The notes under the pieces are model-generated. The model was not told the DNA's origin and ran no database searches. It saw only the letters and a list, made by a program, of their open reading frames with translations. Position numbers and translations under genes: made by a program. From Giardia intestinalis (Eukaryota): a DNA stretch of 64,000 nucleotides. Position 1 is the first letter of the stretch. The number at the start of each line of letters is the position of its first letter. The stretch lies in NCBI GenBank assembly GCA_000002435.2, contig CM018793.1; one strand, written 5' to 3'. Positions 1 to 64,000 of the stretch are shown here, one piece after another.

Positions 1-241
1 AGCTATAACGCTCGCTAACTCATACCTCTACGATGCACAGCTAAGCCTCTCGCAGTGGGCCCAGAGCTGCTGGGTTACAGTGGAGCCTAGCAAGATCTTT
101 GGTGCTCAGCTACTGTTCCTCAGTGATGTTGACTGGGATCTTTGTGTCTCAGAGGCTGACTACATGGAGATAGCTCTATGCATAGATCTTTTATGCGAGG
201 TATATGCATAGGAGTCTTTTGTGATGTAGACTAGTTGAATC

Positions 242-1192
242 TCATAATCTTAGCTTCTGATTCACCCAAAGAAACACCCCAGAGCTTCTAGCAGCATCGG
301 ATGCTGTGGCTGCACGTAGTCTGTATTGCTCTTCTATACTTTCTACGGGGAGAGGGTGAAAACCATAGTAGTAGTATGCGTCACGCAACGGGATGCTTGC
401 GTCCGTTTGCATGTCCCTGAGTGCCTCCAACTGTCTTGGTATTCGAGTGTCAGCAAACCCATGTATACCCTTGCTTCGTGCCTGCTCCATCCTGGTCAGA
501 ACATCGCGGTGTTCCGCGTTAACCTGTTCCAGTGCTTTCACTTTTGCCCATTCGTGGCTAAGCAGAGCTTCAGGAGAGATCTTCATGTATCCCATCAATC
601 TCGCATATTCTCTTGGGAAACAGGCATGGGGAAGATGCTTATTAGAACAGCATAGATCATTCTGCTGCTCCCAATGCCCTATCTGCCGCGTGTGGGCGTT
701 GTTCTTCACCCAGATATCGAGGCCAGTACTATCAAAAAGAGTACTTCTTGTATCTCCAATGCGCCTCCGTGGATGCTCAGTAACACTCGTTCCCCCTGCA
801 TTCAGTGAGTGGCTGCGTGTCTGTACCCTCGGAGGTTCGTATATCTCATTCATGGAGCAGCTTTGGTAAACATTCGTGCCCACCATGTCTTCTCCTGATG
901 TCTTCAGAGATGCGGTGGCTGGAGGGAGTCTCTGGGTCGCCGCGCAAACTTGCTCAGGAATATTTCTGGGTGCATCCCTGAGCTGAGTAGTGCTATCTGT
1001 AGAAAAATAAACTTCGTCTGGCTCTGTTCGCGTGATTGTTCCTATTGATTCCCGCGTGTAAGCAGGTAAGGTGATTAAAGACTTGTTGCGGTTCCTGGCC
1101 CGCTGGCTATCGAAGTGCGTGCCAGGGAACATTCGTTGTTTATTGTACGCAGCTGCTATGGTAGAGGCAACGCGAGGAAGAATCGTGTCCAT
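242..1192 (-). CDS. Hypothetical protein (316 aa), no recognisable domain
   Basis: Longest ORF in the region. The + strand ORFs 326-655 and 393-869 lie inside it and are shorter. No motif recognised. Confidence 0.45.
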   Translation of the reverse strand: MDTILPRVASTIAAAYNKQRMFPGTHFDSQRARNRNKSLITLPAYTRESIGTITRTEPDEVYFSTDSTTQLRDAPRNIPEQVCAATQRLPPATASLKTSGEDMVGTNVYQSCSMNEIYEPPRVQTRSHSLNAGGTSVTEHPRRRIGDTRSTLFDSTGLDIWVKNNAHTRQIGHWEQQNDLCCSNKHLPHACFPREYARLMGYMKISPEALLSHEWAKVKALEQVNAEHRDVLTRMEQARSKGIHGFADTRIPRQLEALRDMQTDASIPLRDAYYYYGFHPLPVESIEEQYRLRAATASDAARSSGVFLWVNQKLRL

Positions 1193-1201
1193 TTTTAATT
1201 A

Positions 1202-2920
1202 ATGGCGGATTCTCTCATGCTTCAGACAGAGCCACGTGGGATCTCGAATCATCAAACTGACACCTTAACTCATGAGCAGAAGAGATCACTCTCTTGTACT
1301 ATCCCATGTACTACTGTGAGCCAAGTACATAGCAGCCCCAGGAGTCCCCGCATCCACATAAACGATGAGCTACTACGGCTCCTTGTAGCAGCCCCAATAA
1401 TCCAGCATCCTCGCTACATTAAATATATAGCAAAAGGGGCGATAGGGAAGGTGTTTGTGCATGAAGCCAAAGTGGTCAATTTAGTTACCAATGCGCGACC
1501 CTCATGGCTCAAGACGATGAGAACTTTGCTAAATTTAAAACACTGTAATGTATCCTCATATCTTGCGGTAGAAAAGCGTGGCGCATGCATTTATGTAGCA
1601 GAGTGCTGTGCAGAGCTCAAGACTGTCCGCACCTTGATAGAAAGTGCCAGAACCATCAAGCGATACGTCAAAGAAAGTGTTGTCTGGGAAATCTTATATC
1701 ATGTCCTGTCCGGGCTGGCATATCTACATATGTATGCCCGCAACACCATCCCCTGGGCAGAGACAATTGTCCATGGCGCCATTACTCCAGATAACATCTT
1801 GCTATTGGATGATGAGGTCGCAGTGCTGAGCTCGTGTGCTCTTTGGGAACTCTTCCCTGTTACTTGGTTTGACATAAATAATCCAAGTACGTATTTGATG
1901 GCTCCAGAAGTGATTGTAGACCCGATGCATATGACATCTGCAAGCGATATTTGGTCTGTTGGGGCTGTGTTTTATGAACTTCTTACGTTGCATCCCTTTG
2001 CTGGAGATTATCCTGCAACGGATATAGATGGATTACTTCAAAGACTCTACGAAAGATTGGGCGTAATTCCACCTGAACTTCCCGGATATTCTGAGGACAT
2101 TACACACCTGATTCGTTGTATGTTGCATATGGATCCAAGACGGCGGCCCTCCATCGAAGAGCTTCTCACTAATAAGCACATGCTTTATACGAAGTACAGA
2201 GCAACCAGAATACAGGAAAGCGCGAACTACTTGTTAAGTCCTTCGATGAGTCAGATGCATGCGAATACAAGGGAAATATCTAATAGAAAGGATCAGGACT
2301 CCACAGTATTGTACAATAACACACTTTTAACAACTAAATCACAGGGTCTGCATCTTATATTTCTCAACGCCCAGGGAGAAACCCGGCTCATGCAGGCGGC
2401 TCGAGATAAAAAGTATGCTCAACTTATGACACTGATCAAAGAGGAGGCCGGGGTTCAGTCTGCAGATGGAATGACAGCTCTGATGTATGCAGCGTTGTTC
2501 AACAATTCTTTGGCAATCAATTACCTAATTGACAAGGAAGCACGCCTGGTCGATAACGACGGGAATAGTGCGCTTATTTTTGCAATACACTCCAATTTCC
2601 GTTGTTGTGCAGAGCTACTGGCTCCGTACGAAGGGGGAATCGTCAACAATGTAGGTGAGACTGCGCTGATGTATGCTACCCGGCGACGTTATGACAATAT
2701 CATTCGAACCCTTGTCCGGAAGGAAACAGGGATACAGAATAATAGTGGTGACACAGCGCTGATCATCGCTATTAGGGCTAACTATAAAGAGGGCGTGCGT
2801 ATCCTTGCACCGTTAGAAAAACATATTGGACTAATGGATGGGACGATGCCAGAGACTCTGGCTGTCAGGTTGGGCTTCAGCGATCTTGGCGAGCTTATCA
2901 AAGGTTTCGCCAATCAATAG
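1202..2920 (+). CDS. NEK-family protein kinase-like protein with C-terminal ankyrin repeats; predicted catalytically inactive (pseudokinase)
   Basis: Kinase fold motifs are recognisable: Gly-loop-like AKGAIGKV, lysine in VHEAK, APE motif LMAPEV and subdomain IX DIWSVGAVFYELLT. The catalytic loop reads HGAITPDN instead of HRDLKPEN and no DFG is found. Four or five ankyrin repeats follow (GMTALMYAA, GNSALIFAI, GETALMYAT, GDTALIIAI). Kinase plus ankyrin architecture is typical of the expanded Giardia NEK family. Confidence 0.8.
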   Translation: MADSLMLQTEPRGISNHQTDTLTHEQKRSLSCTIPCTTVSQVHSSPRSPRIHINDELLRLLVAAPIIQHPRYIKYIAKGAIGKVFVHEAKVVNLVTNARPSWLKTMRTLLNLKHCNVSSYLAVEKRGACIYVAECCAELKTVRTLIESARTIKRYVKESVVWEILYHVLSGLAYLHMYARNTIPWAETIVHGAITPDNILLLDDEVAVLSSCALWELFPVTWFDINNPSTYLMAPEVIVDPMHMTSASDIWSVGAVFYELLTLHPFAGDYPATDIDGLLQRLYERLGVIPPELPGYSEDITHLIRCMLHMDPRRRPSIEELLTNKHMLYTKYRATRIQESANYLLSPSMSQMHANTREISNRKDQDSTVLYNNTLLTTKSQGLHLIFLNAQGETRLMQAARDKKYAQLMTLIKEEAGVQSADGMTALMYAALFNNSLAINYLIDKEARLVDNDGNSALIFAIHSNFRCCAELLAPYEGGIVNNVGETALMYATRRRYDNIIRTLVRKETGIQNNSGDTALIIAIRANYKEGVRILAPLEKHIGLMDGTMPETLAVRLGFSDLGELIKGFANQ

Positions 2921-5900
2921 CTTTTCCTTAGACAATGAAATAGCAAACAAGCCACTTCCACAAAAGATAAGACTGCTCGTCTCTGGAGTGGTGTGCAGGC
3001 ACAAGACAGAATGGATATTATAAAGGGGCATAGAAGATAATGGCTTGGTCTGGAAGATGGTAGCACCGGTAGATATACTACTTAACTTACAATAGTGTGG
3101 TATTCTGTCCCAGCCCACATAAGCAAACGCTAATTCTTCTTCAAGTGATGGCAAACTTGTTGCATATATTATCCCATTAACACGTCCTCTTTGCAAGATG
3201 CTTTCTCCCACAGACCGTATACCAGTTTGGCATCTTTCGAAAGCGTATATGGTTAAATATCCCATGTCTGATACTGCGAGTATAAAGTGTTTAAATGTTA
3301 AAACACTGATGATGCTTCCCCGCAAGGAGCTTCTCATCTGCCACTTGATAGTTATAATACCATTAACTCCACACGCAAACCCAAGCGGCTTTTGTGATAG
3401 TACATGTTCCATATATCCTATATCCATTTGACCAAAGTCCGACGTCTTTGTTAGAACGGTAGATAGCTTCTCCTTGTCTATGGCAGCAATGATCAGTCCT
3501 TGGGTCATAGCACCAGCTATATAGTCTTCTCCCCCAATATGCATCCATTGCAACTGCATCGGAACGCTGTGGGTTGAACATCTCTCAATAAGATAAATAC
3601 ATCGTGTCTTATGCAAAAAGCACATTAGCCACAGCTCTCCTATACTGACCCCGACAAGAAATAGGACGGACTGCGAAGTAAGAGACACGTCATAGAAAGG
3701 AAGGACAAACGTATATCTGATGTCTAACTCATCCATTTTTGGTTGGACATATCTAGCAGGAAATCTTCCATGACCTATAACGGTGGCAACTTTAACATCC
3801 CAGATAAGGCAAACTAATTGAGAATTTGATGACCCGATTATTATTAGGTCTTCTGCAGCCGAGATCTTGAGTACCGCAATAGAGCGAACAGAGGCATTGC
3901 AATAATGGATAACCCGAACGAGATTCAGGTTAATGTCATGGAGGGTTACCTCTCCTGTCTCTGAACCGCACACTAGCATGTTTTGGATGGGCGCAAATGC
4001 ATTGATTTCGCTTCCAGATGCCCATCCTGGTAGGATAATGCGAGCCGTCAGCATAGGAGATCCAACAGGTTGAATCAACAACTTCGAAGACGACCAATCG
4101 AATAGAACACACTGCCTACTTACCTCATTGTAGCATATCCCTAGAGCAACACTAACTTCTCCGTTATCACTGAGTAAATTGCCAGTAGAGATAGTGCCCT
4201 GAGCGTACGTAAAACGGTTCGGGCACAGAGAGGTGATGAGCCATCCTTTTGCATCGCGCGAAGCTATAGAGATGGACTTGTCCCAGTGCAGAAGAACACT
4301 GTTGCAAGGCATAATTGATCTGGTTGAGTTCTGCTGACAGAAGATGACTTTATTGTTGTGCACAAGAAGATGAACCAACTGTACCTTTCCTGAATGTAAA
4401 ACAAAGAGAACTGAAACATGATGCCCATCAAGGCTGTGAGTGACCTGAGGTGAGGAAGGAAGTGCTCGAGCATATAGTTTTGTCCTGCCAGCATTGTCAG
4501 TACAGAGACTTAAAATAGGGAACAGAAGCTGCAAGTTCTTTGGTGTGTACTTGAAAATCTGGAGCTGCCCATCTCTAGTGTAAATAAAGACAAGGGATGA
4601 TCCATCAGAAAACCTGAGAATGGATGAAGTTAGCGGCCCGAGTGCTTTCAGATCCATTTGATTTGTGCTTTGAACAGAGGTGACACCTGTCTCTATGCTA
4701 GTGAGATATATGTAATTGAGTGATGGAATACGCTGATGTATTAACACAGACAGTACTGTCAACAAGTTTTGCTGGCATGAAACAATAGCAGCGCCAATTC
4801 CGTAAATAAATACAAATAGATCTGTAGTGCTAGTGTTCTGATGCAATAAGTGGCATGAAGAGACTCCCAGATTGTTTGGTATGTTTGAGTCGATCGTCTG
4901 AGCGCATAGTCGAAGGTGGCTGGCAAAGTTTAGTACGTTGACCTTAGACACTTCAAATGGAGATAGTGATACTTGTACATAATATATTAAAGAAATAGTG
5001 TAGCCTACTATTATAATAAGGTCTCCCTTCTTTGTGACAAATTCATCGAAACAATTTGGTTTTTGGCCTGGTAAGGAGATCAACAGAACAGATGAAAAAT
5101 TGGAAACAAGAATCGCGTCACACAAATATATAACTATGCAATACGTGTCGGCAAAATAAACCATAGTACTGTGAAGGCACACAGGATCCCTCTTATGGTG
5201 TATTCCTGCATTTCCAGTGTACGCATGTTCTAGTGGTAGCTCAACTAGTTTGTGGGCAAGGTCTTCTAAGCTATGCGACAGCACTGCGCCGTCTTCTCCA
5301 CATGTGAAAAGCCTCCTCTCGAAGACAACCATGTCTTTCACGATCCCGCCATGTAAACGTGCACGGTAGTCTAAAGTAGACAGCAAGTCAGAGCCATATT
5401 TATATGAGTATGCATACCTGTGAATGTTGCCAGTTTCATCACCCAGGTAGATACTAGTCCTATCTAAATGTCCTGAGTAGAGCCGAGACACGTTGTCTAG
5501 TATGGGCCAATCATTTGTATGTACGGTTATGTTCGTCCTATTATCCCAGGAAAAAGCCAGAGAGAAAATGTGTGCGTGCTTGCAGCTCAGAGCTAAAAGA
5601 AGATAAAGGCAATCAAAAGAATGGCTAGAATTTAACACATGATGAGATGTAAGGCAGAGGACAGGAAATGAGGGTGTACAAATTGTTGCTATGCACTCAT
5701 ACGTCATTTGCTCCACATCAATGAGACAAAGCTCGACCAGAGGCGCTGCAGAGCCCAGAGCGAGAAGAGCCTTCCTGGGAAATAGAAATCCAAGAAACCG
5801 AGAGGAAAAGAAGATACCGGTGCTTCCCTTGTGATAAGACAGGGTCCCAGTGGACACATCCAAACAGCCCCAATCGCCTGTTATGAAGGAAATAAGCCAT

Positions 5901-6178
5901 AGTTTGTTGCTTGGAAGAACGGATAAAGCTACAGATGGACATGATACTAGATGATCAAAGGACAAATTGTCATCTGTGCATTTGTAAATAGAGATCACTC
6001 GTCCGGCACAGACAACAAGATATGGTGACCAAAATGAAGCGCATGAAACCGCTGATTTGATACCATCATGATTCAAGGCGGCGACAGGAGTAGCTCCTCG
6101 GTAGATTGTGCTTCCAGATATTGCATACAGTTGCCCCGTTGAGCCAGCTAAACACAGTGCTGTGACGGGAAGACTCAT
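2831..6178 (-). CDS. Large hypothetical protein (1115 aa), possibly beta-propeller-like
   Basis: Single uninterrupted 3.3-kb ORF in coding-dense context. Its 3' end overlaps the convergent kinase gene by 90 bp. No diagnostic motif recognised. Confidence 0.6.
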   Translation of the reverse strand: MSLPVTALCLAGSTGQLYAISGSTIYRGATPVAALNHDGIKSAVSCASFWSPYLVVCAGRVISIYKCTDDNLSFDHLVSCPSVALSVLPSNKLWLISFITGDWGCLDVSTGTLSYHKGSTGIFFSSRFLGFLFPRKALLALGSAAPLVELCLIDVEQMTYECIATICTPSFPVLCLTSHHVLNSSHSFDCLYLLLALSCKHAHIFSLAFSWDNRTNITVHTNDWPILDNVSRLYSGHLDRTSIYLGDETGNIHRYAYSYKYGSDLLSTLDYRARLHGGIVKDMVVFERRLFTCGEDGAVLSHSLEDLAHKLVELPLEHAYTGNAGIHHKRDPVCLHSTMVYFADTYCIVIYLCDAILVSNFSSVLLISLPGQKPNCFDEFVTKKGDLIIIVGYTISLIYYVQVSLSPFEVSKVNVLNFASHLRLCAQTIDSNIPNNLGVSSCHLLHQNTSTTDLFVFIYGIGAAIVSCQQNLLTVLSVLIHQRIPSLNYIYLTSIETGVTSVQSTNQMDLKALGPLTSSILRFSDGSSLVFIYTRDGQLQIFKYTPKNLQLLFPILSLCTDNAGRTKLYARALPSSPQVTHSLDGHHVSVLFVLHSGKVQLVHLLVHNNKVIFCQQNSTRSIMPCNSVLLHWDKSISIASRDAKGWLITSLCPNRFTYAQGTISTGNLLSDNGEVSVALGICYNEVSRQCVLFDWSSSKLLIQPVGSPMLTARIILPGWASGSEINAFAPIQNMLVCGSETGEVTLHDINLNLVRVIHYCNASVRSIAVLKISAAEDLIIIGSSNSQLVCLIWDVKVATVIGHGRFPARYVQPKMDELDIRYTFVLPFYDVSLTSQSVLFLVGVSIGELWLMCFLHKTRCIYLIERCSTHSVPMQLQWMHIGGEDYIAGAMTQGLIIAAIDKEKLSTVLTKTSDFGQMDIGYMEHVLSQKPLGFACGVNGIITIKWQMRSSLRGSIISVLTFKHFILAVSDMGYLTIYAFERCQTGIRSVGESILQRGRVNGIIYATSLPSLEEELAFAYVGWDRIPHYCKLSSISTGATIFQTKPLSSMPLYNIHSVLCLHTTPETSSLIFCGSGLFAISLSKEKLLIGETFDKLAKIAEAQPDSQSLWHRPIH

Positions 6179-9100
6179 AAATGGCTGTAATAGGCAATGA
6201 AGACGTAGGCTTCCAACGCTAACTGAAAGGCAGCTCGTAGCGTCAGAAGCAATTTATTAACATCACGTTTCTCTCTCGTACAATTTATTCGTCCAATAAT
6301 CGGCTTTATCGATTTCTACGGTAGAACATTACCGGTGCTATTTTGATGTGTAAGTCGGTTGCAAAGAATATTGAGTTAAGCCAGATAAAGAAGAGATAAC
6401 ACGGAAGTTCAAGAGATAAATATAAGGTCTGTGGGCAATGAAGTCACATAAAGCCCAGGTAGCACAAAGACTGGTCAGTGTATTGATAGACCAAGAACCA
6501 TTATTACGATAAAGAGATCTGTTTAGATAACAAGGACACTCCTCGAGCTAGCAACAGCCCTCATGAAGGAGAGTCCAAGCCGACCCCCTAGCGGACGCGG
6601 GGCCACCTGGCCGAATGGGCCCAGACCCTCCTGGAGCGGGGGCCCGTCCAGGCCTTTGCAGCTGAAGGCAGAAGCGGGCCCGGCAACGTACCCTGCACAC
6701 AGCCGCGGTCCAGCTGTCTTCCGGGGGAGCAGGCGTGCATTTCGTTGGACCAGAAGGAGCGGAAGACGCGGAGTTGGAACAAACAGGCCGCAGGCCAAGC
6801 TCTGATAGGCACCTTTTGTAGTCAGGGATGCTGTTGGTTTCTAGTGGGGTCTGCCACGAAACAGGCAGAATCCGGCTAGACGCTGTACAAACGACGCACA
6901 AACGTCAGAGAAGGACAGCCTATGGAAGGGCGTAGATAAACCGATACCTGCATATCCGGAAAAGACTTGTCAACACACACTGAGTCTGCACCAGATACGC
7001 CCGTACAGCATAAGAAGCAGGTAGCTGCCATGGTCTGTCCATACTGATCAAGATATCTCCTAAAGTGGGATGAACAGCGAGCTCTAGCCATGATGGCCTG
7101 CTCATCTACCCGGACGGCCCCAGTCCAGTCTCTTCTTTGGCGATGTAACCATGAATTCTACAACTATTGTGTCAGGGAAGACATCTAATGAGACATGGCA
7201 AGGCAACACAGCTTGTGCTAATCTGCATGCAATGCATGTCCTGTGCTTCTAGGTCGCTAGATGAGATAAGCTCAAGCATGCATGCTCTAGCTATGTACAG
7301 ACTATGTCAATAACTTTATCGAGCAAACGATGCCAGTCAGCAGCAAATAGATACAGGCGCAGGCTATGATGTCTGGTAGATGCTGCTAATTTATGCAGAA
7401 AGGCGGAGCAAGTCACTGGCTAACAAAGTATCGTAGCACATGTCATGCTGAAAACCCGAATGTCGCTAGTCCAGGGCAGAGACGAGTCACTACAGGAGCA
7501 AGATTAATGAGCAAACATTTACGGTGATACCATTCCTCTAGTAGAATCTGCGATACACCTAACGCTAAACGAGCTAGCCAGAAATCTGATATATTTACCT
7601 TTCTGTGCTCTTCACACCTAGCGTATAACACTTACAGTATATCAGAAGTGGGTCCTATCGAAATCAAGACATTATGCTACTCGCGTACAAAGTAAGCAAC
7701 TGGAGAACTAATTGCATAGAGTATTTACTCTTTTCGATAAAGATTCAAATATGTTGGGATAACTAAGCAGCCTGGTCTATAGTAGCTTTCGCATGTGCAC
7801 GTAGCGTATAGCGTTTGGGAAACAAAGACCCGCACTTCACACGAGGCAAGCTAGAACCCGCGGGCTTAAGGCTCGAAGATGAATAGTTGACAATGCCCAT
7901 AGTCAGGCACAGAAGCTGCTATTTTGCATGTCTGCAACTGACTTCATAGGCGGAGAATGAGATATGACAGCCTAGGTAAGCGTGCCAATAATAAGTACCC
8001 CGGCATACTTTCGATTGCAATAGTCGAAGAACCCATCCAGAATTCCCTGCAACCACCAGATTAGCGTACTGGGTCGATATTATTTCAGGTAGTACTCACT
8101 TGTAAGCTATTCTAGGAAGTGACATAGCATAATAGTCTAAGGTATCCTGGACCGTGCCACGCCTTCTGAAAAACGATACTTGTGCAATTGAGAGACGAAG
8201 TATGCCAGAGGCTTTGTAACAACCCCAGAGGCGATCATCTTAAGCTAGTGCCATAGTACACTAGCATAGTGGCTCACTTGCTTTCATAGATCTTACGGCC
8301 TATAGCAAGGATGTGCAAAGAATCAATAATATTAGAATGGCAGTGCATAAGGCATGTTATATCTTTACAAAAACGTGCACCAATTAGAGAATTGAACCAG
8401 TATTACCTACCCATCATAGAATTGGAAACCGATTTAAGGAAATGCAGAATTACAGAACCATGCAATATCTTTCTCCAGCCGATGGCATAGAGTGAAAAAC
8501 AGCTCTATAGGCCAAGTACAAAATAGTTTGGCTTTATTGGGGGTTTAAAGACCCAGCGGGTCACACCAAAAAGCATAGCCCTTTAGGCCCTACTTTTCAA
8601 GCTGTCTTGGTAGTTGCATCTCTGGAAAGGCCAATTTTCTATCCACTGGTCCAGTACACGGGCGTAGACTAGCTGGCATACCTCATAAGAAAGGACTATA
8701 AAGAAAGTATCAACAGGTCTTACGATCGAAGCGTAGCATTATCTATCTTAAATGAATGTGCACAGTGATTAGCTAACCCTTTGCTGCAGTTTTAAGCCAG
8801 TCGATAGCCTGAATTCCGCTAGTGTTATGTATTATTCTTTGCGGTATGCACCAGGTGCGTTAATGTCATATAAAAGGGCACTGCATAGATTTTCTAGCAC
8901 ACCCTAAAAATGGTAGCTTGCTGGTTTACCATAAGAAGTGCAGCCTTATTGGATTTTCTATCTGAACTGTTCATACACGTTACTGAGATCGAAATCAGCA
9001 CCTTTGTATTAGAAGGGAACTTAGGTCAATAGTTCTCTGGTATCTCTGATTTAGCTACATGGTGTTGTTTCCATAGGATAAAGTATCTATTTCTGGTAGG

Positions 9101-12100
9101 AAGAGTGTGACAACCTTCCTTCTATGCCCTTTATTACCTGTTGCTTTTTGCTTAGTAATAACAGCTCCGTGGCTAGATACCCTGTAGAGTAAGCTGTGCG
9201 TACTTCATCTAGGACTTTAAGAACTAAGCACAGAGTAGTCAGACTGAGATAATATTGCAACTTATGCTATTGCCTACTCATCAGGCATGCATTGTGCACT
9301 CTCAGAACTATACAAAGAGCAGTCCAACGCACATATAAGGTTAACGTAAAAGTGCACCAGGCATGACTAATACCTTTTGAGTTGTAGTTACTCGATTATA
9401 TAGTATAACACATTATAACCAAGCACGATGTAGTAAAATCTACCATATAGAAGGGACCAGGGGCTTTTTTTCGATCTCGTCCCTCCTCTAACATCAACAA
9501 CTCTAAAGATGGGCCCAAAGATAGAGTACGTTGTTAAGCTTGCTGACAACGTGGTGATATGGATGAATACCTAGATTGTCGAACCGATCCAAGTGACTTA
9601 AGGAATAACCTAGACCACAGCTATATCCACACATCCAGAGGGAATTACACCAAACTGGAATAGACATAAGGCAAGCATGTTACTGCTGTGATTGCGAAGG
9701 TCATAAGAGTTGCATCCCTAAGTAATTAGAGAGAGGATCAGTTTTATCTTTTGATTCTTTAGGCTTCAAAGAGACATGGTGGAGTAGCACTATGCTATCT
9801 GCTGTTCTACCGTACATATAAGATGTACACTATATTTGTTACTAGCGATCTTGTTGGAATGCATAACCTTTTTATTGCCTTACATGGGCCTCAGTCTCCA
9901 TTTCCAGGTATTCCCAGGGGTATCTCGTGAGCACATTAGCAGCGATGGATAATCCTTAGCCAGTTTTCGATGTCTGTAATTCTATTATTGCTAGAAGAAA
10001 AAGAGCTATCAGATCCATACATCCACGTTGCTTTACATATTAGATCCCTCGAGCTTTTCATCAGGCTTGTCTTATGGCTCTATCTATGCTGTTTCATCTT
10101 TGAGTCTGGGAAGATCTATCTCAAAATTATCATTCTAACGGTTGCCTATCTTAAGAGGTTTATGTTTACCATATATGTAATATATATTTAGTAGCTCTTA
10201 AGATTACTGAATATCATGTTGCTAACTCTATCATTGGCAGCGATATATGCCCATCAACTAACTCATGTAACAGTAACCAGCTTCCACCATCGCGGTTGAT
10301 CTTGCAGGACTATCTCGAGAGATCACCACATCTAGTGCAAGCTTTATATGCTTCTGTGCACTCCAATGCTATCGTAGTATCTGGGATTTACTGCTAAAAA
10401 CTTCTAGGTCTAACATTGTGATGGCAATCCTGCAGTGCCATATCATAAGTCAGACAACAAGGCACAGGGGCCATGGATAAAAAGAACAAGGGTATTAACG
10501 TGCCGAGATTTATAGCAGTCCAACTCTTGTATGTTTTTGTAATCCTTTGTTAGGATCGAGTGCTTGAATAGTCTCGCAAAATAAGAAAGTGGATCGAGGC
10601 CTATTTTCATCCGTGTTCCTGTGAAGGTCTATTCCGAAGATCTTGGAGGCTTGAACGCTTCTACCACATAAAAATCTATTGTACTTATAGGTGCCTTACT
10701 AGATCACCCCAGCGACCGATACCCTCGCAATGTCCATGACTCCGGGACATACGTCTTGTAGTGATGCTAGTGCTAAGACGTCAAAATGTAAAGTTTGTCT
10801 ATACTAAGCTCTAGAAATTATGCTACCTGGAGATGCTTCCTCAGAAGCATGTTTTTCAATTCAACGTACAATTACCTTGCTTCATAGGAATACCTTACTT
10901 CATATTGGCCTTTCCCCATGGAATCAGCTCTACTAGGAAACTCTGAGCCAATACTGAATTCTGGTTATCACCCCTGCCATCCCAGCCAAATGGGTAGAAG
11001 CCTTGCCCTGATAATCCTCTATTGAGTCTACTACCGAAGTCGATGTAATCATTCATTAGAGCTTTTGAATTGGAGATTAGCTGTAATTCAGCTAACTTCC
11101 AAGGACTTGTCTTTTCTATAGAGTCAGGGATGTCTATCTCTTGTTCTGGTCTGTGAAATGCATTATTGCAGTGATTATATCTTTTTTGAGACACGCCAGG
11201 CTATAACACTTATGTATCACAGATTCTGTTGCCGGCTGATGGTGCACAATTCACGTTTTAGTGACATGTAATTATACCATGACAGGTCTGTGTGGAGCCT
11301 ACGTACTTTCACATAGCTCGCCTCATTGTGTTTACAGAACACAGGCAAGTGTACTCCCAGTGACAAACATCTCTTCCTGCACTAATCTCATCATAAAGCG
11401 ACTTGTACTAAGCTCAAGGATCATGTAAACACCTTTATGGTGTACTTGCTGCACATAATCTTAACAAGCACGTAACTAGAGTTCTTGGCCGGTAGATCTT
11501 GCATCTGCGAATATGGATTGTTTAGATTTGTACCTTTTTTGGCTCAGTACTCATTACAATACTTTACCTACTGCCAGTAATTCTATTAAATAGAACTGAG
11601 TCATGTTCAATTTATAGACAGAAAGCAAAAGCTATGCGTCAGGCGATGCGAATTGTCTGAAGCCTGATCCGCTACCGTAAGGTGATCACAGGCACTAGAC
11701 GCAGTCTTGGCTTATATTTCTTTTTTGACACATCTCTCCTACGGTGAGCAGAGCGTTCTAGCCCATCTTAATCAGGAAGAACGACACTAGAGTACAGCCG
11801 AGAATACCAACTAATCGGATTAAGAGGATGCCAGTCTATGCAGAAAATGCTGAGGAGGAAAAGCCCCCAGTAGGCAAGGGGATTAGTGGATAGTTGATAC
11901 AAGTAAGGTTGCAAGGCCACCCGTGTCGACTGAGAAGCAAAACATGACGGGAACTCGGCGTCGCGTAGTGGCACTCTTAGCTTTCCGTTTCTATTTTCGA
12001 AAGAGGCACGAAATGTTTGCTTGGAGGTTTTTGACTATATTCCACGGGGAAACTGTAAAAATCTACACCTAGCGCTAATGTGCATACTATTGTGTGAGTT

Positions 12101-12412
12101 TTATTCCCTCCCATGATAAGCGAAGCTCAAATACAAGAGCAGTACTGATGAAGCTATATACAAACGACTAGTTAAGGATCCCATAAAATATTATAACTTG
12201 CTTTTAATTTTATGTTAACAACTCTACTCCTTTAGGTCAAAGACAGACCTATGCAGTAGGCCATTCTCGACATAGCATACCTTTGTTTTCACTTTCGTTG
12301 CTTTACCTGACTTATATAAGATCAATAGTTTTATGTTTTCTTCATTGTTACTAGATTGGTTCAGAGATTAGGTTAAAGGAAAATGGCAATTAAACATGAG
12401 TTCTAGACTTTA

Positions 12413-13030
12413 ATGTTATCAGTAATCCCTTTGATATGCACGATAGTGCTAGCAAAGAACATGGCAAAGGCAACGGACTGCAACCCACCGATAGACGGCT
12501 GTAGCACGTGCACCGGCACGGGTGACGGACAGACCTGCACGGGCTGTACGGCGGGCGACCAGAAGGTCCAGCCGAACGGAAAGGGCTGCATAGCGGGATG
12601 TCCCCCCAACTCGGACGACGTAGGAGGGATCTGCACTTGCAAGAGCACGCACAAGCCGTCAGACAATGGGCAGACGTGTGTCCCGAAAACGGACTGCAAC
12701 CCACCGATAGACGGCTGTAGCACGTGCACCGGCACGGGTGACGGACAGACCTGCACGGGCTGTACGGCGGGCGACCAGAAGGTCCAGCCGAACGGAAAGG
12801 GCTGCATAGCGGGATGTCCCCCCAACTCGGACGACGTAGGAGGGATCTGCACTTGCAAGAGCACGCACAAGCCGTCAGACAATGGGCAGACGTGTGTCCC
12901 TTCTAATACCAACAAGAGTAGCGGCCTTTCTACCGGCGCCATCGCGGGCATCGCCGTGGCCGCTGTCATCGTCGTCGGGGGGCTCGTCGGCTTCCTCTGC
13001 TGGTGGTTCCTCTGCCGGGGCAAGGCGTAG
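12413..13030 (+). CDS. Variant-specific surface protein (VSP), short allele/copy: signal peptide, 2 x 72-aa Cys-rich repeats, TM helix, CRGKA tail
   Basis: N-terminal hydrophobic signal MLSVIPLICTIVLA. Repeat unit TDCNPPIDGCSTCTGTGDGQTCTGCTAGDQKVQPNGKGCIAGCPPNSDDVGGICTCKSTHKPSDNGQTCVPK carries CXXC motifs. C-terminal TM GAIAGIAVAAVIVVGGLVGFLCWWFL is followed by the invariant VSP tail CRGKA. The conserved VSP 3' motif follows the stop 6 nt downstream. Confidence 0.85.
   Translation: MLSVIPLICTIVLAKNMAKATDCNPPIDGCSTCTGTGDGQTCTGCTAGDQKVQPNGKGCIAGCPPNSDDVGGICTCKSTHKPSDNGQTCVPKTDCNPPIDGCSTCTGTGDGQTCTGCTAGDQKVQPNGKGCIAGCPPNSDDVGGICTCKSTHKPSDNGQTCVPSNTNKSSGLSTGAIAGIAVAAVIVVGGLVGFLCWWFLCRGKA
12473..12904 (+). 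repeat. Tandem repeat, 216-bp unit x 2 (coding, inside left VSP)
   Basis: Two consecutive copies of the 72-aa unit in the translation. The second ends CVPS instead of CVPK. Confidence 0.85.
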
Positions 13031-13036
13031 ATGCGT

Positions 13037-13051
13037 ACTTAGGTAGTAAAC
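13037..13051 (+). promoter_or_regulatory. Conserved VSP 3' extended polyadenylation motif ACTTAGGTAGTAAAC
   Basis: Exact match to the ACTYAGRTAGTRAAY motif reported immediately downstream of Giardia VSP stop codons. It contains the general Giardia poly(A) signal AGTAAAC. Confidence 0.65.
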
Positions 13052-13512
13052 GCGTCACTGTATATGGTTTATTACACTCTGCTGCTGGGCTAACCTGAGG
13101 ACGTTGTCCAGAGATCGTGCGGGCGATCCTGCTCAAGCTCTGACCAGTCCAGGAACGAGGGCTGGTTGCGAATAACATAACAAGAGAGTCCTCTCCAGTG
13201 ATGCATCTAGAGCCTGGGCATTCCTCGACCGCTCTACGGGGGTGTGCTCAGTCTGGGTGTGCACGTCGGCCCTTTCGGGGTTCAGGCCTTCTCGCAGACT
13301 CTCTGCTCTACCGGCGGTGACTCTCCTTGGTCTTCCTTCGTGGTGGGTGGAGCTCTGGCCGCCGTCTTTTTTAGATGCTCCCGTCTGTCAGGGGCTGCCA
13401 TCGGGGCTCTCCACTGGCCGCCCCTCGGTGTCCGTCCGGCTGTGGTTCTGGGTCAGCGCTCTACAGTCGCGGTTACCTGGGTCTCAGCGGGCCAGCTGGT
13501 GGGGAGGCGGGG

Positions 13513-15206
13513 TATGGGGCGGTGAGGCTGGAGGGGACTGGTGGGGGGTGAGGTGGGGGGTGCTTGTATGTGCCTCTGGAACCGGTGGGTCATTGCGGTG
13601 GTGGGTGATCCCCGTTCTGTTTGCTAAGGTGGCTGTGTCTGATCCCCAGCCTTCGTTGCACTCTCTGAGACAGAGGCACCGACGATCGTGTCGTGTCCCC
13701 CTGACTGAGCGCCTCCCTTGGCCCCTTATCTCAGGCAGTACTGCCTCTCTGTCTGGCTGGTGCGTGAGGGTTGAGGCAGGCCATCGCAGCCCCTCCTGTT
13801 GCTCGCTGATGCTCTGTGCGGGTCTGCTGAGCCCCTGGTATGCCCTGTCCAGTGCCTCGACGGGGGTAGTTCACCTTGGGCCAGCAGGGGCATGGATGAG
13901 CCTGTGGATGGGATGGGGTTCTCTCAGGCCTCTAGTGTGATGTTCATCGAAGACTGGCATGGTGGGGCACTGGTAACTGCACTGTCCCCGTGGCCAGCTG
14001 TGCTGCTCCTGGTGGGTCCTTGTCATGGAGCGATGTGTATCATCCGTAGGCAGGGGTGATCCTCCTTGGTCTCAAGATGCTCTACCAGCAGAGAGAAGCA
14101 CGCTGAGGGTCACCCAACATCACCTGCTGTGCCCTCGGGAGCTCCCGGTGTGATCCACCAGGACCTTGACACCTCTCATGGCTCTGATGACCCCTCGGGG
14201 AGAGTCGGGGCATCCTATACTGAGGGAGGCGTGCACCCTCCTGCATGAGCTGGGACCCACTGCACTGCCCCCAAGGAGGTCTGCTATGAGAGGCAGTGGG
14301 ATGATTGACAGCCTCAGAGTGCGGTGGAGGGTGCTGGTGGTCGTCTCTGTGATCGGGCATCACTCTGATGGTCGGCTCTGTGCCTTATGGTGCTCAGAGG
14401 CCACCTGTGCTCCATCGTCTGCTGGACAGCCGGGCCTCTTGTGTCATCCGAAGGCCTCCTCACTCCTCTGGCTGCTGCCCCCTCGGGTCATTGATAGAGG
14501 CAGTCGAGGCCAGCAGAGTCTTCGGTGAGTCGTGCCTGCCTGGGTGTCATGGAGAGGCTGGCAGCTGTCAGGGCTCTGCCACTGCTCACCTGCCTGGAGC
14601 GTGCCTCCCTTGGGTCTGCTGTAGTGTTTGAGTCCTCTGGCTTCCTATCAGGCCCTGATTGTGAGGGTGACCCCACCTGGCCCTCTGATGCCCCTGTGGA
14701 TGAGCATGGCAGCTGTCTGGCTGGGGATCTCTGGTGCCCGTGTCTGTTGCTGCCTCTCGGGTGCTCGGGTGGTTGCCTGGTACTCTCGTATGGGGGCACA
14801 TAGTCAGCGTGTCCCGAGCAGACTCCAGTCCTCTCTGGGTCCACACAGTCTGTCCGTGTGTGGATGGTCCTCCTGCACTCATGTCCATCTGTATACACTG
14901 TCACTCAGCCTCGAGAGCAGGCCAGTGCAGTCACCAGGGTTACTGTCAGAGGGAGTCGTCTGCCACTACATCGCTCGAGCAGACTCTACAGCCCAGGCTG
15001 GTTGCTGTGCACCCTCATGGCAGGGCTGCTTGACTCCCCTTGGTCATCCTCTCTGTCCCGGTGTGCACGGCTCCTGAGGGTTGTCTGGGTGGAGGCACTC
15101 ACAGACCACGAGCACACAGAGGGGTGAGTCACAAAGGGATAGCCTCCAGTCACCACAGTCACTACTCCACTGGTCCGCCAGATCCAGGGGCACATACAAC
15201 ACCGCC
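13513..15206. other. Unique central spacer of the palindrome (1694 bp), GC-rich, stop-codon-poor in all six frames, no convincing gene
   Basis: Arm identity ends at 13512/15207. ORFs up to 232 aa occur in every frame, but none shows Cys-rich VSP features, signal peptides or known motifs. The first ~20 bp on each side show only degenerate symmetry after a ~40-bp G-run indel. Confidence 0.7.
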
Positions 15207-15667
15207 CCCCGCCTCCCCACCAGCTGGCCCGCTGAGACCCAGGTAACCGCGACTGTAGAGCGCTGACCCAGAACCACAGCCGGACGGACACCGAGGGGCG
15301 GCCAGTGGAGAGCCCCGATGGCAGCCCCTGACAGACGGGAGCATCTAAAAAAGACGGCGGCCAGAGCTCCACCCACCACGAAGGAAGACCAAGGAGAGTC
15401 ACCGCCGGTAGAGCAGAGAGTCTGCGAGAAGGCCTGAACCCCGAAAGGGCCGACGTGCACACCCAGACTGAGCACACCCCCGTAGAGCGGTCGAGGAATG
15501 CCCAGGCTCTAGATGCATCACTGGAGAGGACTCTCTTGTTATGTTATTCGCAACCAGCCCTCGTTCCTGGACTGGTCAGAGCTTGAGCAGGATCGCCCGC
15601 ACGATCTCTGGACAACGTCCTCAGGTTAGCCCAGCAGCAGAGTGTAATAAACCATATACAGTGACGC

Positions 15668-15682
15668 GTTTACTACCTAAGT
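15668..15682 (-). promoter_or_regulatory. Mirror copy of the VSP 3' polyadenylation motif for the right VSP
   Basis: gtttactacctaagt is the reverse complement of ACTTAGGTAGTAAAC, 6 nt past the stop of the minus-strand VSP. Confidence 0.65.
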
Positions 15683-15688
15683 ACGCAT

Positions 15689-18600
15689 CTACGCCTTGCC
15701 CCGGCAGAGGAACCACCAGCAGAGGAAGCCGACGAGCCCCCCGACGACGATGACAGCGGCCACGGCGATGCCCGCGATGGCGCCGGTAGAAAGGCCGCTA
15801 CTCTTGTTGGTATTAGAAGGGACACACGTCTGCCCATTGTCTGACGGCTTGTGCGTGCTCTTGCAAGTGCAGATCCCTCCTACGTCGTCCGAGTTGGGGG
15901 GACATCCCGCTATGCAGCCCTTTCCGTTCGGCTGGACCTTCTGGTCGCCCGCCGTACAGCCCGTGCAGGTCTGTCCGTCACCCGTGCCGGTGCACGTGCT
16001 ACAGCCGTCTATCGGTGGGTTGCAGTCCGTTTTCGGGACACACGTCTGCCCATTGTCTGACGGCTTGTGCGTGCTCTTGCAAGTGCAGATCCCTCCTACG
16101 TCGTCCGAGTTGGGGGGACATCCCGCTATGCAGCCCTTTCCGTTCGGCTGGACCTTCTGGTCGCCCGCCGTACAGCCCGTGCAGGTCTGTCCGTCACCCG
16201 TGCCGGTGCACGTGCTACAGCCGTCTATCGGTGGGTTGCAGTCCGTTTTCGGGACACACGTCTGCCCATTGTCTGACGGCTTGTGCGTGCTCTTGCAAGT
16301 GCAGATCCCTCCTACGTCGTCCGAGTTGGGGGGACATCCCGCTATGCAGCCCTTTCCGTTCGGCTGGACCTTCTGGTCGCCCGCCGTACAGCCCGTGCAG
16401 GTCTGTCCGTCACCCGTGCCGGTGCACGTGCTACAGCCGTCTATCGGTGGGTTGCAGTCCGTTTTCGGGACACACGTCTGCCCATTGTCTGACGGCTTGT
16501 GCGTGCTCTTGCAAGTGCAGATCCCTCCTACGTCGTCCGAGTTGGGGGGACATCCCGCTATGCAGCCCTTTCCGTTCGGCTGGACCTTCTGGTCGCCCGC
16601 CGTACAGCCCGTGCAGGTCTGTCCGTCACCCGTGCCGGTGCACGTGCTACAGCCGTCTATCGGTGGGTTGCAGTCCGTTTTCGGGACACACGTCTGCCCA
16701 TTGTCTGACGGCTTGTGCGTGCTCTTGCAAGTGCAGATCCCTCCTACGTCGTCCGAGTTGGGGGGACATCCCGCTATGCAGCCCTTTCCGTTCGGCTGGA
16801 CCTTCTGGTCGCCCGCCGTACAGCCCGTGCAGGTCTGTCCGTCACCCGTGCCGGTGCACGTGCTACAGCCGTCTATCGGTGGGTTGCAGTCCGTTTTCGG
16901 GACACACGTCTGCCCATTGTCTGACGGCTTGTGCGTGCTCTTGCAAGTGCAGATCCCTCCTACGTCGTCCGAGTTGGGGGGACATCCCGCTATGCAGCCC
17001 TTTCCGTTCGGCTGGACCTTCTGGTCGCCCGCCGTACAGCCCGTGCAGGTCTGTCCGTCACCCGTGCCGGTGCACGTGCTACAGCCGTCTATCGGTGGGT
17101 TGCAGTCCGTTTTCGGGACACACGTCTGCCCATTGTCTGACGGCTTGTGCGTGCTCTTGCAAGTGCAGATCCCTCCTACGTCGTCCGAGTTGGGGGGACA
17201 TCCCGCTATGCAGCCCTTTCCGTTCGGCTGGACCTTCTGGTCGCCCGCCGTACAGCCCGTGCAGGTCTGTCCGTCACCCGTGCCGGTGCACGTGCTACAG
17301 CCGTCTATCGGTGGGTTGCAGTCCGTTTTCGGGACACACGTCTGCCCATTGTCTGACGGCTTGTGCGTGCTCTTGCAAGTGCAGATCCCTCCTACGTCGT
17401 CCGAGTTGGGGGGACATCCCGCTATGCAGCCCTTTCCGTTCGGCTGGACCTTCTGGTCGCCCGCCGTACAGCCCGTGCAGGTCTGTCCGTCACCCGTGCC
17501 GGTGCACGTGCTACAGCCGTCTATCGGTGGGTTGCAGTCCGTTTTCGGGACACACGTCTGCCCATTGTCTGACGGCTTGTGCGTGCTCTTGCAAGTGCAG
17601 ATCCCTCCTACGTCGTCCGAGTTGGGGGGACATCCCGCTATGCAGCCCTTTCCGTTCGGCTGGACCTTCTGGTCGCCCGCCGTACAGCCCGTGCAGGTCT
17701 GTCCGTCACCCGTGCCGGTGCACGTGCTACAGCCGTCTATCGGTGGGTTGCAGTCCGTTTTCGGGACACACGTCTGCCCATTGTCTGACGGCTTGTGCGT
17801 GCTCTTGCAAGTGCAGATCCCTCCTACGTCGTCCGAGTTGGGGGGACATCCCGCTATGCAGCCCTTTCCGTTCGGCTGGACCTTCTGGTCGCCCGCCGTA
17901 CAGCCCGTGCAGGTCTGTCCGTCACCCGTGCCGGTGCACGTGCTACAGCCGTCTATCGGTGGGTTGCAGTCCGTTTTCGGGACACACGTCTGCCCATTGT
18001 CTGACGGCTTGTGCGTGCTCTTGCAAGTGCAGATCCCTCCTACGTCGTCCGAGTTGGGGGGACATCCCGCTATGCAGCCCTTTCCGTTCGGCTGGACCTT
18101 CTGGTCGCCCGCCGTACAGCCCGTGCAGGTCTGTCCGTCACCCGTGCCGGTGCACGTGCTACAGCCGTCTATCGGTGGGTTGCAGTCCGTTTTCGGGACA
18201 CACGTCTGCCCATTGTCTGACGGCTTGTGCGTGCTCTTGCAAGTGCAGATCCCTCCTACGTCGTCCGAGTTGGGGGGACATCCCGCTATGCAGCCCTTTC
18301 CGTTCGGCTGGACCTTCTGGTCGCCCGCCGTACAGCCCGTGCAGGTCTGTCCGTCACCCGTGCCGGTGCACGTGCTACAGCCGTCTATCGGTGGGTTGCA
18401 GTCCGTTTTCGGGACACACGTCTGCCCATTGTCTGACGGCTTGTGCGTGCTCTTGCAAGTGCAGATCCCTCCTACGTCGTCCGAGTTGGGGGGACATCCC
18501 GCTATGCAGCCCTTTCCGTTCGGCTGGACCTTCTGGTCGCCCGCCGTACAGCCCGTGCAGGTCTGTCCGTCACCCGTGCCGGTGCACGTGCTACAGCCGT

Positions 18601-21600
18601 CTATCGGTGGGTTGCAGTCCGTTTTCGGGACACACGTCTGCCCATTGTCTGACGGCTTGTGCGTGCTCTTGCAAGTGCAGATCCCTCCTACGTCGTCCGA
18701 GTTGGGGGGACATCCCGCTATGCAGCCCTTTCCGTTCGGCTGGACCTTCTGGTCGCCCGCCGTACAGCCCGTGCAGGTCTGTCCGTCACCCGTGCCGGTG
18801 CACGTGCTACAGCCGTCTATCGGTGGGTTGCAGTCCGTTTTCGGGACACACGTCTGCCCATTGTCTGACGGCTTGTGCGTGCTCTTGCAAGTGCAGATCC
18901 CTCCTACGTCGTCCGAGTTGGGGGGACATCCCGCTATGCAGCCCTTTCCGTTCGGCTGGACCTTCTGGTCGCCCGCCGTACAGCCCGTGCAGGTCTGTCC
19001 GTCACCCGTGCCGGTGCACGTGCTACAGCCGTCTATCGGTGGGTTGCAGTCCGTTTTCGGGACACACGTCTGCCCATTGTCTGACGGCTTGTGCGTGCTC
19101 TTGCAAGTGCAGATCCCTCCTACGTCGTCCGAGTTGGGGGGACATCCCGCTATGCAGCCCTTTCCGTTCGGCTGGACCTTCTGGTCGCCCGCCGTACAGC
19201 CCGTGCAGGTCTGTCCGTCACCCGTGCCGGTGCACGTGCTACAGCCGTCTATCGGTGGGTTGCAGTCCGTTTTCGGGACACACGTCTGCCCATTGTCTGA
19301 CGGCTTGTGCGTGCTCTTGCAAGTGCAGATCCCTCCTACGTCGTCCGAGTTGGGGGGACATCCCGCTATGCAGCCCTTTCCGTTCGGCTGGACCTTCTGG
19401 TCGCCCGCCGTACAGCCCGTGCAGGTCTGTCCGTCACCCGTGCCGGTGCACGTGCTACAGCCGTCTATCGGTGGGTTGCAGTCCGTTTTCGGGACACACG
19501 TCTGCCCATTGTCTGACGGCTTGTGCGTGCTCTTGCAAGTGCAGATCCCTCCTACGTCGTCCGAGTTGGGGGGACATCCCGCTATGCAGCCCTTTCCGTT
19601 CGGCTGGACCTTCTGGTCGCCCGCCGTACAGCCCGTGCAGGTCTGTCCGTCACCCGTGCCGGTGCACGTGCTACAGCCGTCTATCGGTGGGTTGCAGTCC
19701 GTTTTCGGGACACACGTCTGCCCATTGTCTGACGGCTTGTGCGTGCTCTTGCAAGTGCAGATCCCTCCTACGTCGTCCGAGTTGGGGGGACATCCCGCTA
19801 TGCAGCCCTTTCCGTTCGGCTGGACCTTCTGGTCGCCCGCCGTACAGCCCGTGCAGGTCTGTCCGTCACCCGTGCCGGTGCACGTGCTACAGCCGTCTAT
19901 CGGTGGGTTGCAGTCCGTTTTCGGGACACACGTCTGCCCATTGTCTGACGGCTTGTGCGTGCTCTTGCAAGTGCAGATCCCTCCTACGTCGTCCGAGTTG
20001 GGGGGACATCCCGCTATGCAGCCCTTTCCGTTCGGCTGGACCTTCTGGTCGCCCGCCGTACAGCCCGTGCAGGTCTGTCCGTCACCCGTGCCGGTGCACG
20101 TGCTACAGCCGTCTATCGGTGGGTTGCAGTCCGTTTTCGGGACACACGTCTGCCCATTGTCTGACGGCTTGTGCGTGCTCTTGCAAGTGCAGATCCCTCC
20201 TACGTCGTCCGAGTTGGGGGGACATCCCGCTATGCAGCCCTTTCCGTTCGGCTGGACCTTCTGGTCGCCCGCCGTACAGCCCGTGCAGGTCTGTCCGTCA
20301 CCCGTGCCGGTGCACGTGCTACAGCCGTCTATCGGTGGGTTGCAGTCCGTTTTCGGGACACACGTCTGCCCATTGTCTGACGGCTTGTGCGTGCTCTTGC
20401 AAGTGCAGATCCCTCCTACGTCGTCCGAGTTGGGGGGACATCCCGCTATGCAGCCCTTTCCGTTCGGCTGGACCTTCTGGTCGCCCGCCGTACAGCCCGT
20501 GCAGGTCTGTCCGTCACCCGTGCCGGTGCACGTGCTACAGCCGTCTATCGGTGGGTTGCAGTCCGTTTTCGGGACACACGTCTGCCCATTGTCTGACGGC
20601 TTGTGCGTGCTCTTGCAAGTGCAGATCCCTCCTACGTCGTCCGAGTTGGGGGGACATCCCGCTATGCAGCCCTTTCCGTTCGGCTGGACCTTCTGGTCGC
20701 CCGCCGTACAGCCCGTGCAGGTCTGTCCGTCACCCGTGCCGGTGCACGTGCTACAGCCGTCTATCGGTGGGTTGCAGTCCGTTTTCGGGACACACGTCTG
20801 CCCATTGTCTGACGGCTTGTGCGTGCTCTTGCAAGTGCAGATCCCTCCTACGTCGTCCGAGTTGGGGGGACATCCCGCTATGCAGCCCTTTCCGTTCGGC
20901 TGGACCTTCTGGTCGCCCGCCGTACAGCCCGTGCAGGTCTGTCCGTCACCCGTGCCGGTGCACGTGCTACAGCCGTCTATCGGTGGGTTGCAGTCCGTTT
21001 TCGGGACACACGTCTGCCCATTGTCTGACGGCTTGTGCGTGCTCTTGCAAGTGCAGATCCCTCCTACGTCGTCCGAGTTGGGGGGACATCCCGCTATGCA
21101 GCCCTTTCCGTTCGGCTGGACCTTCTGGTCGCCCGCCGTACAGCCCGTGCAGGTCTGTCCGTCACCCGTGCCGGTGCACGTGCTACAGCCGTCTATCGGT
21201 GGGTTGCAGTCCGTTTTCGGGACACACGTCTGCCCATTGTCTGACGGCTTGTGCGTGCTCTTGCAAGTGCAGATCCCTCCTACGTCGTCCGAGTTGGGGG
21301 GACATCCCGCTATGCAGCCCTTTCCGTTCGGCTGGACCTTCTGGTCGCCCGCCGTACAGCCCGTGCAGGTCTGTCCGTCACCCGTGCCGGTGCACGTGCT
21401 ACAGCCGTCTATCGGTGGGTTGCAGTCCGTTTTCGGGACACACGTCTGCCCATTGTCTGACGGCTTGTGCGTGCTCTTGCAAGTGCAGATCCCTCCTACG
21501 TCGTCCGAGTTGGGGGGACATCCCGCTATGCAGCCCTTTCCGTTCGGCTGGACCTTCTGGTCGCCCGCCGTACAGCCCGTGCAGGTCTGTCCGTCACCCG

Positions 21601-22570
21601 TGCCGGTGCACGTGCTACAGCCGTCTATCGGTGGGTTGCAGTCCGTTTTCGGGACACACGTCTGCCCATTGTCTGACGGCTTGTGCGTGCTCTTGCAAGT
21701 GCAGATCCCTCCTACGTCGTCCGAGTTGGGGGGACATCCCGCTATGCAGCCCTTTCCGTTCGGCTGGACCTTCTGGTCGCCCGCCGTACAGCCCGTGCAG
21801 GTCTGTCCGTCACCCGTGCCGGTGCACGTGCTACAGCCGTCTATCGGTGGGTTGCAGTCCGTTTTCGGGACACACGTCTGCCCATTGTCTGACGGCTTGT
21901 GCGTGCTCTTGCAAGTGCAGATCCCTCCTACGTCGTCCGAGTTGGGGGGACATCCCGCTATGCAGCCCTTTCCGTTCGGCTGGACCTTCTGGTCGCCCGC
22001 CGTACAGCCCGTGCAGGTCTGTCCGTCACCCGTGCCGGTGCACGTGCTACAGCCGTCTATCGGTGGGTTGCAGTCCGTTTTCGGGACACACGTCTGCCCA
22101 TTGTCTGACGGCTTGTGCGTGCTCTTGCAAGTGCAGATCCCTCCTACGTCGTCCGAGTTGGGGGGACATCCCGCTATGCAGCCCTTTCCGTTCGGCTGGA
22201 CCTTCTGGTCGCCCGCCGTACAGCCCGTGCAGGTCTGTCCGTCACCCGTGCCGGTGCACGTGCTACAGCCGTCTATCGGTGGGTTGCAGTCCGTTTTCGG
22301 GACACACGTCTGCCCATTGTCTGACGGCTTGTGCGTGCTCTTGCAAGTGCAGATCCCTCCTACGTCGTCCGAGTTGGGGGGACATCCCGCTATGCAGCCC
22401 TTTCCGTTCGGCTGGACCTTCTGGTCGCCCGCCGTACAGCCCGTGCAGGTCTGTCCGTCACCCGTGCCGGTGCACGTGCTACAGCCGTCTATCGGTGGGT
22501 TGCAGTCCGTTGCCTTTGCCATGTTCTTTGCTAGCACTATCGTGCATATCAAAGGGATTACTGATAACAT
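15689..22570 (-). CDS. Variant-specific surface protein (VSP), long copy: same N- and C-termini as 12413-13030 but 31 identical 72-aa repeats (2293 aa)
   Basis: Same signal peptide, repeat unit, TM and CRGKA tail as the left copy. 2293 - 205 = 2088 aa = 29 x 72. The repeat is in frame (216 bp = 72 codons). Confidence 0.85.
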   Translation of the reverse strand: MLSVIPLICTIVLAKNMAKATDCNPPIDGCSTCTGTGDGQTCTGCTAGDQKVQPNGKGCIAGCPPNSDDVGGICTCKSTHKPSDNGQTCVPKTDCNPPIDGCSTCTGTGDGQTCTGCTAGDQKVQPNGKGCIAGCPPNSDDVGGICTCKSTHKPSDNGQTCVPKTDCNPPIDGCSTCTGTGDGQTCTGCTAGDQKVQPNGKGCIAGCPPNSDDVGGICTCKSTHKPSDNGQTCVPKTDCNPPIDGCSTCTGTGDGQTCTGCTAGDQKVQPNGKGCIAGCPPNSDDVGGICTCKSTHKPSDNGQTCVPKTDCNPPIDGCSTCTGTGDGQTCTGCTAGDQKVQPNGKGCIAGCPPNSDDVGGICTCKSTHKPSDNGQTCVPKTDCNPPIDGCSTCTGTGDGQTCTGCTAGDQKVQPNGKGCIAGCPPNSDDVGGICTCKSTHKPSDNGQTCVPKTDCNPPIDGCSTCTGTGDGQTCTGCTAGDQKVQPNGKGCIAGCPPNSDDVGGICTCKSTHKPSDNGQTCVPKTDCNPPIDGCSTCTGTGDGQTCTGCTAGDQKVQPNGKGCIAGCPPNSDDVGGICTCKSTHKPSDNGQTCVPKTDCNPPIDGCSTCTGTGDGQTCTGCTAGDQKVQPNGKGCIAGCPPNSDDVGGICTCKSTHKPSDNGQTCVPKTDCNPPIDGCSTCTGTGDGQTCTGCTAGDQKVQPNGKGCIAGCPPNSDDVGGICTCKSTHKPSDNGQTCVPKTDCNPPIDGCSTCTGTGDGQTCTGCTAGDQKVQPNGKGCIAGCPPNSDDVGGICTCKSTHKPSDNGQTCVPKTDCNPPIDGCSTCTGTGDGQTCTGCTAGDQKVQPNGKGCIAGCPPNSDDVGGICTCKSTHKPSDNGQTCVPKTDCNPPIDGCSTCTGTGDGQTCTGCTAGDQKVQPNGKGCIAGCPPNSDDVGGICTCKSTHKPSDNGQTCVPKTDCNPPIDGCSTCTGTGDGQTCTGCTAGDQKVQPNGKGCIAGCPPNSDDVGGICTCKSTHKPSDNGQTCVPKTDCNPPIDGCSTCTGTGDGQTCTGCTAGDQKVQPNGKGCIAGCPPNSDDVGGICTCKSTHKPSDNGQTCVPKTDCNPPIDGCSTCTGTGDGQTCTGCTAGDQKVQPNGKGCIAGCPPNSDDVGGICTCKSTHKPSDNGQTCVPKTDCNPPIDGCSTCTGTGDGQTCTGCTAGDQKVQPNGKGCIAGCPPNSDDVGGICTCKSTHKPSDNGQTCVPKTDCNPPIDGCSTCTGTGDGQTCTGCTAGDQKVQPNGKGCIAGCPPNSDDVGGICTCKSTHKPSDNGQTCVPKTDCNPPIDGCSTCTGTGDGQTCTGCTAGDQKVQPNGKGCIAGCPPNSDDVGGICTCKSTHKPSDNGQTCVPKTDCNPPIDGCSTCTGTGDGQTCTGCTAGDQKVQPNGKGCIAGCPPNSDDVGGICTCKSTHKPSDNGQTCVPKTDCNPPIDGCSTCTGTGDGQTCTGCTAGDQKVQPNGKGCIAGCPPNSDDVGGICTCKSTHKPSDNGQTCVPKTDCNPPIDGCSTCTGTGDGQTCTGCTAGDQKVQPNGKGCIAGCPPNSDDVGGICTCKSTHKPSDNGQTCVPKTDCNPPIDGCSTCTGTGDGQTCTGCTAGDQKVQPNGKGCIAGCPPNSDDVGGICTCKSTHKPSDNGQTCVPKTDCNPPIDGCSTCTGTGDGQTCTGCTAGDQKVQPNGKGCIAGCPPNSDDVGGICTCKSTHKPSDNGQTCVPKTDCNPPIDGCSTCTGTGDGQTCTGCTAGDQKVQPNGKGCIAGCPPNSDDVGGICTCKSTHKPSDNGQTCVPKTDCNPPIDGCSTCTGTGDGQTCTGCTAGDQKVQPNGKGCIAGCPPNSDDVGGICTCKSTHKPSDNGQTCVPKTDCNPPIDGCSTCTGTGDGQTCTGCTAGDQKVQPNGKGCIAGCPPNSDDVGGICTCKSTHKPSDNGQTCVPKTDCNPPIDGCSTCTGTGDGQTCTGCTAGDQKVQPNGKGCIAGCPPNSDDVGGICTCKSTHKPSDNGQTCVPKTDCNPPIDGCSTCTGTGDGQTCTGCTAGDQKVQPNGKGCIAGCPPNSDDVGGICTCKSTHKPSDNGQTCVPKTDCNPPIDGCSTCTGTGDGQTCTGCTAGDQKVQPNGKGCIAGCPPNSDDVGGICTCKSTHKPSDNGQTCVPKTDCNPPIDGCSTCTGTGDGQTCTGCTAGDQKVQPNGKGCIAGCPPNSDDVGGICTCKSTHKPSDNGQTCVPSNTNKSSGLSTGAIAGIAVAAVIVVGGLVGFLCWWFLCRGKA
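15815..22510 (-). repeat. Tandem repeat, 216-bp unit x 31 (6696 bp), apparently 100% identical copies (coding, inside right VSP)
   Basis: Sequence lines 1080 bp apart (16021, 17101, 18181, 19261, 20341, 21421) are letter-for-letter identical. Translation shows 31 identical units. Confidence 0.9.
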
Positions 22571-25500
22571 TAAAGTCTAGAACTCATGTTTAATTGCCAT
22601 TTTCCTTTAACCTAATCTCTGAACCAATCTAGTAACAATGAAGAAAACATAAAACTATTGATCTTATATAAGTCAGGTAAAGCAACGAAAGTGAAAACAA
22701 AGGTATGCTATGTCGAGAATGGCCTACTGCATAGGTCTGTCTTTGACCTAAAGGAGTAGAGTTGTTAACATAAAATTAAAAGCAAGTTATAATATTTTAT
22801 GGGATCCTTAACTAGTCGTTTGTATATAGCTTCATCAGTACTGCTCTTGTATTTGAGCTTCGCTTATCATGGGAGGGAATAAAACTCACACAATAGTATG
22901 CACATTAGCGCTAGGTGTAGATTTTTACAGTTTCCCCGTGGAATATAGTCAAAAACCTCCAAGCAAACATTTCGTGCCTCTTTCGAAAATAGAAACGGAA
23001 AGCTAAGAGTGCCACTACGCGACGCCGAGTTCCCGTCATGTTTTGCTTCTCAGTCGACACGGGTGGCCTTGCAACCTTACTTGTATCAACTATCCACTAA
23101 TCCCCTTGCCTACTGGGGGCTTTTCCTCCTCAGCATTTTCTGCATAGACTGGCATCCTCTTAATCCGATTAGTTGGTATTCTCGGCTGTACTCTAGTGTC
23201 GTTCTTCCTGATTAAGATGGGCTAGAACGCTCTGCTCACCGTAGGAGAGATGTGTCAAAAAAGAAATATAAGCCAAGACTGCGTCTAGTGCCTGTGATCA
23301 CCTTACGGTAGCGGATCAGGCTTCAGACAATTCGCATCGCCTGACGCATAGCTTTTGCTTTCTGTCTATAAATTGAACATGACTCAGTTCTATTTAATAG
23401 AATTACTGGCAGTAGGTAAAGTATTGTAATGAGTACTGAGCCAAAAAAGGTACAAATCTAAACAATCCATATTCGCAGATGCAAGATCTACCGGCCAAGA
23501 ACTCTAGTTACGTGCTTGTTAAGATTATGTGCAGCAAGTACACCATAAAGGTGTTTACATGATCCTTGAGCTTAGTACAAGTCGCTTTATGATGAGATTA
23601 GTGCAGGAAGAGATGTTTGTCACTGGGAGTACACTTGCCTGTGTTCTGTAAACACAATGAGGCGAGCTATGTGAAAGTACGTAGGCTCCACACAGACCTG
23701 TCATGGTATAATTACATGTCACTAAAACGTGAATTGTGCACCATCAGCCGGCAACAGAATCTGTGATACATAAGTGTTATAGCCTGGCGTGTCTCAAAAA
23801 AGATATAATCACTGCAATAATGCATTTCACAGACCAGAACAAGAGATAGACATCCCTGACTCTATAGAAAAGACAAGTCCTTGGAAGTTAGCTGAATTAC
23901 AGCTAATCTCCAATTCAAAAGCTCTAATGAATGATTACATCGACTTCGGTAGTAGACTCAATAGAGGATTATCAGGGCAAGGCTTCTACCCATTTGGCTG
24001 GGATGGCAGGGGTGATAACCAGAATTCAGTATTGGCTCAGAGTTTCCTAGTAGAGCTGATTCCATGGGGAAAGGCCAATATGAAGTAAGGTATTCCTATG
24101 AAGCAAGGTAATTGTACGTTGAATTGAAAAACATGCTTCTGAGGAAGCATCTCCAGGTAGCATAATTTCTAGAGCTTAGTATAGACAAACTTTACATTTT
24201 GACGTCTTAGCACTAGCATCACTACAAGACGTATGTCCCGGAGTCATGGACATTGCGAGGGTATCGGTCGCTGGGGTGATCTAGTAAGGCACCTATAAGT
24301 ACAATAGATTTTTATGTGGTAGAAGCGTTCAAGCCTCCAAGATCTTCGGAATAGACCTTCACAGGAACACGGATGAAAATAGGCCTCGATCCACTTTCTT
24401 ATTTTGCGAGACTATTCAAGCACTCGATCCTAACAAAGGATTACAAAAACATACAAGAGTTGGACTGCTATAAATCTCGGCACGTTAATACCCTTGTTCT
24501 TTTTATCCATGGCCCCTGTGCCTTGTTGTCTGACTTATGATATGGCACTGCAGGATTGCCATCACAATGTTAGACCTAGAAGTTTTTAGCAGTAAATCCC
24601 AGATACTACGATAGCATTGGAGTGCACAGAAGCATATAAAGCTTGCACTAGATGTGGTGATCTCTCGAGATAGTCCTGCAAGATCAACCGCGATGGTGGA
24701 AGCTGGTTACTGTTACATGAGTTAGTTGATGGGCATATATCGCTGCCAATGATAGAGTTAGCAACATGATATTCAGTAATCTTAAGAGCTACTAAATATA
24801 TATTACATATATGGTAAACATAAACCTCTTAAGATAGGCAACCGTTAGAATGATAATTTTGAGATAGATCTTCCCAGACTCAAAGATGAAACAGCATAGA
24901 TAGAGCCATAAGACAAGCCTGATGAAAAGCTCGAGGGATCTAATATGTAAAGCAACGTGGATGTATGGATCTGATAGCTCTTTTTCTTCTAGCAATAATA
25001 GAATTACAGACATCGAAAACTGGCTAAGGATTATCCATCGCTGCTAATGTGCTCACGAGATACCCCTGGGAATACCTGGAAATGGAGACTGAGGCCCATG
25101 TAAGGCAATAAAAAGGTTATGCATTCCAACAAGATCGCTAGTAACAAATATAGTGTACATCTTATATGTACGGTAGAACAGCAGATAGCATAGTGCTACT
25201 CCACCATGTCTCTTTGAAGCCTAAAGAATCAAAAGATAAAACTGATCCTCTCTCTAATTACTTAGGGATGCAACTCTTATGACCTTCGCAATCACAGCAG
25301 TAACATGCTTGCCTTATGTCTATTCCAGTTTGGTGTAATTCCCTCTGGATGTGTGGATACAGCTGTGGTCTAGGTTATTCCTTAAGTCACTTGGATCGGT
25401 TCGACAATCTAGGTATTCATCCATATCACCACGTTGTCAGCAAGCTTAACAACGTACTCTATCTTTGGGCCCATCTTTAGAGTTGTTGATGTTAGAGGAG

Positions 25501-28500
25501 GGACGAGATCGAAAAAAAGCCCCTGGTCCCTTCTATATGGTAGATTTTACTACATCGTGCTTGGTTATAATGTGTTATACTATATAATCGAGTAACTACA
25601 ACTCAAAAGGTATTAGTCATGCCTGGTGCACTTTTACGTTAACCTTATATGTGCGTTGGACTGCTCTTTGTATAGTTCTGAGAGTGCACAATGCATGCCT
25701 GATGAGTAGGCAATAGCATAAGTTGCAATATTATCTCAGTCTGACTACTCTGTGCTTAGTTCTTAAAGTCCTAGATGAAGTACGCACAGCTTACTCTACA
25801 GGGTATCTAGCCACGGAGCTGTTATTACTAAGCAAAAAGCAACAGGTAATAAAGGGCATAGAAGGAAGGTTGTCACACTCTTCCTACCAGAAATAGATAC
25901 TTTATCCTATGGAAACAACACCATGTAGCTAAATCAGAGATACCAGAGAACTATTGACCTAAGTTCCCTTCTAATACAAAGGTGCTGATTTCGATCTCAG
26001 TAACGTGTATGAACAGTTCAGATAGAAAATCCAATAAGGCTGCACTTCTTATGGTAAACCAGCAAGCTACCATTTTTAGGGTGTGCTAGAAAATCTATGC
26101 AGTGCCCTTTTATATGACATTAACGCACCTGGTGCATACCGCAAAGAATAATACATAACACTAGCGGAATTCAGGCTATCGACTGGCTTAAAACTGCAGC
26201 AAAGGGTTAGCTAATCACTGTGCACATTCATTTAAGATAGATAATGCTACGCTTCGATCGTAAGACCTGTTGATACTTTCTTTATAGTCCTTTCTTATGA
26301 GGTATGCCAGCTAGTCTACGCCCGTGTACTGGACCAGTGGATAGAAAATTGGCCTTTCCAGAGATGCAACTACCAAGACAGCTTGAAAAGTAGGGCCTAA
26401 AGGGCTATGCTTTTTGGTGTGACCCGCTGGGTCTTTAAACCCCCAATAAAGCCAAACTATTTTGTACTTGGCCTATAGAGCTGTTTTTCACTCTATGCCA
26501 TCGGCTGGAGAAAGATATTGCATGGTTCTGTAATTCTGCATTTCCTTAAATCGGTTTCCAATTCTATGATGGGTAGGTAATACTGGTTCAATTCTCTAAT
26601 TGGTGCACGTTTTTGTAAAGATATAACATGCCTTATGCACTGCCATTCTAATATTATTGATTCTTTGCACATCCTTGCTATAGGCCGTAAGATCTATGAA
26701 AGCAAGTGAGCCACTATGCTAGTGTACTATGGCACTAGCTTAAGATGATCGCCTCTGGGGTTGTTACAAAGCCTCTGGCATACTTCGTCTCTCAATTGCA
26801 CAAGTATCGTTTTTCAGAAGGCGTGGCACGGTCCAGGATACCTTAGACTATTATGCTATGTCACTTCCTAGAATAGCTTACAAGTGAGTACTACCTGAAA
26901 TAATATCGACCCAGTACGCTAATCTGGTGGTTGCAGGGAATTCTGGATGGGTTCTTCGACTATTGCAATCGAAAGTATGCCGGGGTACTTATTATTGGCA
27001 CGCTTACCTAGGCTGTCATATCTCATTCTCCGCCTATGAAGTCAGTTGCAGACATGCAAAATAGCAGCTTCTGTGCCTGACTATGGGCATTGTCAACTAT
27101 TCATCTTCGAGCCTTAAGCCCGCGGGTTCTAGCTTGCCTCGTGTGAAGTGCGGGTCTTTGTTTCCCAAACGCTATACGCTACGTGCACATGCGAAAGCTA
27201 CTATAGACCAGGCTGCTTAGTTATCCCAACATATTTGAATCTTTATCGAAAAGAGTAAATACTCTATGCAATTAGTTCTCCAGTTGCTTACTTTGTACGC
27301 GAGTAGCATAATGTCTTGATTTCGATAGGACCCACTTCTGATATACTGTAAGTGTTATACGCTAGGTGTGAAGAGCACAGAAAGGTAAATATATCAGATT
27401 TCTGGCTAGCTCGTTTAGCGTTAGGTGTATCGCAGATTCTACTAGAGGAATGGTATCACCGTAAATGTTTGCTCATTAATCTTGCTCCTGTAGTGACTCG
27501 TCTCTGCCCTGGACTAGCGACATTCGGGTTTTCAGCATGACATGTGCTACGATACTTTGTTAGCCAGTGACTTGCTCCGCCTTTCTGCATAAATTAGCAG
27601 CATCTACCAGACATCATAGCCTGCGCCTGTATCTATTTGCTGCTGACTGGCATCGTTTGCTCGATAAAGTTATTGACATAGTCTGTACATAGCTAGAGCA
27701 TGCATGCTTGAGCTTATCTCATCTAGCGACCTAGAAGCACAGGACATGCATTGCATGCAGATTAGCACAAGCTGTGTTGCCTTGCCATGTCTCATTAGAT
27801 GTCTTCCCTGACACAATAGTTGTAGAATTCATGGTTACATCGCCAAAGAAGAGACTGGACTGGGGCCGTCCGGGTAGATGAGCAGGCCATCATGGCTAGA
27901 GCTCGCTGTTCATCCCACTTTAGGAGATATCTTGATCAGTATGGACAGACCATGGCAGCTACCTGCTTCTTATGCTGTACGGGCGTATCTGGTGCAGACT
28001 CAGTGTGTGTTGACAAGTCTTTTCCGGATATGCAGGTATCGGTTTATCTACGCCCTTCCATAGGCTGTCCTTCTCTGACGTTTGTGCGTCGTTTGTACAG
28101 CGTCTAGCCGGATTCTGCCTGTTTCGTGGCAGACCCCACTAGAAACCAACAGCATCCCTGACTACAAAAGGTGCCTATCAGAGCTTGGCCTGCGGCCTGT
28201 TTGTTCCAACTCCGCGTCTTCCGCTCCTTCTGGTCCAACGAAATGCACGCCTGCTCCCCCGGAAGACAGCTGGACCGCGGCTGTGTGCAGGGTACGTTGC
28301 CGGGCCCGCTTCTGCCTTCAGCTGCAAAGGCCTGGACGGGCCCCCGCTCCAGGAGGGTCTGGGCCCATTCGGCCAGGTGGCCCCGCGTCCGCTAGGGGGT
28401 CGGCTTGGACTGTTACTCTAGTGAAGCTTCTTGCAAATAGGGTGTGTTCGCACTGGCACTACAGAGTAGCTATAGCCTTATATCGTTCTAGGTTGCTTGC

Positions 28501-28786
28501 TAAGCAGGCCTGTTTTAATTCCTCTGTACATAGATAGGAAATATGCCCTCTTACTGTACAACTGACTGTTTTTACCTATAAGAACGTGGCAACAAGCTCT
28601 TGATTCAAGTCGAAATCATATGGCTTTTGGGTAGCGTTGTAAACAGCCCCTTCAAAAAGGCACAGGCCACCACATCCATCTAAACCTTCCTCACTCAACT
28701 AAGGTGCTGTAAATTGCCATTACTTTGTAGTAAAAGTGGGGTCTCTGATATCCTTTGACAGAATTTCAAGTCTTAAATAAATCTTC

Positions 28787-29323
28787 ATGGTGTCTTTTCA
28801 TAGAAGAATGAATGCTGACGATCTGTTTTCTGTTACACACATCCAGAACGACCCCTTTACCGTCACTTTCAACCCACGATTCTACAATACTTACCTTTCC
28901 AGATTTGCAGAGCAATGCTATGTCTATTCCTCAGCAACCGGTGGGATCAAGGGCTACATGATTGCTAAGGACGAAGGATATGCCGAAAAGAATGAGTACC
29001 ACGTTCACATTAGTGCAGTGACTGTCGCACCAGAATATAGGCGCCAGGGCGTCTCCCGCTCTCTCATTGACCGCCTCGAAAACGACATTGGAAGAGCATT
29101 TAACTGCACCTTCTGCGATCTCTTCGTAAAGGCCACAAATTCCACCGCAATCTCCGTCTATCAGAATCTGAACTACGTTGTGTACCGGAGGATCAGGAAG
29201 TATTACGATAAAGAAGACGGACTCGATATGCGACACTCGCTATTCGCCGATCCCACACGTGTCAGTGAGCGCACACCAAAGGGCCAGGGGATCATAAATA
29301 AATGGATAGACTATCCTTTGTAA
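28787..29323 (+). CDS. NAA20: N-alpha-acetyltransferase 20, NatB catalytic subunit (GNAT fold)
   Basis: Collinear similarity to NAA20/Nat3. DDLFSVTHIQNDPFTVTF matches the NatB N-terminus. YHVHISAVTVAPEYRRQGVSRSLIDRLE matches the acetyl-CoA-binding core WHGHVTALSVAPEFRRLGLA. DLFVKATNSTAISVYQNLNYVVYR matches DLFVRVSNQVAVNMYKQLGYSVYR. Confidence 0.8.
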   Translation: MVSFHRRMNADDLFSVTHIQNDPFTVTFNPRFYNTYLSRFAEQCYVYSSATGGIKGYMIAKDEGYAEKNEYHVHISAVTVAPEYRRQGVSRSLIDRLENDIGRAFNCTFCDLFVKATNSTAISVYQNLNYVVYRRIRKYYDKEDGLDMRHSLFADPTRVSERTPKGQGIINKWIDYPL

Positions 29324-29403
29324 ACATTTATCCGATTGCCTTTTGAAAGCGATCTACCATTGCTCGCGTAAACTTACCCGAAAGAGTATAGTACGCAGTT
29401 ACT

Positions 29404-31233
29404 TCAGAGCCTACGCTTTAAGAGGTAGCTTGTGATCCGCGCTGCACCGCCCACGAAGAAGACTAGAAACGAGAGAGAACTGATCCAATTCGTAGCTTTG
29501 GTAAGCCCTGGTATCTTAATAATAGAAAGTATGGTGCCCAGAGATACGATGATGAGAGAGACGATGGTTGCATAGTAAGTTTGAACATACTTAAACTTTG
29601 CACGCTTCGTCCTAACCACAGGGAAAGATGCCATGAAAATGAAGACGACGTGGAAAAAGAGATGATAGAAATATGACACACAGGTGCTAACGATCCAGCT
29701 CCCAACTCCAACAGACCAAAAGACAATGTCAATAAGGACATCCGGCCTTTTTGGAATGTATATTTGATCGAACCCGTCATAGAATCGACGGATTATCTCG
29801 GTGGGAAACAGAAGCATGATACGTAGATGCCTCACCATTGCCAGCATCTCCTCGGGAGTGATTGTTTTCAAATGTGCAAAGTCGATATTCTCAACACTCC
29901 CATTGGTGATAAACATAAATGGGTCTTCCTCATCCACTAGCTCATTGTGCCGCAGCATCTCTGTATAATCCACGAGGCTCAAAATAAGATACACAAGACT
30001 CGCTGCACAGAGGCTATAAATCAGATGCCTAAGCCGTGAGGCCAGAAAGAGGAGGATTATGAGAGGCGGCTTGATAAGCAATTTGTAGAGAGTGTGAAAC
30101 GCAGAAAGCACTTTAAACAGCGCAGCAACAAGAACCCATACAACAAAGAACAAGACTCCAGTGGCAAGATAAGGCTCTTCCTTAAGCAAAACTTGTAAGA
30201 GGGGTGGTGCTGCAATAATCACCTTTCCAGAGGTGAGAGTATAGACTCTGTCGATGGATGTGTTGTCGTCGGACCAGAGTGCTGCACCAAGAACATGAAT
30301 TGTGTAAAGGATAAGATGCTTGGCCTTCTCAATTAGGGTCGCTGGAGGAGTAAACCCTGAGGGCTCTGCTCCCAAACCCGGTGCAGGGCTATTTGTGAAT
30401 TTGCTCGGTGGAAGCTTTTGGATTGTGCCGTAACGAGACGCCACAGACTCTTCGGGGGACTCGCGAATGGTGGACATACGCTGTGGGCTCCGCACAGACG
30501 AATGCTGACAAGCAGTTGGCGTGAGAAAGTCGTGGAGGCAGGAGCGATGGTGTCGCTGCCCACTATACCCACGGAGATGGCCGCTCTTGGTAATAGACGC
30601 TCGCTCATCATCTTCCGAAGCTACACTACTCTTTCTACGTGGAGAAAAAACCGGTTTCTTTGTCCTCTCGTGCCACTTCTGGCACGAGGCCGAGGTGCTT
30701 TCCTCAATGCGGCTGGAGACCGCACAGAAAAGTTCTGGGTCCAATTCAAAGCTGTAGCCTTCGTGATAGAAGTCCGAAGGAGCAAGTGACTCCTTGCGTG
30801 GACGTGTGGCCTTTGTAGGGGTGTTTAACTTGGTTGCGTTGCGGGACCCTTTCTCCGAGTAGACGACCTTGTAGGACGGCTCTGCACGCGATTTTGGCTT
30901 CCTGCACGGAGTTTCCTTAGCAGGGCAAGGCTTATCCTTTTTCTCATTAGCCCTTCCACGCCGAGAAGGACCCCTCTTTGTGCCCTTTTGCTGCTGGGAG
31001 CGTTCTTCTAGATCGCCTCGAGCCGCTGAACTATTGTCTGAAAAATCCCCAGAATAAGCGGCAATGTTGTCAAATAGCTGATAGTCGTCCAGGTCGTCTA
31101 TGCAGAAACCATCGTCGTCGCTTCGCTCGGCACCAGGGAGGAGCCCCTCCATTGGATCCATAATGGAGAAGAGCAGCGTGCTACGATTCCGGCGGCTTGC
31201 ATCGGTGCTATTTAAGGCCCACATACTCAACAA
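29404..31233 (-). CDS. Hypothetical polytopic membrane protein (609 aa): Ser/basic-rich N-terminal half, 5-7 predicted TM helices in C-terminal half
   Basis: Long ORF. C-terminal hydrophobic segments include GVLFFVVWVLVAALF, LIILLFLASRL, LVYLILSLV, WIVSTCVSYFYHLFFHVVFIFMA, IVSLIIVSLGTILSII and LSFLVFFVGGAA. No family recognised. Confidence 0.6.
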   Translation of the reverse strand: MLSMWALNSTDASRRNRSTLLFSIMDPMEGLLPGAERSDDDGFCIDDLDDYQLFDNIAAYSGDFSDNSSAARGDLEERSQQQKGTKRGPSRRGRANEKKDKPCPAKETPCRKPKSRAEPSYKVVYSEKGSRNATKLNTPTKATRPRKESLAPSDFYHEGYSFELDPELFCAVSSRIEESTSASCQKWHERTKKPVFSPRRKSSVASEDDERASITKSGHLRGYSGQRHHRSCLHDFLTPTACQHSSVRSPQRMSTIRESPEESVASRYGTIQKLPPSKFTNSPAPGLGAEPSGFTPPATLIEKAKHLILYTIHVLGAALWSDDNTSIDRVYTLTSGKVIIAAPPLLQVLLKEEPYLATGVLFFVVWVLVAALFKVLSAFHTLYKLLIKPPLIILLFLASRLRHLIYSLCAASLVYLILSLVDYTEMLRHNELVDEEDPFMFITNGSVENIDFAHLKTITPEEMLAMVRHLRIMLLFPTEIIRRFYDGFDQIYIPKRPDVLIDIVFWSVGVGSWIVSTCVSYFYHLFFHVVFIFMASFPVVRTKRAKFKYVQTYYATIVSLIIVSLGTILSIIKIPGLTKATNWISSLSFLVFFVGGAARITSYLLKRRL

Positions 31234-31331
31234 CGCAACGTGGTCTGCTGCAAATAAACTGCCGAAATTGGCATCCTAAGAAATTGCAAGTAAAAATTGC
31301 TAATAGCATATCTACTACTTGGTCATAAGAT

Positions 31332-33326
31332 TTGGAGGGGAGAGAAATAAATACAATGTCGAGCTACCCCGAGCGCACCGGCTTCAAGAGAGACTACGAC
31401 GACGGCCCGGGTTATGGGCGCCGTGATGACCGCGGGGGACGCGGAGGCTATGGAGGAGGCCGCAGGCGCGATGATCGCAGGGGCTATGGCGGAGGACGCG
31501 GAGGATACGGTGGGCGTGGCAGCTACGACGACCGTGCGGGGAATCCCGGGGATCTCCATCGCCGCCATGAAAATCTGTACCCTGCACTTACTGAAGAGGA
31601 GCTTTTTGGACAAAAGGTTGGAACGGAGGCTTTGCAGACGGGGGAGCGCGATTACTCCATTTACCAGGACGTTAAGGTTTCAGTCGATTTCGCTCGGGCA
31701 ATAAAGGAGGTCGCACCCATTGCCACATTCGAGGACCTCTCACGAGAGCCGTTTGACCTGGACCCAGAGGTTTATCAGAACACAGTTCGTGCAAAGTATT
31801 TCCAGCCAACACCAATCCAGAAGCACGCCCTCCCCACGGGGATGGTCGGGTATGACCTCTTGGCTTGTTCCCAGACTGGTTCTGGAAAGACCTGTGCGTT
31901 CATAATCCCCATTCTCCATCGCATAGCCACGGAGAAGCTGAAGCTCTACACCATGTCTCCAGGACACCACGAGGACAGAGACTTCCGCTTTAACGCCAAG
32001 GGCAGCAGGGCGTATCCGTTCTGCATCATCATGTCTCCCACGCGTGAACTTGTCCAGCAGACTGCCAAGGCGAGCTGGATGCTTAGCTATGGAACATCGA
32101 TACTCACGAGAGTTGCCTATGGCGGAGATCCCTCTGGCCCCCAGCGGGATGCGCTCCAAATGGGCTGTGACATACTCGTGGCCACTCCAGGGAGGCTTCT
32201 CGACTTTATTAAGCAGGGGGTCGTTGAGACAACGTATGTCCGCTTTGTTGTCTTTGACGAGTGCGATCGGATGCTTGACATGGGGTTCGAGCCTCAGATT
32301 CGTGACATCTTGCACGAGCTCCCTCCCATCCACCACTCTGTTCAAGATCCCAGCAATCCTGACATCACGCACCAGATAGAGCGGCAGACCCTCCTCTTCT
32401 CTGCCACCTTTCCCAAGGAGATCAAGAACCTTGCAATGGAGTTTCTTCGCCAAGACAGACTTGTCTCCATCACAGTAGGACAGATAGGGTCTTCCAATCC
32501 GAATCTGGCGCAGCGCGTTGTGTTGGTTGAGCGCAGCAATGACAAACTGCGGCTTCTGACAGAGTATATAACGGGGCAGAATGCCGACTTGAACAACATG
32601 CTCATAGAGGTATACGGCACCGACAAGGAGCAGGATCCATCCCTCTCTACAGTTTCTAGCACGGCTGGGATCTCTGAGGAGTTTAACGAGGCGATGAACG
32701 CTACCTATCCTGATAGCCATGCTGCACGCCATGACACTCTCAATAAAGACGGGATTATTCAATATCAAACGATTGTCTTCACAAATTTCAAGTCAGAGGC
32801 GGATCGCATCTTTAGGTACTTTGATGATATGCGATATAGAGTTGCCGTCATACATGGCGATATGACCCAAAAAGAGCGGGAAAACAATCTCAAGTACTTC
32901 AAGGCTGGCCGCACCAACATCCTCATTGGTACTGACGTTGCACAGCGAGGACTGGACATCCCTAACGTCAGGCTCGTTCTGAACTATGACCTGCCTGGAA
33001 ATGTCGATGACTACACACACCGGATCGGTCGAACAGGGCGCGCTGGCAGGCCTGGTCTGGCAGTGACGTTTGTCTGCCCTGATCGAGACAATGTGGGCGC
33101 CCTGAAAGATATACGCAGAAAGATGATGGACACGAAACAGCCCATACCGGATTGGTTCAACAGGACCATAGACGAAATGCTCAGTGATAAGCGCAACGCC
33201 AAGAGCGCGCGCAGAGGTGGTGGTGGCCGCGGCGGCGGCGGTGGTCGTGGAGATCGAGGTTATGGCGGCGATCGAGGTTACGGTGGTGGACGTGGCGGCT
33301 ACGGCGGAGACCGAGGAAGATATTAA
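31332..33326 (+). CDS. ATP-dependent DEAD-box RNA helicase, DDX3/Ded1/Vasa-like, with RGG/GYGG-rich N- and C-termini; motif II is DECD
   Basis: Q-motif region, motif I SQTGSGKT, Ia PTRELV, TPGRL, motif II VVFDECDRMLDMGF, III SAT, V ILIGTDVAQRGLD and VI HRIGRTGRAG are present. Gly/Arg/Tyr repeats (RGGYGGGRGGYGG) occur at both ends. Confidence 0.9.
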   Translation: MEGREINTMSSYPERTGFKRDYDDGPGYGRRDDRGGRGGYGGGRRRDDRRGYGGGRGGYGGRGSYDDRAGNPGDLHRRHENLYPALTEEELFGQKVGTEALQTGERDYSIYQDVKVSVDFARAIKEVAPIATFEDLSREPFDLDPEVYQNTVRAKYFQPTPIQKHALPTGMVGYDLLACSQTGSGKTCAFIIPILHRIATEKLKLYTMSPGHHEDRDFRFNAKGSRAYPFCIIMSPTRELVQQTAKASWMLSYGTSILTRVAYGGDPSGPQRDALQMGCDILVATPGRLLDFIKQGVVETTYVRFVVFDECDRMLDMGFEPQIRDILHELPPIHHSVQDPSNPDITHQIERQTLLFSATFPKEIKNLAMEFLRQDRLVSITVGQIGSSNPNLAQRVVLVERSNDKLRLLTEYITGQNADLNNMLIEVYGTDKEQDPSLSTVSSTAGISEEFNEAMNATYPDSHAARHDTLNKDGIIQYQTIVFTNFKSEADRIFRYFDDMRYRVAVIHGDMTQKERENNLKYFKAGRTNILIGTDVAQRGLDIPNVRLVLNYDLPGNVDDYTHRIGRTGRAGRPGLAVTFVCPDRDNVGALKDIRRKMMDTKQPIPDWFNRTIDEMLSDKRNAKSARRGGGGRGGGGGRGDRGYGGDRGYGGGRGGYGGDRGRY

Positions 33327-33412
33327 GTTGTAAACGGTCTGACTGGGAGTGTCCCTGACCCTTGGATTGTTGCATTTTACATTTATCAACATACATTAGG
33401 AAATATTCGTGA

Positions 33413-35476
33413 GTGCATATGATTGACGGATCTCCGGACAAGTTGTACAAGAGGCTCGAGGAACTGGGGAGAGGATCATTTGGAAAGGTATATAAGGTCC
33501 AACATCGGAGAACAGGAGAGTTCTATGCTTTGAAGCTTGTTGCGTATCATGGAATGAGCACCAAACTGTACGACATGCAGACGTCAGAAATAGAGCTTCT
33601 TACATCTGTTCATCACCCCGGGATTATAAACTATCATGAAGCATACGATGATCACGAAAATAAGGAGTTCGGTATCATAATGGACATTTTCACCAAGGGT
33701 GACCTACACAGCTACATTAACAAAAAGAGGGTCACTAAGGCATCTGTTTCAGAGCAAAGCATATGGGCGATTCTTTCACAACTTGCCTATGCCCTGTCGT
33801 ACTGCCACAGCAAGACACGTGCCCAGGGGATCGAGTTTGGGGTTGTAATTCATCGAGACATAAAGCCTGAAAACATCCTGATCAGCGATGATGGCAGAGT
33901 TGTTTTCTCGGATTTCGGTATCTGCAGGGCTCTCGAAGAGCGTAAGGCAACGGGAACAATCGTGGGGACCGTCGCATATCTTGCCCCCGAGATTGCTAGC
34001 ATGAAATCCTACGATGAAAAGGTTGATATTTGGTCACTCGGATGCACCATCTACGAGCTGTGTACGAAGACATTGCTCTTTCGTGCCAAGAACATATCTG
34101 ACTTGGCGAACAAACACAAGGAATTCAGTTCTGAGTCCCTAATCATTCAACATCACGGATATAGCGAGCAGCTAGAGACAGTGCTCAAAGCAATGCTTCA
34201 AGTGGATCCCACTGTTCGCATATCTGCTGCAGAAATCTGTCACATCGATAGAGTGCGCGTGGAGCTCGATAAGTTCAAGCAGATGATGGCCGAGAAGGGG
34301 AAGCCTATACCCCAGGAGGTCCCCGTGCCCAATGCGCCCCAGACCCCCGTGAAGCAGGCGGTTTCAGCTTCGCCCTCGCCGTTCGCGCATCTCAAGTGGA
34401 GCACCAGCAATTCACAACAAGAACAGCGCCGCCTTCCTCAGAGTAGACCAATGAGCCCCCCGCCTGTTGAGGATGTGCGTCCTCGCAAAGTCCCTCCGCA
34501 GAATAATCCATCAATAGATGACCTTATTCTTGCTGTCAGACAGAATAATATCACAGACATCCGAAACCTTTCGAAAACGCTGGCCCGTAAGACAGATAGC
34601 TCTGGCCGGTCAGCATTAATGCACGCTGTTATAATGGACAGAATAGAGGCGGTAAAGATCCTCGCCCCCTTAGAGTCTGGACTGATGGACAAGAGTGGAC
34701 GTACCGCTTTGCACTATGCATGTGCGAAGAAGGAGCCAAATAAGCAAATGCTCTTGCTTCTCGGAGAAGTTGAGGGCCGTGTGGTGAACTCAATTGGAAG
34801 AACATCGCTGATGCTTTTGATAAAGGACGGGCGTAAAGACGTTGCACAGCTCCTGGTAAACAAGTCGTATGGCGTTCAGGATGTGGCAGGCACCACAGCA
34901 CTGATTCTGGCTATACGTTATGGGCAGACAGACATAGCCATGCAACTAGTGCACAAAGAACAGAAGCTTGTGATGAAGAATGGGTGGTCGGCTTTGATGG
35001 AGGCAGCACAACAGGGAAATGTCACCGTGGCAAGAGCACTAAGAAACGCTGAGTTTGGACTCAGGGGCAACATGGAATGGACCGCGCTCATGGTCGCAGC
35101 AGCTCATGGCAGTGACGGGGTCTGTAAGATTCTAATGGACGTCGAAGGAAAGCAGCGCGATACCCTGGGAGAAACAGCACTGATGAAGGCTGCGCGGGCT
35201 GGCAAGTCAAACTGTGCGCAGGTTCTTCTTCGTGCTGAAGGAAAGCTCGTACGGCCGGATGGGAAGAGTGCACTGATGTGCGCTGCAGAGGCCGGCCATA
35301 CAGAGTGCGTTCGTGTACTCTGTGCCACTGAAGCAGGGCTAAGGAAGCAGGATGGCCGCACGGCCCTGAAGTTCGCTCTCGAACGAGGACACACTGAGTG
35401 CGTCGATCTTTTGCGGCCCTACGAAGATGTCACCTCCCCACGACAAGATGTTAACTGTACGGGAAAACGGAAGTAA
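33413..35476 (+). CDS. NEK-family serine/threonine kinase (catalytically competent motifs) with C-terminal ankyrin repeats
   Basis: LGRGSFGKVYKV (GxGxxG), YALK, HRDIKPENILI, DFG, YLAPE and DIWSLGCTIYEL are present. At least 7 ankyrin repeats follow (SGRSALMHAV, GRTALHYAC, GTTALILAI, GWSALMEAA, GETALMKAA, GKSALMCAA, GRTALKFAL). Confidence 0.9.
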   Translation: MHMIDGSPDKLYKRLEELGRGSFGKVYKVQHRRTGEFYALKLVAYHGMSTKLYDMQTSEIELLTSVHHPGIINYHEAYDDHENKEFGIIMDIFTKGDLHSYINKKRVTKASVSEQSIWAILSQLAYALSYCHSKTRAQGIEFGVVIHRDIKPENILISDDGRVVFSDFGICRALEERKATGTIVGTVAYLAPEIASMKSYDEKVDIWSLGCTIYELCTKTLLFRAKNISDLANKHKEFSSESLIIQHHGYSEQLETVLKAMLQVDPTVRISAAEICHIDRVRVELDKFKQMMAEKGKPIPQEVPVPNAPQTPVKQAVSASPSPFAHLKWSTSNSQQEQRRLPQSRPMSPPPVEDVRPRKVPPQNNPSIDDLILAVRQNNITDIRNLSKTLARKTDSSGRSALMHAVIMDRIEAVKILAPLESGLMDKSGRTALHYACAKKEPNKQMLLLLGEVEGRVVNSIGRTSLMLLIKDGRKDVAQLLVNKSYGVQDVAGTTALILAIRYGQTDIAMQLVHKEQKLVMKNGWSALMEAAQQGNVTVARALRNAEFGLRGNMEWTALMVAAAHGSDGVCKILMDVEGKQRDTLGETALMKAARAGKSNCAQVLLRAEGKLVRPDGKSALMCAAEAGHTECVRVLCATEAGLRKQDGRTALKFALERGHTECVDLLRPYEDVTSPRQDVNCTGKRK

Positions 35477-35583
35477 ACAACGGCAAAGAGATGTGCCGGC
35501 CTTGGTACAACATACCCACACGCGCCTCAGAAGGGTGCCATTCCATTGTCTACACACCTGACGTGCACATGCAGTTCTAATAA

Positions 35584-36540
35584 TTGTGTGCTGGTATAAG
35601 TCGGCAGTTTAAAAAAATGTTTTCGCCAGTGCTACTCGCAATCGTCGCCGTATCTTGTTCGGCAGACTGCCTATCTGGTGGTAATGCTAATGTTACTAGT
35701 AATAAGGAATTTAATATACAAGTTGGTGGTAGCTCTGCATGCACTACTAATTCATGGATTTACGTTTCTTTCCCTTGCGGGAAGACACTTACTTTCAAAC
35801 AGAAAATTTCAACCTCTCCCACTAGTAGTCCGCTAACTTTTAACTGTAGCCACTTTTATTCGTCTACCAATGATCCCAATTTGCTTTGTGATTTTTATCA
35901 GTGTCGGTCAATTGATGGTCAACCCGCCGTTAAAGCCACTTATAACACTACGCAAAACGCTAAGCTGAAGGCAGGAGAACTTGTTAAAAACGAAGAAAAA
36001 ACTCTCACCCTTAAGATCACGGGGGATCTGACTCCACCTGAGGAGACCGACACCAAGGATAAGAACCTCCTCACTATCGTGATCATCTCTGTGGTCGTGA
36101 TTATCGTCCTTGTCGTCGTCTTCGTTGTGTTCTGCATACTTTGTAAAAAGAAGAGGACGCAGACGAACGCTGACGCCGCGCAGAAGATCGACGCCGCGTA
36201 CAGAGAGCACCCGAAGAACGAAATGCTCATAGACATCGTCAGAACGCAGAAGCGGTATGACGACTCAGAAAACACAGACGAGTTCTACCTAAACATCGGC
36301 GACTCGGGGGCCCTCGCCGTCGCTTCAGACAAGATCAAAACTAGGGGCCCCAAGCATGGAGGGTCTTCCCGGTCCAAGGCCAATAGGTCGCACACTATAG
36401 AGAGCGAAGACGGTAGCTTTATGATATCTGACGGAAAGATGCGTAGCTCATCTCGAGCTTCCTTCCACGATGAAAGCTTTACCATAAACCGCGTCCTCAA
36501 GCCGGCGACGGGGAACCTTGACCTTACAGACAGTGACTAG
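35584..36540 (+). CDS. Hypothetical type-I membrane protein (signal peptide, Cys-containing ectodomain, single TM, cytoplasmic tail); likely starts at Met 35617
   Basis: MFSPVLLAIVAVSCSA is signal-like. TM segment IVIISVVVIIVLVVVFVVFCIL is followed by KKKR. Several N-glycosylation sequons lie in the ectodomain. Confidence 0.55.
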   Translation: MCAGISRQFKKMFSPVLLAIVAVSCSADCLSGGNANVTSNKEFNIQVGGSSACTTNSWIYVSFPCGKTLTFKQKISTSPTSSPLTFNCSHFYSSTNDPNLLCDFYQCRSIDGQPAVKATYNTTQNAKLKAGELVKNEEKTLTLKITGDLTPPEETDTKDKNLLTIVIISVVVIIVLVVVFVVFCILCKKKRTQTNADAAQKIDAAYREHPKNEMLIDIVRTQKRYDDSENTDEFYLNIGDSGALAVASDKIKTRGPKHGGSSRSKANRSHTIESEDGSFMISDGKMRSSSRASFHDESFTINRVLKPATGNLDLTDSD

Positions 36541-36645
36541 CGAGCCCCTGGCGGTTTTTAGCGTATGTACGTTAGCTCCTTAGTGTTGCACTTATCTATA
36601 TGTCTTTGTAAACAAGCGTTCAGAGATAGACTTTAGCCAAAATAA

Positions 36646-37005
36646 ATGCGAGCACTTGGACGTCGCGCTTGGAGGGGCTTCTGCGGGTTTATCGGGGCGT
36701 CTGCGCTGGTACCGGCTGTCTCTTGGCCTGATGTGGACGACTATGTCAAAAAACTACAGGTTATTGAGAACCGCGAGGAGAACTCCATCATGCTGCACAG
36801 CGTCTCCGCAACCCCTCTCCTCAATACATCCAACTATCCAGCGCCCGAAAGTACCGCTCGGGACTCTCAAAGAGGTATACTGACACAATCCTTCGTAGAT
36901 TTTGAAAAGATTTGTAAAGAAATTCCGGCGTTTCTTAAGACAGCGTCCAAAGAAGATGTCTATGAGATGCACACAGTCATTGCAGCCATCAATAGCACAG
37001 CATAA
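36646..37005 (+). CDS. Small hypothetical ORF (119 aa), unsupported
   Basis: Only ORF of size in a 650-bp gap between well-supported genes. No motif recognised. Confidence 0.25.
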   Translation: MRALGRRAWRGFCGFIGASALVPAVSWPDVDDYVKKLQVIENREENSIMLHSVSATPLLNTSNYPAPESTARDSQRGILTQSFVDFEKICKEIPAFLKTASKEDVYEMHTVIAAINSTA

Positions 37006-37196
37006 GAAGCCACTAATATGGATTGTGTTTTTGGATCGCAGTTTTCCATTGTGAAGCAAAGAAAGGACGGAAAACCGTCCGCCGACAAGCTATTATGTTA
37101 CATACCTCTTTAAAATGCAGAATACGTTGGCTTTTACGCATTACACTATCCACATGAGACGATACACTAAGGCGCTCCTCCAAAAAACGTGAGATC

Positions 37197-37757
37197 ATGA
37201 CTCTGACTTCTGTTAGAGACTGGTTTTGTACGGTGGCATCTGGAGACCTGGACACCGTGAGGGATAACATTGATACATATGCTGGCGCCCGGTCGTGGAA
37301 CGGTGACACAGCCCTCATGGTTGCGGCCCGGTACAACTACTCTGAAGTGGTGCGAACTTTGGCCCCAATTGAGCATGGCTTACGGAATCAGGATGACTAC
37401 ACTGCTCTATTCATCGCAATAAACTACGACAGCATTGCGGCAGTGGAGATTCTTGTTCATTATGAAGCGTACCTAAGTATCAAGGAACGGTTAACACCGC
37501 TGCACTATGCAGTAGCACTCAATAGATTATCCTGCGTCCAGCCTCTAATGACATCCCTGGGCCACGAGCGGGACGCTAAGGGTCGGATACCTACGGATTT
37601 GGCGTATTTAATGGGTCACTTTGATATAGCCATTTTTCTCTCAATACGGGGCTACAACTGCACGCCTGGCATAATCTCGTCAATGATGATAGACCATGTG
37701 CACCATTTCTACAAGGTCTATTTCGAAGCAGCATATGATACCTTCGGTGCTGAATAA
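37197..37757 (+). CDS. Ankyrin-repeat protein (Giardia 'protein 21.1'-like)
   Basis: Ankyrin repeats NGDTALMVAARYNYSEVVRTL, DYTALFIAINYDSIAAVEIL and LTPLHYAVALNRLSCVQPL. Confidence 0.7.
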   Translation: MTLTSVRDWFCTVASGDLDTVRDNIDTYAGARSWNGDTALMVAARYNYSEVVRTLAPIEHGLRNQDDYTALFIAINYDSIAAVEILVHYEAYLSIKERLTPLHYAVALNRLSCVQPLMTSLGHERDAKGRIPTDLAYLMGHFDIAIFLSIRGYNCTPGIISSMMIDHVHHFYKVYFEAAYDTFGAE

Positions 37758-37850
37758 TTGCAGATGTACCCTTCAACCGGCGATTGATGCCCTCAAAGTT
37801 AATTATTTTCGTTTATTCTCAGGTTGAACAACTATGTGAACAGCTTAGCG

Positions 37851-38897
37851 TCACTGCTTAACCCTGCGCTTCGCTGTGAGGCTGTCGGATGCCTTTCTAA
37901 TCTTTTCGTAGTACTGCAACTCCTCGTCCCCTGCTAGTAACTCCACTTTGCACGTCCCTCCACAGAGAACAAGTTCCTTGTTAGAGTACTCTTTCACCGC
38001 AGCCTCTGCTGCTGCAGGGTGGTCTGTGTGGTAGCGGACATACCCCACTTCTGCACCAGGCTGAAAATCAATGAACTTAATGACCCCGAACTGGGAGAAG
38101 ACGCTCTTGAGAACATCCCGCGATGGAGCCTGGTCCTTGGGTGCGTCAGACACGGGTACAAAGTCAGACTTGACTGCATTCGACTGCTCATCAAACCCTA
38201 GTCGCCCTATACCCGTAAGTTTGAGTATCATCCCTTTAGTGATTGTCATCTGCTTCTTAGACGCGGCCGACTGCTTCCCCTTTTTGCTGCCGGCTTTCCA
38301 ACTATCCAGCTTAAGCACAATAAGATTCTTGCTCAGCTCCTCTGTTAATGCGGCAGGTTCCAACTCAGATAAGGACTTCGCACGAGCAACTGCCTCTTCT
38401 GTTTCTATCTCCTGAGAGCCAAAGCGCTTCCAGCATTCCTCGCAGTCCTCCAGAGTCGAAAACACAATAAATGCAGATCCCTTAAATTTCCGCTCCTTGC
38501 CTGAGAGGTAGCGCAACCCCACGTGTTCTATACGAACTTTAAGGACATCGCGAAAGAAAATCCTGATGGTATCAACCGTGAACCCCAGCGGCCAACCCTT
38601 TATATAGAGGGTGAGGGGCTCCGGCTGGTAGTTGGCGGGAATGGGAGCGCGACGTTTAACCCTAAGATCGCTTGACACCTCAATGACTGGTGAGTCAATG
38701 GCAGCGTCACGGAGTTGCTCAGGTGTCAGGCCGTAGGCCTTCAGCTTTGGAAAGTCGTTCACCACGGAAAGCTCAATAGACTGATCTGTCGATTCTCGAA
38801 GCTTGTCGAGCATCCACTTATCACGGGTGATGTTATAGTTAGAGAAGTAGTACTCAAGCTGCGTGAGAGCGTTGCGCGGCGCGTTTCCAATGTCCAT
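37851..38897 (-). CDS. La protein (La motif + RRM), RNA polymerase III transcript-binding factor homolog
   Basis: La motif LTQLEYYFSNYNITRDKWMLDKL...IELSVVNDFPKLKAY matches [21 protein letters not shown]...LEIMIKFNRLNRLT. The adjacent RRM-like region is TLYIKGWPLGF...KFKGSAFIVFSTLEDCEECWK. Confidence 0.85.
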   Translation of the reverse strand: MDIGNAPRNALTQLEYYFSNYNITRDKWMLDKLRESTDQSIELSVVNDFPKLKAYGLTPEQLRDAAIDSPVIEVSSDLRVKRRAPIPANYQPEPLTLYIKGWPLGFTVDTIRIFFRDVLKVRIEHVGLRYLSGKERKFKGSAFIVFSTLEDCEECWKRFGSQEIETEEAVARAKSLSELEPAALTEELSKNLIVLKLDSWKAGSKKGKQSAASKKQMTITKGMILKLTGIGRLGFDEQSNAVKSDFVPVSDAPKDQAPSRDVLKSVFSQFGVIKFIDFQPGAEVGYVRYHTDHPAAAEAAVKEYSNKELVLCGGTCKVELLAGDEELQYYEKIRKASDSLTAKRRVKQ

Positions 38898-38932
38898 CTA
38901 CCTTTCTATTAATTTCATTCTTTTTCATCCGG

Positions 38933-41900
38933 ATGAGTGTTGTGAGCCAACAACTCCAGGCCGCAGAGGATCGCTGGGGTCGTGAGCGAGAGGCCATGGA
39001 AAAGCTCCTGGAGAAGCTTTCAAAATCCGCTGCAGAAAGCGGGTTTGATGGACATGTAAGCCAGAGTAGTCTGAGTGAGCTGTGTGCTCTTCAAGCCTTT
39101 GAGCAAGTGGCTGAGATCCTTCTCTATGCTGCGCAGGCGTTGCTGTCCATATTTGGACTTCTGGACTCTTCAGAACCCCAGGTCCTTGCTGAGCTCCAAG
39201 AGGAAATTACAGTGATGAGCGCCTCTACCCAAGCATTTGAGGACTCCGCGAACAAGAGGCCCCACCGTCCAAGCTACTGCTCTCAGAAGTACACCTCAGA
39301 GCAACTTGCCCTGGTATATCTGGTGCTCCTTGATTTACAGCCATGCATTCTTCACATGTCTATTACCAAGATCTTTGAGACTGGAAATATGAGCTTGCAG
39401 CAAGACAGGGATCCGTCCACAGGAAGCACCATCCGAACCTTGAGAAGCTACATGCGCGTGTTTCTCTCCTTTTGCCGAATACACCTTGCCGTCTCTTACT
39501 CCTTGTACAACACGCAACACAACCTTTATCCGGATGATTGGCTTATTCAGAAGGAGCATCACGTGACTCACGATGACTTGAACCCCCTTTCAATCCACCT
39601 TCTTGTGCTGGCCCAGCTGGATCTAGTTTTGAAGGCTATCATACCATTTGTGGAGGCTTTTGAGGTTGTCTTCAGCCTCTGCAAAGATACCACCGTGTCG
39701 GACTCTTCGGGATTACAGGAGGGAGATCTACCAATTTTGCACAAGTTGTCTTTCTTGTATGGATCGTCATTTCTACGAACGCTTTTATACTATTTTCACT
39801 ACATTCGTGCAAGACTTTATACAGATTCATTTGCCCTTGATAGGGACGGAAAGCGCAAGCAAATCTCCTGGATGTTCGTTGAGCTAAATGTAATAGCAAG
39901 CAATCTGGCGCAAAGTGGGCTGGAGGTGGCCAAGACAGATATGGATGTCATTTTGACTCATGCGGACCATTGCTTTAGCGAACTGGCCCGCACCTTTCTT
40001 CATCAAAGTCTTACAATCCGAACCTTCCTCCATAGCTTTACCACATCCCAACTCACTATTGACCACATTCCATGCAGCTCACAGAGCTCGTTATTCTTCT
40101 TCTTCGGCTCCTTGGTGAAGTTCTATAAATGCATCTACCTTGCAACTGGTGAGCTCAATCACGGTACTACCCTGTCATCTCAACCTTTCATTAGCGATCT
40201 AGCGGTTACCACATGCTACACTGCCTTGCATAGTACGGTTTCTACCCACCTACTAACGAGTTATCTGTTCGTCATCACAGGCTTCATAGAGGCATTTGGT
40301 ATCATCACATGCTTGTCTATAGAGTCATCTGTCTTCGATGAATCCACTTTTGAAAACCTCTGCACCTTAGCTGCGCAAGCGAACATCTGCTTGCGCGAAC
40401 GCGTGTCTAGCAATTTCCAGTGCACCTACTCGTCATCTATCAGCCCCATCTTTGATCACTATCGCGTCAATGAGACTATCCTTAGGCCGCTTTTTGCTGA
40501 CGACAGCGTAGAGTTGTCGACAGTACGCGCTTGTGATCTCATGTTTGACGGAATAAAAGATATGATGACCCTGTTTTCCGAGTTATGCGACCCAAGCCTT
40601 ATTCGGATTCAGACGGCAGGGAGCATACTGGTCTCTGCTTGGGTTTTAGCTGGAGAGCTTCCGCCAGCACACGCCATGTGTCTATTGACGTCAGTTGACC
40701 CTGTAGTCGTGCACACCACCGATGCCACTTCGGCCCTTTATAAACCTGTTAGCACTAATATAAATGGGGCACCAAGTGTCTTCATAGCCAAAATGCACTA
40801 TTCCTTGTTAGCAGAACCAGCAAAGGCATTTTACAAACAACATGTGATGAGACTATTTTCCATCAAAACAACGCAGGATACCCATGGGACTACTTCTGTT
40901 CCGCTCTACTACGAGTCCAACACTATTATAAGCCAGGACTGCGAGCACTCCTTCCTCGTGCAGCACACTTTACTTCAGGCAGAGGCTATTCTGGTAGTTC
41001 TCAAGAGCTTCACGAAAAACAGAGACATTTACAGATTTCATTCAGTGAAGTGGATAGGTTTTTCGGACTTAATTATGATGCTCATGGGAAGCGCCTACAT
41101 TGACGGCCTGAGCAAGTTGAGTACAGTGGATAAACTGTCAGATAATGTATTCCTCAAGGTGACATCCTATGATACAACTCCGTTGCAGAGCGAAAGCTAT
41201 GTTGGTTTAGATCTTAAGAGGACAACTACTCCATCCGTTAACAACTCCCTTATACCTAGCTATGCATCCGACCTGCAGCGCAGCAGTGGGATGCCTCTCT
41301 TTTCTTCGTGGATTGAACAAATTAACACAATCGAATCATATTTCCGCCTCCTTAACATGATGTCAACTTCCTCAACTCTAAGAGAAACGTTTTTCAACTA
41401 TATCGTTCTCAATTTGAAGATATACTTACACACTTTAGATACCTTTTGTAGCACTTTTGAACGCATGTATTCGGCATTTTCAGGGGGGCTTTATACAGAC
41501 TCTTCGTCATCCTTCAGTTTGCCAGGCACGCTTAAAGAAGAGGGCGAGCGACTCCATAAAGATGCTAGGAAATTTGGTCCACTGGTCGGGCGCAAGTATA
41601 TCGAGTATATTCATGCACTTGTGAATACAGCGAAGTCCATTAAACAGGTCTCGACACGCTACATAGATGTAATGGACGCTGAAGAATCCGTAAAGCTCCG
41701 CATGCTTGAGCGCCAAGTCAAAACAGTATCGAAATCATGTACGCGTTGCGCAAGCCTCTGCATATTCCTGCACAGCATAAATTCAATACTTGCCGTCATA
41801 CTTGATTCCGAGACCCTCAAAAGGTACTACTCTACCAGCTCGTTCAAGCTTGCTGGGACTCTGCCCTTTCCTGCAAACATCTTGTACGTGATTCAGGATT

Positions 41901-42274
41901 TTGATGGGGAGCTGGAGCGTCAAGAGATTGCAATTGGGTTTGTGAGCTATCTTGATTCCTGGTTGCTACGCTATGGTGTCCTCACTCAGCTACGCAGGAC
42001 ACGAGATTTGCAACTTGTGGATCGAATGATGCAGCGAATGCGCAGCCTTTTGGATGAATTTAGATACGTAAATGCCAGCATGCTTCAGGCGTGCAATGCG
42101 GCTATAGACATCTGTGGAAAAATACTCTCAAGTGAGAAAAGGTACGATGGCAAGAACCCGGCCGATTACTGCAAACAAATGTGGGGAATAGATGCCTCGT
42201 GCATTCCAGGGCCGCTAATAACTGAGTTGTTTCTTTCTGTCTACCAATGTATGGATGACAAATCTAAGCTGTGA
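38933..42274 (+). CDS. Large hypothetical protein (1113 aa), mostly helical, no recognised domain
   Basis: Uninterrupted 3.3-kb ORF. Starts 36 bp from the divergent La gene start. Confidence 0.65.
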   Translation: MSVVSQQLQAAEDRWGREREAMEKLLEKLSKSAAESGFDGHVSQSSLSELCALQAFEQVAEILLYAAQALLSIFGLLDSSEPQVLAELQEEITVMSASTQAFEDSANKRPHRPSYCSQKYTSEQLALVYLVLLDLQPCILHMSITKIFETGNMSLQQDRDPSTGSTIRTLRSYMRVFLSFCRIHLAVSYSLYNTQHNLYPDDWLIQKEHHVTHDDLNPLSIHLLVLAQLDLVLKAIIPFVEAFEVVFSLCKDTTVSDSSGLQEGDLPILHKLSFLYGSSFLRTLLYYFHYIRARLYTDSFALDRDGKRKQISWMFVELNVIASNLAQSGLEVAKTDMDVILTHADHCFSELARTFLHQSLTIRTFLHSFTTSQLTIDHIPCSSQSSLFFFFGSLVKFYKCIYLATGELNHGTTLSSQPFISDLAVTTCYTALHSTVSTHLLTSYLFVITGFIEAFGIITCLSIESSVFDESTFENLCTLAAQANICLRERVSSNFQCTYSSSISPIFDHYRVNETILRPLFADDSVELSTVRACDLMFDGIKDMMTLFSELCDPSLIRIQTAGSILVSAWVLAGELPPAHAMCLLTSVDPVVVHTTDATSALYKPVSTNINGAPSVFIAKMHYSLLAEPAKAFYKQHVMRLFSIKTTQDTHGTTSVPLYYESNTIISQDCEHSFLVQHTLLQAEAILVVLKSFTKNRDIYRFHSVKWIGFSDLIMMLMGSAYIDGLSKLSTVDKLSDNVFLKVTSYDTTPLQSESYVGLDLKRTTTPSVNNSLIPSYASDLQRSSGMPLFSSWIEQINTIESYFRLLNMMSTSSTLRETFFNYIVLNLKIYLHTLDTFCSTFERMYSAFSGGLYTDSSSSFSLPGTLKEEGERLHKDARKFGPLVGRKYIEYIHALVNTAKSIKQVSTRYIDVMDAEESVKLRMLERQVKTVSKSCTRCASLCIFLHSINSILAVILDSETLKRYYSTSSFKLAGTLPFPANILYVIQDFDGELERQEIAIGFVSYLDSWLLRYGVLTQLRRTRDLQLVDRMMQRMRSLLDEFRYVNASMLQACNAAIDICGKILSSEKRYDGKNPADYCKQMWGIDASCIPGPLITELFLSVYQCMDDKSKL

Positions 42275-42457
42275 GCACAACCAGCGTCTCTTACCTTGTT
42301 CCTTGTTAGAATCTAATGGTTCTAATTCTTATTTCATCGAGTATCGTTGGACCGGAGTGTGGAGTTATAAAGCTACAGAAAGAAGAATTCTACATAATTG
42401 TATCTATCTGTAAGCTGTAAGATGCACTCTAGACTTGCTCATTGGTAAACTGGGTTT

Positions 42458-45400
42458 ATGGCCAATGAATTTGCCACTTATTATTTTCAAAAACAGCAAT
42501 CCATGCCTCCTAAGCAGCCAAAACTTCCTCCTCAGGAGAGGGATGCCGGTCGCAGCATTTCTATGCCTGCTAGGGTTAATGCTGCAGAATCTGGGCACGA
42601 AAAAAAGGATTGCAAGCTGAAGGGACCCCCAGCCCATTTGCCAAAGATAGGTTCCCCTGCTGCAGATACTCACTTAGCTAGACTACCTAGCCCCTTGGCT
42701 TCTCCTAGCACGTCACCGACTGTGCCTCTAGGTCCCTCTTTAGCTGGAAGTGAAAGGGACCCAAACATTCCCAGGCTGGGAACACCAACCGCATGTTCTG
42801 AAGACTCTCCTCAAATAACTAATAAGCACGAAGTTACTCCTGAGTCACATGATTTATGCACTACCCCACTTAGTCCAGATATTCAGTTCGATGGCGAATC
42901 CCCTCGAGACCGTACCTCTCCGAAGCCGCTCTCCTCCAGCTTTGTAAAGCGGAAGTACAAGCAAAGCATCGAAAAGTATAAGAGCTCAAAGATGAATCCT
43001 CCTCCGCCTAAGCTGCATCTAGCAGACCTTCCTCCAACGCACCCAGATCATCGAAATCCTAAAGATTACCTGGAGCGTCTGAGAACCCCGAGTCCGGTGT
43101 TGCTTACTCCATCTCCTCTTTCTCATACTGTAACGCGAAATAACACGCCGGTAACTAGCAACCAGGACCAAATGGAGGAACGCCTTTTGACACCAGTGGA
43201 GTCGCTGACCGATTGTCTTACTCTCAGCCCTCAACTATCCGGCTCTCAGCGCCCACAGCTTAACGACAAAGCTAGACCTCGCTCGCCTTATGATAGTAAG
43301 GTCATAGAGGACCTCATCCTGGAACGGCTCGTTACTCCTGAGCTTGTGAGCCACGGGAAAGCACAGTCGCTCGATAAAGAGTTCCATTTTCCAAACTGTG
43401 ATGAGGACTCTTCGGCCGCCGCATTCAAGATGGATGCATCCTTTGTTTCCCGCTTGGAGACTCCAGGGGGGATGTCCTTCTCGAGACCTTTTTCTCGGTT
43501 GAATAGTAACATTCCCTTTTACATGCCCGATGCAGAGAACTACCCTGAAAACGGCATACCAGATATTGCGGACTATGACGACAATCTAATATCGCTAAAC
43601 GATTGTCCACAAGACTATTCCACGATTGTCCCTGCACCGGCTCGTCCAGCGGATGCTTCTTATTCAGCCCCATCGTCCATAGTTCATGATTCTCTTGAGG
43701 GTAGTATCTCTGTTCATAATAGACTTCAGCCAGGAAAGCATCCTATGCAATATATTGATAGCCTTCCAGCAGTAGAGAGTAGCTGTACCGCTGATGATGA
43801 GAAGGTGACGGTTAATGCAACTGGACAAAATAGATATCCAGTGGACCGAGATGCTGAGGCTTGTCTGGAAACATTTGACTTACTTATTCCAGAGACACGG
43901 AAAGATAACCAATCTATCTATAAGCGCGCAACACTTAACATTCCAAGTAAGAATATCTGTAGAATCTGTCGCTACCCCCTCTACAAGCCAGTAGTACTGA
44001 ACTGTGCACACACATTTTGTGCAGAGTGCATGTACTACTCTCTCCTACTATGGGAGGGCAAGTGTCCCATCTGCGATGCTCATGTTTCTCATTTGCCACA
44101 CGTCGATGAGACAATTTCAGAACAACTGGCTTCACAGCTGGGACTTCAAGTACATCTGGGTGTGGGGGATGTTGCCCGTGTGCTCGTACCAAGCGGGAAA
44201 ATAGCGACATACTCATGTGGAATTATTACTGCCATCCAGGACGGCTTTAGCTTCGAGAGTGCCGATGGAATCCATGTTCGTTCTACCCAGGTGTCAAGCA
44301 TAACAACAAAGCAGGTGCAGCAGAATAATAAGTGCTCTGGTATGCCATGCAAGATAGCTACGGTTCAATGCGGGTCCTCAATCTGGCTTGGTCGGCTGCA
44401 TGACCTTTTACTTGTGGATCCACAAACGCTCCCTCTAGGAACGCGGCTTAACACCAGGTCTCTCTGCATACCTGACTCCGCTGCCCCCAATCTTATCAGT
44501 GCTTTGTCTATAGAACCACCCCTAGGCAGTTCAGACTATGACAAGAAGGAGCAAACCGCTTTGGAAAGTGGTCCTATTAATTATATAGAACCCCGGTTTC
44601 TGCACACTTTCAAACATATGCTCAACAATCTGTCAGAAGGAACGTCTATGTACATGCTCCTAGAAGAGTCTTTTGGATCGGATAAGACCACTCTTTTTTC
44701 AACCACTTTGGAGAAGATAGAGGGTCCTCCGACCAGCTCCCTACTACGTATTTGCACAGACCTTTCCGAATGGCTTTTGATGCCTGCTATTTGTTGTGTT
44801 AATTGTAAGATGGTTGCGCAACTACCAATCCAACTCCAATGCGGGTGCCTATCGTGTATGATTTGTTCCTTTGATTGCTACCATCACGGCTGGCCCTGCT
44901 TTGGTTGCGGGGCACCCATCACATTTCTAGGTCTAAGCTTTAGCAGACTACGTGCTAACCCCCAGACTAGTGCGCAATACAATCTTCCTCTGAAGGACTT
45001 GAAACCCCTCGGGGTTATTCCAATGGACACAAAGATTTTACTGGCGATATCAGGCACAAAAGCAGGGAACCCCTATCTGAGCAAATACTTCCCTGTCCAC
45101 GTTCTTCAGGACTCTGGAACAGATTCATCGTTCGGGCTTTTGCTGACAGAGCCGAGCGAGAAGACGGCAAAGGTAATGCTCAAGTCTGGAACAGTGCTCA
45201 CAGTCGATGTCAGTCGAATCCGGCATATTCCTTTAGACTCTGTGCGATTAGCACTTCGTGTCCAAACGCCACTGACTGTCACATTTAATCTTCAAACGGA
45301 AAGCTCTGCACCAGCCCAACTTCCGCTGCTATGTCTGACAGATATGGCTGTACCCAGACAATTTGTTACTAGGCTCGGAAGACACAAGAGCACAACCGCA

Positions 45401-46669
45401 GACGATCGATCTATCACATCACTGTCCATCTTTACCATGGTCTATAACACCGATAGTTTTCTGCATCAAATGCGTGTCTTAGTTGACGAGATCAATGCCC
45501 ACAATAAGGAAGTACGTCGCGCACGTTTGCATGCGAAATACAAAGTAGAGTACACTGCGCGAATAGGCAATGGAGAGCCTCCTATACCAGAAGAAGAAGG
45601 CCAGCGGTCCGACCTGCCTATCCCCACAACAACTCTGCAAGAAGCAATGGCTCTGTCCCAAAATGAGTATTTCAACGAACAATTCAATGACCTTACCAAG
45701 CGCCAGGAGGAGATTGAGCGAGAGCTACGCCTATTTGGCATTCTAGAATGCAGCAGACTGTCAAACTACATTAAGCTTTTGTCTAGCTTCGCTATTTCTG
45801 AGTTTATCTGCACTGCCTGTACACGCATAGCCATACGACCTGTGCGGCTTCCATGCAATCACCTAGCGTGCAAGACCTGTGCAGCAATATACTATGTCTC
45901 GCAAACTCCGTGTCTAATGTGTGGTAGGCTCTTAGAAAATATTGCCGATGCTAAGTCAGACCTCAGGACCTTCCAAAAGATTTGTAGTCATATCCCAGGA
46001 AAGCTGCATACAGAGCAAGTAGATTGTGGGGCCTATGTTTGTAAGCCAGCAAATCGTAACATAGGCGTGGGAATCGTTCTAAATACTATGAGTCGGGGAG
46101 GCATCATTTTCGCGACCGTTGGTTTTGTTCGGTCTATTGAGACATTCCGCCTGGCCGAGTTAGCTGTTCTTCTTCCTGTTATGGAGCTTTGCCAAGTTAA
46201 TGGGACAAAGAGCTCTGACACCCCTATGCCGATTGAAAACCCTAGTGATACGATTGGGCAGGCATGCATTGTGGTCGCTGATGGGCCTTATAAGGACATT
46301 CTTGGCCTCATCGTGAGGAAGAATGGCCCGAAAGGAAAGGTGACACTTACTGTAGTTCTGGAGGTAGGGATCGTGGTACCATTCAGCCCTGCAGACTTGC
46401 ACATCATCAAACTGATGGGTCCGCTTTGCAATTACTCTAAGTTTCGAATGTATGCTCAAATGGCTGAGAAGAGCTTCATAGCTCAAGAACGACATGCATT
46501 CAGTGTCGAGGTGGAAGCAGCTGTGCAGAAAGAGCTGGAAGTCACCACTAATCTATGCCTGGCTGGAAAGGCACCTCCGCCACCACGAACGGTCTACTCT
46601 TGCTTGCCACGAATGAATGTGGTGAGCACCAAGAGATTTTCGTCCCGCTCAAACCATTCCAGGCCATAA
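42458..46669 (+). CDS. Multi-RING-finger protein (putative E3 ubiquitin ligase), 1403 aa, Pro/Ser-rich N-terminus
   Basis: Three RING-like Cys clusters. C3HC4 at CRICRYPLYKPVVLNCAHTFCAECMYYSLLLWEGKCPICD. Cys-rich CCVNCKMVAQLPIQLQCGCLSCMICSFDCYHHGWPCFGCG. C3HC4 at CTACTRIAIRPVRLPCNHLACKTCAAIYYVSQTPCLMCG. Confidence 0.75.
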   Translation: MANEFATYYFQKQQSMPPKQPKLPPQERDAGRSISMPARVNAAESGHEKKDCKLKGPPAHLPKIGSPAADTHLARLPSPLASPSTSPTVPLGPSLAGSERDPNIPRLGTPTACSEDSPQITNKHEVTPESHDLCTTPLSPDIQFDGESPRDRTSPKPLSSSFVKRKYKQSIEKYKSSKMNPPPPKLHLADLPPTHPDHRNPKDYLERLRTPSPVLLTPSPLSHTVTRNNTPVTSNQDQMEERLLTPVESLTDCLTLSPQLSGSQRPQLNDKARPRSPYDSKVIEDLILERLVTPELVSHGKAQSLDKEFHFPNCDEDSSAAAFKMDASFVSRLETPGGMSFSRPFSRLNSNIPFYMPDAENYPENGIPDIADYDDNLISLNDCPQDYSTIVPAPARPADASYSAPSSIVHDSLEGSISVHNRLQPGKHPMQYIDSLPAVESSCTADDEKVTVNATGQNRYPVDRDAEACLETFDLLIPETRKDNQSIYKRATLNIPSKNICRICRYPLYKPVVLNCAHTFCAECMYYSLLLWEGKCPICDAHVSHLPHVDETISEQLASQLGLQVHLGVGDVARVLVPSGKIATYSCGIITAIQDGFSFESADGIHVRSTQVSSITTKQVQQNNKCSGMPCKIATVQCGSSIWLGRLHDLLLVDPQTLPLGTRLNTRSLCIPDSAAPNLISALSIEPPLGSSDYDKKEQTALESGPINYIEPRFLHTFKHMLNNLSEGTSMYMLLEESFGSDKTTLFSTTLEKIEGPPTSSLLRICTDLSEWLLMPAICCVNCKMVAQLPIQLQCGCLSCMICSFDCYHHGWPCFGCGAPITFLGLSFSRLRANPQTSAQYNLPLKDLKPLGVIPMDTKILLAISGTKAGNPYLSKYFPVHVLQDSGTDSSFGLLLTEPSEKTAKVMLKSGTVLTVDVSRIRHIPLDSVRLALRVQTPLTVTFNLQTESSAPAQLPLLCLTDMAVPRQFVTRLGRHKSTTADDRSITSLSIFTMVYNTDSFLHQMRVLVDEINAHNKEVRRARLHAKYKVEYTARIGNGEPPIPEEEGQRSDLPIPTTTLQEAMALSQNEYFNEQFNDLTKRQEEIERELRLFGILECSRLSNYIKLLSSFAISEFICTACTRIAIRPVRLPCNHLACKTCAAIYYVSQTPCLMCGRLLENIADAKSDLRTFQKICSHIPGKLHTEQVDCGAYVCKPANRNIGVGIVLNTMSRGGIIFATVGFVRSIETFRLAELAVLLPVMELCQVNGTKSSDTPMPIENPSDTIGQACIVVADGPYKDILGLIVRKNGPKGKVTLTVVLEVGIVVPFSPADLHIIKLMGPLCNYSKFRMYAQMAEKSFIAQERHAFSVEVEAAVQKELEVTTNLCLAGKAPPPPRTVYSCLPRMNVVSTKRFSSRSNHSRP

Positions 46670-46709
46670 GAGCATAGGCGTCCGTGTGTTTACTTGGTAG
46701 CGATAAGCA

Positions 46710-47939
46710 TCACATCGCCTGGCACTGCGCACCACCGCTGCCCTGCACCTCATCGTCATCGCCACGGCCTGTGTCATATGCGTTTCGGGAGCTAGTTGCT
46801 TGCGCCTTAGTTCTGATGTTCGGATCCTTGTACTTGAGATGGAAGGTCGTCACACCGTCATGTTTCAGGGTCTTAGCGAGCTCAATGGACTGTCTCGTCG
46901 CAGGCGTCGCCAGGATGTCCATGATCTTCATGCGCTGCTCTTCAGTTAATAACTTAGGCTCCACAACATTGAACGTGATGAAGAGAGTACCGGTTTCGTG
47001 ACTGAGACCTTGCACCGGCATGCCAAGGCCTTCACAGGCCAGAACTTTGCCTTGTCGCACTGGTTCATTGGGTGGCACGTAGATTGTCACCTTTTCCTTG
47101 TTTAGATGAGTAAAGGTATAGGAGAAACCGCAAAGAGACTCTTCCAGAGATATGTCTTTTGTCATGAACAGATCTGCCTCCTTTCGCGTGTAAATCTTAT
47201 GTGGGACCTGTTTGACAATGATGACTAGATCGCCTGCGGTGCAGTCAGGAGCCCAGTCGCCTTCGCCGTAATGAGGGATCTGGAAGCCATCAAACGCTCC
47301 CGGCTCGATGTGGACGTCAATCTTTGCCATATCTACCATTACGCGCTTGCCCTTGCACTTCGGGCAGATGAGTGACGGATCGGTGATGCGTTCTCCTGTC
47401 CCGCTGCATGACTTACAGGTCGTTTGGCGCTGCGTAATCATGGGCCCCATCTGCTGCGTGATAACAACGACTCCGTTACCCTTGCAATCGGGGCATTTCT
47501 TGATGGCGTCTGCCGTCTTGCCACCTACGCCGTTACACTGCGAGCACTGACGCTGGCGCTTTACGGAGACAGACGTGCGCTTTCCGGTGTAGAGCTCTTC
47601 GAGGGTACAGGAGACTTCCTGTCCAATCGGCTGGCATTGCTTGGGGCCACGGTTGGAAGAACGGCCTCCACCCGTGAACATGCTGAAGATGTCGAACGGG
47701 CTGCCGGACATTGGCTGGCCTTCTATGCCCTTCTCGCCATAGTTGTCGTAGTTTTCACGCTTGGTTGGGTCGGAAAGCACCTCGTAGGCCCGTCCGATTT
47801 TCTTGAAGAGCTCCTCATCGCCCGTAGGCTTGTCCGGGTGGTACTTTTGCGCAAGCTTGTAGTACGCCTTCTTGATGGTCTGTGGGTCCGCCGAGGGGGA
47901 CACGCCGAGCAAGTCGTAAAACTCTGTCTCCTTGACCAT
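46710..47939 (-). CDS. DnaJ/Hsp40 type I (DNAJA/Ydj1-like) with C-terminal CaaX box CQAM
   Basis: J domain [31 protein letters not shown] with HPD. G/F region follows. Four CxxCxGxG zinc-finger repeats ([32 protein letters not shown]). C-terminal prenylation motif CQAM. Confidence 0.9.
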
Positions 47940-48041
47940 GGGCCCTTATCAATTATTTTTTTGCAATTGATTTGATCTTTCGAATATATTGGCACAGACG
48001 GCCCAATATAGGCTCGCCAATTTACTCTGGTGTCTGGGAGA

Positions 48042-48362
48042 TCAGAAAACGACACTGCCCTTAGACTTCTTTGTGGCACCCAAGCGGCTAATCTCGAGGC
48101 GGTGACAGCGCTTCAGAACCTGGAACGTCTGGCACTTGCAGGATGAGCACGTGAGCCTGATGACTTGCTTCTTTGTTGTCTTGGCCTTCCTGCGGAAGAT
48201 GGGCTTGGTCTGACCACCAAAACCTCTTTGCTTGCGGTCGTAACGTCTCTTACCTTGGGCTAAGAGAGAGTCCTTGCCCTTCTTGTAGAGCGATGCCTTG
48301 TGAACGGTGTGCTTTCCCTCGCGCTTGCAGAAGGTCCTGCGCTCTGCCGGATATGTCACCAT
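48042..48362 (-). CDS. RPL36A: 60S ribosomal protein eL42 (L44e/L36a)
   Basis: [58 protein letters not shown] is near-collinear with eukaryotic L36a ([58 protein letters not shown]). Confidence 0.9.
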
Positions 48363-48489
48363 GTCCTTCGGCCGCTGCTGTTAAGTAGCATGCAAAGCTA
48401 ATTCAATTTGCATTTATTTTTTTGGATTTTAGGTGCGGCAGCGAATCCATATTAAATTGAAATATTGGAGCATTAATCAACTCCTCGGG

Positions 48490-48909
48490 ATGTCGTCCGT
48501 CACAAGGGTTCCCGCAGACGTTTTCATCAACAGCTTCGCGGCTCACCTCAAGAACCGCGGTATAATAAAGTGCCCCGCGTTCACAGACTACGTTAAGACG
48601 GGCGTCTCGCGCCAGTACGCCCCCAGGGACGCCGATTGGTTTTACATCAAGGCGGCCTCCGTCATCAGGCACTTCTACATCTCTGGGAGCCATTCCATCG
48701 GCGTGGCTGGGCTGGCCCGAAAGTACAGTAGCCTCCAGAAGGGCAAAACCACCCCGCACCACACAAAGAGAGCCAGCTGCAAGGTCATCAGGTCTATAGT
48801 CTCTCAGTTCCTCGGCCAGAAGCTCCTCATAGCCGGCGAGAGGGGCCGCCACATCTCTCCGAACGGGCGAAAGATGGTCGAGGACTTTGCAGAGGGCCTC
48901 CAAAAATAA
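48490..48909 (+). CDS. RPS19: 40S ribosomal protein eS19; likely start at Met 48490 rather than ORF-track Met 48433
   Basis: VPADVFINSFAAHLKNRG, DADWFYIKAASVIRHFYISG and GVAGLARKYSS match eS19 ([45 protein letters not shown]). Stop TAA 48907-48909. Confidence 0.9.
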   Translation: MSSVTRVPADVFINSFAAHLKNRGIIKCPAFTDYVKTGVSRQYAPRDADWFYIKAASVIRHFYISGSHSIGVAGLARKYSSLQKGKTTPHHTKRASCKVIRSIVSQFLGQKLLIAGERGRHISPNGRKMVEDFAEGLQK

Positions 48910-49224
48910 ATGGAAGTAAACGGGCCGAGAAAGCGCCTTCGCTCTTCTTCCCAGAGAGAGGTTTCCCAAGAGGTCGACGTGGCGGACCTGCTGCAGAAAA
49001 CGCGGCAGATTCGGCGGCTCACAGGCGTGATACACGAGACGGTAGAGGCGCAAACAGAGCTACTCGGTGATGCCAGCAGCGAGCTTGCACATATCCAGAG
49101 TGGAATGGAAGCGATGACCGCAGGAATAAAGAAGGCTCGGCGGTACATCATGACGCACCCCAGACGCTCTATCTGCACCACTCTGCTTATTATCTTGGTC
49201 TTGCTGTACATGGTTCTCCATTAG
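48910..49224 (+). CDS. Small tail-anchored protein with a heptad coiled coil, possibly a Bet1/Sft1-like SNARE (tentative)
   Basis: 104 aa. Predicted coiled-coil segment QIRRLTGVIHETVEAQTELLGDASSELAHIQSGMEAMTAGIKKARRYI is followed by C-terminal TM SICTTLLIILVLLYMV. Its ATG directly abuts the eS19 stop (taaATG). Confidence 0.45.
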   Translation: MEVNGPRKRLRSSSQREVSQEVDVADLLQKTRQIRRLTGVIHETVEAQTELLGDASSELAHIQSGMEAMTAGIKKARRYIMTHPRRSICTTLLIILVLLYMVLH

Positions 49225-49230
49225 GACTGT

Positions 49231-52200
49231 TTACTGCATGAACTCCAGCGCAAGCAGACTGCCAGCATCAGCGCTGATGACCATGGAATTATTCAAGACC
49301 GCACTACATAGGATGCGCCCAGAATCAATTGTGAGTGTCTGCACGCACTCTGGCGTTGTTGCTCTGATGTCCCACAGCTTGATAGAGCCGTCCTCACAAG
49401 TGGAGATCATCATGTCTCTGTTCATAAACACGCTTACAACGCCTTTTGTAACGCTTGCAGGGCTGTTAGTGACGAACAAGCATCGTGACTTTGCCTTTCC
49501 CTGGTCAAGATTGTCGAGTCGCATGTCCCACAGACGGACGGTTCCGTCTGCACTCCCTGTAACGCACAGTTCCGAGTGCTCCTTGCAAATATAGCAGCTG
49601 AGGAGGACGTCTGGGTGTCCAAGGCACCTTGCGCGCTCCCGTCCCTCAATCAAATCCCAGCAAATCGCAGAGCAGTCGCGGCTTCCGGTCAGAGCATATG
49701 AAGAGCAAGTGTCAGCACACGTAGCCTTTGCTGTGTGTGTTCCGAGCATTGCGGAGTTGCCATCCATTGGACTCCACTCCATAATGACTCCAGAGTCCCC
49801 GCCACTCACCACGCATCGCCTCTCTTTGTCTGCCAGCACAGAGATGCAGGACACTGATCCATTAGGATAAGCAATTAGCTGATAGGGGTCCCCAACACTG
49901 GGCCAGGCCGCAAGATAGCCCTTATCATTTCCTGCGCAGAGCAAGTTGCCACCAATCGTCGAGCAAGTCACACCTGGGCATTCTATTACGTCCTCTGCCG
50001 CAATAATATCAAAGGCTCCTTTAATGGTGCTCGCCTTATTGAAGTCGTCGCGGCTCAATGGCTTAACTTTCCATATGCGCAGAAATGCCCCGTCGGATCC
50101 AACCACAAAACCAAACATGGGATCCACGCTTACCTTGTCAAAGTACATATTTGAAAGAGTTGCCTGGTCAAAGATTGAGCGCTGTACACATAGTAGTTCT
50201 TTCCAAGCACTTGCATTAAAGCTTGACTGAGGCGGGATAGCCTCCACAAGATCATGAAGAGATGACGCAATAACGGCCGCATTGGTACACTGCACGCTAG
50301 ATCGTCTGGCAGCATTTGCCATGTGTCGCTGATCACTCTTAGGCTGAAGGTGCTCTGTCGTTAGAAGGCTTTGCGATACATTTATTGGCCTCCCACCCGA
50401 CGCGGCGTCCTGCTGCGGACCTTGTGAATTTATATTTATCATTGAACTAGATGCAACCTTGTTGGCAGAAGACGATTGCTGAAGATCGTGGAAGATTGCC
50501 ACTATTTCATCATAGGTGTAGCCCCTTGTCTGCTCTAAAAGCGCAACGCGTACCTCCAAGGATGAAATGATACTCGTCTTCTTTTCTAGCTCTTCGCGCA
50601 TCGCCTCCATCCGAGTGCTCAGTTCTCCGAACAGAGTTTTCGTTGAGCCGCCCACGGCATCCTGGCGAAGCCGCAGCATCTCGTCTCCCAGCTTTTGCTG
50701 GCTATCAATGAGATTCTTTATGGAGATTGATGACGCAGTAGCTTCCTTTGTTAAACGGGACACAATACTTTTTAGTTTCTTCACTGTGTCCTCCAATGCC
50801 CTTGAATCACCGCCGCCCGGGGTGGAGCAAAACGAAGAAGTGGCAGAAAGGACACCGTCTTCTCCAGTGGTGATAATCCCAGCAACACACTTTGTTGCTT
50901 CTACATTTGAAAGGAGGTCCGCAAGCCTTGACTCACAAGAAGTCAGCCGCTCGCTATACTCATCGAATATGTGCTCAACTCTTTCCTTAGTTGCTGTAGA
51001 GTCACTCTTTAGATCGTCCTTTATAATGTCTATATATCCATAGCACTTGTCAAAGAGGACCTCAAGGTCACTAGCGTTGCTTAGAGACTTGCCAAAGTCT
51101 CGCGGTGGTATCTCTGTAGCAGAGCTGCATGAGGACGCAGCTATTGAGGCAACATCCGCCTCTAATTTGATAATCTTGCGATTCTGCTCCTCTATCACTT
51201 GCTCTGCACTGTCGTTGGCCCTTCGAAGCCCTTCGATATCTATGTTAGCGTCAGTAATCATCCTACGGATCCCCTCGGTATTAGCCTCTATCAGTGCTCC
51301 CGATGTTGCTTCAATAAGATCTTTTGTGGCAACCATACATTCTGCTATTATTTCATCCCTAGAGTTTCTATCAAGGCATGTTTGCTTTTCCTTAGCTATA
51401 GATTCGGATACAGTGGCATGCACTTTGGAGAGATCGTCCCGAAGGGAGGAGATCAGCGTGGTAAGTTCTAACCTTAAGTCGCCGACCGCCTTTGCTATGA
51501 CTGGAGCTGAGGTGTTTTGAATAAAAAGCAGCGATGTGTCGTCGCGCTTCAGGACGTCGTCAGTCCCCTCTGCAAGGAGCTTTTTCTCGATGAGATCTTG
51601 TCTTGCAACGTGTCTGTCAGTAAGTTCAGACAGCTCTTTCGTTCGTGTGTCCAAGGCAGATAGAAGCGAGTCCATCCGTTGACACTTGGCTTGGACCTCG
51701 TTGAGGTCATAACTAACTATGTACTTAACAGCCTCTTGCATAGAGCACTGGCGCCCATTCTCGCCTTCGCAGAACTGATGGACTTGAGTACTAAGCTGGT
51801 CCAATAACTCGTTTATATTTGAAACTGCCTGTCGCGTCTCAGTTATAGTTTTGCTATTATGCGCTGATGTCGATTCCAGATTGAGGATGCGAAGCTCGTG
51901 GGATTGGACGTCCGTTTTGAGGACATATTTAGCAGAGGACGTCTCCAAACGCTGTACTGTGGAGTTGATGCCCTTTATTGTTTCAAATGCAGTGTCGATG
52001 TCCAACTTGAGTGCATCCTGTACCCCGTTGCACTGAAGGCGAGCACTTGTCAGAATCTCAGACTGAGTCTTTGTGAGCTCTCCTTGGAGGAGCTTGCGGC
52101 ACTCACCCATGATTTCCGATTTTATTATCTCAGGGTGAAAAGTCTGTTGCCGTTGGGAAGCAGCAGTCGATGATGCAATATTAGCTGCGCGTGAAAGCCC

Positions 52201-53844
52201 ATCGTTGAGCTCGGCTCGTAAAACAGAAAGCTCGTTCTCCATTTGAGCGCGTAGCGCAGCCACATCTGCTGACGAATACGAATAGGGACCGCCAGAAGAA
52301 GAGCTTATAGTCATGGGCGCTTGGCCTTGGCCTCCATTGCGAAGCTCGAGCATAGCGCGATCAAGAGTGCTCAGCCTAGTGGCCATGTTTTCACTAAGCG
52401 CATTATGTGCATCTGTAAGCATGGTGACTTTGTGCATAGCTTCAGAGAGTTGCTGGGAAAAAAGCGGGAAATCGGGCCCATCTGCGCGCCTCTTGACTTC
52501 CTCCTCCATCTGGGCATATGGTCTAGAATTAGCGCGCCGCGGCGCACTCCGCGTTGGAGTCCATCCCCGACCGCTAAGCAAATCGTCTCCGTCCAGTGGT
52601 TGATCCGGGACGTTAAAGGAGACAGACGTCCGTTGTGACTCTGGTTTGCTACCGCTACGTACGGATTTATTCGGAGTGAGGTCAGCAGCAACGTCATAGG
52701 ACCCAGAGGCTGTTACATAGTTGTGCATTCCATCATGCAGTTGCGTTTCTGTGAGGATCTGCAAGTAGTCCTCCCTCCCTAGTCCTGCTTTGCTGAGATT
52801 TAAGCACCAAAACTCCGCAGCTATACCTTCACGCCCTCTTCCACCAAGTATAAATAGACGATAATTCCCAGAACGACTCTGCCACAGAACAATGGCATGG
52901 TTACTACGTGGTTGAGGAGTAAGATCTGACTCTGGGATACGTTTCCAAATCCTGTTTGTCTCGTAAAGAATCCAGGTATCAGCAAGCTTCTGATCATGCT
53001 GCTTTCCATACTCGCCACCGTGAATAAGAAGACGACCTTCTCCTACTGGAACTGCGCAGTGGAATGCCCGAGACATTGGCCCATTCTTCTGCACGGGAAG
53101 AAGCTCCCATTTGTGATTGGGGTAAAGCTTCCAGCAATGGCTCAGAAAACCATTTGCACTTATTCCTCCAAAGAGTAGGCAGTGATTATTGACCATCGTC
53201 GTCAGTGTTGCTCCCATGCATGGCTCCGGCTGGTCACAGTCCCTATAGGGATTTATAGACCATGTATTAGTATCTAGGTTATAGTACCACGTCTGTGTAG
53301 AAAGCTGCTTGTTGGACACGCCGCCGAAAAGCACCAACTCGGATGCACCGAGGCGTGCCAAGCAGTGGGAACTGAGGGCGGGGGGAGGAGAGCGCTGGCT
53401 GACTCCATGAATTTCCTCAAAGACCCCCGTCGCCAAGTCGCACCTCCAAAAGTCGCTGAGGTACCTCGTTCCGTCGATTCCTCCGTATATGTAAAGGTAA
53501 TCTTTGTGGTTCCAACGAACGAGGCAGGCAGCGTGCTTGGTGCGGGCACAAGGGCACGAAGGAGAAACCTTTTCAACTGGAACCTCTGCCCAGACCCTTG
53601 TATCAAGATTGAAGGCGCCAAGGGTATTGAACGCGGTAATGCCATCGCTCCCGCCAAAAACGTATATCATTGGCTCAAGAAACACGGCTGTATGATTACA
53701 CCTCATGACATAGTGCTCCATCTCCGGCCGAAACAGAGACACGTACTCTGAACTGCTCACAGAGGCCCGCGTCATGAATGCCAATTTTTTGGTTCCTATT
53801 GAAACAAGCGAATGTTTACAGAAGAAACGCTCAAGAGAAAGCAC
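49231..53844 (-). CDS. Giant Kelch-repeat / coiled-coil / WD40-repeat protein (1537 aa), likely cytoskeletal
   Basis: N-terminal Kelch blades ([55 protein letters not shown]). A ~700-aa heptad-rich central region follows. C-terminal WD40 repeats ([27 protein letters not shown]). Confidence 0.75.
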
Positions 53845-54361
53845 TTGTGGACCTTAAAATAGCGATAAAGTCTTCTTCGTCAATCTCCCCGTCTCCGTCA
53901 CGGTCAAACTCCTGAATCATGGCCAAGAGCTCCTCGTCCGATATATTCTCTGACAGCTCTTTGGCCACGCGTCTCAGATTCTTGAGGGAAATGCGCCCCG
54001 TGGCGTCGTCGTCGAAAAGACGAAATGCCTTGAGAATCTCCTCTGTGGGGTCACGGTTACTTATCTTCTCTATCATCACTTCTTCAAAATCTTGAAAAGT
54101 TATCTCGCCAAGCTGGTCGCGGTCATATTCATTCATTATGCGCTGTATCTCTTCCTTCTTTACATCAAAACCAAGGGCTCGCATTGCAACTTTCAGCTCG
54201 TGGAAGTCTATGCGGCCACTACGGTCAGCATCAAAAAGGTCGAAGGCCTCGCGAATCTCATGTTTCATCTCCTCAGACACCTCTGCCCGGGTTTTCCTGC
54301 GAGGCTTCCCCGTTGATATGCTTCCCGAGGGCTTGCCTGCGCCTATGGCCGCTCTATTCAT
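53831..54361 (-). CDS. Centrin/caltractin (4 EF-hand calcium-binding protein)
   Basis: EF-hand loops [36 protein letters not shown] and [12 protein letters not shown]. Centrin-type basic N-terminal extension. Confidence 0.9.
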
Positions 54362-54500
54362 TTAAATTTAGGATCTGAAGTTTGAGAAGGTTTTATGTTA
54401 AGTTTCCTTCATGTCGTTTTTACCACGTTAGTTGTTGGACATGTTGCCATAAAAGCTAAAATTGCACGGAACTGGCAAAGCAAGGATTCGAAGGAGATAA

Positions 54501-55712
54501 ATGGCGGACTACATGGACTACAGCACAATAGGGCCTGGGCCCGCCGGTTACACGATAAAGTCTCATCTGGGAGAGGCTCCTGCGTGGTCCTTGAAAGGTA
54601 GGCACCCGCAGAAAGGTGAGAACATTGGGCCAGGACCAGGGGCCTATCGCGATCACGAGGGGCCACGAGGCCCGGCATTTTCCTTCTCGGGGCGAGAAGG
54701 GGTTGAATATGCGAATATCAGCCCCGGTCCTGCAGCTTATTCTCAGAATGTGCGACCAATCAAACCCCAGTCTCCCTCATTTTCACTCCGGAGCCGGACG
54801 ACTATTCGCGGCGGCAACGAAAACCCAGGACCAGGGGCATATGAGCAAAATGTCGACCCTATTAAGGAACGTGCCCCAGCGTCGAGTTTGAGGAGCCGTG
54901 TTGGCGCTGATATCATTAACACAAACCCTGGTCCCGGGGCGTACAACCAAGACATCAGGCCAACTAAGGCATCTGCGCCGTCTTACTCTCTGTCAGGACG
55001 TCCAGAGAATGCTGCCATAGACACAATCCCCGGACCAGGCGCATATAGCATTGCGACCCACCTTTCCGGACCTGCGTCTACTCTCAAGGGTAGAACATCC
55101 ACGCATACGCCCGACAACTACCCAGGTCCAGGAGCATATGAGCAGGATGTACGGGCCGTTAAGCCGGCGCTGCCTGCGTTTTCGTTGCGAAGCCGGCATG
55201 GACCAGAGAGCACAAACATCAATCCGGGTCCAGGTACCTATGAACAGGATGTGTCCCAGATCAAACCAGCGGCTCCCGCTTATTCCCTCTCTGGCAAGAA
55301 CGTCAATCTCCTAAAGAATACCAACCCGGGTCCTGGGACATATGAGCATACTAAGTTCAGCTCTGTAAAAGAACGGGGTCCTGCTTACAGCCTTTCTGGC
55401 CGGACTCTCATCGGACGCGTCACTGTAACTCCTGGTCCCGGTGCATACAATGACGACAAGTACTACAGGTTGGGCGCTCATGGACCTGCGATTAGTATAG
55501 GCACAAAGTATAGAACACGCAGAACGCATGCTAGCCCCGGGCCAGGGGACTACGAAATCGCTCTGTCGCACAGCGTGCCATCATTCAAACTCTTGGCACA
55601 AGGGCATGGCAATAGGGTTCAGCAGTCGACACCTGGGTTTTATAAGCTGCCCTCTACACTCGGCGGACCAGCCTTTTCTATGTCTAGCAGAACAAAGATG
55701 AAGTATTATTGA
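54501..55712 (+). CDS. SHIPPO (STPGR, sperm-tail PG-rich repeat) protein, ODF3-like axonemal protein
   Basis: About 14 copies of the PGPGAY/PGPGTY motif spaced ~27 aa apart. Confidence 0.85.
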   Translation: MADYMDYSTIGPGPAGYTIKSHLGEAPAWSLKGRHPQKGENIGPGPGAYRDHEGPRGPAFSFSGREGVEYANISPGPAAYSQNVRPIKPQSPSFSLRSRTTIRGGNENPGPGAYEQNVDPIKERAPASSLRSRVGADIINTNPGPGAYNQDIRPTKASAPSYSLSGRPENAAIDTIPGPGAYSIATHLSGPASTLKGRTSTHTPDNYPGPGAYEQDVRAVKPALPAFSLRSRHGPESTNINPGPGTYEQDVSQIKPAAPAYSLSGKNVNLLKNTNPGPGTYEHTKFSSVKERGPAYSLSGRTLIGRVTVTPGPGAYNDDKYYRLGAHGPAISIGTKYRTRRTHASPGPGDYEIALSHSVPSFKLLAQGHGNRVQQSTPGFYKLPSTLGGPAFSMSSRTKMKYY

Positions 55713-56065
55713 TGCTCTTGGTGGGCTAACTCTTTCACTTGGGTTTTCTAAGCACAGACTCGTTAAAGTTTGGAAGGAGCTGGTTCTAGATATCCAGGTT
55801 GTGATTACAAGATTGATCAATCTCATCGCTTATGGAGGAAGCTGCAGCTAGTGGTTGGTAGGCTTTGGCTCTGAGCCAGTCAGATGAGCAACTGTGAGCC
55901 CAGAAACAGTGCCTTGCTAATACGACCACTTGAGGGGATCTTCTCGAATTAGAGTGACGCCTACGGGAAGCATGTGTGCAACCATTTTACAGCCAAGCTG
56001 TGAAGAAAATCTGAGTGCGCTAAAGGAATAGACATTCACAACTAGGAGTAGCCATTTATCAGAGA

Positions 56066-59000
56066 TTAGGAGGAAAGAATAACGTTGAAAAACACTCTAT
56101 CTAGTGAGGCCTGCAGCAGAGACCAATCACAAATAACCTTCTTTTGCGTGCGAGCAAGCTTCGCCATTTCAATGAATGCATGTGGAGCAGTCAGCTTATC
56201 GGAAACATCATAAGTGAGCGTTCCTGCAACATTGTTACGCAGCAGCACACTGCTCCCGAAGGTTTCCTCCATAAGTTTGTGGCCCATCTCTTCTAATTCG
56301 TAATTAAGTGACACCCCGTTAACCGTTACACCAGACCCCGGCTTTGAATCATGGGTGACCTCCACCATAATTTGCAGTGCTCCTCCATACCTTTCCTGGA
56401 GGTAAGTGCACTTTCCAATGCACTTTAACAGCCCACGGTCCATGATAGCTATCCGGTTACATAAGGCCTGTGCCTCATCCATAGCGTGTGTGGTGAGCAG
56501 AATGGCGCGATGTGAACGTATCCTCAGAATGATGTTCCAGAGGAGCCTCTTTGACACAGGATCCAGGCCTGTGCTGGGCTCATCTAAGTAAAGGACAGAC
56601 GGCGACCCCGTAAGTGCTATTGCGACAGATAGCCGACGCTTCTGGCCACCGGATAACGATTTGACCTTGCTGTTGGCCTTTTCCACCAGCCCCACAGACT
56701 CTAGAAGTTCATCAATATGAGTTTTCTCGTCTTCCTTGGCAATGTTCTTTAGACGACAGGAATACTTTAAATGCTGCCTGCACGTGAGAGTAGGGTAAAG
56801 GATGTCAAACTGTGGACAGATGCCTGTAACAGATTGAATGTAAGCCTTATTATAGGGGTCAACTAAGCTTTTGTCCAAAACATACGCCTCGCCGGTCGTC
56901 GCGCGGTGGAGCATCGTGAGGATGTTGATCGTCGTCGTCTTGGCGGCGCCGTTCGGGCCCAGGAGCCCGAGGCACTCGCCCTCTGCGACCGTGAAGGAGA
57001 CGCCCCGGACCGCGTGCTTCTCGGGCGAGAGCCGCGTCGCGGGGTACGTCTTCGTCAGGTCTATCGCGCGGATCAAAACAGGTCTCTCATTAAAGCCTTT
57101 TGTTGCACACTTAGCCCGCTTGCTTTCTGCAGACACGTCGGATTCCGAAATACAGTCTATGTGTGTTGTGCTCTTGATTGTCTTCAAATGGTCTATTGAC
57201 ATCGCATTTGAAGTAACCTGTGTACTGGATTCGAATCTACCACCATTAGGAGACAAAGGATCCACTGCAGTGCTCAATAAATGACCCGGAACGTGCTCTT
57301 CCTTACTGCGCTCTGACTCAGGAATGTATGGCTTAAAGTCTGTTGAGTCCATGAGGCTAATGTGGGTGTTTCTGCGCTGAGAACAGCACATACGGTCTGG
57401 ATGCACAAGTGCCCATGTGACCGCTTTACAGATGGACCCTGTTGTGATGTGCTTCGTCCTTCTGCCACGTAGCTTGTCCACCTTATTGACCACCGGAAGA
57501 AGGAAAAAGAGCCAGTGGTTTGGTATTCCCGTTTTCTTTGGCATTACCAGATCAATGTACATAGAAAGCAGTGCCATAAGGACCGTGGAAATAACGCTCA
57601 AAATTAGTGAAATGGAAACAGACTGACCCACATATGCCCGCGACAGCAGCGAGTCATAAACGTAAAAGCGAAGATCTGTAATGTGTAAGTAAAGAGAATC
57701 AGTTTGAAGAATCGCCAAGCTCTGCAGCTGTGAATGTACACTGATTGGCCCAAAGAAGGGAATGAGAGCAAACCAAGGGCTAATGCTCCTGTCAATTATC
57801 GTTGTTGAGGCGAAGTTGGCAGTACCAAGAAAGCCTCCGACAGCGTATCCGAATGCTATAACGACGGCCAGAAGAGCGGCAATGCGCCCACTTTCAAAGA
57901 AGGCAGCAATGAATGCACTGAAGATAGCGACGTTAGCAGAAAAAAGCAAAAACATCGGCAGCCAAGCCGCAAAGGTGTTCATACGTATCCCATTCAGATC
58001 TCCCGCATAGCACATAATCACAAGAAGCACAGCTACGCAGAAGCTTAGAATAAAATTATAGGTAAAGTCGGCTAACCACCTATTCGTGTATCTCTGGCCC
58101 ATCATGCTGTGTAAATGAACCATTCCGCTGGACTTCTCCTCAACAAGAGCAAATATCATCAACGGGCTCACAATGAACATTAGCAAAGGGATAACCAGGC
58201 CCAGGAGCAGCGGGGTCATCCCATCGGGGCCAAGAAAATCACCTGTCGAACGTCGCCAGAACGGGGCGTTCTTTCCTATGATAAGAGGGCCGTCGACCTC
58301 AACACTCCCGGTTGCCGACGTAGACACTCCATAAATCTGATTGACCATATTTCTAAGGCAGAGGTGAAAGTGCAAAACTTGAATTTCAAGCAGACGATCG
58401 TGATCCGTCTGATCAATGTAGTAGGCCTGCATCTTGCTGTAGAAGAAGGTATCATATGAGTAATCAATGCTAAGCACATCTCCGTCGGATTCTCGAGCAA
58501 TGCGAATGGGTGAGGGGCTTACTGCCTGACCAAAGCGAATACCAAAAGATGGAATCTCGTTGACCTTTATACCAACGATCCCGTCGTTGTAATAAATAGG
58601 GTTACTCGTATTAGAGACCGCATCTCTGTACAGCTCAGAGGTCCTCTTGGCGTGGTAGAAGAGCTTGTCCTCGTTTGAAACGCCCGCAGCTGTGATGTTA
58701 TCAGGAGCCTTGCTGTATTCAACACCCGGGCCAGTGAAGTTCATATATAAGTAATTGTCGTAGTATGAAGTAAAGTTTGTGTAATATGGAACTTTAGCTT
58801 TTAGAGCTAAGTAATTCTGGGTACTATCGCTAACAAGCTCATGAGCAGGATTGGTACGTATAACAGACGTGGTCCCATATTCTGTGCGGAGCGCCAAGCC
58901 TAGGGAAATATCATTGAACGGTTTTTCCAAAGCACTCAAATAGCCCTTGGACTGCCCAAGGGTATTACTATACAAAAGAGACCCCAAGTCGAAGTGCGAA

Positions 59001-59368
59001 AGGTAGTGGATATTAAATATGTTTGTAGGAGCAAGGCTGGGATAGGGGTTCGATATCCAATTACCGACAACAATATTGGAGTCGTTCGAAGAGTCTCCTG
59101 AAGGACCTCCCGTCACATCATATTTAAGAGAAGCTGTGGAGACGCTATTCAGATAGTACCTATGCAGCAGTATTATGCACAGCATCAGTACGAAAGTCAG
59201 AACCAAGACGCTGAGAAATCCCCCGAAGGAGGCGCAGAAGAGCGTCCAGTTTTTAAGAAAGACTCCCAACCACTGTCTGTTGCGTCTGGATTTGGCCAGT
59301 GGCGAGTCCTCTCCCAAGACCATTGGATCTTGCTTTTTTTCAAAAAACCGAATGCCACCCAAGCCCAA
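56066..59368 (-). CDS. ABC transporter, ABCA-like half transporter (TM1, large ectodomain, TM2-6, single C-terminal NBD)
   Basis: Walker A GLLGPNGAAKTT, signature LSGGQKRRLSVAIAL, Walker B LYLDEPSTGLDP and H-loop THAMDEA are present. N-terminal TM then ~330-aa loop with N-glyc sequons then TM cluster. Start may be Met 59323. Confidence 0.9.
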   Translation of the reverse strand: MGLGGIRFFEKKQDPMVLGEDSPLAKSRRNRQWLGVFLKNWTLFCASFGGFLSVLVLTFVLMLCIILLHRYYLNSVSTASLKYDVTGGPSGDSSNDSNIVVGNWISNPYPSLAPTNIFNIHYLSHFDLGSLLYSNTLGQSKGYLSALEKPFNDISLGLALRTEYGTTSVIRTNPAHELVSDSTQNYLALKAKVPYYTNFTSYYDNYLYMNFTGPGVEYSKAPDNITAAGVSNEDKLFYHAKRTSELYRDAVSNTSNPIYYNDGIVGIKVNEIPSFGIRFGQAVSPSPIRIARESDGDVLSIDYSYDTFFYSKMQAYYIDQTDHDRLLEIQVLHFHLCLRNMVNQIYGVSTSATGSVEVDGPLIIGKNAPFWRRSTGDFLGPDGMTPLLLGLVIPLLMFIVSPLMIFALVEEKSSGMVHLHSMMGQRYTNRWLADFTYNFILSFCVAVLLVIMCYAGDLNGIRMNTFAAWLPMFLLFSANVAIFSAFIAAFFESGRIAALLAVVIAFGYAVGGFLGTANFASTTIIDRSISPWFALIPFFGPISVHSQLQSLAILQTDSLYLHITDLRFYVYDSLLSRAYVGQSVSISLILSVISTVLMALLSMYIDLVMPKKTGIPNHWLFFLLPVVNKVDKLRGRRTKHITTGSICKAVTWALVHPDRMCCSQRRNTHISLMDSTDFKPYIPESERSKEEHVPGHLLSTAVDPLSPNGGRFESSTQVTSNAMSIDHLKTIKSTTHIDCISESDVSAESKRAKCATKGFNERPVLIRAIDLTKTYPATRLSPEKHAVRGVSFTVAEGECLGLLGPNGAAKTTTINILTMLHRATTGEAYVLDKSLVDPYNKAYIQSVTGICPQFDILYPTLTCRQHLKYSCRLKNIAKEDEKTHIDELLESVGLVEKANSKVKSLSGGQKRRLSVAIALTGSPSVLYLDEPSTGLDPVSKRLLWNIILRIRSHRAILLTTHAMDEAQALCNRIAIMDRGLLKCIGKCTYLQERYGGALQIMVEVTHDSKPGSGVTVNGVSLNYELEEMGHKLMEETFGSSVLLRNNVAGTLTYDVSDKLTAPHAFIEMAKLARTQKKVICDWSLLQASLDRVFFNVILSS

Positions 59369-59984
59369 GCAAATAGACGCATCTCAAGAGAAGAAGACGG
59401 CGGATGACCTGCCAGAGCTCCCGGCAAAGGGCACGCAGAAGTTTATATACGTGTCCGGGACTGTCTATGAGGGGGAGTACGACACTATTGACGGGCAAAT
59501 TTACAGACACGGACTCGGAAAGCTGATCGAGAACCTTTCGCCGGTGGACCCCGATGAGTGTCCAGGCTTCGATCCGCTAGAGCCGCCCCCTGGCTCGTGC
59601 CGCGCCCAGGTATTTGACGGCCTTTGGGTGAAGGACGCCTTTCAAAAGGGGAAGATTTCTTACGTAGATGGCTCGGAATACGTCGGTGAAATTGATAGTA
59701 ATGGGTCTTATGTAACAGGAGGTGTTTATATATTCCCCTGTGGATCTAGGTGGATTGGTGGGTTTCTAGGCTGTGAAATGCATGGAGAAGGCCACTTTAT
59801 TGACAAAGACGGTGTTGCGTGGAGAGGAACAATGAATCATAACAATTGCTCTTCCATGATTAGAGTTCACGGGTATGTCCACAAGGATCCGGTGCTTTTC
59901 GAGACAAATAACGGATCCCCGGCCAGTCTTACAAATACATTGTCCCATAAGGACGTAGATAAAACGGAGACTACGCACCAGTAG
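59352..59984 (+). CDS. MORN-repeat protein (start taken at internal Met 59352; ORF-track start 59175 would overlap the divergent ABC gene)
   Basis: MORN-like units YEGEYDTIDGQIYRHGLGKL, YVGEIDSNGSYVTGGVYIF and WIGGFLGCEMHGEGHFIDKDGVAWRGTM. Confidence 0.65.
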   Translation: MPPKPKQIDASQEKKTADDLPELPAKGTQKFIYVSGTVYEGEYDTIDGQIYRHGLGKLIENLSPVDPDECPGFDPLEPPPGSCRAQVFDGLWVKDAFQKGKISYVDGSEYVGEIDSNGSYVTGGVYIFPCGSRWIGGFLGCEMHGEGHFIDKDGVAWRGTMNHNNCSSMIRVHGYVHKDPVLFETNNGSPASLTNTLSHKDVDKTETTHQ

Positions 59985-61359
59985 TCCGGAAGGAGTCAAT
60001 AGAACTGATGCAACATACATTATTATCCATCCTGTAATACAGCTCGCAGACAGCTTCTAATAGAGTGTTACACATTTTGGTTATGGGATGAGCCTCTTCT
60101 CGCCCTTCTTGCCCACTGGCCGATGCGTCCCAGATCTTTTCTCTACTCTCTATCGTAATTTTCTGCCTCAAATCAACGTTGGCTGCGGCAAGATCACGCC
60201 CTATTAACCTCATCACATGTGATGTAAGCTGACTAACCGTGACGAAAGCTGGCATGTCTCGTGCAATTAAAAGATATTCTAGTGCCAGCATGATTCTGTT
60301 TCGCCGCTGTTCTAGTGATCTCTCCGCCAGCTGTATTCTAATAACCGACTCCTCTGTCTCCTCTGGTGAAACGATCCATGTCTTTATGAGGTCTGCATAC
60401 ATGGGAGCGTCTAATGGGTATTCCTGGACTGCTTTGCTTGCGACATATACGCATTTCCGTAAAGATTGATCCATAGCAAGTCGCTTCTGTACCTTTTGCT
60501 GATCGGTCCAGTGCTCACCAATGGCACAAGTCAGATTGGTGATAGTCGGAGACTCTTTATTTAGTCCGTCTCTGCAATTGTAAACACCGGCATTTTCAGT
60601 TAGCATGCTCGCTGACATGGTTCCGTGACAGCCAGTGAGGGACCGGAGATGCTCGTGTGTCTCCAGATTCCAGACCCCGCCGTTTGCAAAGAAGATGAGG
60701 TGGGGGTAGGAAGCACGTAGATTGTTGAGAATAGACGCAAGCGCCTGCCAATCAGGCAGCCCAACGGCCGATCCGGTGCGTTGCAGCCTTGTGCGTCCAT
60801 GAAGGGTAAACATCGCTATTCCTGTGCTGCAGAGACGAAGACACATCTTAACCGTATCTTTGTCGGATATATCAAGCCTAGTCTTAACGGCAACCTTGTG
60901 TCCTAGTCCAGAGCGTGCGGTAACGGCCACCAACGTGCGCAGGATCTCTTCCGCAAGATCCAAGTGCCCCATGAGGTAGGCACCATATTTTCCACGCAGC
61001 GCCACGGCCTGGGGACACCCCATGTTGAGCTCCACTACATCAAAGCAACACCCTGCACCCATTTGGACTAGGGTATTGTACGCTAACTCAAAGTTAGACG
61101 GATTATTTCCTGATAGTTGCAGAACAAGCGGTCTATCGATGCTTTCTCCGTGCTTGAGCTCATCGACGAGTTGGGTCATCGCTTTGGACGACGTGACAAG
61201 AGTGTTTGTACTATGCATGGGGGTCCATGCAAGCTCTACGCCGTACCTCCGTGTTAGTAAACGATATGGAAGCTCAGATCCGTCCACCATGGGTGCTATC
61301 CCTTTGGTTGGCGACCCCAGCTTGACGTACCATTCCGGATCTGTGGAATGCTGATACAT
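59971..61359 (-). CDS. tRNA-dihydrouridine synthase (Dus family, TIM-barrel flavoenzyme)
   Basis: APMVDGSELPYRLLTRRYGVELAWTPM matches the Dus N-terminal motif (APMVxxSxLPFRxLxRxYG). VELNMGCPQAVALRGKYGAYLM matches the active-site region (D/E-LNxGCP). C-terminal helical domain. Confidence 0.85.
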   Translation of the reverse strand: MYQHSTDPEWYVKLGSPTKGIAPMVDGSELPYRLLTRRYGVELAWTPMHSTNTLVTSSKAMTQLVDELKHGESIDRPLVLQLSGNNPSNFELAYNTLVQMGAGCCFDVVELNMGCPQAVALRGKYGAYLMGHLDLAEEILRTLVAVTARSGLGHKVAVKTRLDISDKDTVKMCLRLCSTGIAMFTLHGRTRLQRTGSAVGLPDWQALASILNNLRASYPHLIFFANGGVWNLETHEHLRSLTGCHGTMSASMLTENAGVYNCRDGLNKESPTITNLTCAIGEHWTDQQKVQKRLAMDQSLRKCVYVASKAVQEYPLDAPMYADLIKTWIVSPEETEESVIRIQLAERSLEQRRNRIMLALEYLLIARDMPAFVTVSQLTSHVMRLIGRDLAAANVDLRQKITIESREKIWDASASGQEGREEAHPITKMCNTLLEAVCELYYRMDNNVCCISSIDSFRTTGA

Positions 61360-61368
61360 TCTTAAAAA

Positions 61369-62118
61369 TTGCTTTGTTTTGATTTATCCGGCATGCTCAC
61401 ATCTCCCAAGTACTACTCACCCGGTGATCCGCTCCTCTTAAGACAAGGCGGAGAGAAGGGAGATATCGGCGAATTAGATACACTGCGCCACAACGTATCC
61501 CAGAGCTCATTTGCAGAGCTACTTAAGTATGCTCCAAATGCGCCCCCGCAGGCAGGAAGGGTGGACTATGACGGAATTATGGCCAGCGTTTTGCCACCAA
61601 GAGGACTCTCTACAAAAGAAGAGCTTGCAGACATGCCCAGGGAAAAGGCCGCTGACAAGGTTATTCCGACTTATGAGCAGCCACCCAAGCGGCCACAAAG
61701 AAATTTACAACACGGAGATCCTCGGTTTATCGGAAAGATCAACCAACTTGAAGTGCAGAGAAATTACGCCTTCATTGGTGAGCTTAGGCGCGAAGAATTG
61801 AAGGAATGCGATGCGCAGTACCGTGCACTTTCTGAGGATACGCCGGAAGAGAAAAGAGAGGCACTCCGTATGAAACTCCTCAAGCTCAAGAGGCAGGTAG
61901 GTGAGATGGAGAGGCGTAAAGCAGAGGAAGACATACGCGAGAAGCTGGTTAAAGCAGAGCTTCGTGCAATCGTACAAGGAAAAAGACCTGATTTCATAAA
62001 GGACAGAGATATCAAAAGGCTCACATCGGAAAGCCTATACTGTGCCAGCGCTGGTACACGTAAGGGCGATAGAAGGCTGCAAAAGGCACGGAGGAGGCAA
62101 CGCTTGTTGACCTTGTAA
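61369..62118 (+). CDS. Hypothetical charged/coiled-coil protein (249 aa)
   Basis: ORF only. K/R/E-rich C-terminal half. No family recognised. Confidence 0.5.
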   Translation: MLCFDLSGMLTSPKYYSPGDPLLLRQGGEKGDIGELDTLRHNVSQSSFAELLKYAPNAPPQAGRVDYDGIMASVLPPRGLSTKEELADMPREKAADKVIPTYEQPPKRPQRNLQHGDPRFIGKINQLEVQRNYAFIGELRREELKECDAQYRALSEDTPEEKREALRMKLLKLKRQVGEMERRKAEEDIREKLVKAELRAIVQGKRPDFIKDRDIKRLTSESLYCASAGTRKGDRRLQKARRRQRLLTL

Positions 62119-62143
62119 TCGTGCCCAACGTGGATGGCCAATC

Positions 62144-64000
62144 CTAATCATCAATCTCCTTGGTTTCGCCTGTCATGTTGCTGCTAGTATCAAAAGCGCT
62201 GCCATAGTCGACATTCGCGCGACCATATCTATTGTTGCCGCGAGCTGATACCCCCTTGCTGCTATCACTTTTGCTTTCACCGCTTTCGCTGCATGAGTGT
62301 TCTTCTTTAATGTGCCTATTAAGTTGCTCGTCAAGGGACTCTAGCTGTGCACGTGCCTGCTCAATGGACGCAAGGTGTGTGTACTTACTCCAGTAGTAGA
62401 CAGCGTACAGAACACCCACTATACTAGCAAAGATGTCGCCAAAGAAAACTGATGGAAGAAAATCCACGCTGTCTCCAAGGATGAAGCCATAGCACAGAAT
62501 GGAAACTATGCAGACGACAGTTCGCCCTAGAGAGAGGAGCAGTGAAGGAAGCCACTTTTCTTCCAGCTCACATATTATGAGGATGAGATGGTATGGCCCA
62601 GTAATAATAGGCGAGAGCGCAGCAGCCGTAAAAGCCTTTTGCAGCGTAGGAAACATGAGCACCATCTCCTTGGACGCGGTCTCTCCCCACAGCATTCCCA
62701 TTTTTGGTGTCAACATTGTGATCATGGGTCTGGCGAAGAGCATCCCAAAAATACAAAGAAGAGGAGGAATAATAATGGTATGGAGCAAGGATATTATGAA
62801 CAGACGCTTGGTTTTAAGATAAAGGCCACTCCGAAGGGTGTGCATACTCACTACGCGAAACGAGAGGGCAATCGCAACGGGAACGGCACTAAATATAGAG
62901 TATGATCGCATGTAAATTAAATTCGCCAGCCTGTTGTAGAGAATCTTCTGGTGGTTCTCCTTGTCGTAGGTGGCGTTCATTACACAATTGATGAGCAATA
63001 TGCTGAGTGGAATATATGAATAAGTGAGGTAGTTTTGCGGGAAAAATAAGAACATTTTCCTGAGAATCTGTGCCGGTTTTGGCTGCGGCCTGTCTTCCAA
63101 AGCTCTGGACGAGGCTGTGCGATGCCTCGTGCAACAGTTAAATCGTAGAACGCCTTCATGTGAGATCCCGAAGATGGTAACATCGGTAAACAAGAAGATA
63201 ATCCAGACAGAAATGATAAACTGAGAAAGAAGGGACCCCACGGCTGTCCCAGTAAGCGGAGAAATGTACTTGATATCCTTCGGGTCCTGGATAACGTGGG
63301 TGTCGTAGAGATATTGCTGATTATTGTTGAAGGCCTGGATGTAGAAGTACGACATGATCTGGAAGACTTCTGCAAAAGACATTAAGAAAATGTGCCTAGA
63401 GGCATTCAAAATAATTCTATTCTCAAGAATTAAGAACTGCGAAACAAAGATTGAAAATAGACTTGTTAGTGGATCTGCAATGCTAATTAGAAATAAATAA
63501 ATGGAATGATCGGGACGAAAGGAAGAGAGGTCTTTATCTAAGTTGCTGCTTATGCGTTTCGAAAACAGCCCAAGTAGGGGGCCGAGTAGTAGAGCCCACC
63601 CAATCGCGAAGTAAATGGAATAGTGGAAAACCATCTGTGCGGGACCAGTAAACTTCCGGAGGAAGCTATAGACTAAAAGGTTTGCCGCTGCAGCCATCAG
63701 AGCAAGCTCAACAGATTGGAAGAGCACCTTAAGCAGGGGCACATACGTGGCAAAGGCATATGCGCCATCCAACTGCCCAAATGCCATGACACCCGTGTAT
63801 TCCAAAAACCCCATAGCGCCCTCAAAGAGAAACGCAACGGCGCACGGAATTAAGACAGACCATAAAGCAAAAAGGCTATTCCACGAAACAAAAAGAGGAC
63901 AGTCCCGTAGCTGGGCTTCACCCTTCTGCTGGAGAAGATCGTCTGTAGGATCCCTTTTGAGAAGGGTCTGCTCTATTGCGCTAGTAACCGCCAGCCTCTG
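62144..64000 (-). CDS. Polytopic membrane protein, 5'-partial (reading frame stays open upstream of Met 63814 to the window edge)
   Basis: Manual translation of the minus strand from 64000 to 63815 in the ORF frame gives ...LFVSWNSLFALWSVLIPCAVAFLFEGA- with no stop, continuing into MGFLEY. At least 10 hydrophobic segments. Acidic/Ser-rich C-terminal tail. Confidence 0.6.
   Translation of the reverse strand, partial: QRLAVTSAIEQTLLKRDPTDDLLQQKGEAQLRDCPLFVSWNSLFALWSVLIPCAVAFLFEGAMGFLEYTGVMAFGQLDGAYAFATYVPLLKVLFQSVELALMAAAANLLVYSFLRKFTGPAQMVFHYSIYFAIGWALLLGPLLGLFSKRISSNLDKDLSSFRPDHSIYLFLISIADPLTSLFSIFVSQFLILENRIILNASRHIFLMSFAEVFQIMSYFYIQAFNNNQQYLYDTHVIQDPKDIKYISPLTGTAVGSLLSQFIISVWIIFLFTDVTIFGISHEGVLRFNCCTRHRTASSRALEDRPQPKPAQILRKMFLFFPQNYLTYSYIPLSILLINCVMNATYDKENHQKILYNRLANLIYMRSYSIFSAVPVAIALSFRVVSMHTLRSGLYLKTKRLFIISLLHTIIIPPLLCIFGMLFARPMITMLTPKMGMLWGETASKEMVLMFPTLQKAFTAAALSPIITGPYHLILIICELEEKWLPSLLLSLGRTVVCIVSILCYGFILGDSVDFLPSVFFGDIFASIVGVLYAVYYWSKYTHLASIEQARAQLESLDEQLNRHIKEEHSCSESGESKSDSSKGVSARGNNRYGRANVDYGSAFDTSSNMTGETKEIDD

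What the first reader, a model, noticed from the sequence alone, without database searches (positions are those of the whole stretch)
15815..22510. Perfectly homogenised 31-copy coding tandem array (6.7 kb, no copy-to-copy differences detectable)
Lines 1080 bp apart are letter-identical across the array. Only the terminal unit differs (CVPS.. instead of CVPK). Zero divergence among 31 x 216 bp implies very recent expansion or strong concerted evolution. Long-read polishing could also force a consensus. The unit has 10 Cys per 72 aa with CXXC/CXC spacing (CSTC, CTGC, CIAGC, CTC) typical of VSP metal-binding motifs. No unique N-terminal variable domain exists: the mature protein is essentially signal peptide, 31 repeats and anchor.
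Basis: seen in the sequence. Interest (0 to 1): 0.6.

Follow-up and report, generated by a model that had tools for sequence, protein, structure and literature searches.

The report
Giardia surface-antigen gene with 31 repeats
This is the longest annotated variant-specific surface protein gene of the Giardia WB reference genome, made almost entirely of 31 identical 72-residue repeats; it is real but already catalogued, and the only unrecorded detail is that it has a 2-repeat twin next to it in mirror orientation.

Summary
A perfect 216-bp periodicity runs from 15819 to 22511 (6,693 bp, 30.99 copies, no mismatch or indel). It lies in a minus-strand ORF (22570..15689, 2,293 aa). That ORF reads signal peptide, then 31 units of 72 aa with 10 Cys each, then the conserved VSP anchor ending CRGKA.

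The protein is letter-identical to XP_037902185.1 / KAE8304929.1, which is GL50803_0050070, a VSP on chromosome 5 of Giardia intestinalis WB C6. A 2022 preprint already lists it as the longest VSP, with 31 repeats. Tandem-repeat VSPs have been described since the early 1990s (vspA6, vspC5, CRP136). I therefore rate it already known and of low interest.

The gene is the right arm of a near-perfect tail-to-tail inverted duplication (6572..13512 and 15207..28411, spacer 1,694 bp). The left arm carries a 2-unit twin, GL50803_00112207 (vsp128, 205 aa). The arms differ by one SNP and exactly 29 units.

At that background divergence only about 0.5 differences are expected in the array, so zero divergence needs no special explanation. 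Published pair tables omit this pair, and the preprint says duplicated VSPs have no repeats.

Flattening by polishing, and allelic copy number, cannot be tested here. That needs the raw reads (SRP191500).

The parts
15689..22570 (-). CDS (with stop codon) of the VSP GL50803_0050070 / XP_037902185.1. It is 2,293 aa and 225.9 kDa.
   Evidence: ORF, translation. Exact-sequence look-up gives KAE8304929.1 / XP_037902185.1 on a 4,018,654-bp contig. Locus tag comes from preprint table S1.
15819..22511 (-). Perfect tandem array of 30.99 copies of 216 bp. It encodes 31 units of 72 aa (TDCNPPIDGCSTCTGTGDGQTCTGCTAGDQKVQPNGKGCIAGCPPNSDDVGGICTCKSTHKPSDNGQTCVPK).
22511..22570 (-). Signal peptide MLSVIPLICTIVLAKNMAKA.
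   Evidence: The same peptide is listed as the signal peptide in preprint table S1.
22566..22572 (-). VSP initiator element TAATGTT, which contains the start codon.
   Evidence: The PyAatgTT consensus is described in PMC2996952.
15689..15814 (-). Conserved VSP C-terminus [41 protein letters not shown] plus the stop codon. It holds the transmembrane helix and the CRGKA tail.
   Evidence: The PF03302 match covers this region in the twin. The AlphaFold model of the twin has a helix at 181-202.
15664..15683 (-). Extended VSP polyadenylation motif TACTTAGGTAGTAAACGCGT, with core AGTAAA.
   Evidence: The same 20-mer is tabulated for GL50803_0050070 and GL50803_00112207 in preprint table S6.
12413..13030 (+). 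The 2-unit twin gene GL50803_00112207 (vsp128, XP_001705510.1, 205 aa). It is identical to the long gene apart from lacking 29 units.
   Evidence: tblastn gives 100% over 205 aa. TRF finds 2.0 copies at 12472..12900. It appears as 'TR216, 2 repeats, chr 5, TAATGTT, 205 aa' in PMC2996952 supplement 1.
6572..13512 (.). Left arm of the inverted duplication (6,941 bp). It comprises 5,841 bp upstream of the twin, the twin gene, and 482 bp downstream.
   Evidence: There is one mismatch with the right arm, at 9623 (A versus G).
15207..28411 (.). Right arm of the inverted duplication (13,205 bp, which is 6,941 plus 29 x 216).
13513..15206 (.). Unique GC-rich (61%) spacer of 1,694 bp between the arms. 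The distance between the two ORFs is 2,658 bp.
   Evidence: It is not palindromic, has no convincing VSP remnant, and its ORFs have no Pfam hit.

Best explanation
[quoted passage not shown] The protein is a type I membrane protein. A cleaved signal peptide is followed by 31 identical copies of a 72-residue, 10-cysteine module, then the family's conserved transmembrane helix and the cytoplasmic CRGKA tail.

The module equals the whole ectodomain of the smallest VSPs (127-133 aa). The long protein is therefore a concatemer of one minimal VSP ectodomain. When it is the VSP being expressed, it would display one epitope set 31 times on the trophozoite coat.

The gene is one member of a tail-to-tail inverted VSP pair. 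Its partner has the same promoter, ends and unit sequence, but 2 units.

Shown here: gene identity, architecture, perfect unit identity, the inverted pair, and the difference of exactly 29 units.

Inferred: the array grew (or the twin shrank) by unequal sister-chromatid exchange or replication slippage between identical 216-bp units. This happened after, or alongside, a very recent duplication or ongoing gene conversion that keeps the arms identical. On that view the homogeneity reflects youth or concerted evolution, not selection on each copy. Also inferred: the repeats are immunodominant, as reported for vspA6.
For: Identity and family membership:
- The full 2,293-aa protein is exactly KAE8304929.1 / XP_037902185.1, and the 205-aa twin is KAE8304928.1 / XP_001705510.1. 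The accessions are consecutive and both lie on the 4.02-Mb chromosome 5 contig.
- PF03302 (VSP) matches at E 3.6e-23, 82.5 bits against a cut-off of 31.4.
- The TAATGTT initiator, signal peptide, CRGKA tail and the 20-nt VSP polyadenylation motif are all present and identical in both genes.

The array and the pair:
- The array is perfect.
- The arms are 6,941 bp with 1 mismatch, and differ in length by exactly 6,264 bp, which is 29 units.
- The 3' identity ends 482 nt after the stop codon and the ORFs are 2,658 bp apart. Known tail-to-tail VSP pairs show 318-559 nt and 2,393-3,222 bp (PMC2996952 Table 5) and 2,526-2,813 bp (PMC7000408 Table 2).
- If each unit were as old as the arm split, 0.48 differences would be expected in the array, giving P(0) = 0.62.

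Relatives:
- Close relatives carry 1, 2 or 3 such units.
- 7 of the 60 aligned proteins (6 relatives plus the 2-unit twin itself) have tandem units of 69-88 aa that are 100% identical within a gene. Module duplication with perfect copies is therefore recurrent in this clade.
- A 76%-identical 2-unit relative (L001) shares the same unit junction but has diverged units.

Fold:
- AlphaFold models the units confidently (pLDDT 92-97) as beta-hairpin modules.

Literature:
- Peptides assigned to GL50803_112207 were detected in WBC6 trophozoites (PMC7775365).
- 30-36 WB VSPs have tandem repeats. Copy number varies between alleles for vspA6 and vspC5, and the vspA6 repeat is immunodominant (PMC2996952; preprint).
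Against: - No raw reads were available. The exact copy number (31) and the complete absence of unit variants rest on an HGAP3/Quiver consensus of a tetraploid organism.
- No expression evidence is specific to the long gene. Every peptide and every short RNA-seq read is shared with the twin or with other units. The preprint's mapping allowed at most 2 alignments per read, so the array was effectively unmeasurable.
- An open frame in a perfect repeat is weak evidence of selection, because one open unit guarantees an open array. The unit is stop-free in 3 of 6 frames.
- The direction of change (expansion from 2, or contraction from many) is unknown.
- The three-unit segment alone matches no Pfam family, and there is no significant PDB match. 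The fold assignment is only a resemblance.
Confidence: 0.85

Rival explanations
1. This is partly an assembly or polishing artefact. The locus is real, but the units are heterogeneous, or the copy number differs or varies among the four genome copies, and consensus calling produced a flattened 31-copy array.
For: The assembly is an HGAP3 consensus polished three times with Quiver. It was then corrected with 75-bp Illumina reads wherever an alternative had at least 50% support (PMC7000408). Reads that lie wholly inside a 6.7-kb array cannot be placed in register. Allelic copy-number variation is documented for other repeat VSPs, and the 2010 catalogue warns that copy numbers are approximate. 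Structural variants in WB are enriched at VSPs (PMC7048089).
Against: Coverage was 200x with a read N50 of 12.7 kb, and 10% of reads exceeded 20 kb. Many reads should therefore span the 6.7-kb array from the unique spacer. The authors report no misassemblies from split alignments. The two units of the twin are also identical to each other and to the array, and that 205-aa protein was already in the Sanger-based 2007 annotation as XP_001705510.1. The non-repetitive arms are themselves 99.99% identical, so few or no variants are expected. Several relatives from other assemblies also show 100% identical units.
Confidence: 0.1
2. The long gene is not used as a surface antigen. It is a silent reservoir or pseudogene-like expansion, or chiefly a source of sense and antisense repeat RNA that feeds RNAi-based VSP silencing, like the 'Girep' tandem-repeat RNAs.
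For: Girep-1 to -5 are tandem arrays of 222-228 nt (7-10 copies) that resemble VSP repeat units. They are transcribed on both strands and were proposed as siRNA sources (PMC2817412). Convergent identical genes 2.66 kb apart could give read-through antisense or hairpin RNA (inference). No expression datum is specific to the long form.
Against: All the signals of an expressible VSP are intact and identical to the twin: initiator, signal peptide, anchor and polyadenylation motif. Other repeat-dominated VSPs (vspA6, vspC5, CRP136) are expressed antigens (PMC2996952). No Rfam family matches between 6000 and 29000.
Confidence: 0.1
3. The inverted duplication is itself spurious. On this view two alleles of one locus (2 units and 31 units) were joined head-on by the assembler, or by a chimeric SMRTbell read.
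For: The arms are almost identical, and the only structural difference is the kind of copy-number change expected between alleles. The preprint notes that duplicated VSP pairs were earlier questioned as assembly artefacts.
Against: A unique, non-palindromic 1,694-bp spacer separates the arms. A missed-adapter chimera would give no spacer. The geometry (482 nt of 3' identity, ORFs 2,658 bp apart) matches 12-13 other tail-to-tail pairs on all five chromosomes. It also matches vsp1267, the one tail-to-tail pair already reported in the literature before the genome analysis. The arms end at defined outer boundaries with different unique flanks.
Confidence: 0.03

Closest known systems
GL50803_0050070 (XP_037902185.1 / KAE8304929.1), VSP of Giardia intestinalis WB C6, chromosome 5 (NC_051860.1)
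   Same: It is identical over all 2,293 residues. Preprint 10.1101/2022.03.07.483299 tabulates it with 6,882 nt, 313 Cys, 62 CXXC and 31 repeats, and it sets the upper end of the stated VSP length range of 127-2293 aa.
   Different: Nothing differs; this is the same gene. The published tables do not mark it as duplicated with GL50803_00112207.
vspC5 (vsp90): about 25 copies of a 105-bp repeat running from the leader to the conserved 3' end
   Same: The architecture is the same: a short 5' leader, then tandem repeats that make up almost the whole extracellular part, then the conserved C-terminus (PMC2996952).
   Different: The unit differs (105 bp against 216 bp). Here the unit is a complete 10-Cys minimal ectodomain module. 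Allelic copy-number variation was shown experimentally for vspC5 but was not tested here.
vspA6 / CRP170 (vsp67) and its relative vspA6-S1 (vsp175)
   Same: It has many copies (about 22-23) of a 195-bp coding repeat. A near-identical second gene has only a little over one copy, which parallels the 31-versus-2 contrast here. The repeat is reported as immunodominant (PMC2996952).
   Different: vspA6 has 1.3 kb of unique sequence after the repeats. vspA6-S1 shows scattered substitutions and is not described as the inverted-pair partner. Here the two genes are adjacent, tail to tail, and identical apart from copy number.
Identical inverted VSP pairs (vsp1267 / GL50803_00112208 and 12-13 other tail-to-tail pairs)
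   Same: The genes are tail to tail with about 2.5-2.8 kb between ORFs. The flanks are identical up to an abrupt divergence about 0.3-0.56 kb past the stop codon. The values here are 2,658 bp and 482 nt.
   Different: The published pairs have identical ORFs, and the preprint states that no duplicated VSPs have repeats. This pair has repeats and unequal ORFs (205 against 2,293 aa), so it is absent from the pair tables.
Furin-like / EGF-like cysteine-rich repeats (R-spondin Fu1-Fu2, EGFR/HER and insulin-receptor CR domains)
Girep-1 to -5 tandem-repeat RNAs of Giardia
   Same: They are tandem arrays with units of 222-228 nt that resemble VSP repeat units (PMC2817412).
   Different: The Gireps have 7-10 copies, were described as non-coding, and lie at other loci. 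The array here has a 216-nt unit and sits inside a complete VSP ORF.

Membership tests
[quoted passage not shown] | N-terminal signal peptide. | tested here: met
   The N-terminus MLSVIPLICTIVLAKNMAKA is hydrophobic and is followed directly by the first unit. Preprint table S1 lists it as the predicted signal peptide. No signal-peptide predictor was run here.
[quoted passage not shown] | Cysteine-rich ectodomain (about 11-14% Cys) with many CXXC motifs. | tested here: met
   The protein has 313 Cys (13.65%) and 62 CXXC, two per unit.
[quoted passage not shown] | Conserved C-terminal region of about 38 aa with a hydrophobic membrane anchor and a terminal CRGKA. | tested here: met
   The C-terminus reads ...[35 protein letters not shown]. 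These columns are invariant in the 60-sequence alignment. The model has a helix at 181-202 of the twin.
[quoted passage not shown] | Pfam PF03302 match above the gathering score. | tested here: met
   The 205-aa twin scores 82.5 bits against a cut-off of 31.4, E 3.6e-23. The match covers the last unit plus the anchor. Three units alone match nothing.
[quoted passage not shown] | PyAATGTT initiator at the start codon, and the AGTAAA-containing VSP polyadenylation motif just after the stop codon. | tested here: met
   TAATGTT lies at 22566..22572 and TACTTAGGTAGTAAACGCGT at 15664..15683. The consensus sequences are in PMC2996952 and preprint table S6.
[quoted passage not shown] | GGCY motif (present in 83% of WB VSPs) and the proposed zinc-finger motifs CxxCxxxCxxC / CxxCHxxCxxC. 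These are frequent, not obligatory. | tested here: not met
   All three motifs occur zero times. Their frequencies are given in PMC2996952. They are not defining, so membership stands, but specific metal-binding motifs are not supported.
[quoted passage not shown] | Mutually exclusive surface expression and antigenic switching. | not testable with these tools
   Peptides assigned to GL50803_112207 were seen in WBC6 (PMC7775365), but they cannot be assigned to the 2-unit or the 31-unit gene.
Tail-to-tail inverted VSP pair | Two VSP genes converge with about 2.4-3.2 kb between ORFs, and the flanks are identical up to an abrupt divergence 0.3-0.56 kb past the stop codon. | tested here: met
   The ORFs are 2,658 bp apart and 3' identity runs for 482 nt.
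Tail-to-tail inverted VSP pair | The two ORFs are identical, as the published catalogues require. | tested here: not met
   The ORFs are 205 aa and 2,293 aa. They are identical apart from 29 extra units. This explains the pair's absence from Xu 2020 Table 2 and from preprint tables S1 and S4.
Furin-like cysteine-rich repeat fold | Significant structural or profile similarity to solved furin-like repeats. | tested here: inconclusive

The most novel reading that the evidence does not exclude
The unrecorded 2-versus-31 inverted pair may be more than a snapshot of a recent duplication. It could be an actively unstable locus in which the 216-bp array expands and contracts, between arms, between the four genome copies, or during clonal growth, while gene conversion keeps everything else identical. 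The parasite could then present the same epitope on coats of very different length (about 20 kDa against about 226 kDa). That would add size variation on top of VSP switching. Because the two genes share the same 5.8-kb upstream region and 3' end, the locus is also a natural test of whether repeat length alone affects VSP choice, silencing or small-RNA production from convergent identical genes.
Probability: 0.2. Interest if true: 0.45.

Novelty: already known. Interest (0 to 1): 0.2.

Why it matters
The gene, its 31 repeats and the phenomenon of repeat-dominated VSPs are all in the literature and the databases.

Two points have modest practical value.

First, GL50803_0050070 and GL50803_00112207 form a tail-to-tail pair that the published pair tables omit. 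This runs against the statement that duplicated VSPs have no repeats.

Second, no peptide and no short read distinguishes the two genes. Proteomic and RNA-seq values reported for '112207' are therefore ambiguous between a 20-kDa and a 226-kDa antigen. The long gene is effectively invisible to pipelines that discard reads mapping to more than two places.

Tried and rejected
- The bacterial promoter and terminator scan upstream of the gene does not apply to a eukaryote. I replaced it by checking the Giardia initiator and polyadenylation motifs directly.
- Rfam on 6000..29000 gave no family at gathering score.
- The PDB sequence search returned only noise from the transmembrane helix, at E of about 0.3.
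- Pfam on three units without the anchor gave nothing, even at E<=10.
- Exact look-ups of encoding contigs for the 205-aa and the 2,293-aa proteins found nothing on record. I could therefore not fetch other WB loci to test whether spacers of different tail-to-tail pairs are related.
- Two scans of JGI metagenome contigs gave 0 hits. One used the unit junction and one used a stretch conserved between WB and L001.
- I tested the spacer for hidden palindromy and for a VSP remnant. There are only short chance matches, plus a 23-aa weak similarity to the hydrophobic anchor (E about 0.01 in a tiny database) that is not followed by CRGKA. I judged this unconvincing.
- The older papers on vspA6 and vspC5 alleles (PMC308127, PMC186261) are not held.
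- Supplements of Pollo 2020 and of the Be-2 paper do not mention 112207.
- I considered and rejected the + strand ORFs over the array (2,294 and 2,192 aa) as genes. They exist only because the unit lacks stop codons in those frames.
Full report
**1. The observation**

Tandem Repeats Finder reports one array at 15819..22511: period 216, 31.0 copies, 100% matches, no indels. A direct test of position i against i+216 gives an unbroken perfect span of 15819..22511 (6,693 bp, 30.99 copies). All complete units are letter-identical.

The array lies in a minus-strand ORF, 22570..15689, of 2,293 codons. Its parts are:
- a 20-residue signal peptide (MLSVIPLICTIVLAKNMAKA);
- 31 units of 72 residues, 30 identical and the last ending CVPS instead of CVPK;
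- a 41-residue tail, [41 protein letters not shown].

Each unit has 10 Cys. The protein is 225.9 kDa with 313 Cys (13.65%), 62 CXXC, 31 CXC and 31 CXXXC.

The two long + strand ORFs over the array are by-products of a unit that is stop-free in three of its six frames.

**2. What it is**

An exact-sequence look-up finds the 2,293-aa protein in public databases as KAE8304929.1 / XP_037902185.1, 'VSP', Giardia intestinalis ATCC 50803 / WB clone C6, on a 4,018,654-bp contig.

The family hallmarks are all present:
- PF03302 scores 82.5 bits against a cut-off of 31.4.
- The TAATGTT initiator spans the ATG.
- The protein ends in CRGKA.
- The 20-nt VSP polyadenylation motif TACTTAGGTAGTAAACGCGT lies just after the stop codon (consensus sequences in PMC2996952, and in preprint table S6).

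The preprint 10.1101/2022.03.07.483299 lists the gene as GL50803_0050070 (NC_051860.1) with 6,882 nt, 2,293 aa, 313 Cys, 62 CXXC and 31 repeats. Its text gives the VSP length range as 127-2293 aa, so this is the longest VSP of the reference.

Tandem-repeat VSPs are long known. Examples are vspA6 (about 22 x 195 bp), vspC5 (about 25 x 105 bp, with repeats filling nearly the whole ectodomain) and CRP136 (22 x 120 bp). The catalogues count 30 (2010) or 36 (2022) repeat-bearing VSPs in WB.

**3.

A second array of 2.0 copies of the same unit lies at 12472..12900. It sits inside a + strand gene, 12413..13030, whose 205-aa product is the long protein minus 29 units. This is XP_001705510.1 / GL50803_112207, called vsp128 in the 2010 catalogue and listed there as 'TR216, 2 repeats, chr 5'.

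The two genes converge tail to tail and sit in a large inverted duplication:
- The left arm is 6572..13512 (6,941 bp).
- The right arm is 15207..28411 (13,205 bp, which is 6,941 plus 29 x 216).
- A unique 1,694-bp spacer of 61% GC separates them.
- The arms differ by a single base (9623, A versus G) and by the 29 units.

Identity extends 5,841 bp upstream of each start codon, through an ORF-poor, AT-rich region, and 482 nt past each stop codon. The ORFs are 2,658 bp apart.

These numbers fall inside the ranges for known tail-to-tail VSP pairs. Published 3' divergence is 318-559 nt, and ORF spacing is 2,393-3,222 bp or 2,526-2,813 bp.

The pair is nevertheless absent from three places: Xu 2020 Table 2, the 'duplicated_with' column of the preprint's table S1, and its pair table S4. 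The preprint also states that 'no duplicated VSPs have repeats'. The likely reason for the omission is that those lists required identical ORFs.

**4. How surprising is zero divergence?**

The non-repetitive parts of the arms differ at 1 of 6,941 sites. If every unit lineage were as old as the arm split, 0.48 differences would be expected across 6,693 bp, giving P(0) = 0.62. At the upper 95% bound of the arm divergence, P(0) is still 0.10. The array's homogeneity is thus no more extreme than that of the surrounding duplication.

Perfect unit identity is also usual in this clade. Among 60 aligned proteins (59 relatives plus the 2-unit twin), seven have tandem units of 69-88 aa that are 100% identical at the protein level within a gene. 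These include genes from the GS isolate and from metagenome assemblies, although copy numbers may be collapsed there.

Relatives exist with 1 unit (127-133 aa in total), 2 units and 3 units, and the repeat phase differs between genes. So the unit is the whole ectodomain of a minimal VSP, and its tandem duplication has happened repeatedly.

One 2-unit relative on an ENA metagenome contig (L001, 76% nucleotide identity) has the same unit junction (CVPK|T.CNPP). Its two units differ, with silent changes in the first halves and divergent second halves. The two-unit architecture is therefore old, and the WB copies have been homogenised or re-expanded recently.

**5. Mechanism**

Shown: an intact VSP gene, perfect units, a twin with identical regulatory and terminal sequences, and an exact 29-unit difference.

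Inferred:
- Copy number changed by unequal sister-chromatid exchange or replication slippage among identical 216-bp units.
- Arm identity reflects very recent duplication or ongoing gene conversion.
- When expressed, the protein displays one epitope set 31 times, by analogy with the immunodominant vspA6 repeat (PMC2996952).

**6. Structure and motifs**

AlphaFold2 on the twin, using a 60-sequence alignment, gives a mean pLDDT of 83. The two units score 92-97 and are made of short beta-hairpins, followed by a C-terminal helix.

The proposed zinc-binding motifs CxxCxxxCxxC and CxxCHxxCxxC are absent, and so is GGCY.

**7. The artefact question**

The reference was built from PacBio RS II reads at 200x, with a read N50 of 12.7 kb and 10% of reads over 20 kb. 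It was assembled with HGAP3, polished repeatedly with Quiver, and corrected with 75-bp Illumina reads wherever an alternative had at least 50% support.

Reads long enough to span the array from the unique spacer should be plentiful, so gross collapse or expansion is unlikely. Rare unit-specific variants, or copy-number differences among the four genome copies, could still be hidden by the consensus. This cannot be settled without the raw reads (SRP191500). I give this rival about 0.1.

A wholly spurious palindrome is very unlikely. The spacer is unique and the geometry matches the other VSP pairs.

**8. Expression**

Peptides assigned to GL50803_112207 were quantified in WBC6 trophozoites (PMC7775365). 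The preprint's table shows 0 for uniquely mapped reads and low values (2-23) when two-fold multi-mapping is allowed.

Every peptide and every short read is shared between the two genes, and reads inside the array map to more than two places. None of this says which gene is used.

**9. Verdict**

The feature is an already annotated and tabulated gene of a well-known kind. The only new detail is the unrecorded asymmetric inverted pair. Interest is low (0.2) and novelty is 'already known'.

Noticed in passing
window 12413..13030 (+), with 6572..13512 and 15207..28411: A 2-unit twin gene (GL50803_00112207, 205 aa) lies tail to tail with the 31-unit gene, inside a 6.9-kb inverted duplication. The arms differ by one SNP (9623, A versus G) and by exactly 29 units. 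The published VSP pair tables omit this pair, and a preprint states that duplicated VSPs have no repeats.
   Followed up: yes
window 6572..12412 and its mirror 22571..28411: Each VSP gene has 5.8 kb of duplicated upstream DNA that is AT-rich (about 41-48% GC) and has no ORF of 150 aa or more. This is very long for a genome with a mean intergenic distance of about 0.48 kb. No repeats or Rfam matches were found there. Its content (possibly relics of mobile elements, as the preprint suggests for other pairs) was not determined.
   Followed up: partly
window 13513..15206: The spacer between the two genes is unique and 61% GC. It carries several 100-230-aa ORFs with no Pfam hit. It has only a weak 23-aa resemblance to the VSP membrane anchor at 14725..14793, and this is not followed by CRGKA. 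I could not test whether spacers of different tail-to-tail VSP pairs are related, which their near-constant length of about 2.65 kb suggests, because other WB loci could not be fetched.
   Followed up: partly
window 15696..22580 (+) and 16015..22593 (+): Two further ORFs of 2,294 and 2,192 codons run over the array on the opposite strand. They exist only because the 216-bp unit lacks stop codons in those frames, and they are not genes.
   Followed up: yes
L001 2306..2908: An ENA metagenome contig (ERZ27287554, 3,458 bp) encodes a 200-aa two-unit VSP that is 76% identical in DNA to the WB twin. It has the same unit junction, but its two units have diverged. Its Giardia lineage is unknown.
   Followed up: partly
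window 15664..15683 (-) and 13036..13055 (+): The 20-nt motif TACTTAGGTAGTAAACGCGT follows both stop codons. According to a preprint table, many VSP genes share it letter for letter.
   Followed up: yes
window 1202..2920 (+), 2831..6178 (-), 31332..33326 (+): The neighbouring genes are ordinary for Giardia. There is a kinase with ankyrin repeats (NEK-type), a 1,115-aa protein with a weak WD40-like hit, and a DEAD-box helicase.
   Followed up: partly
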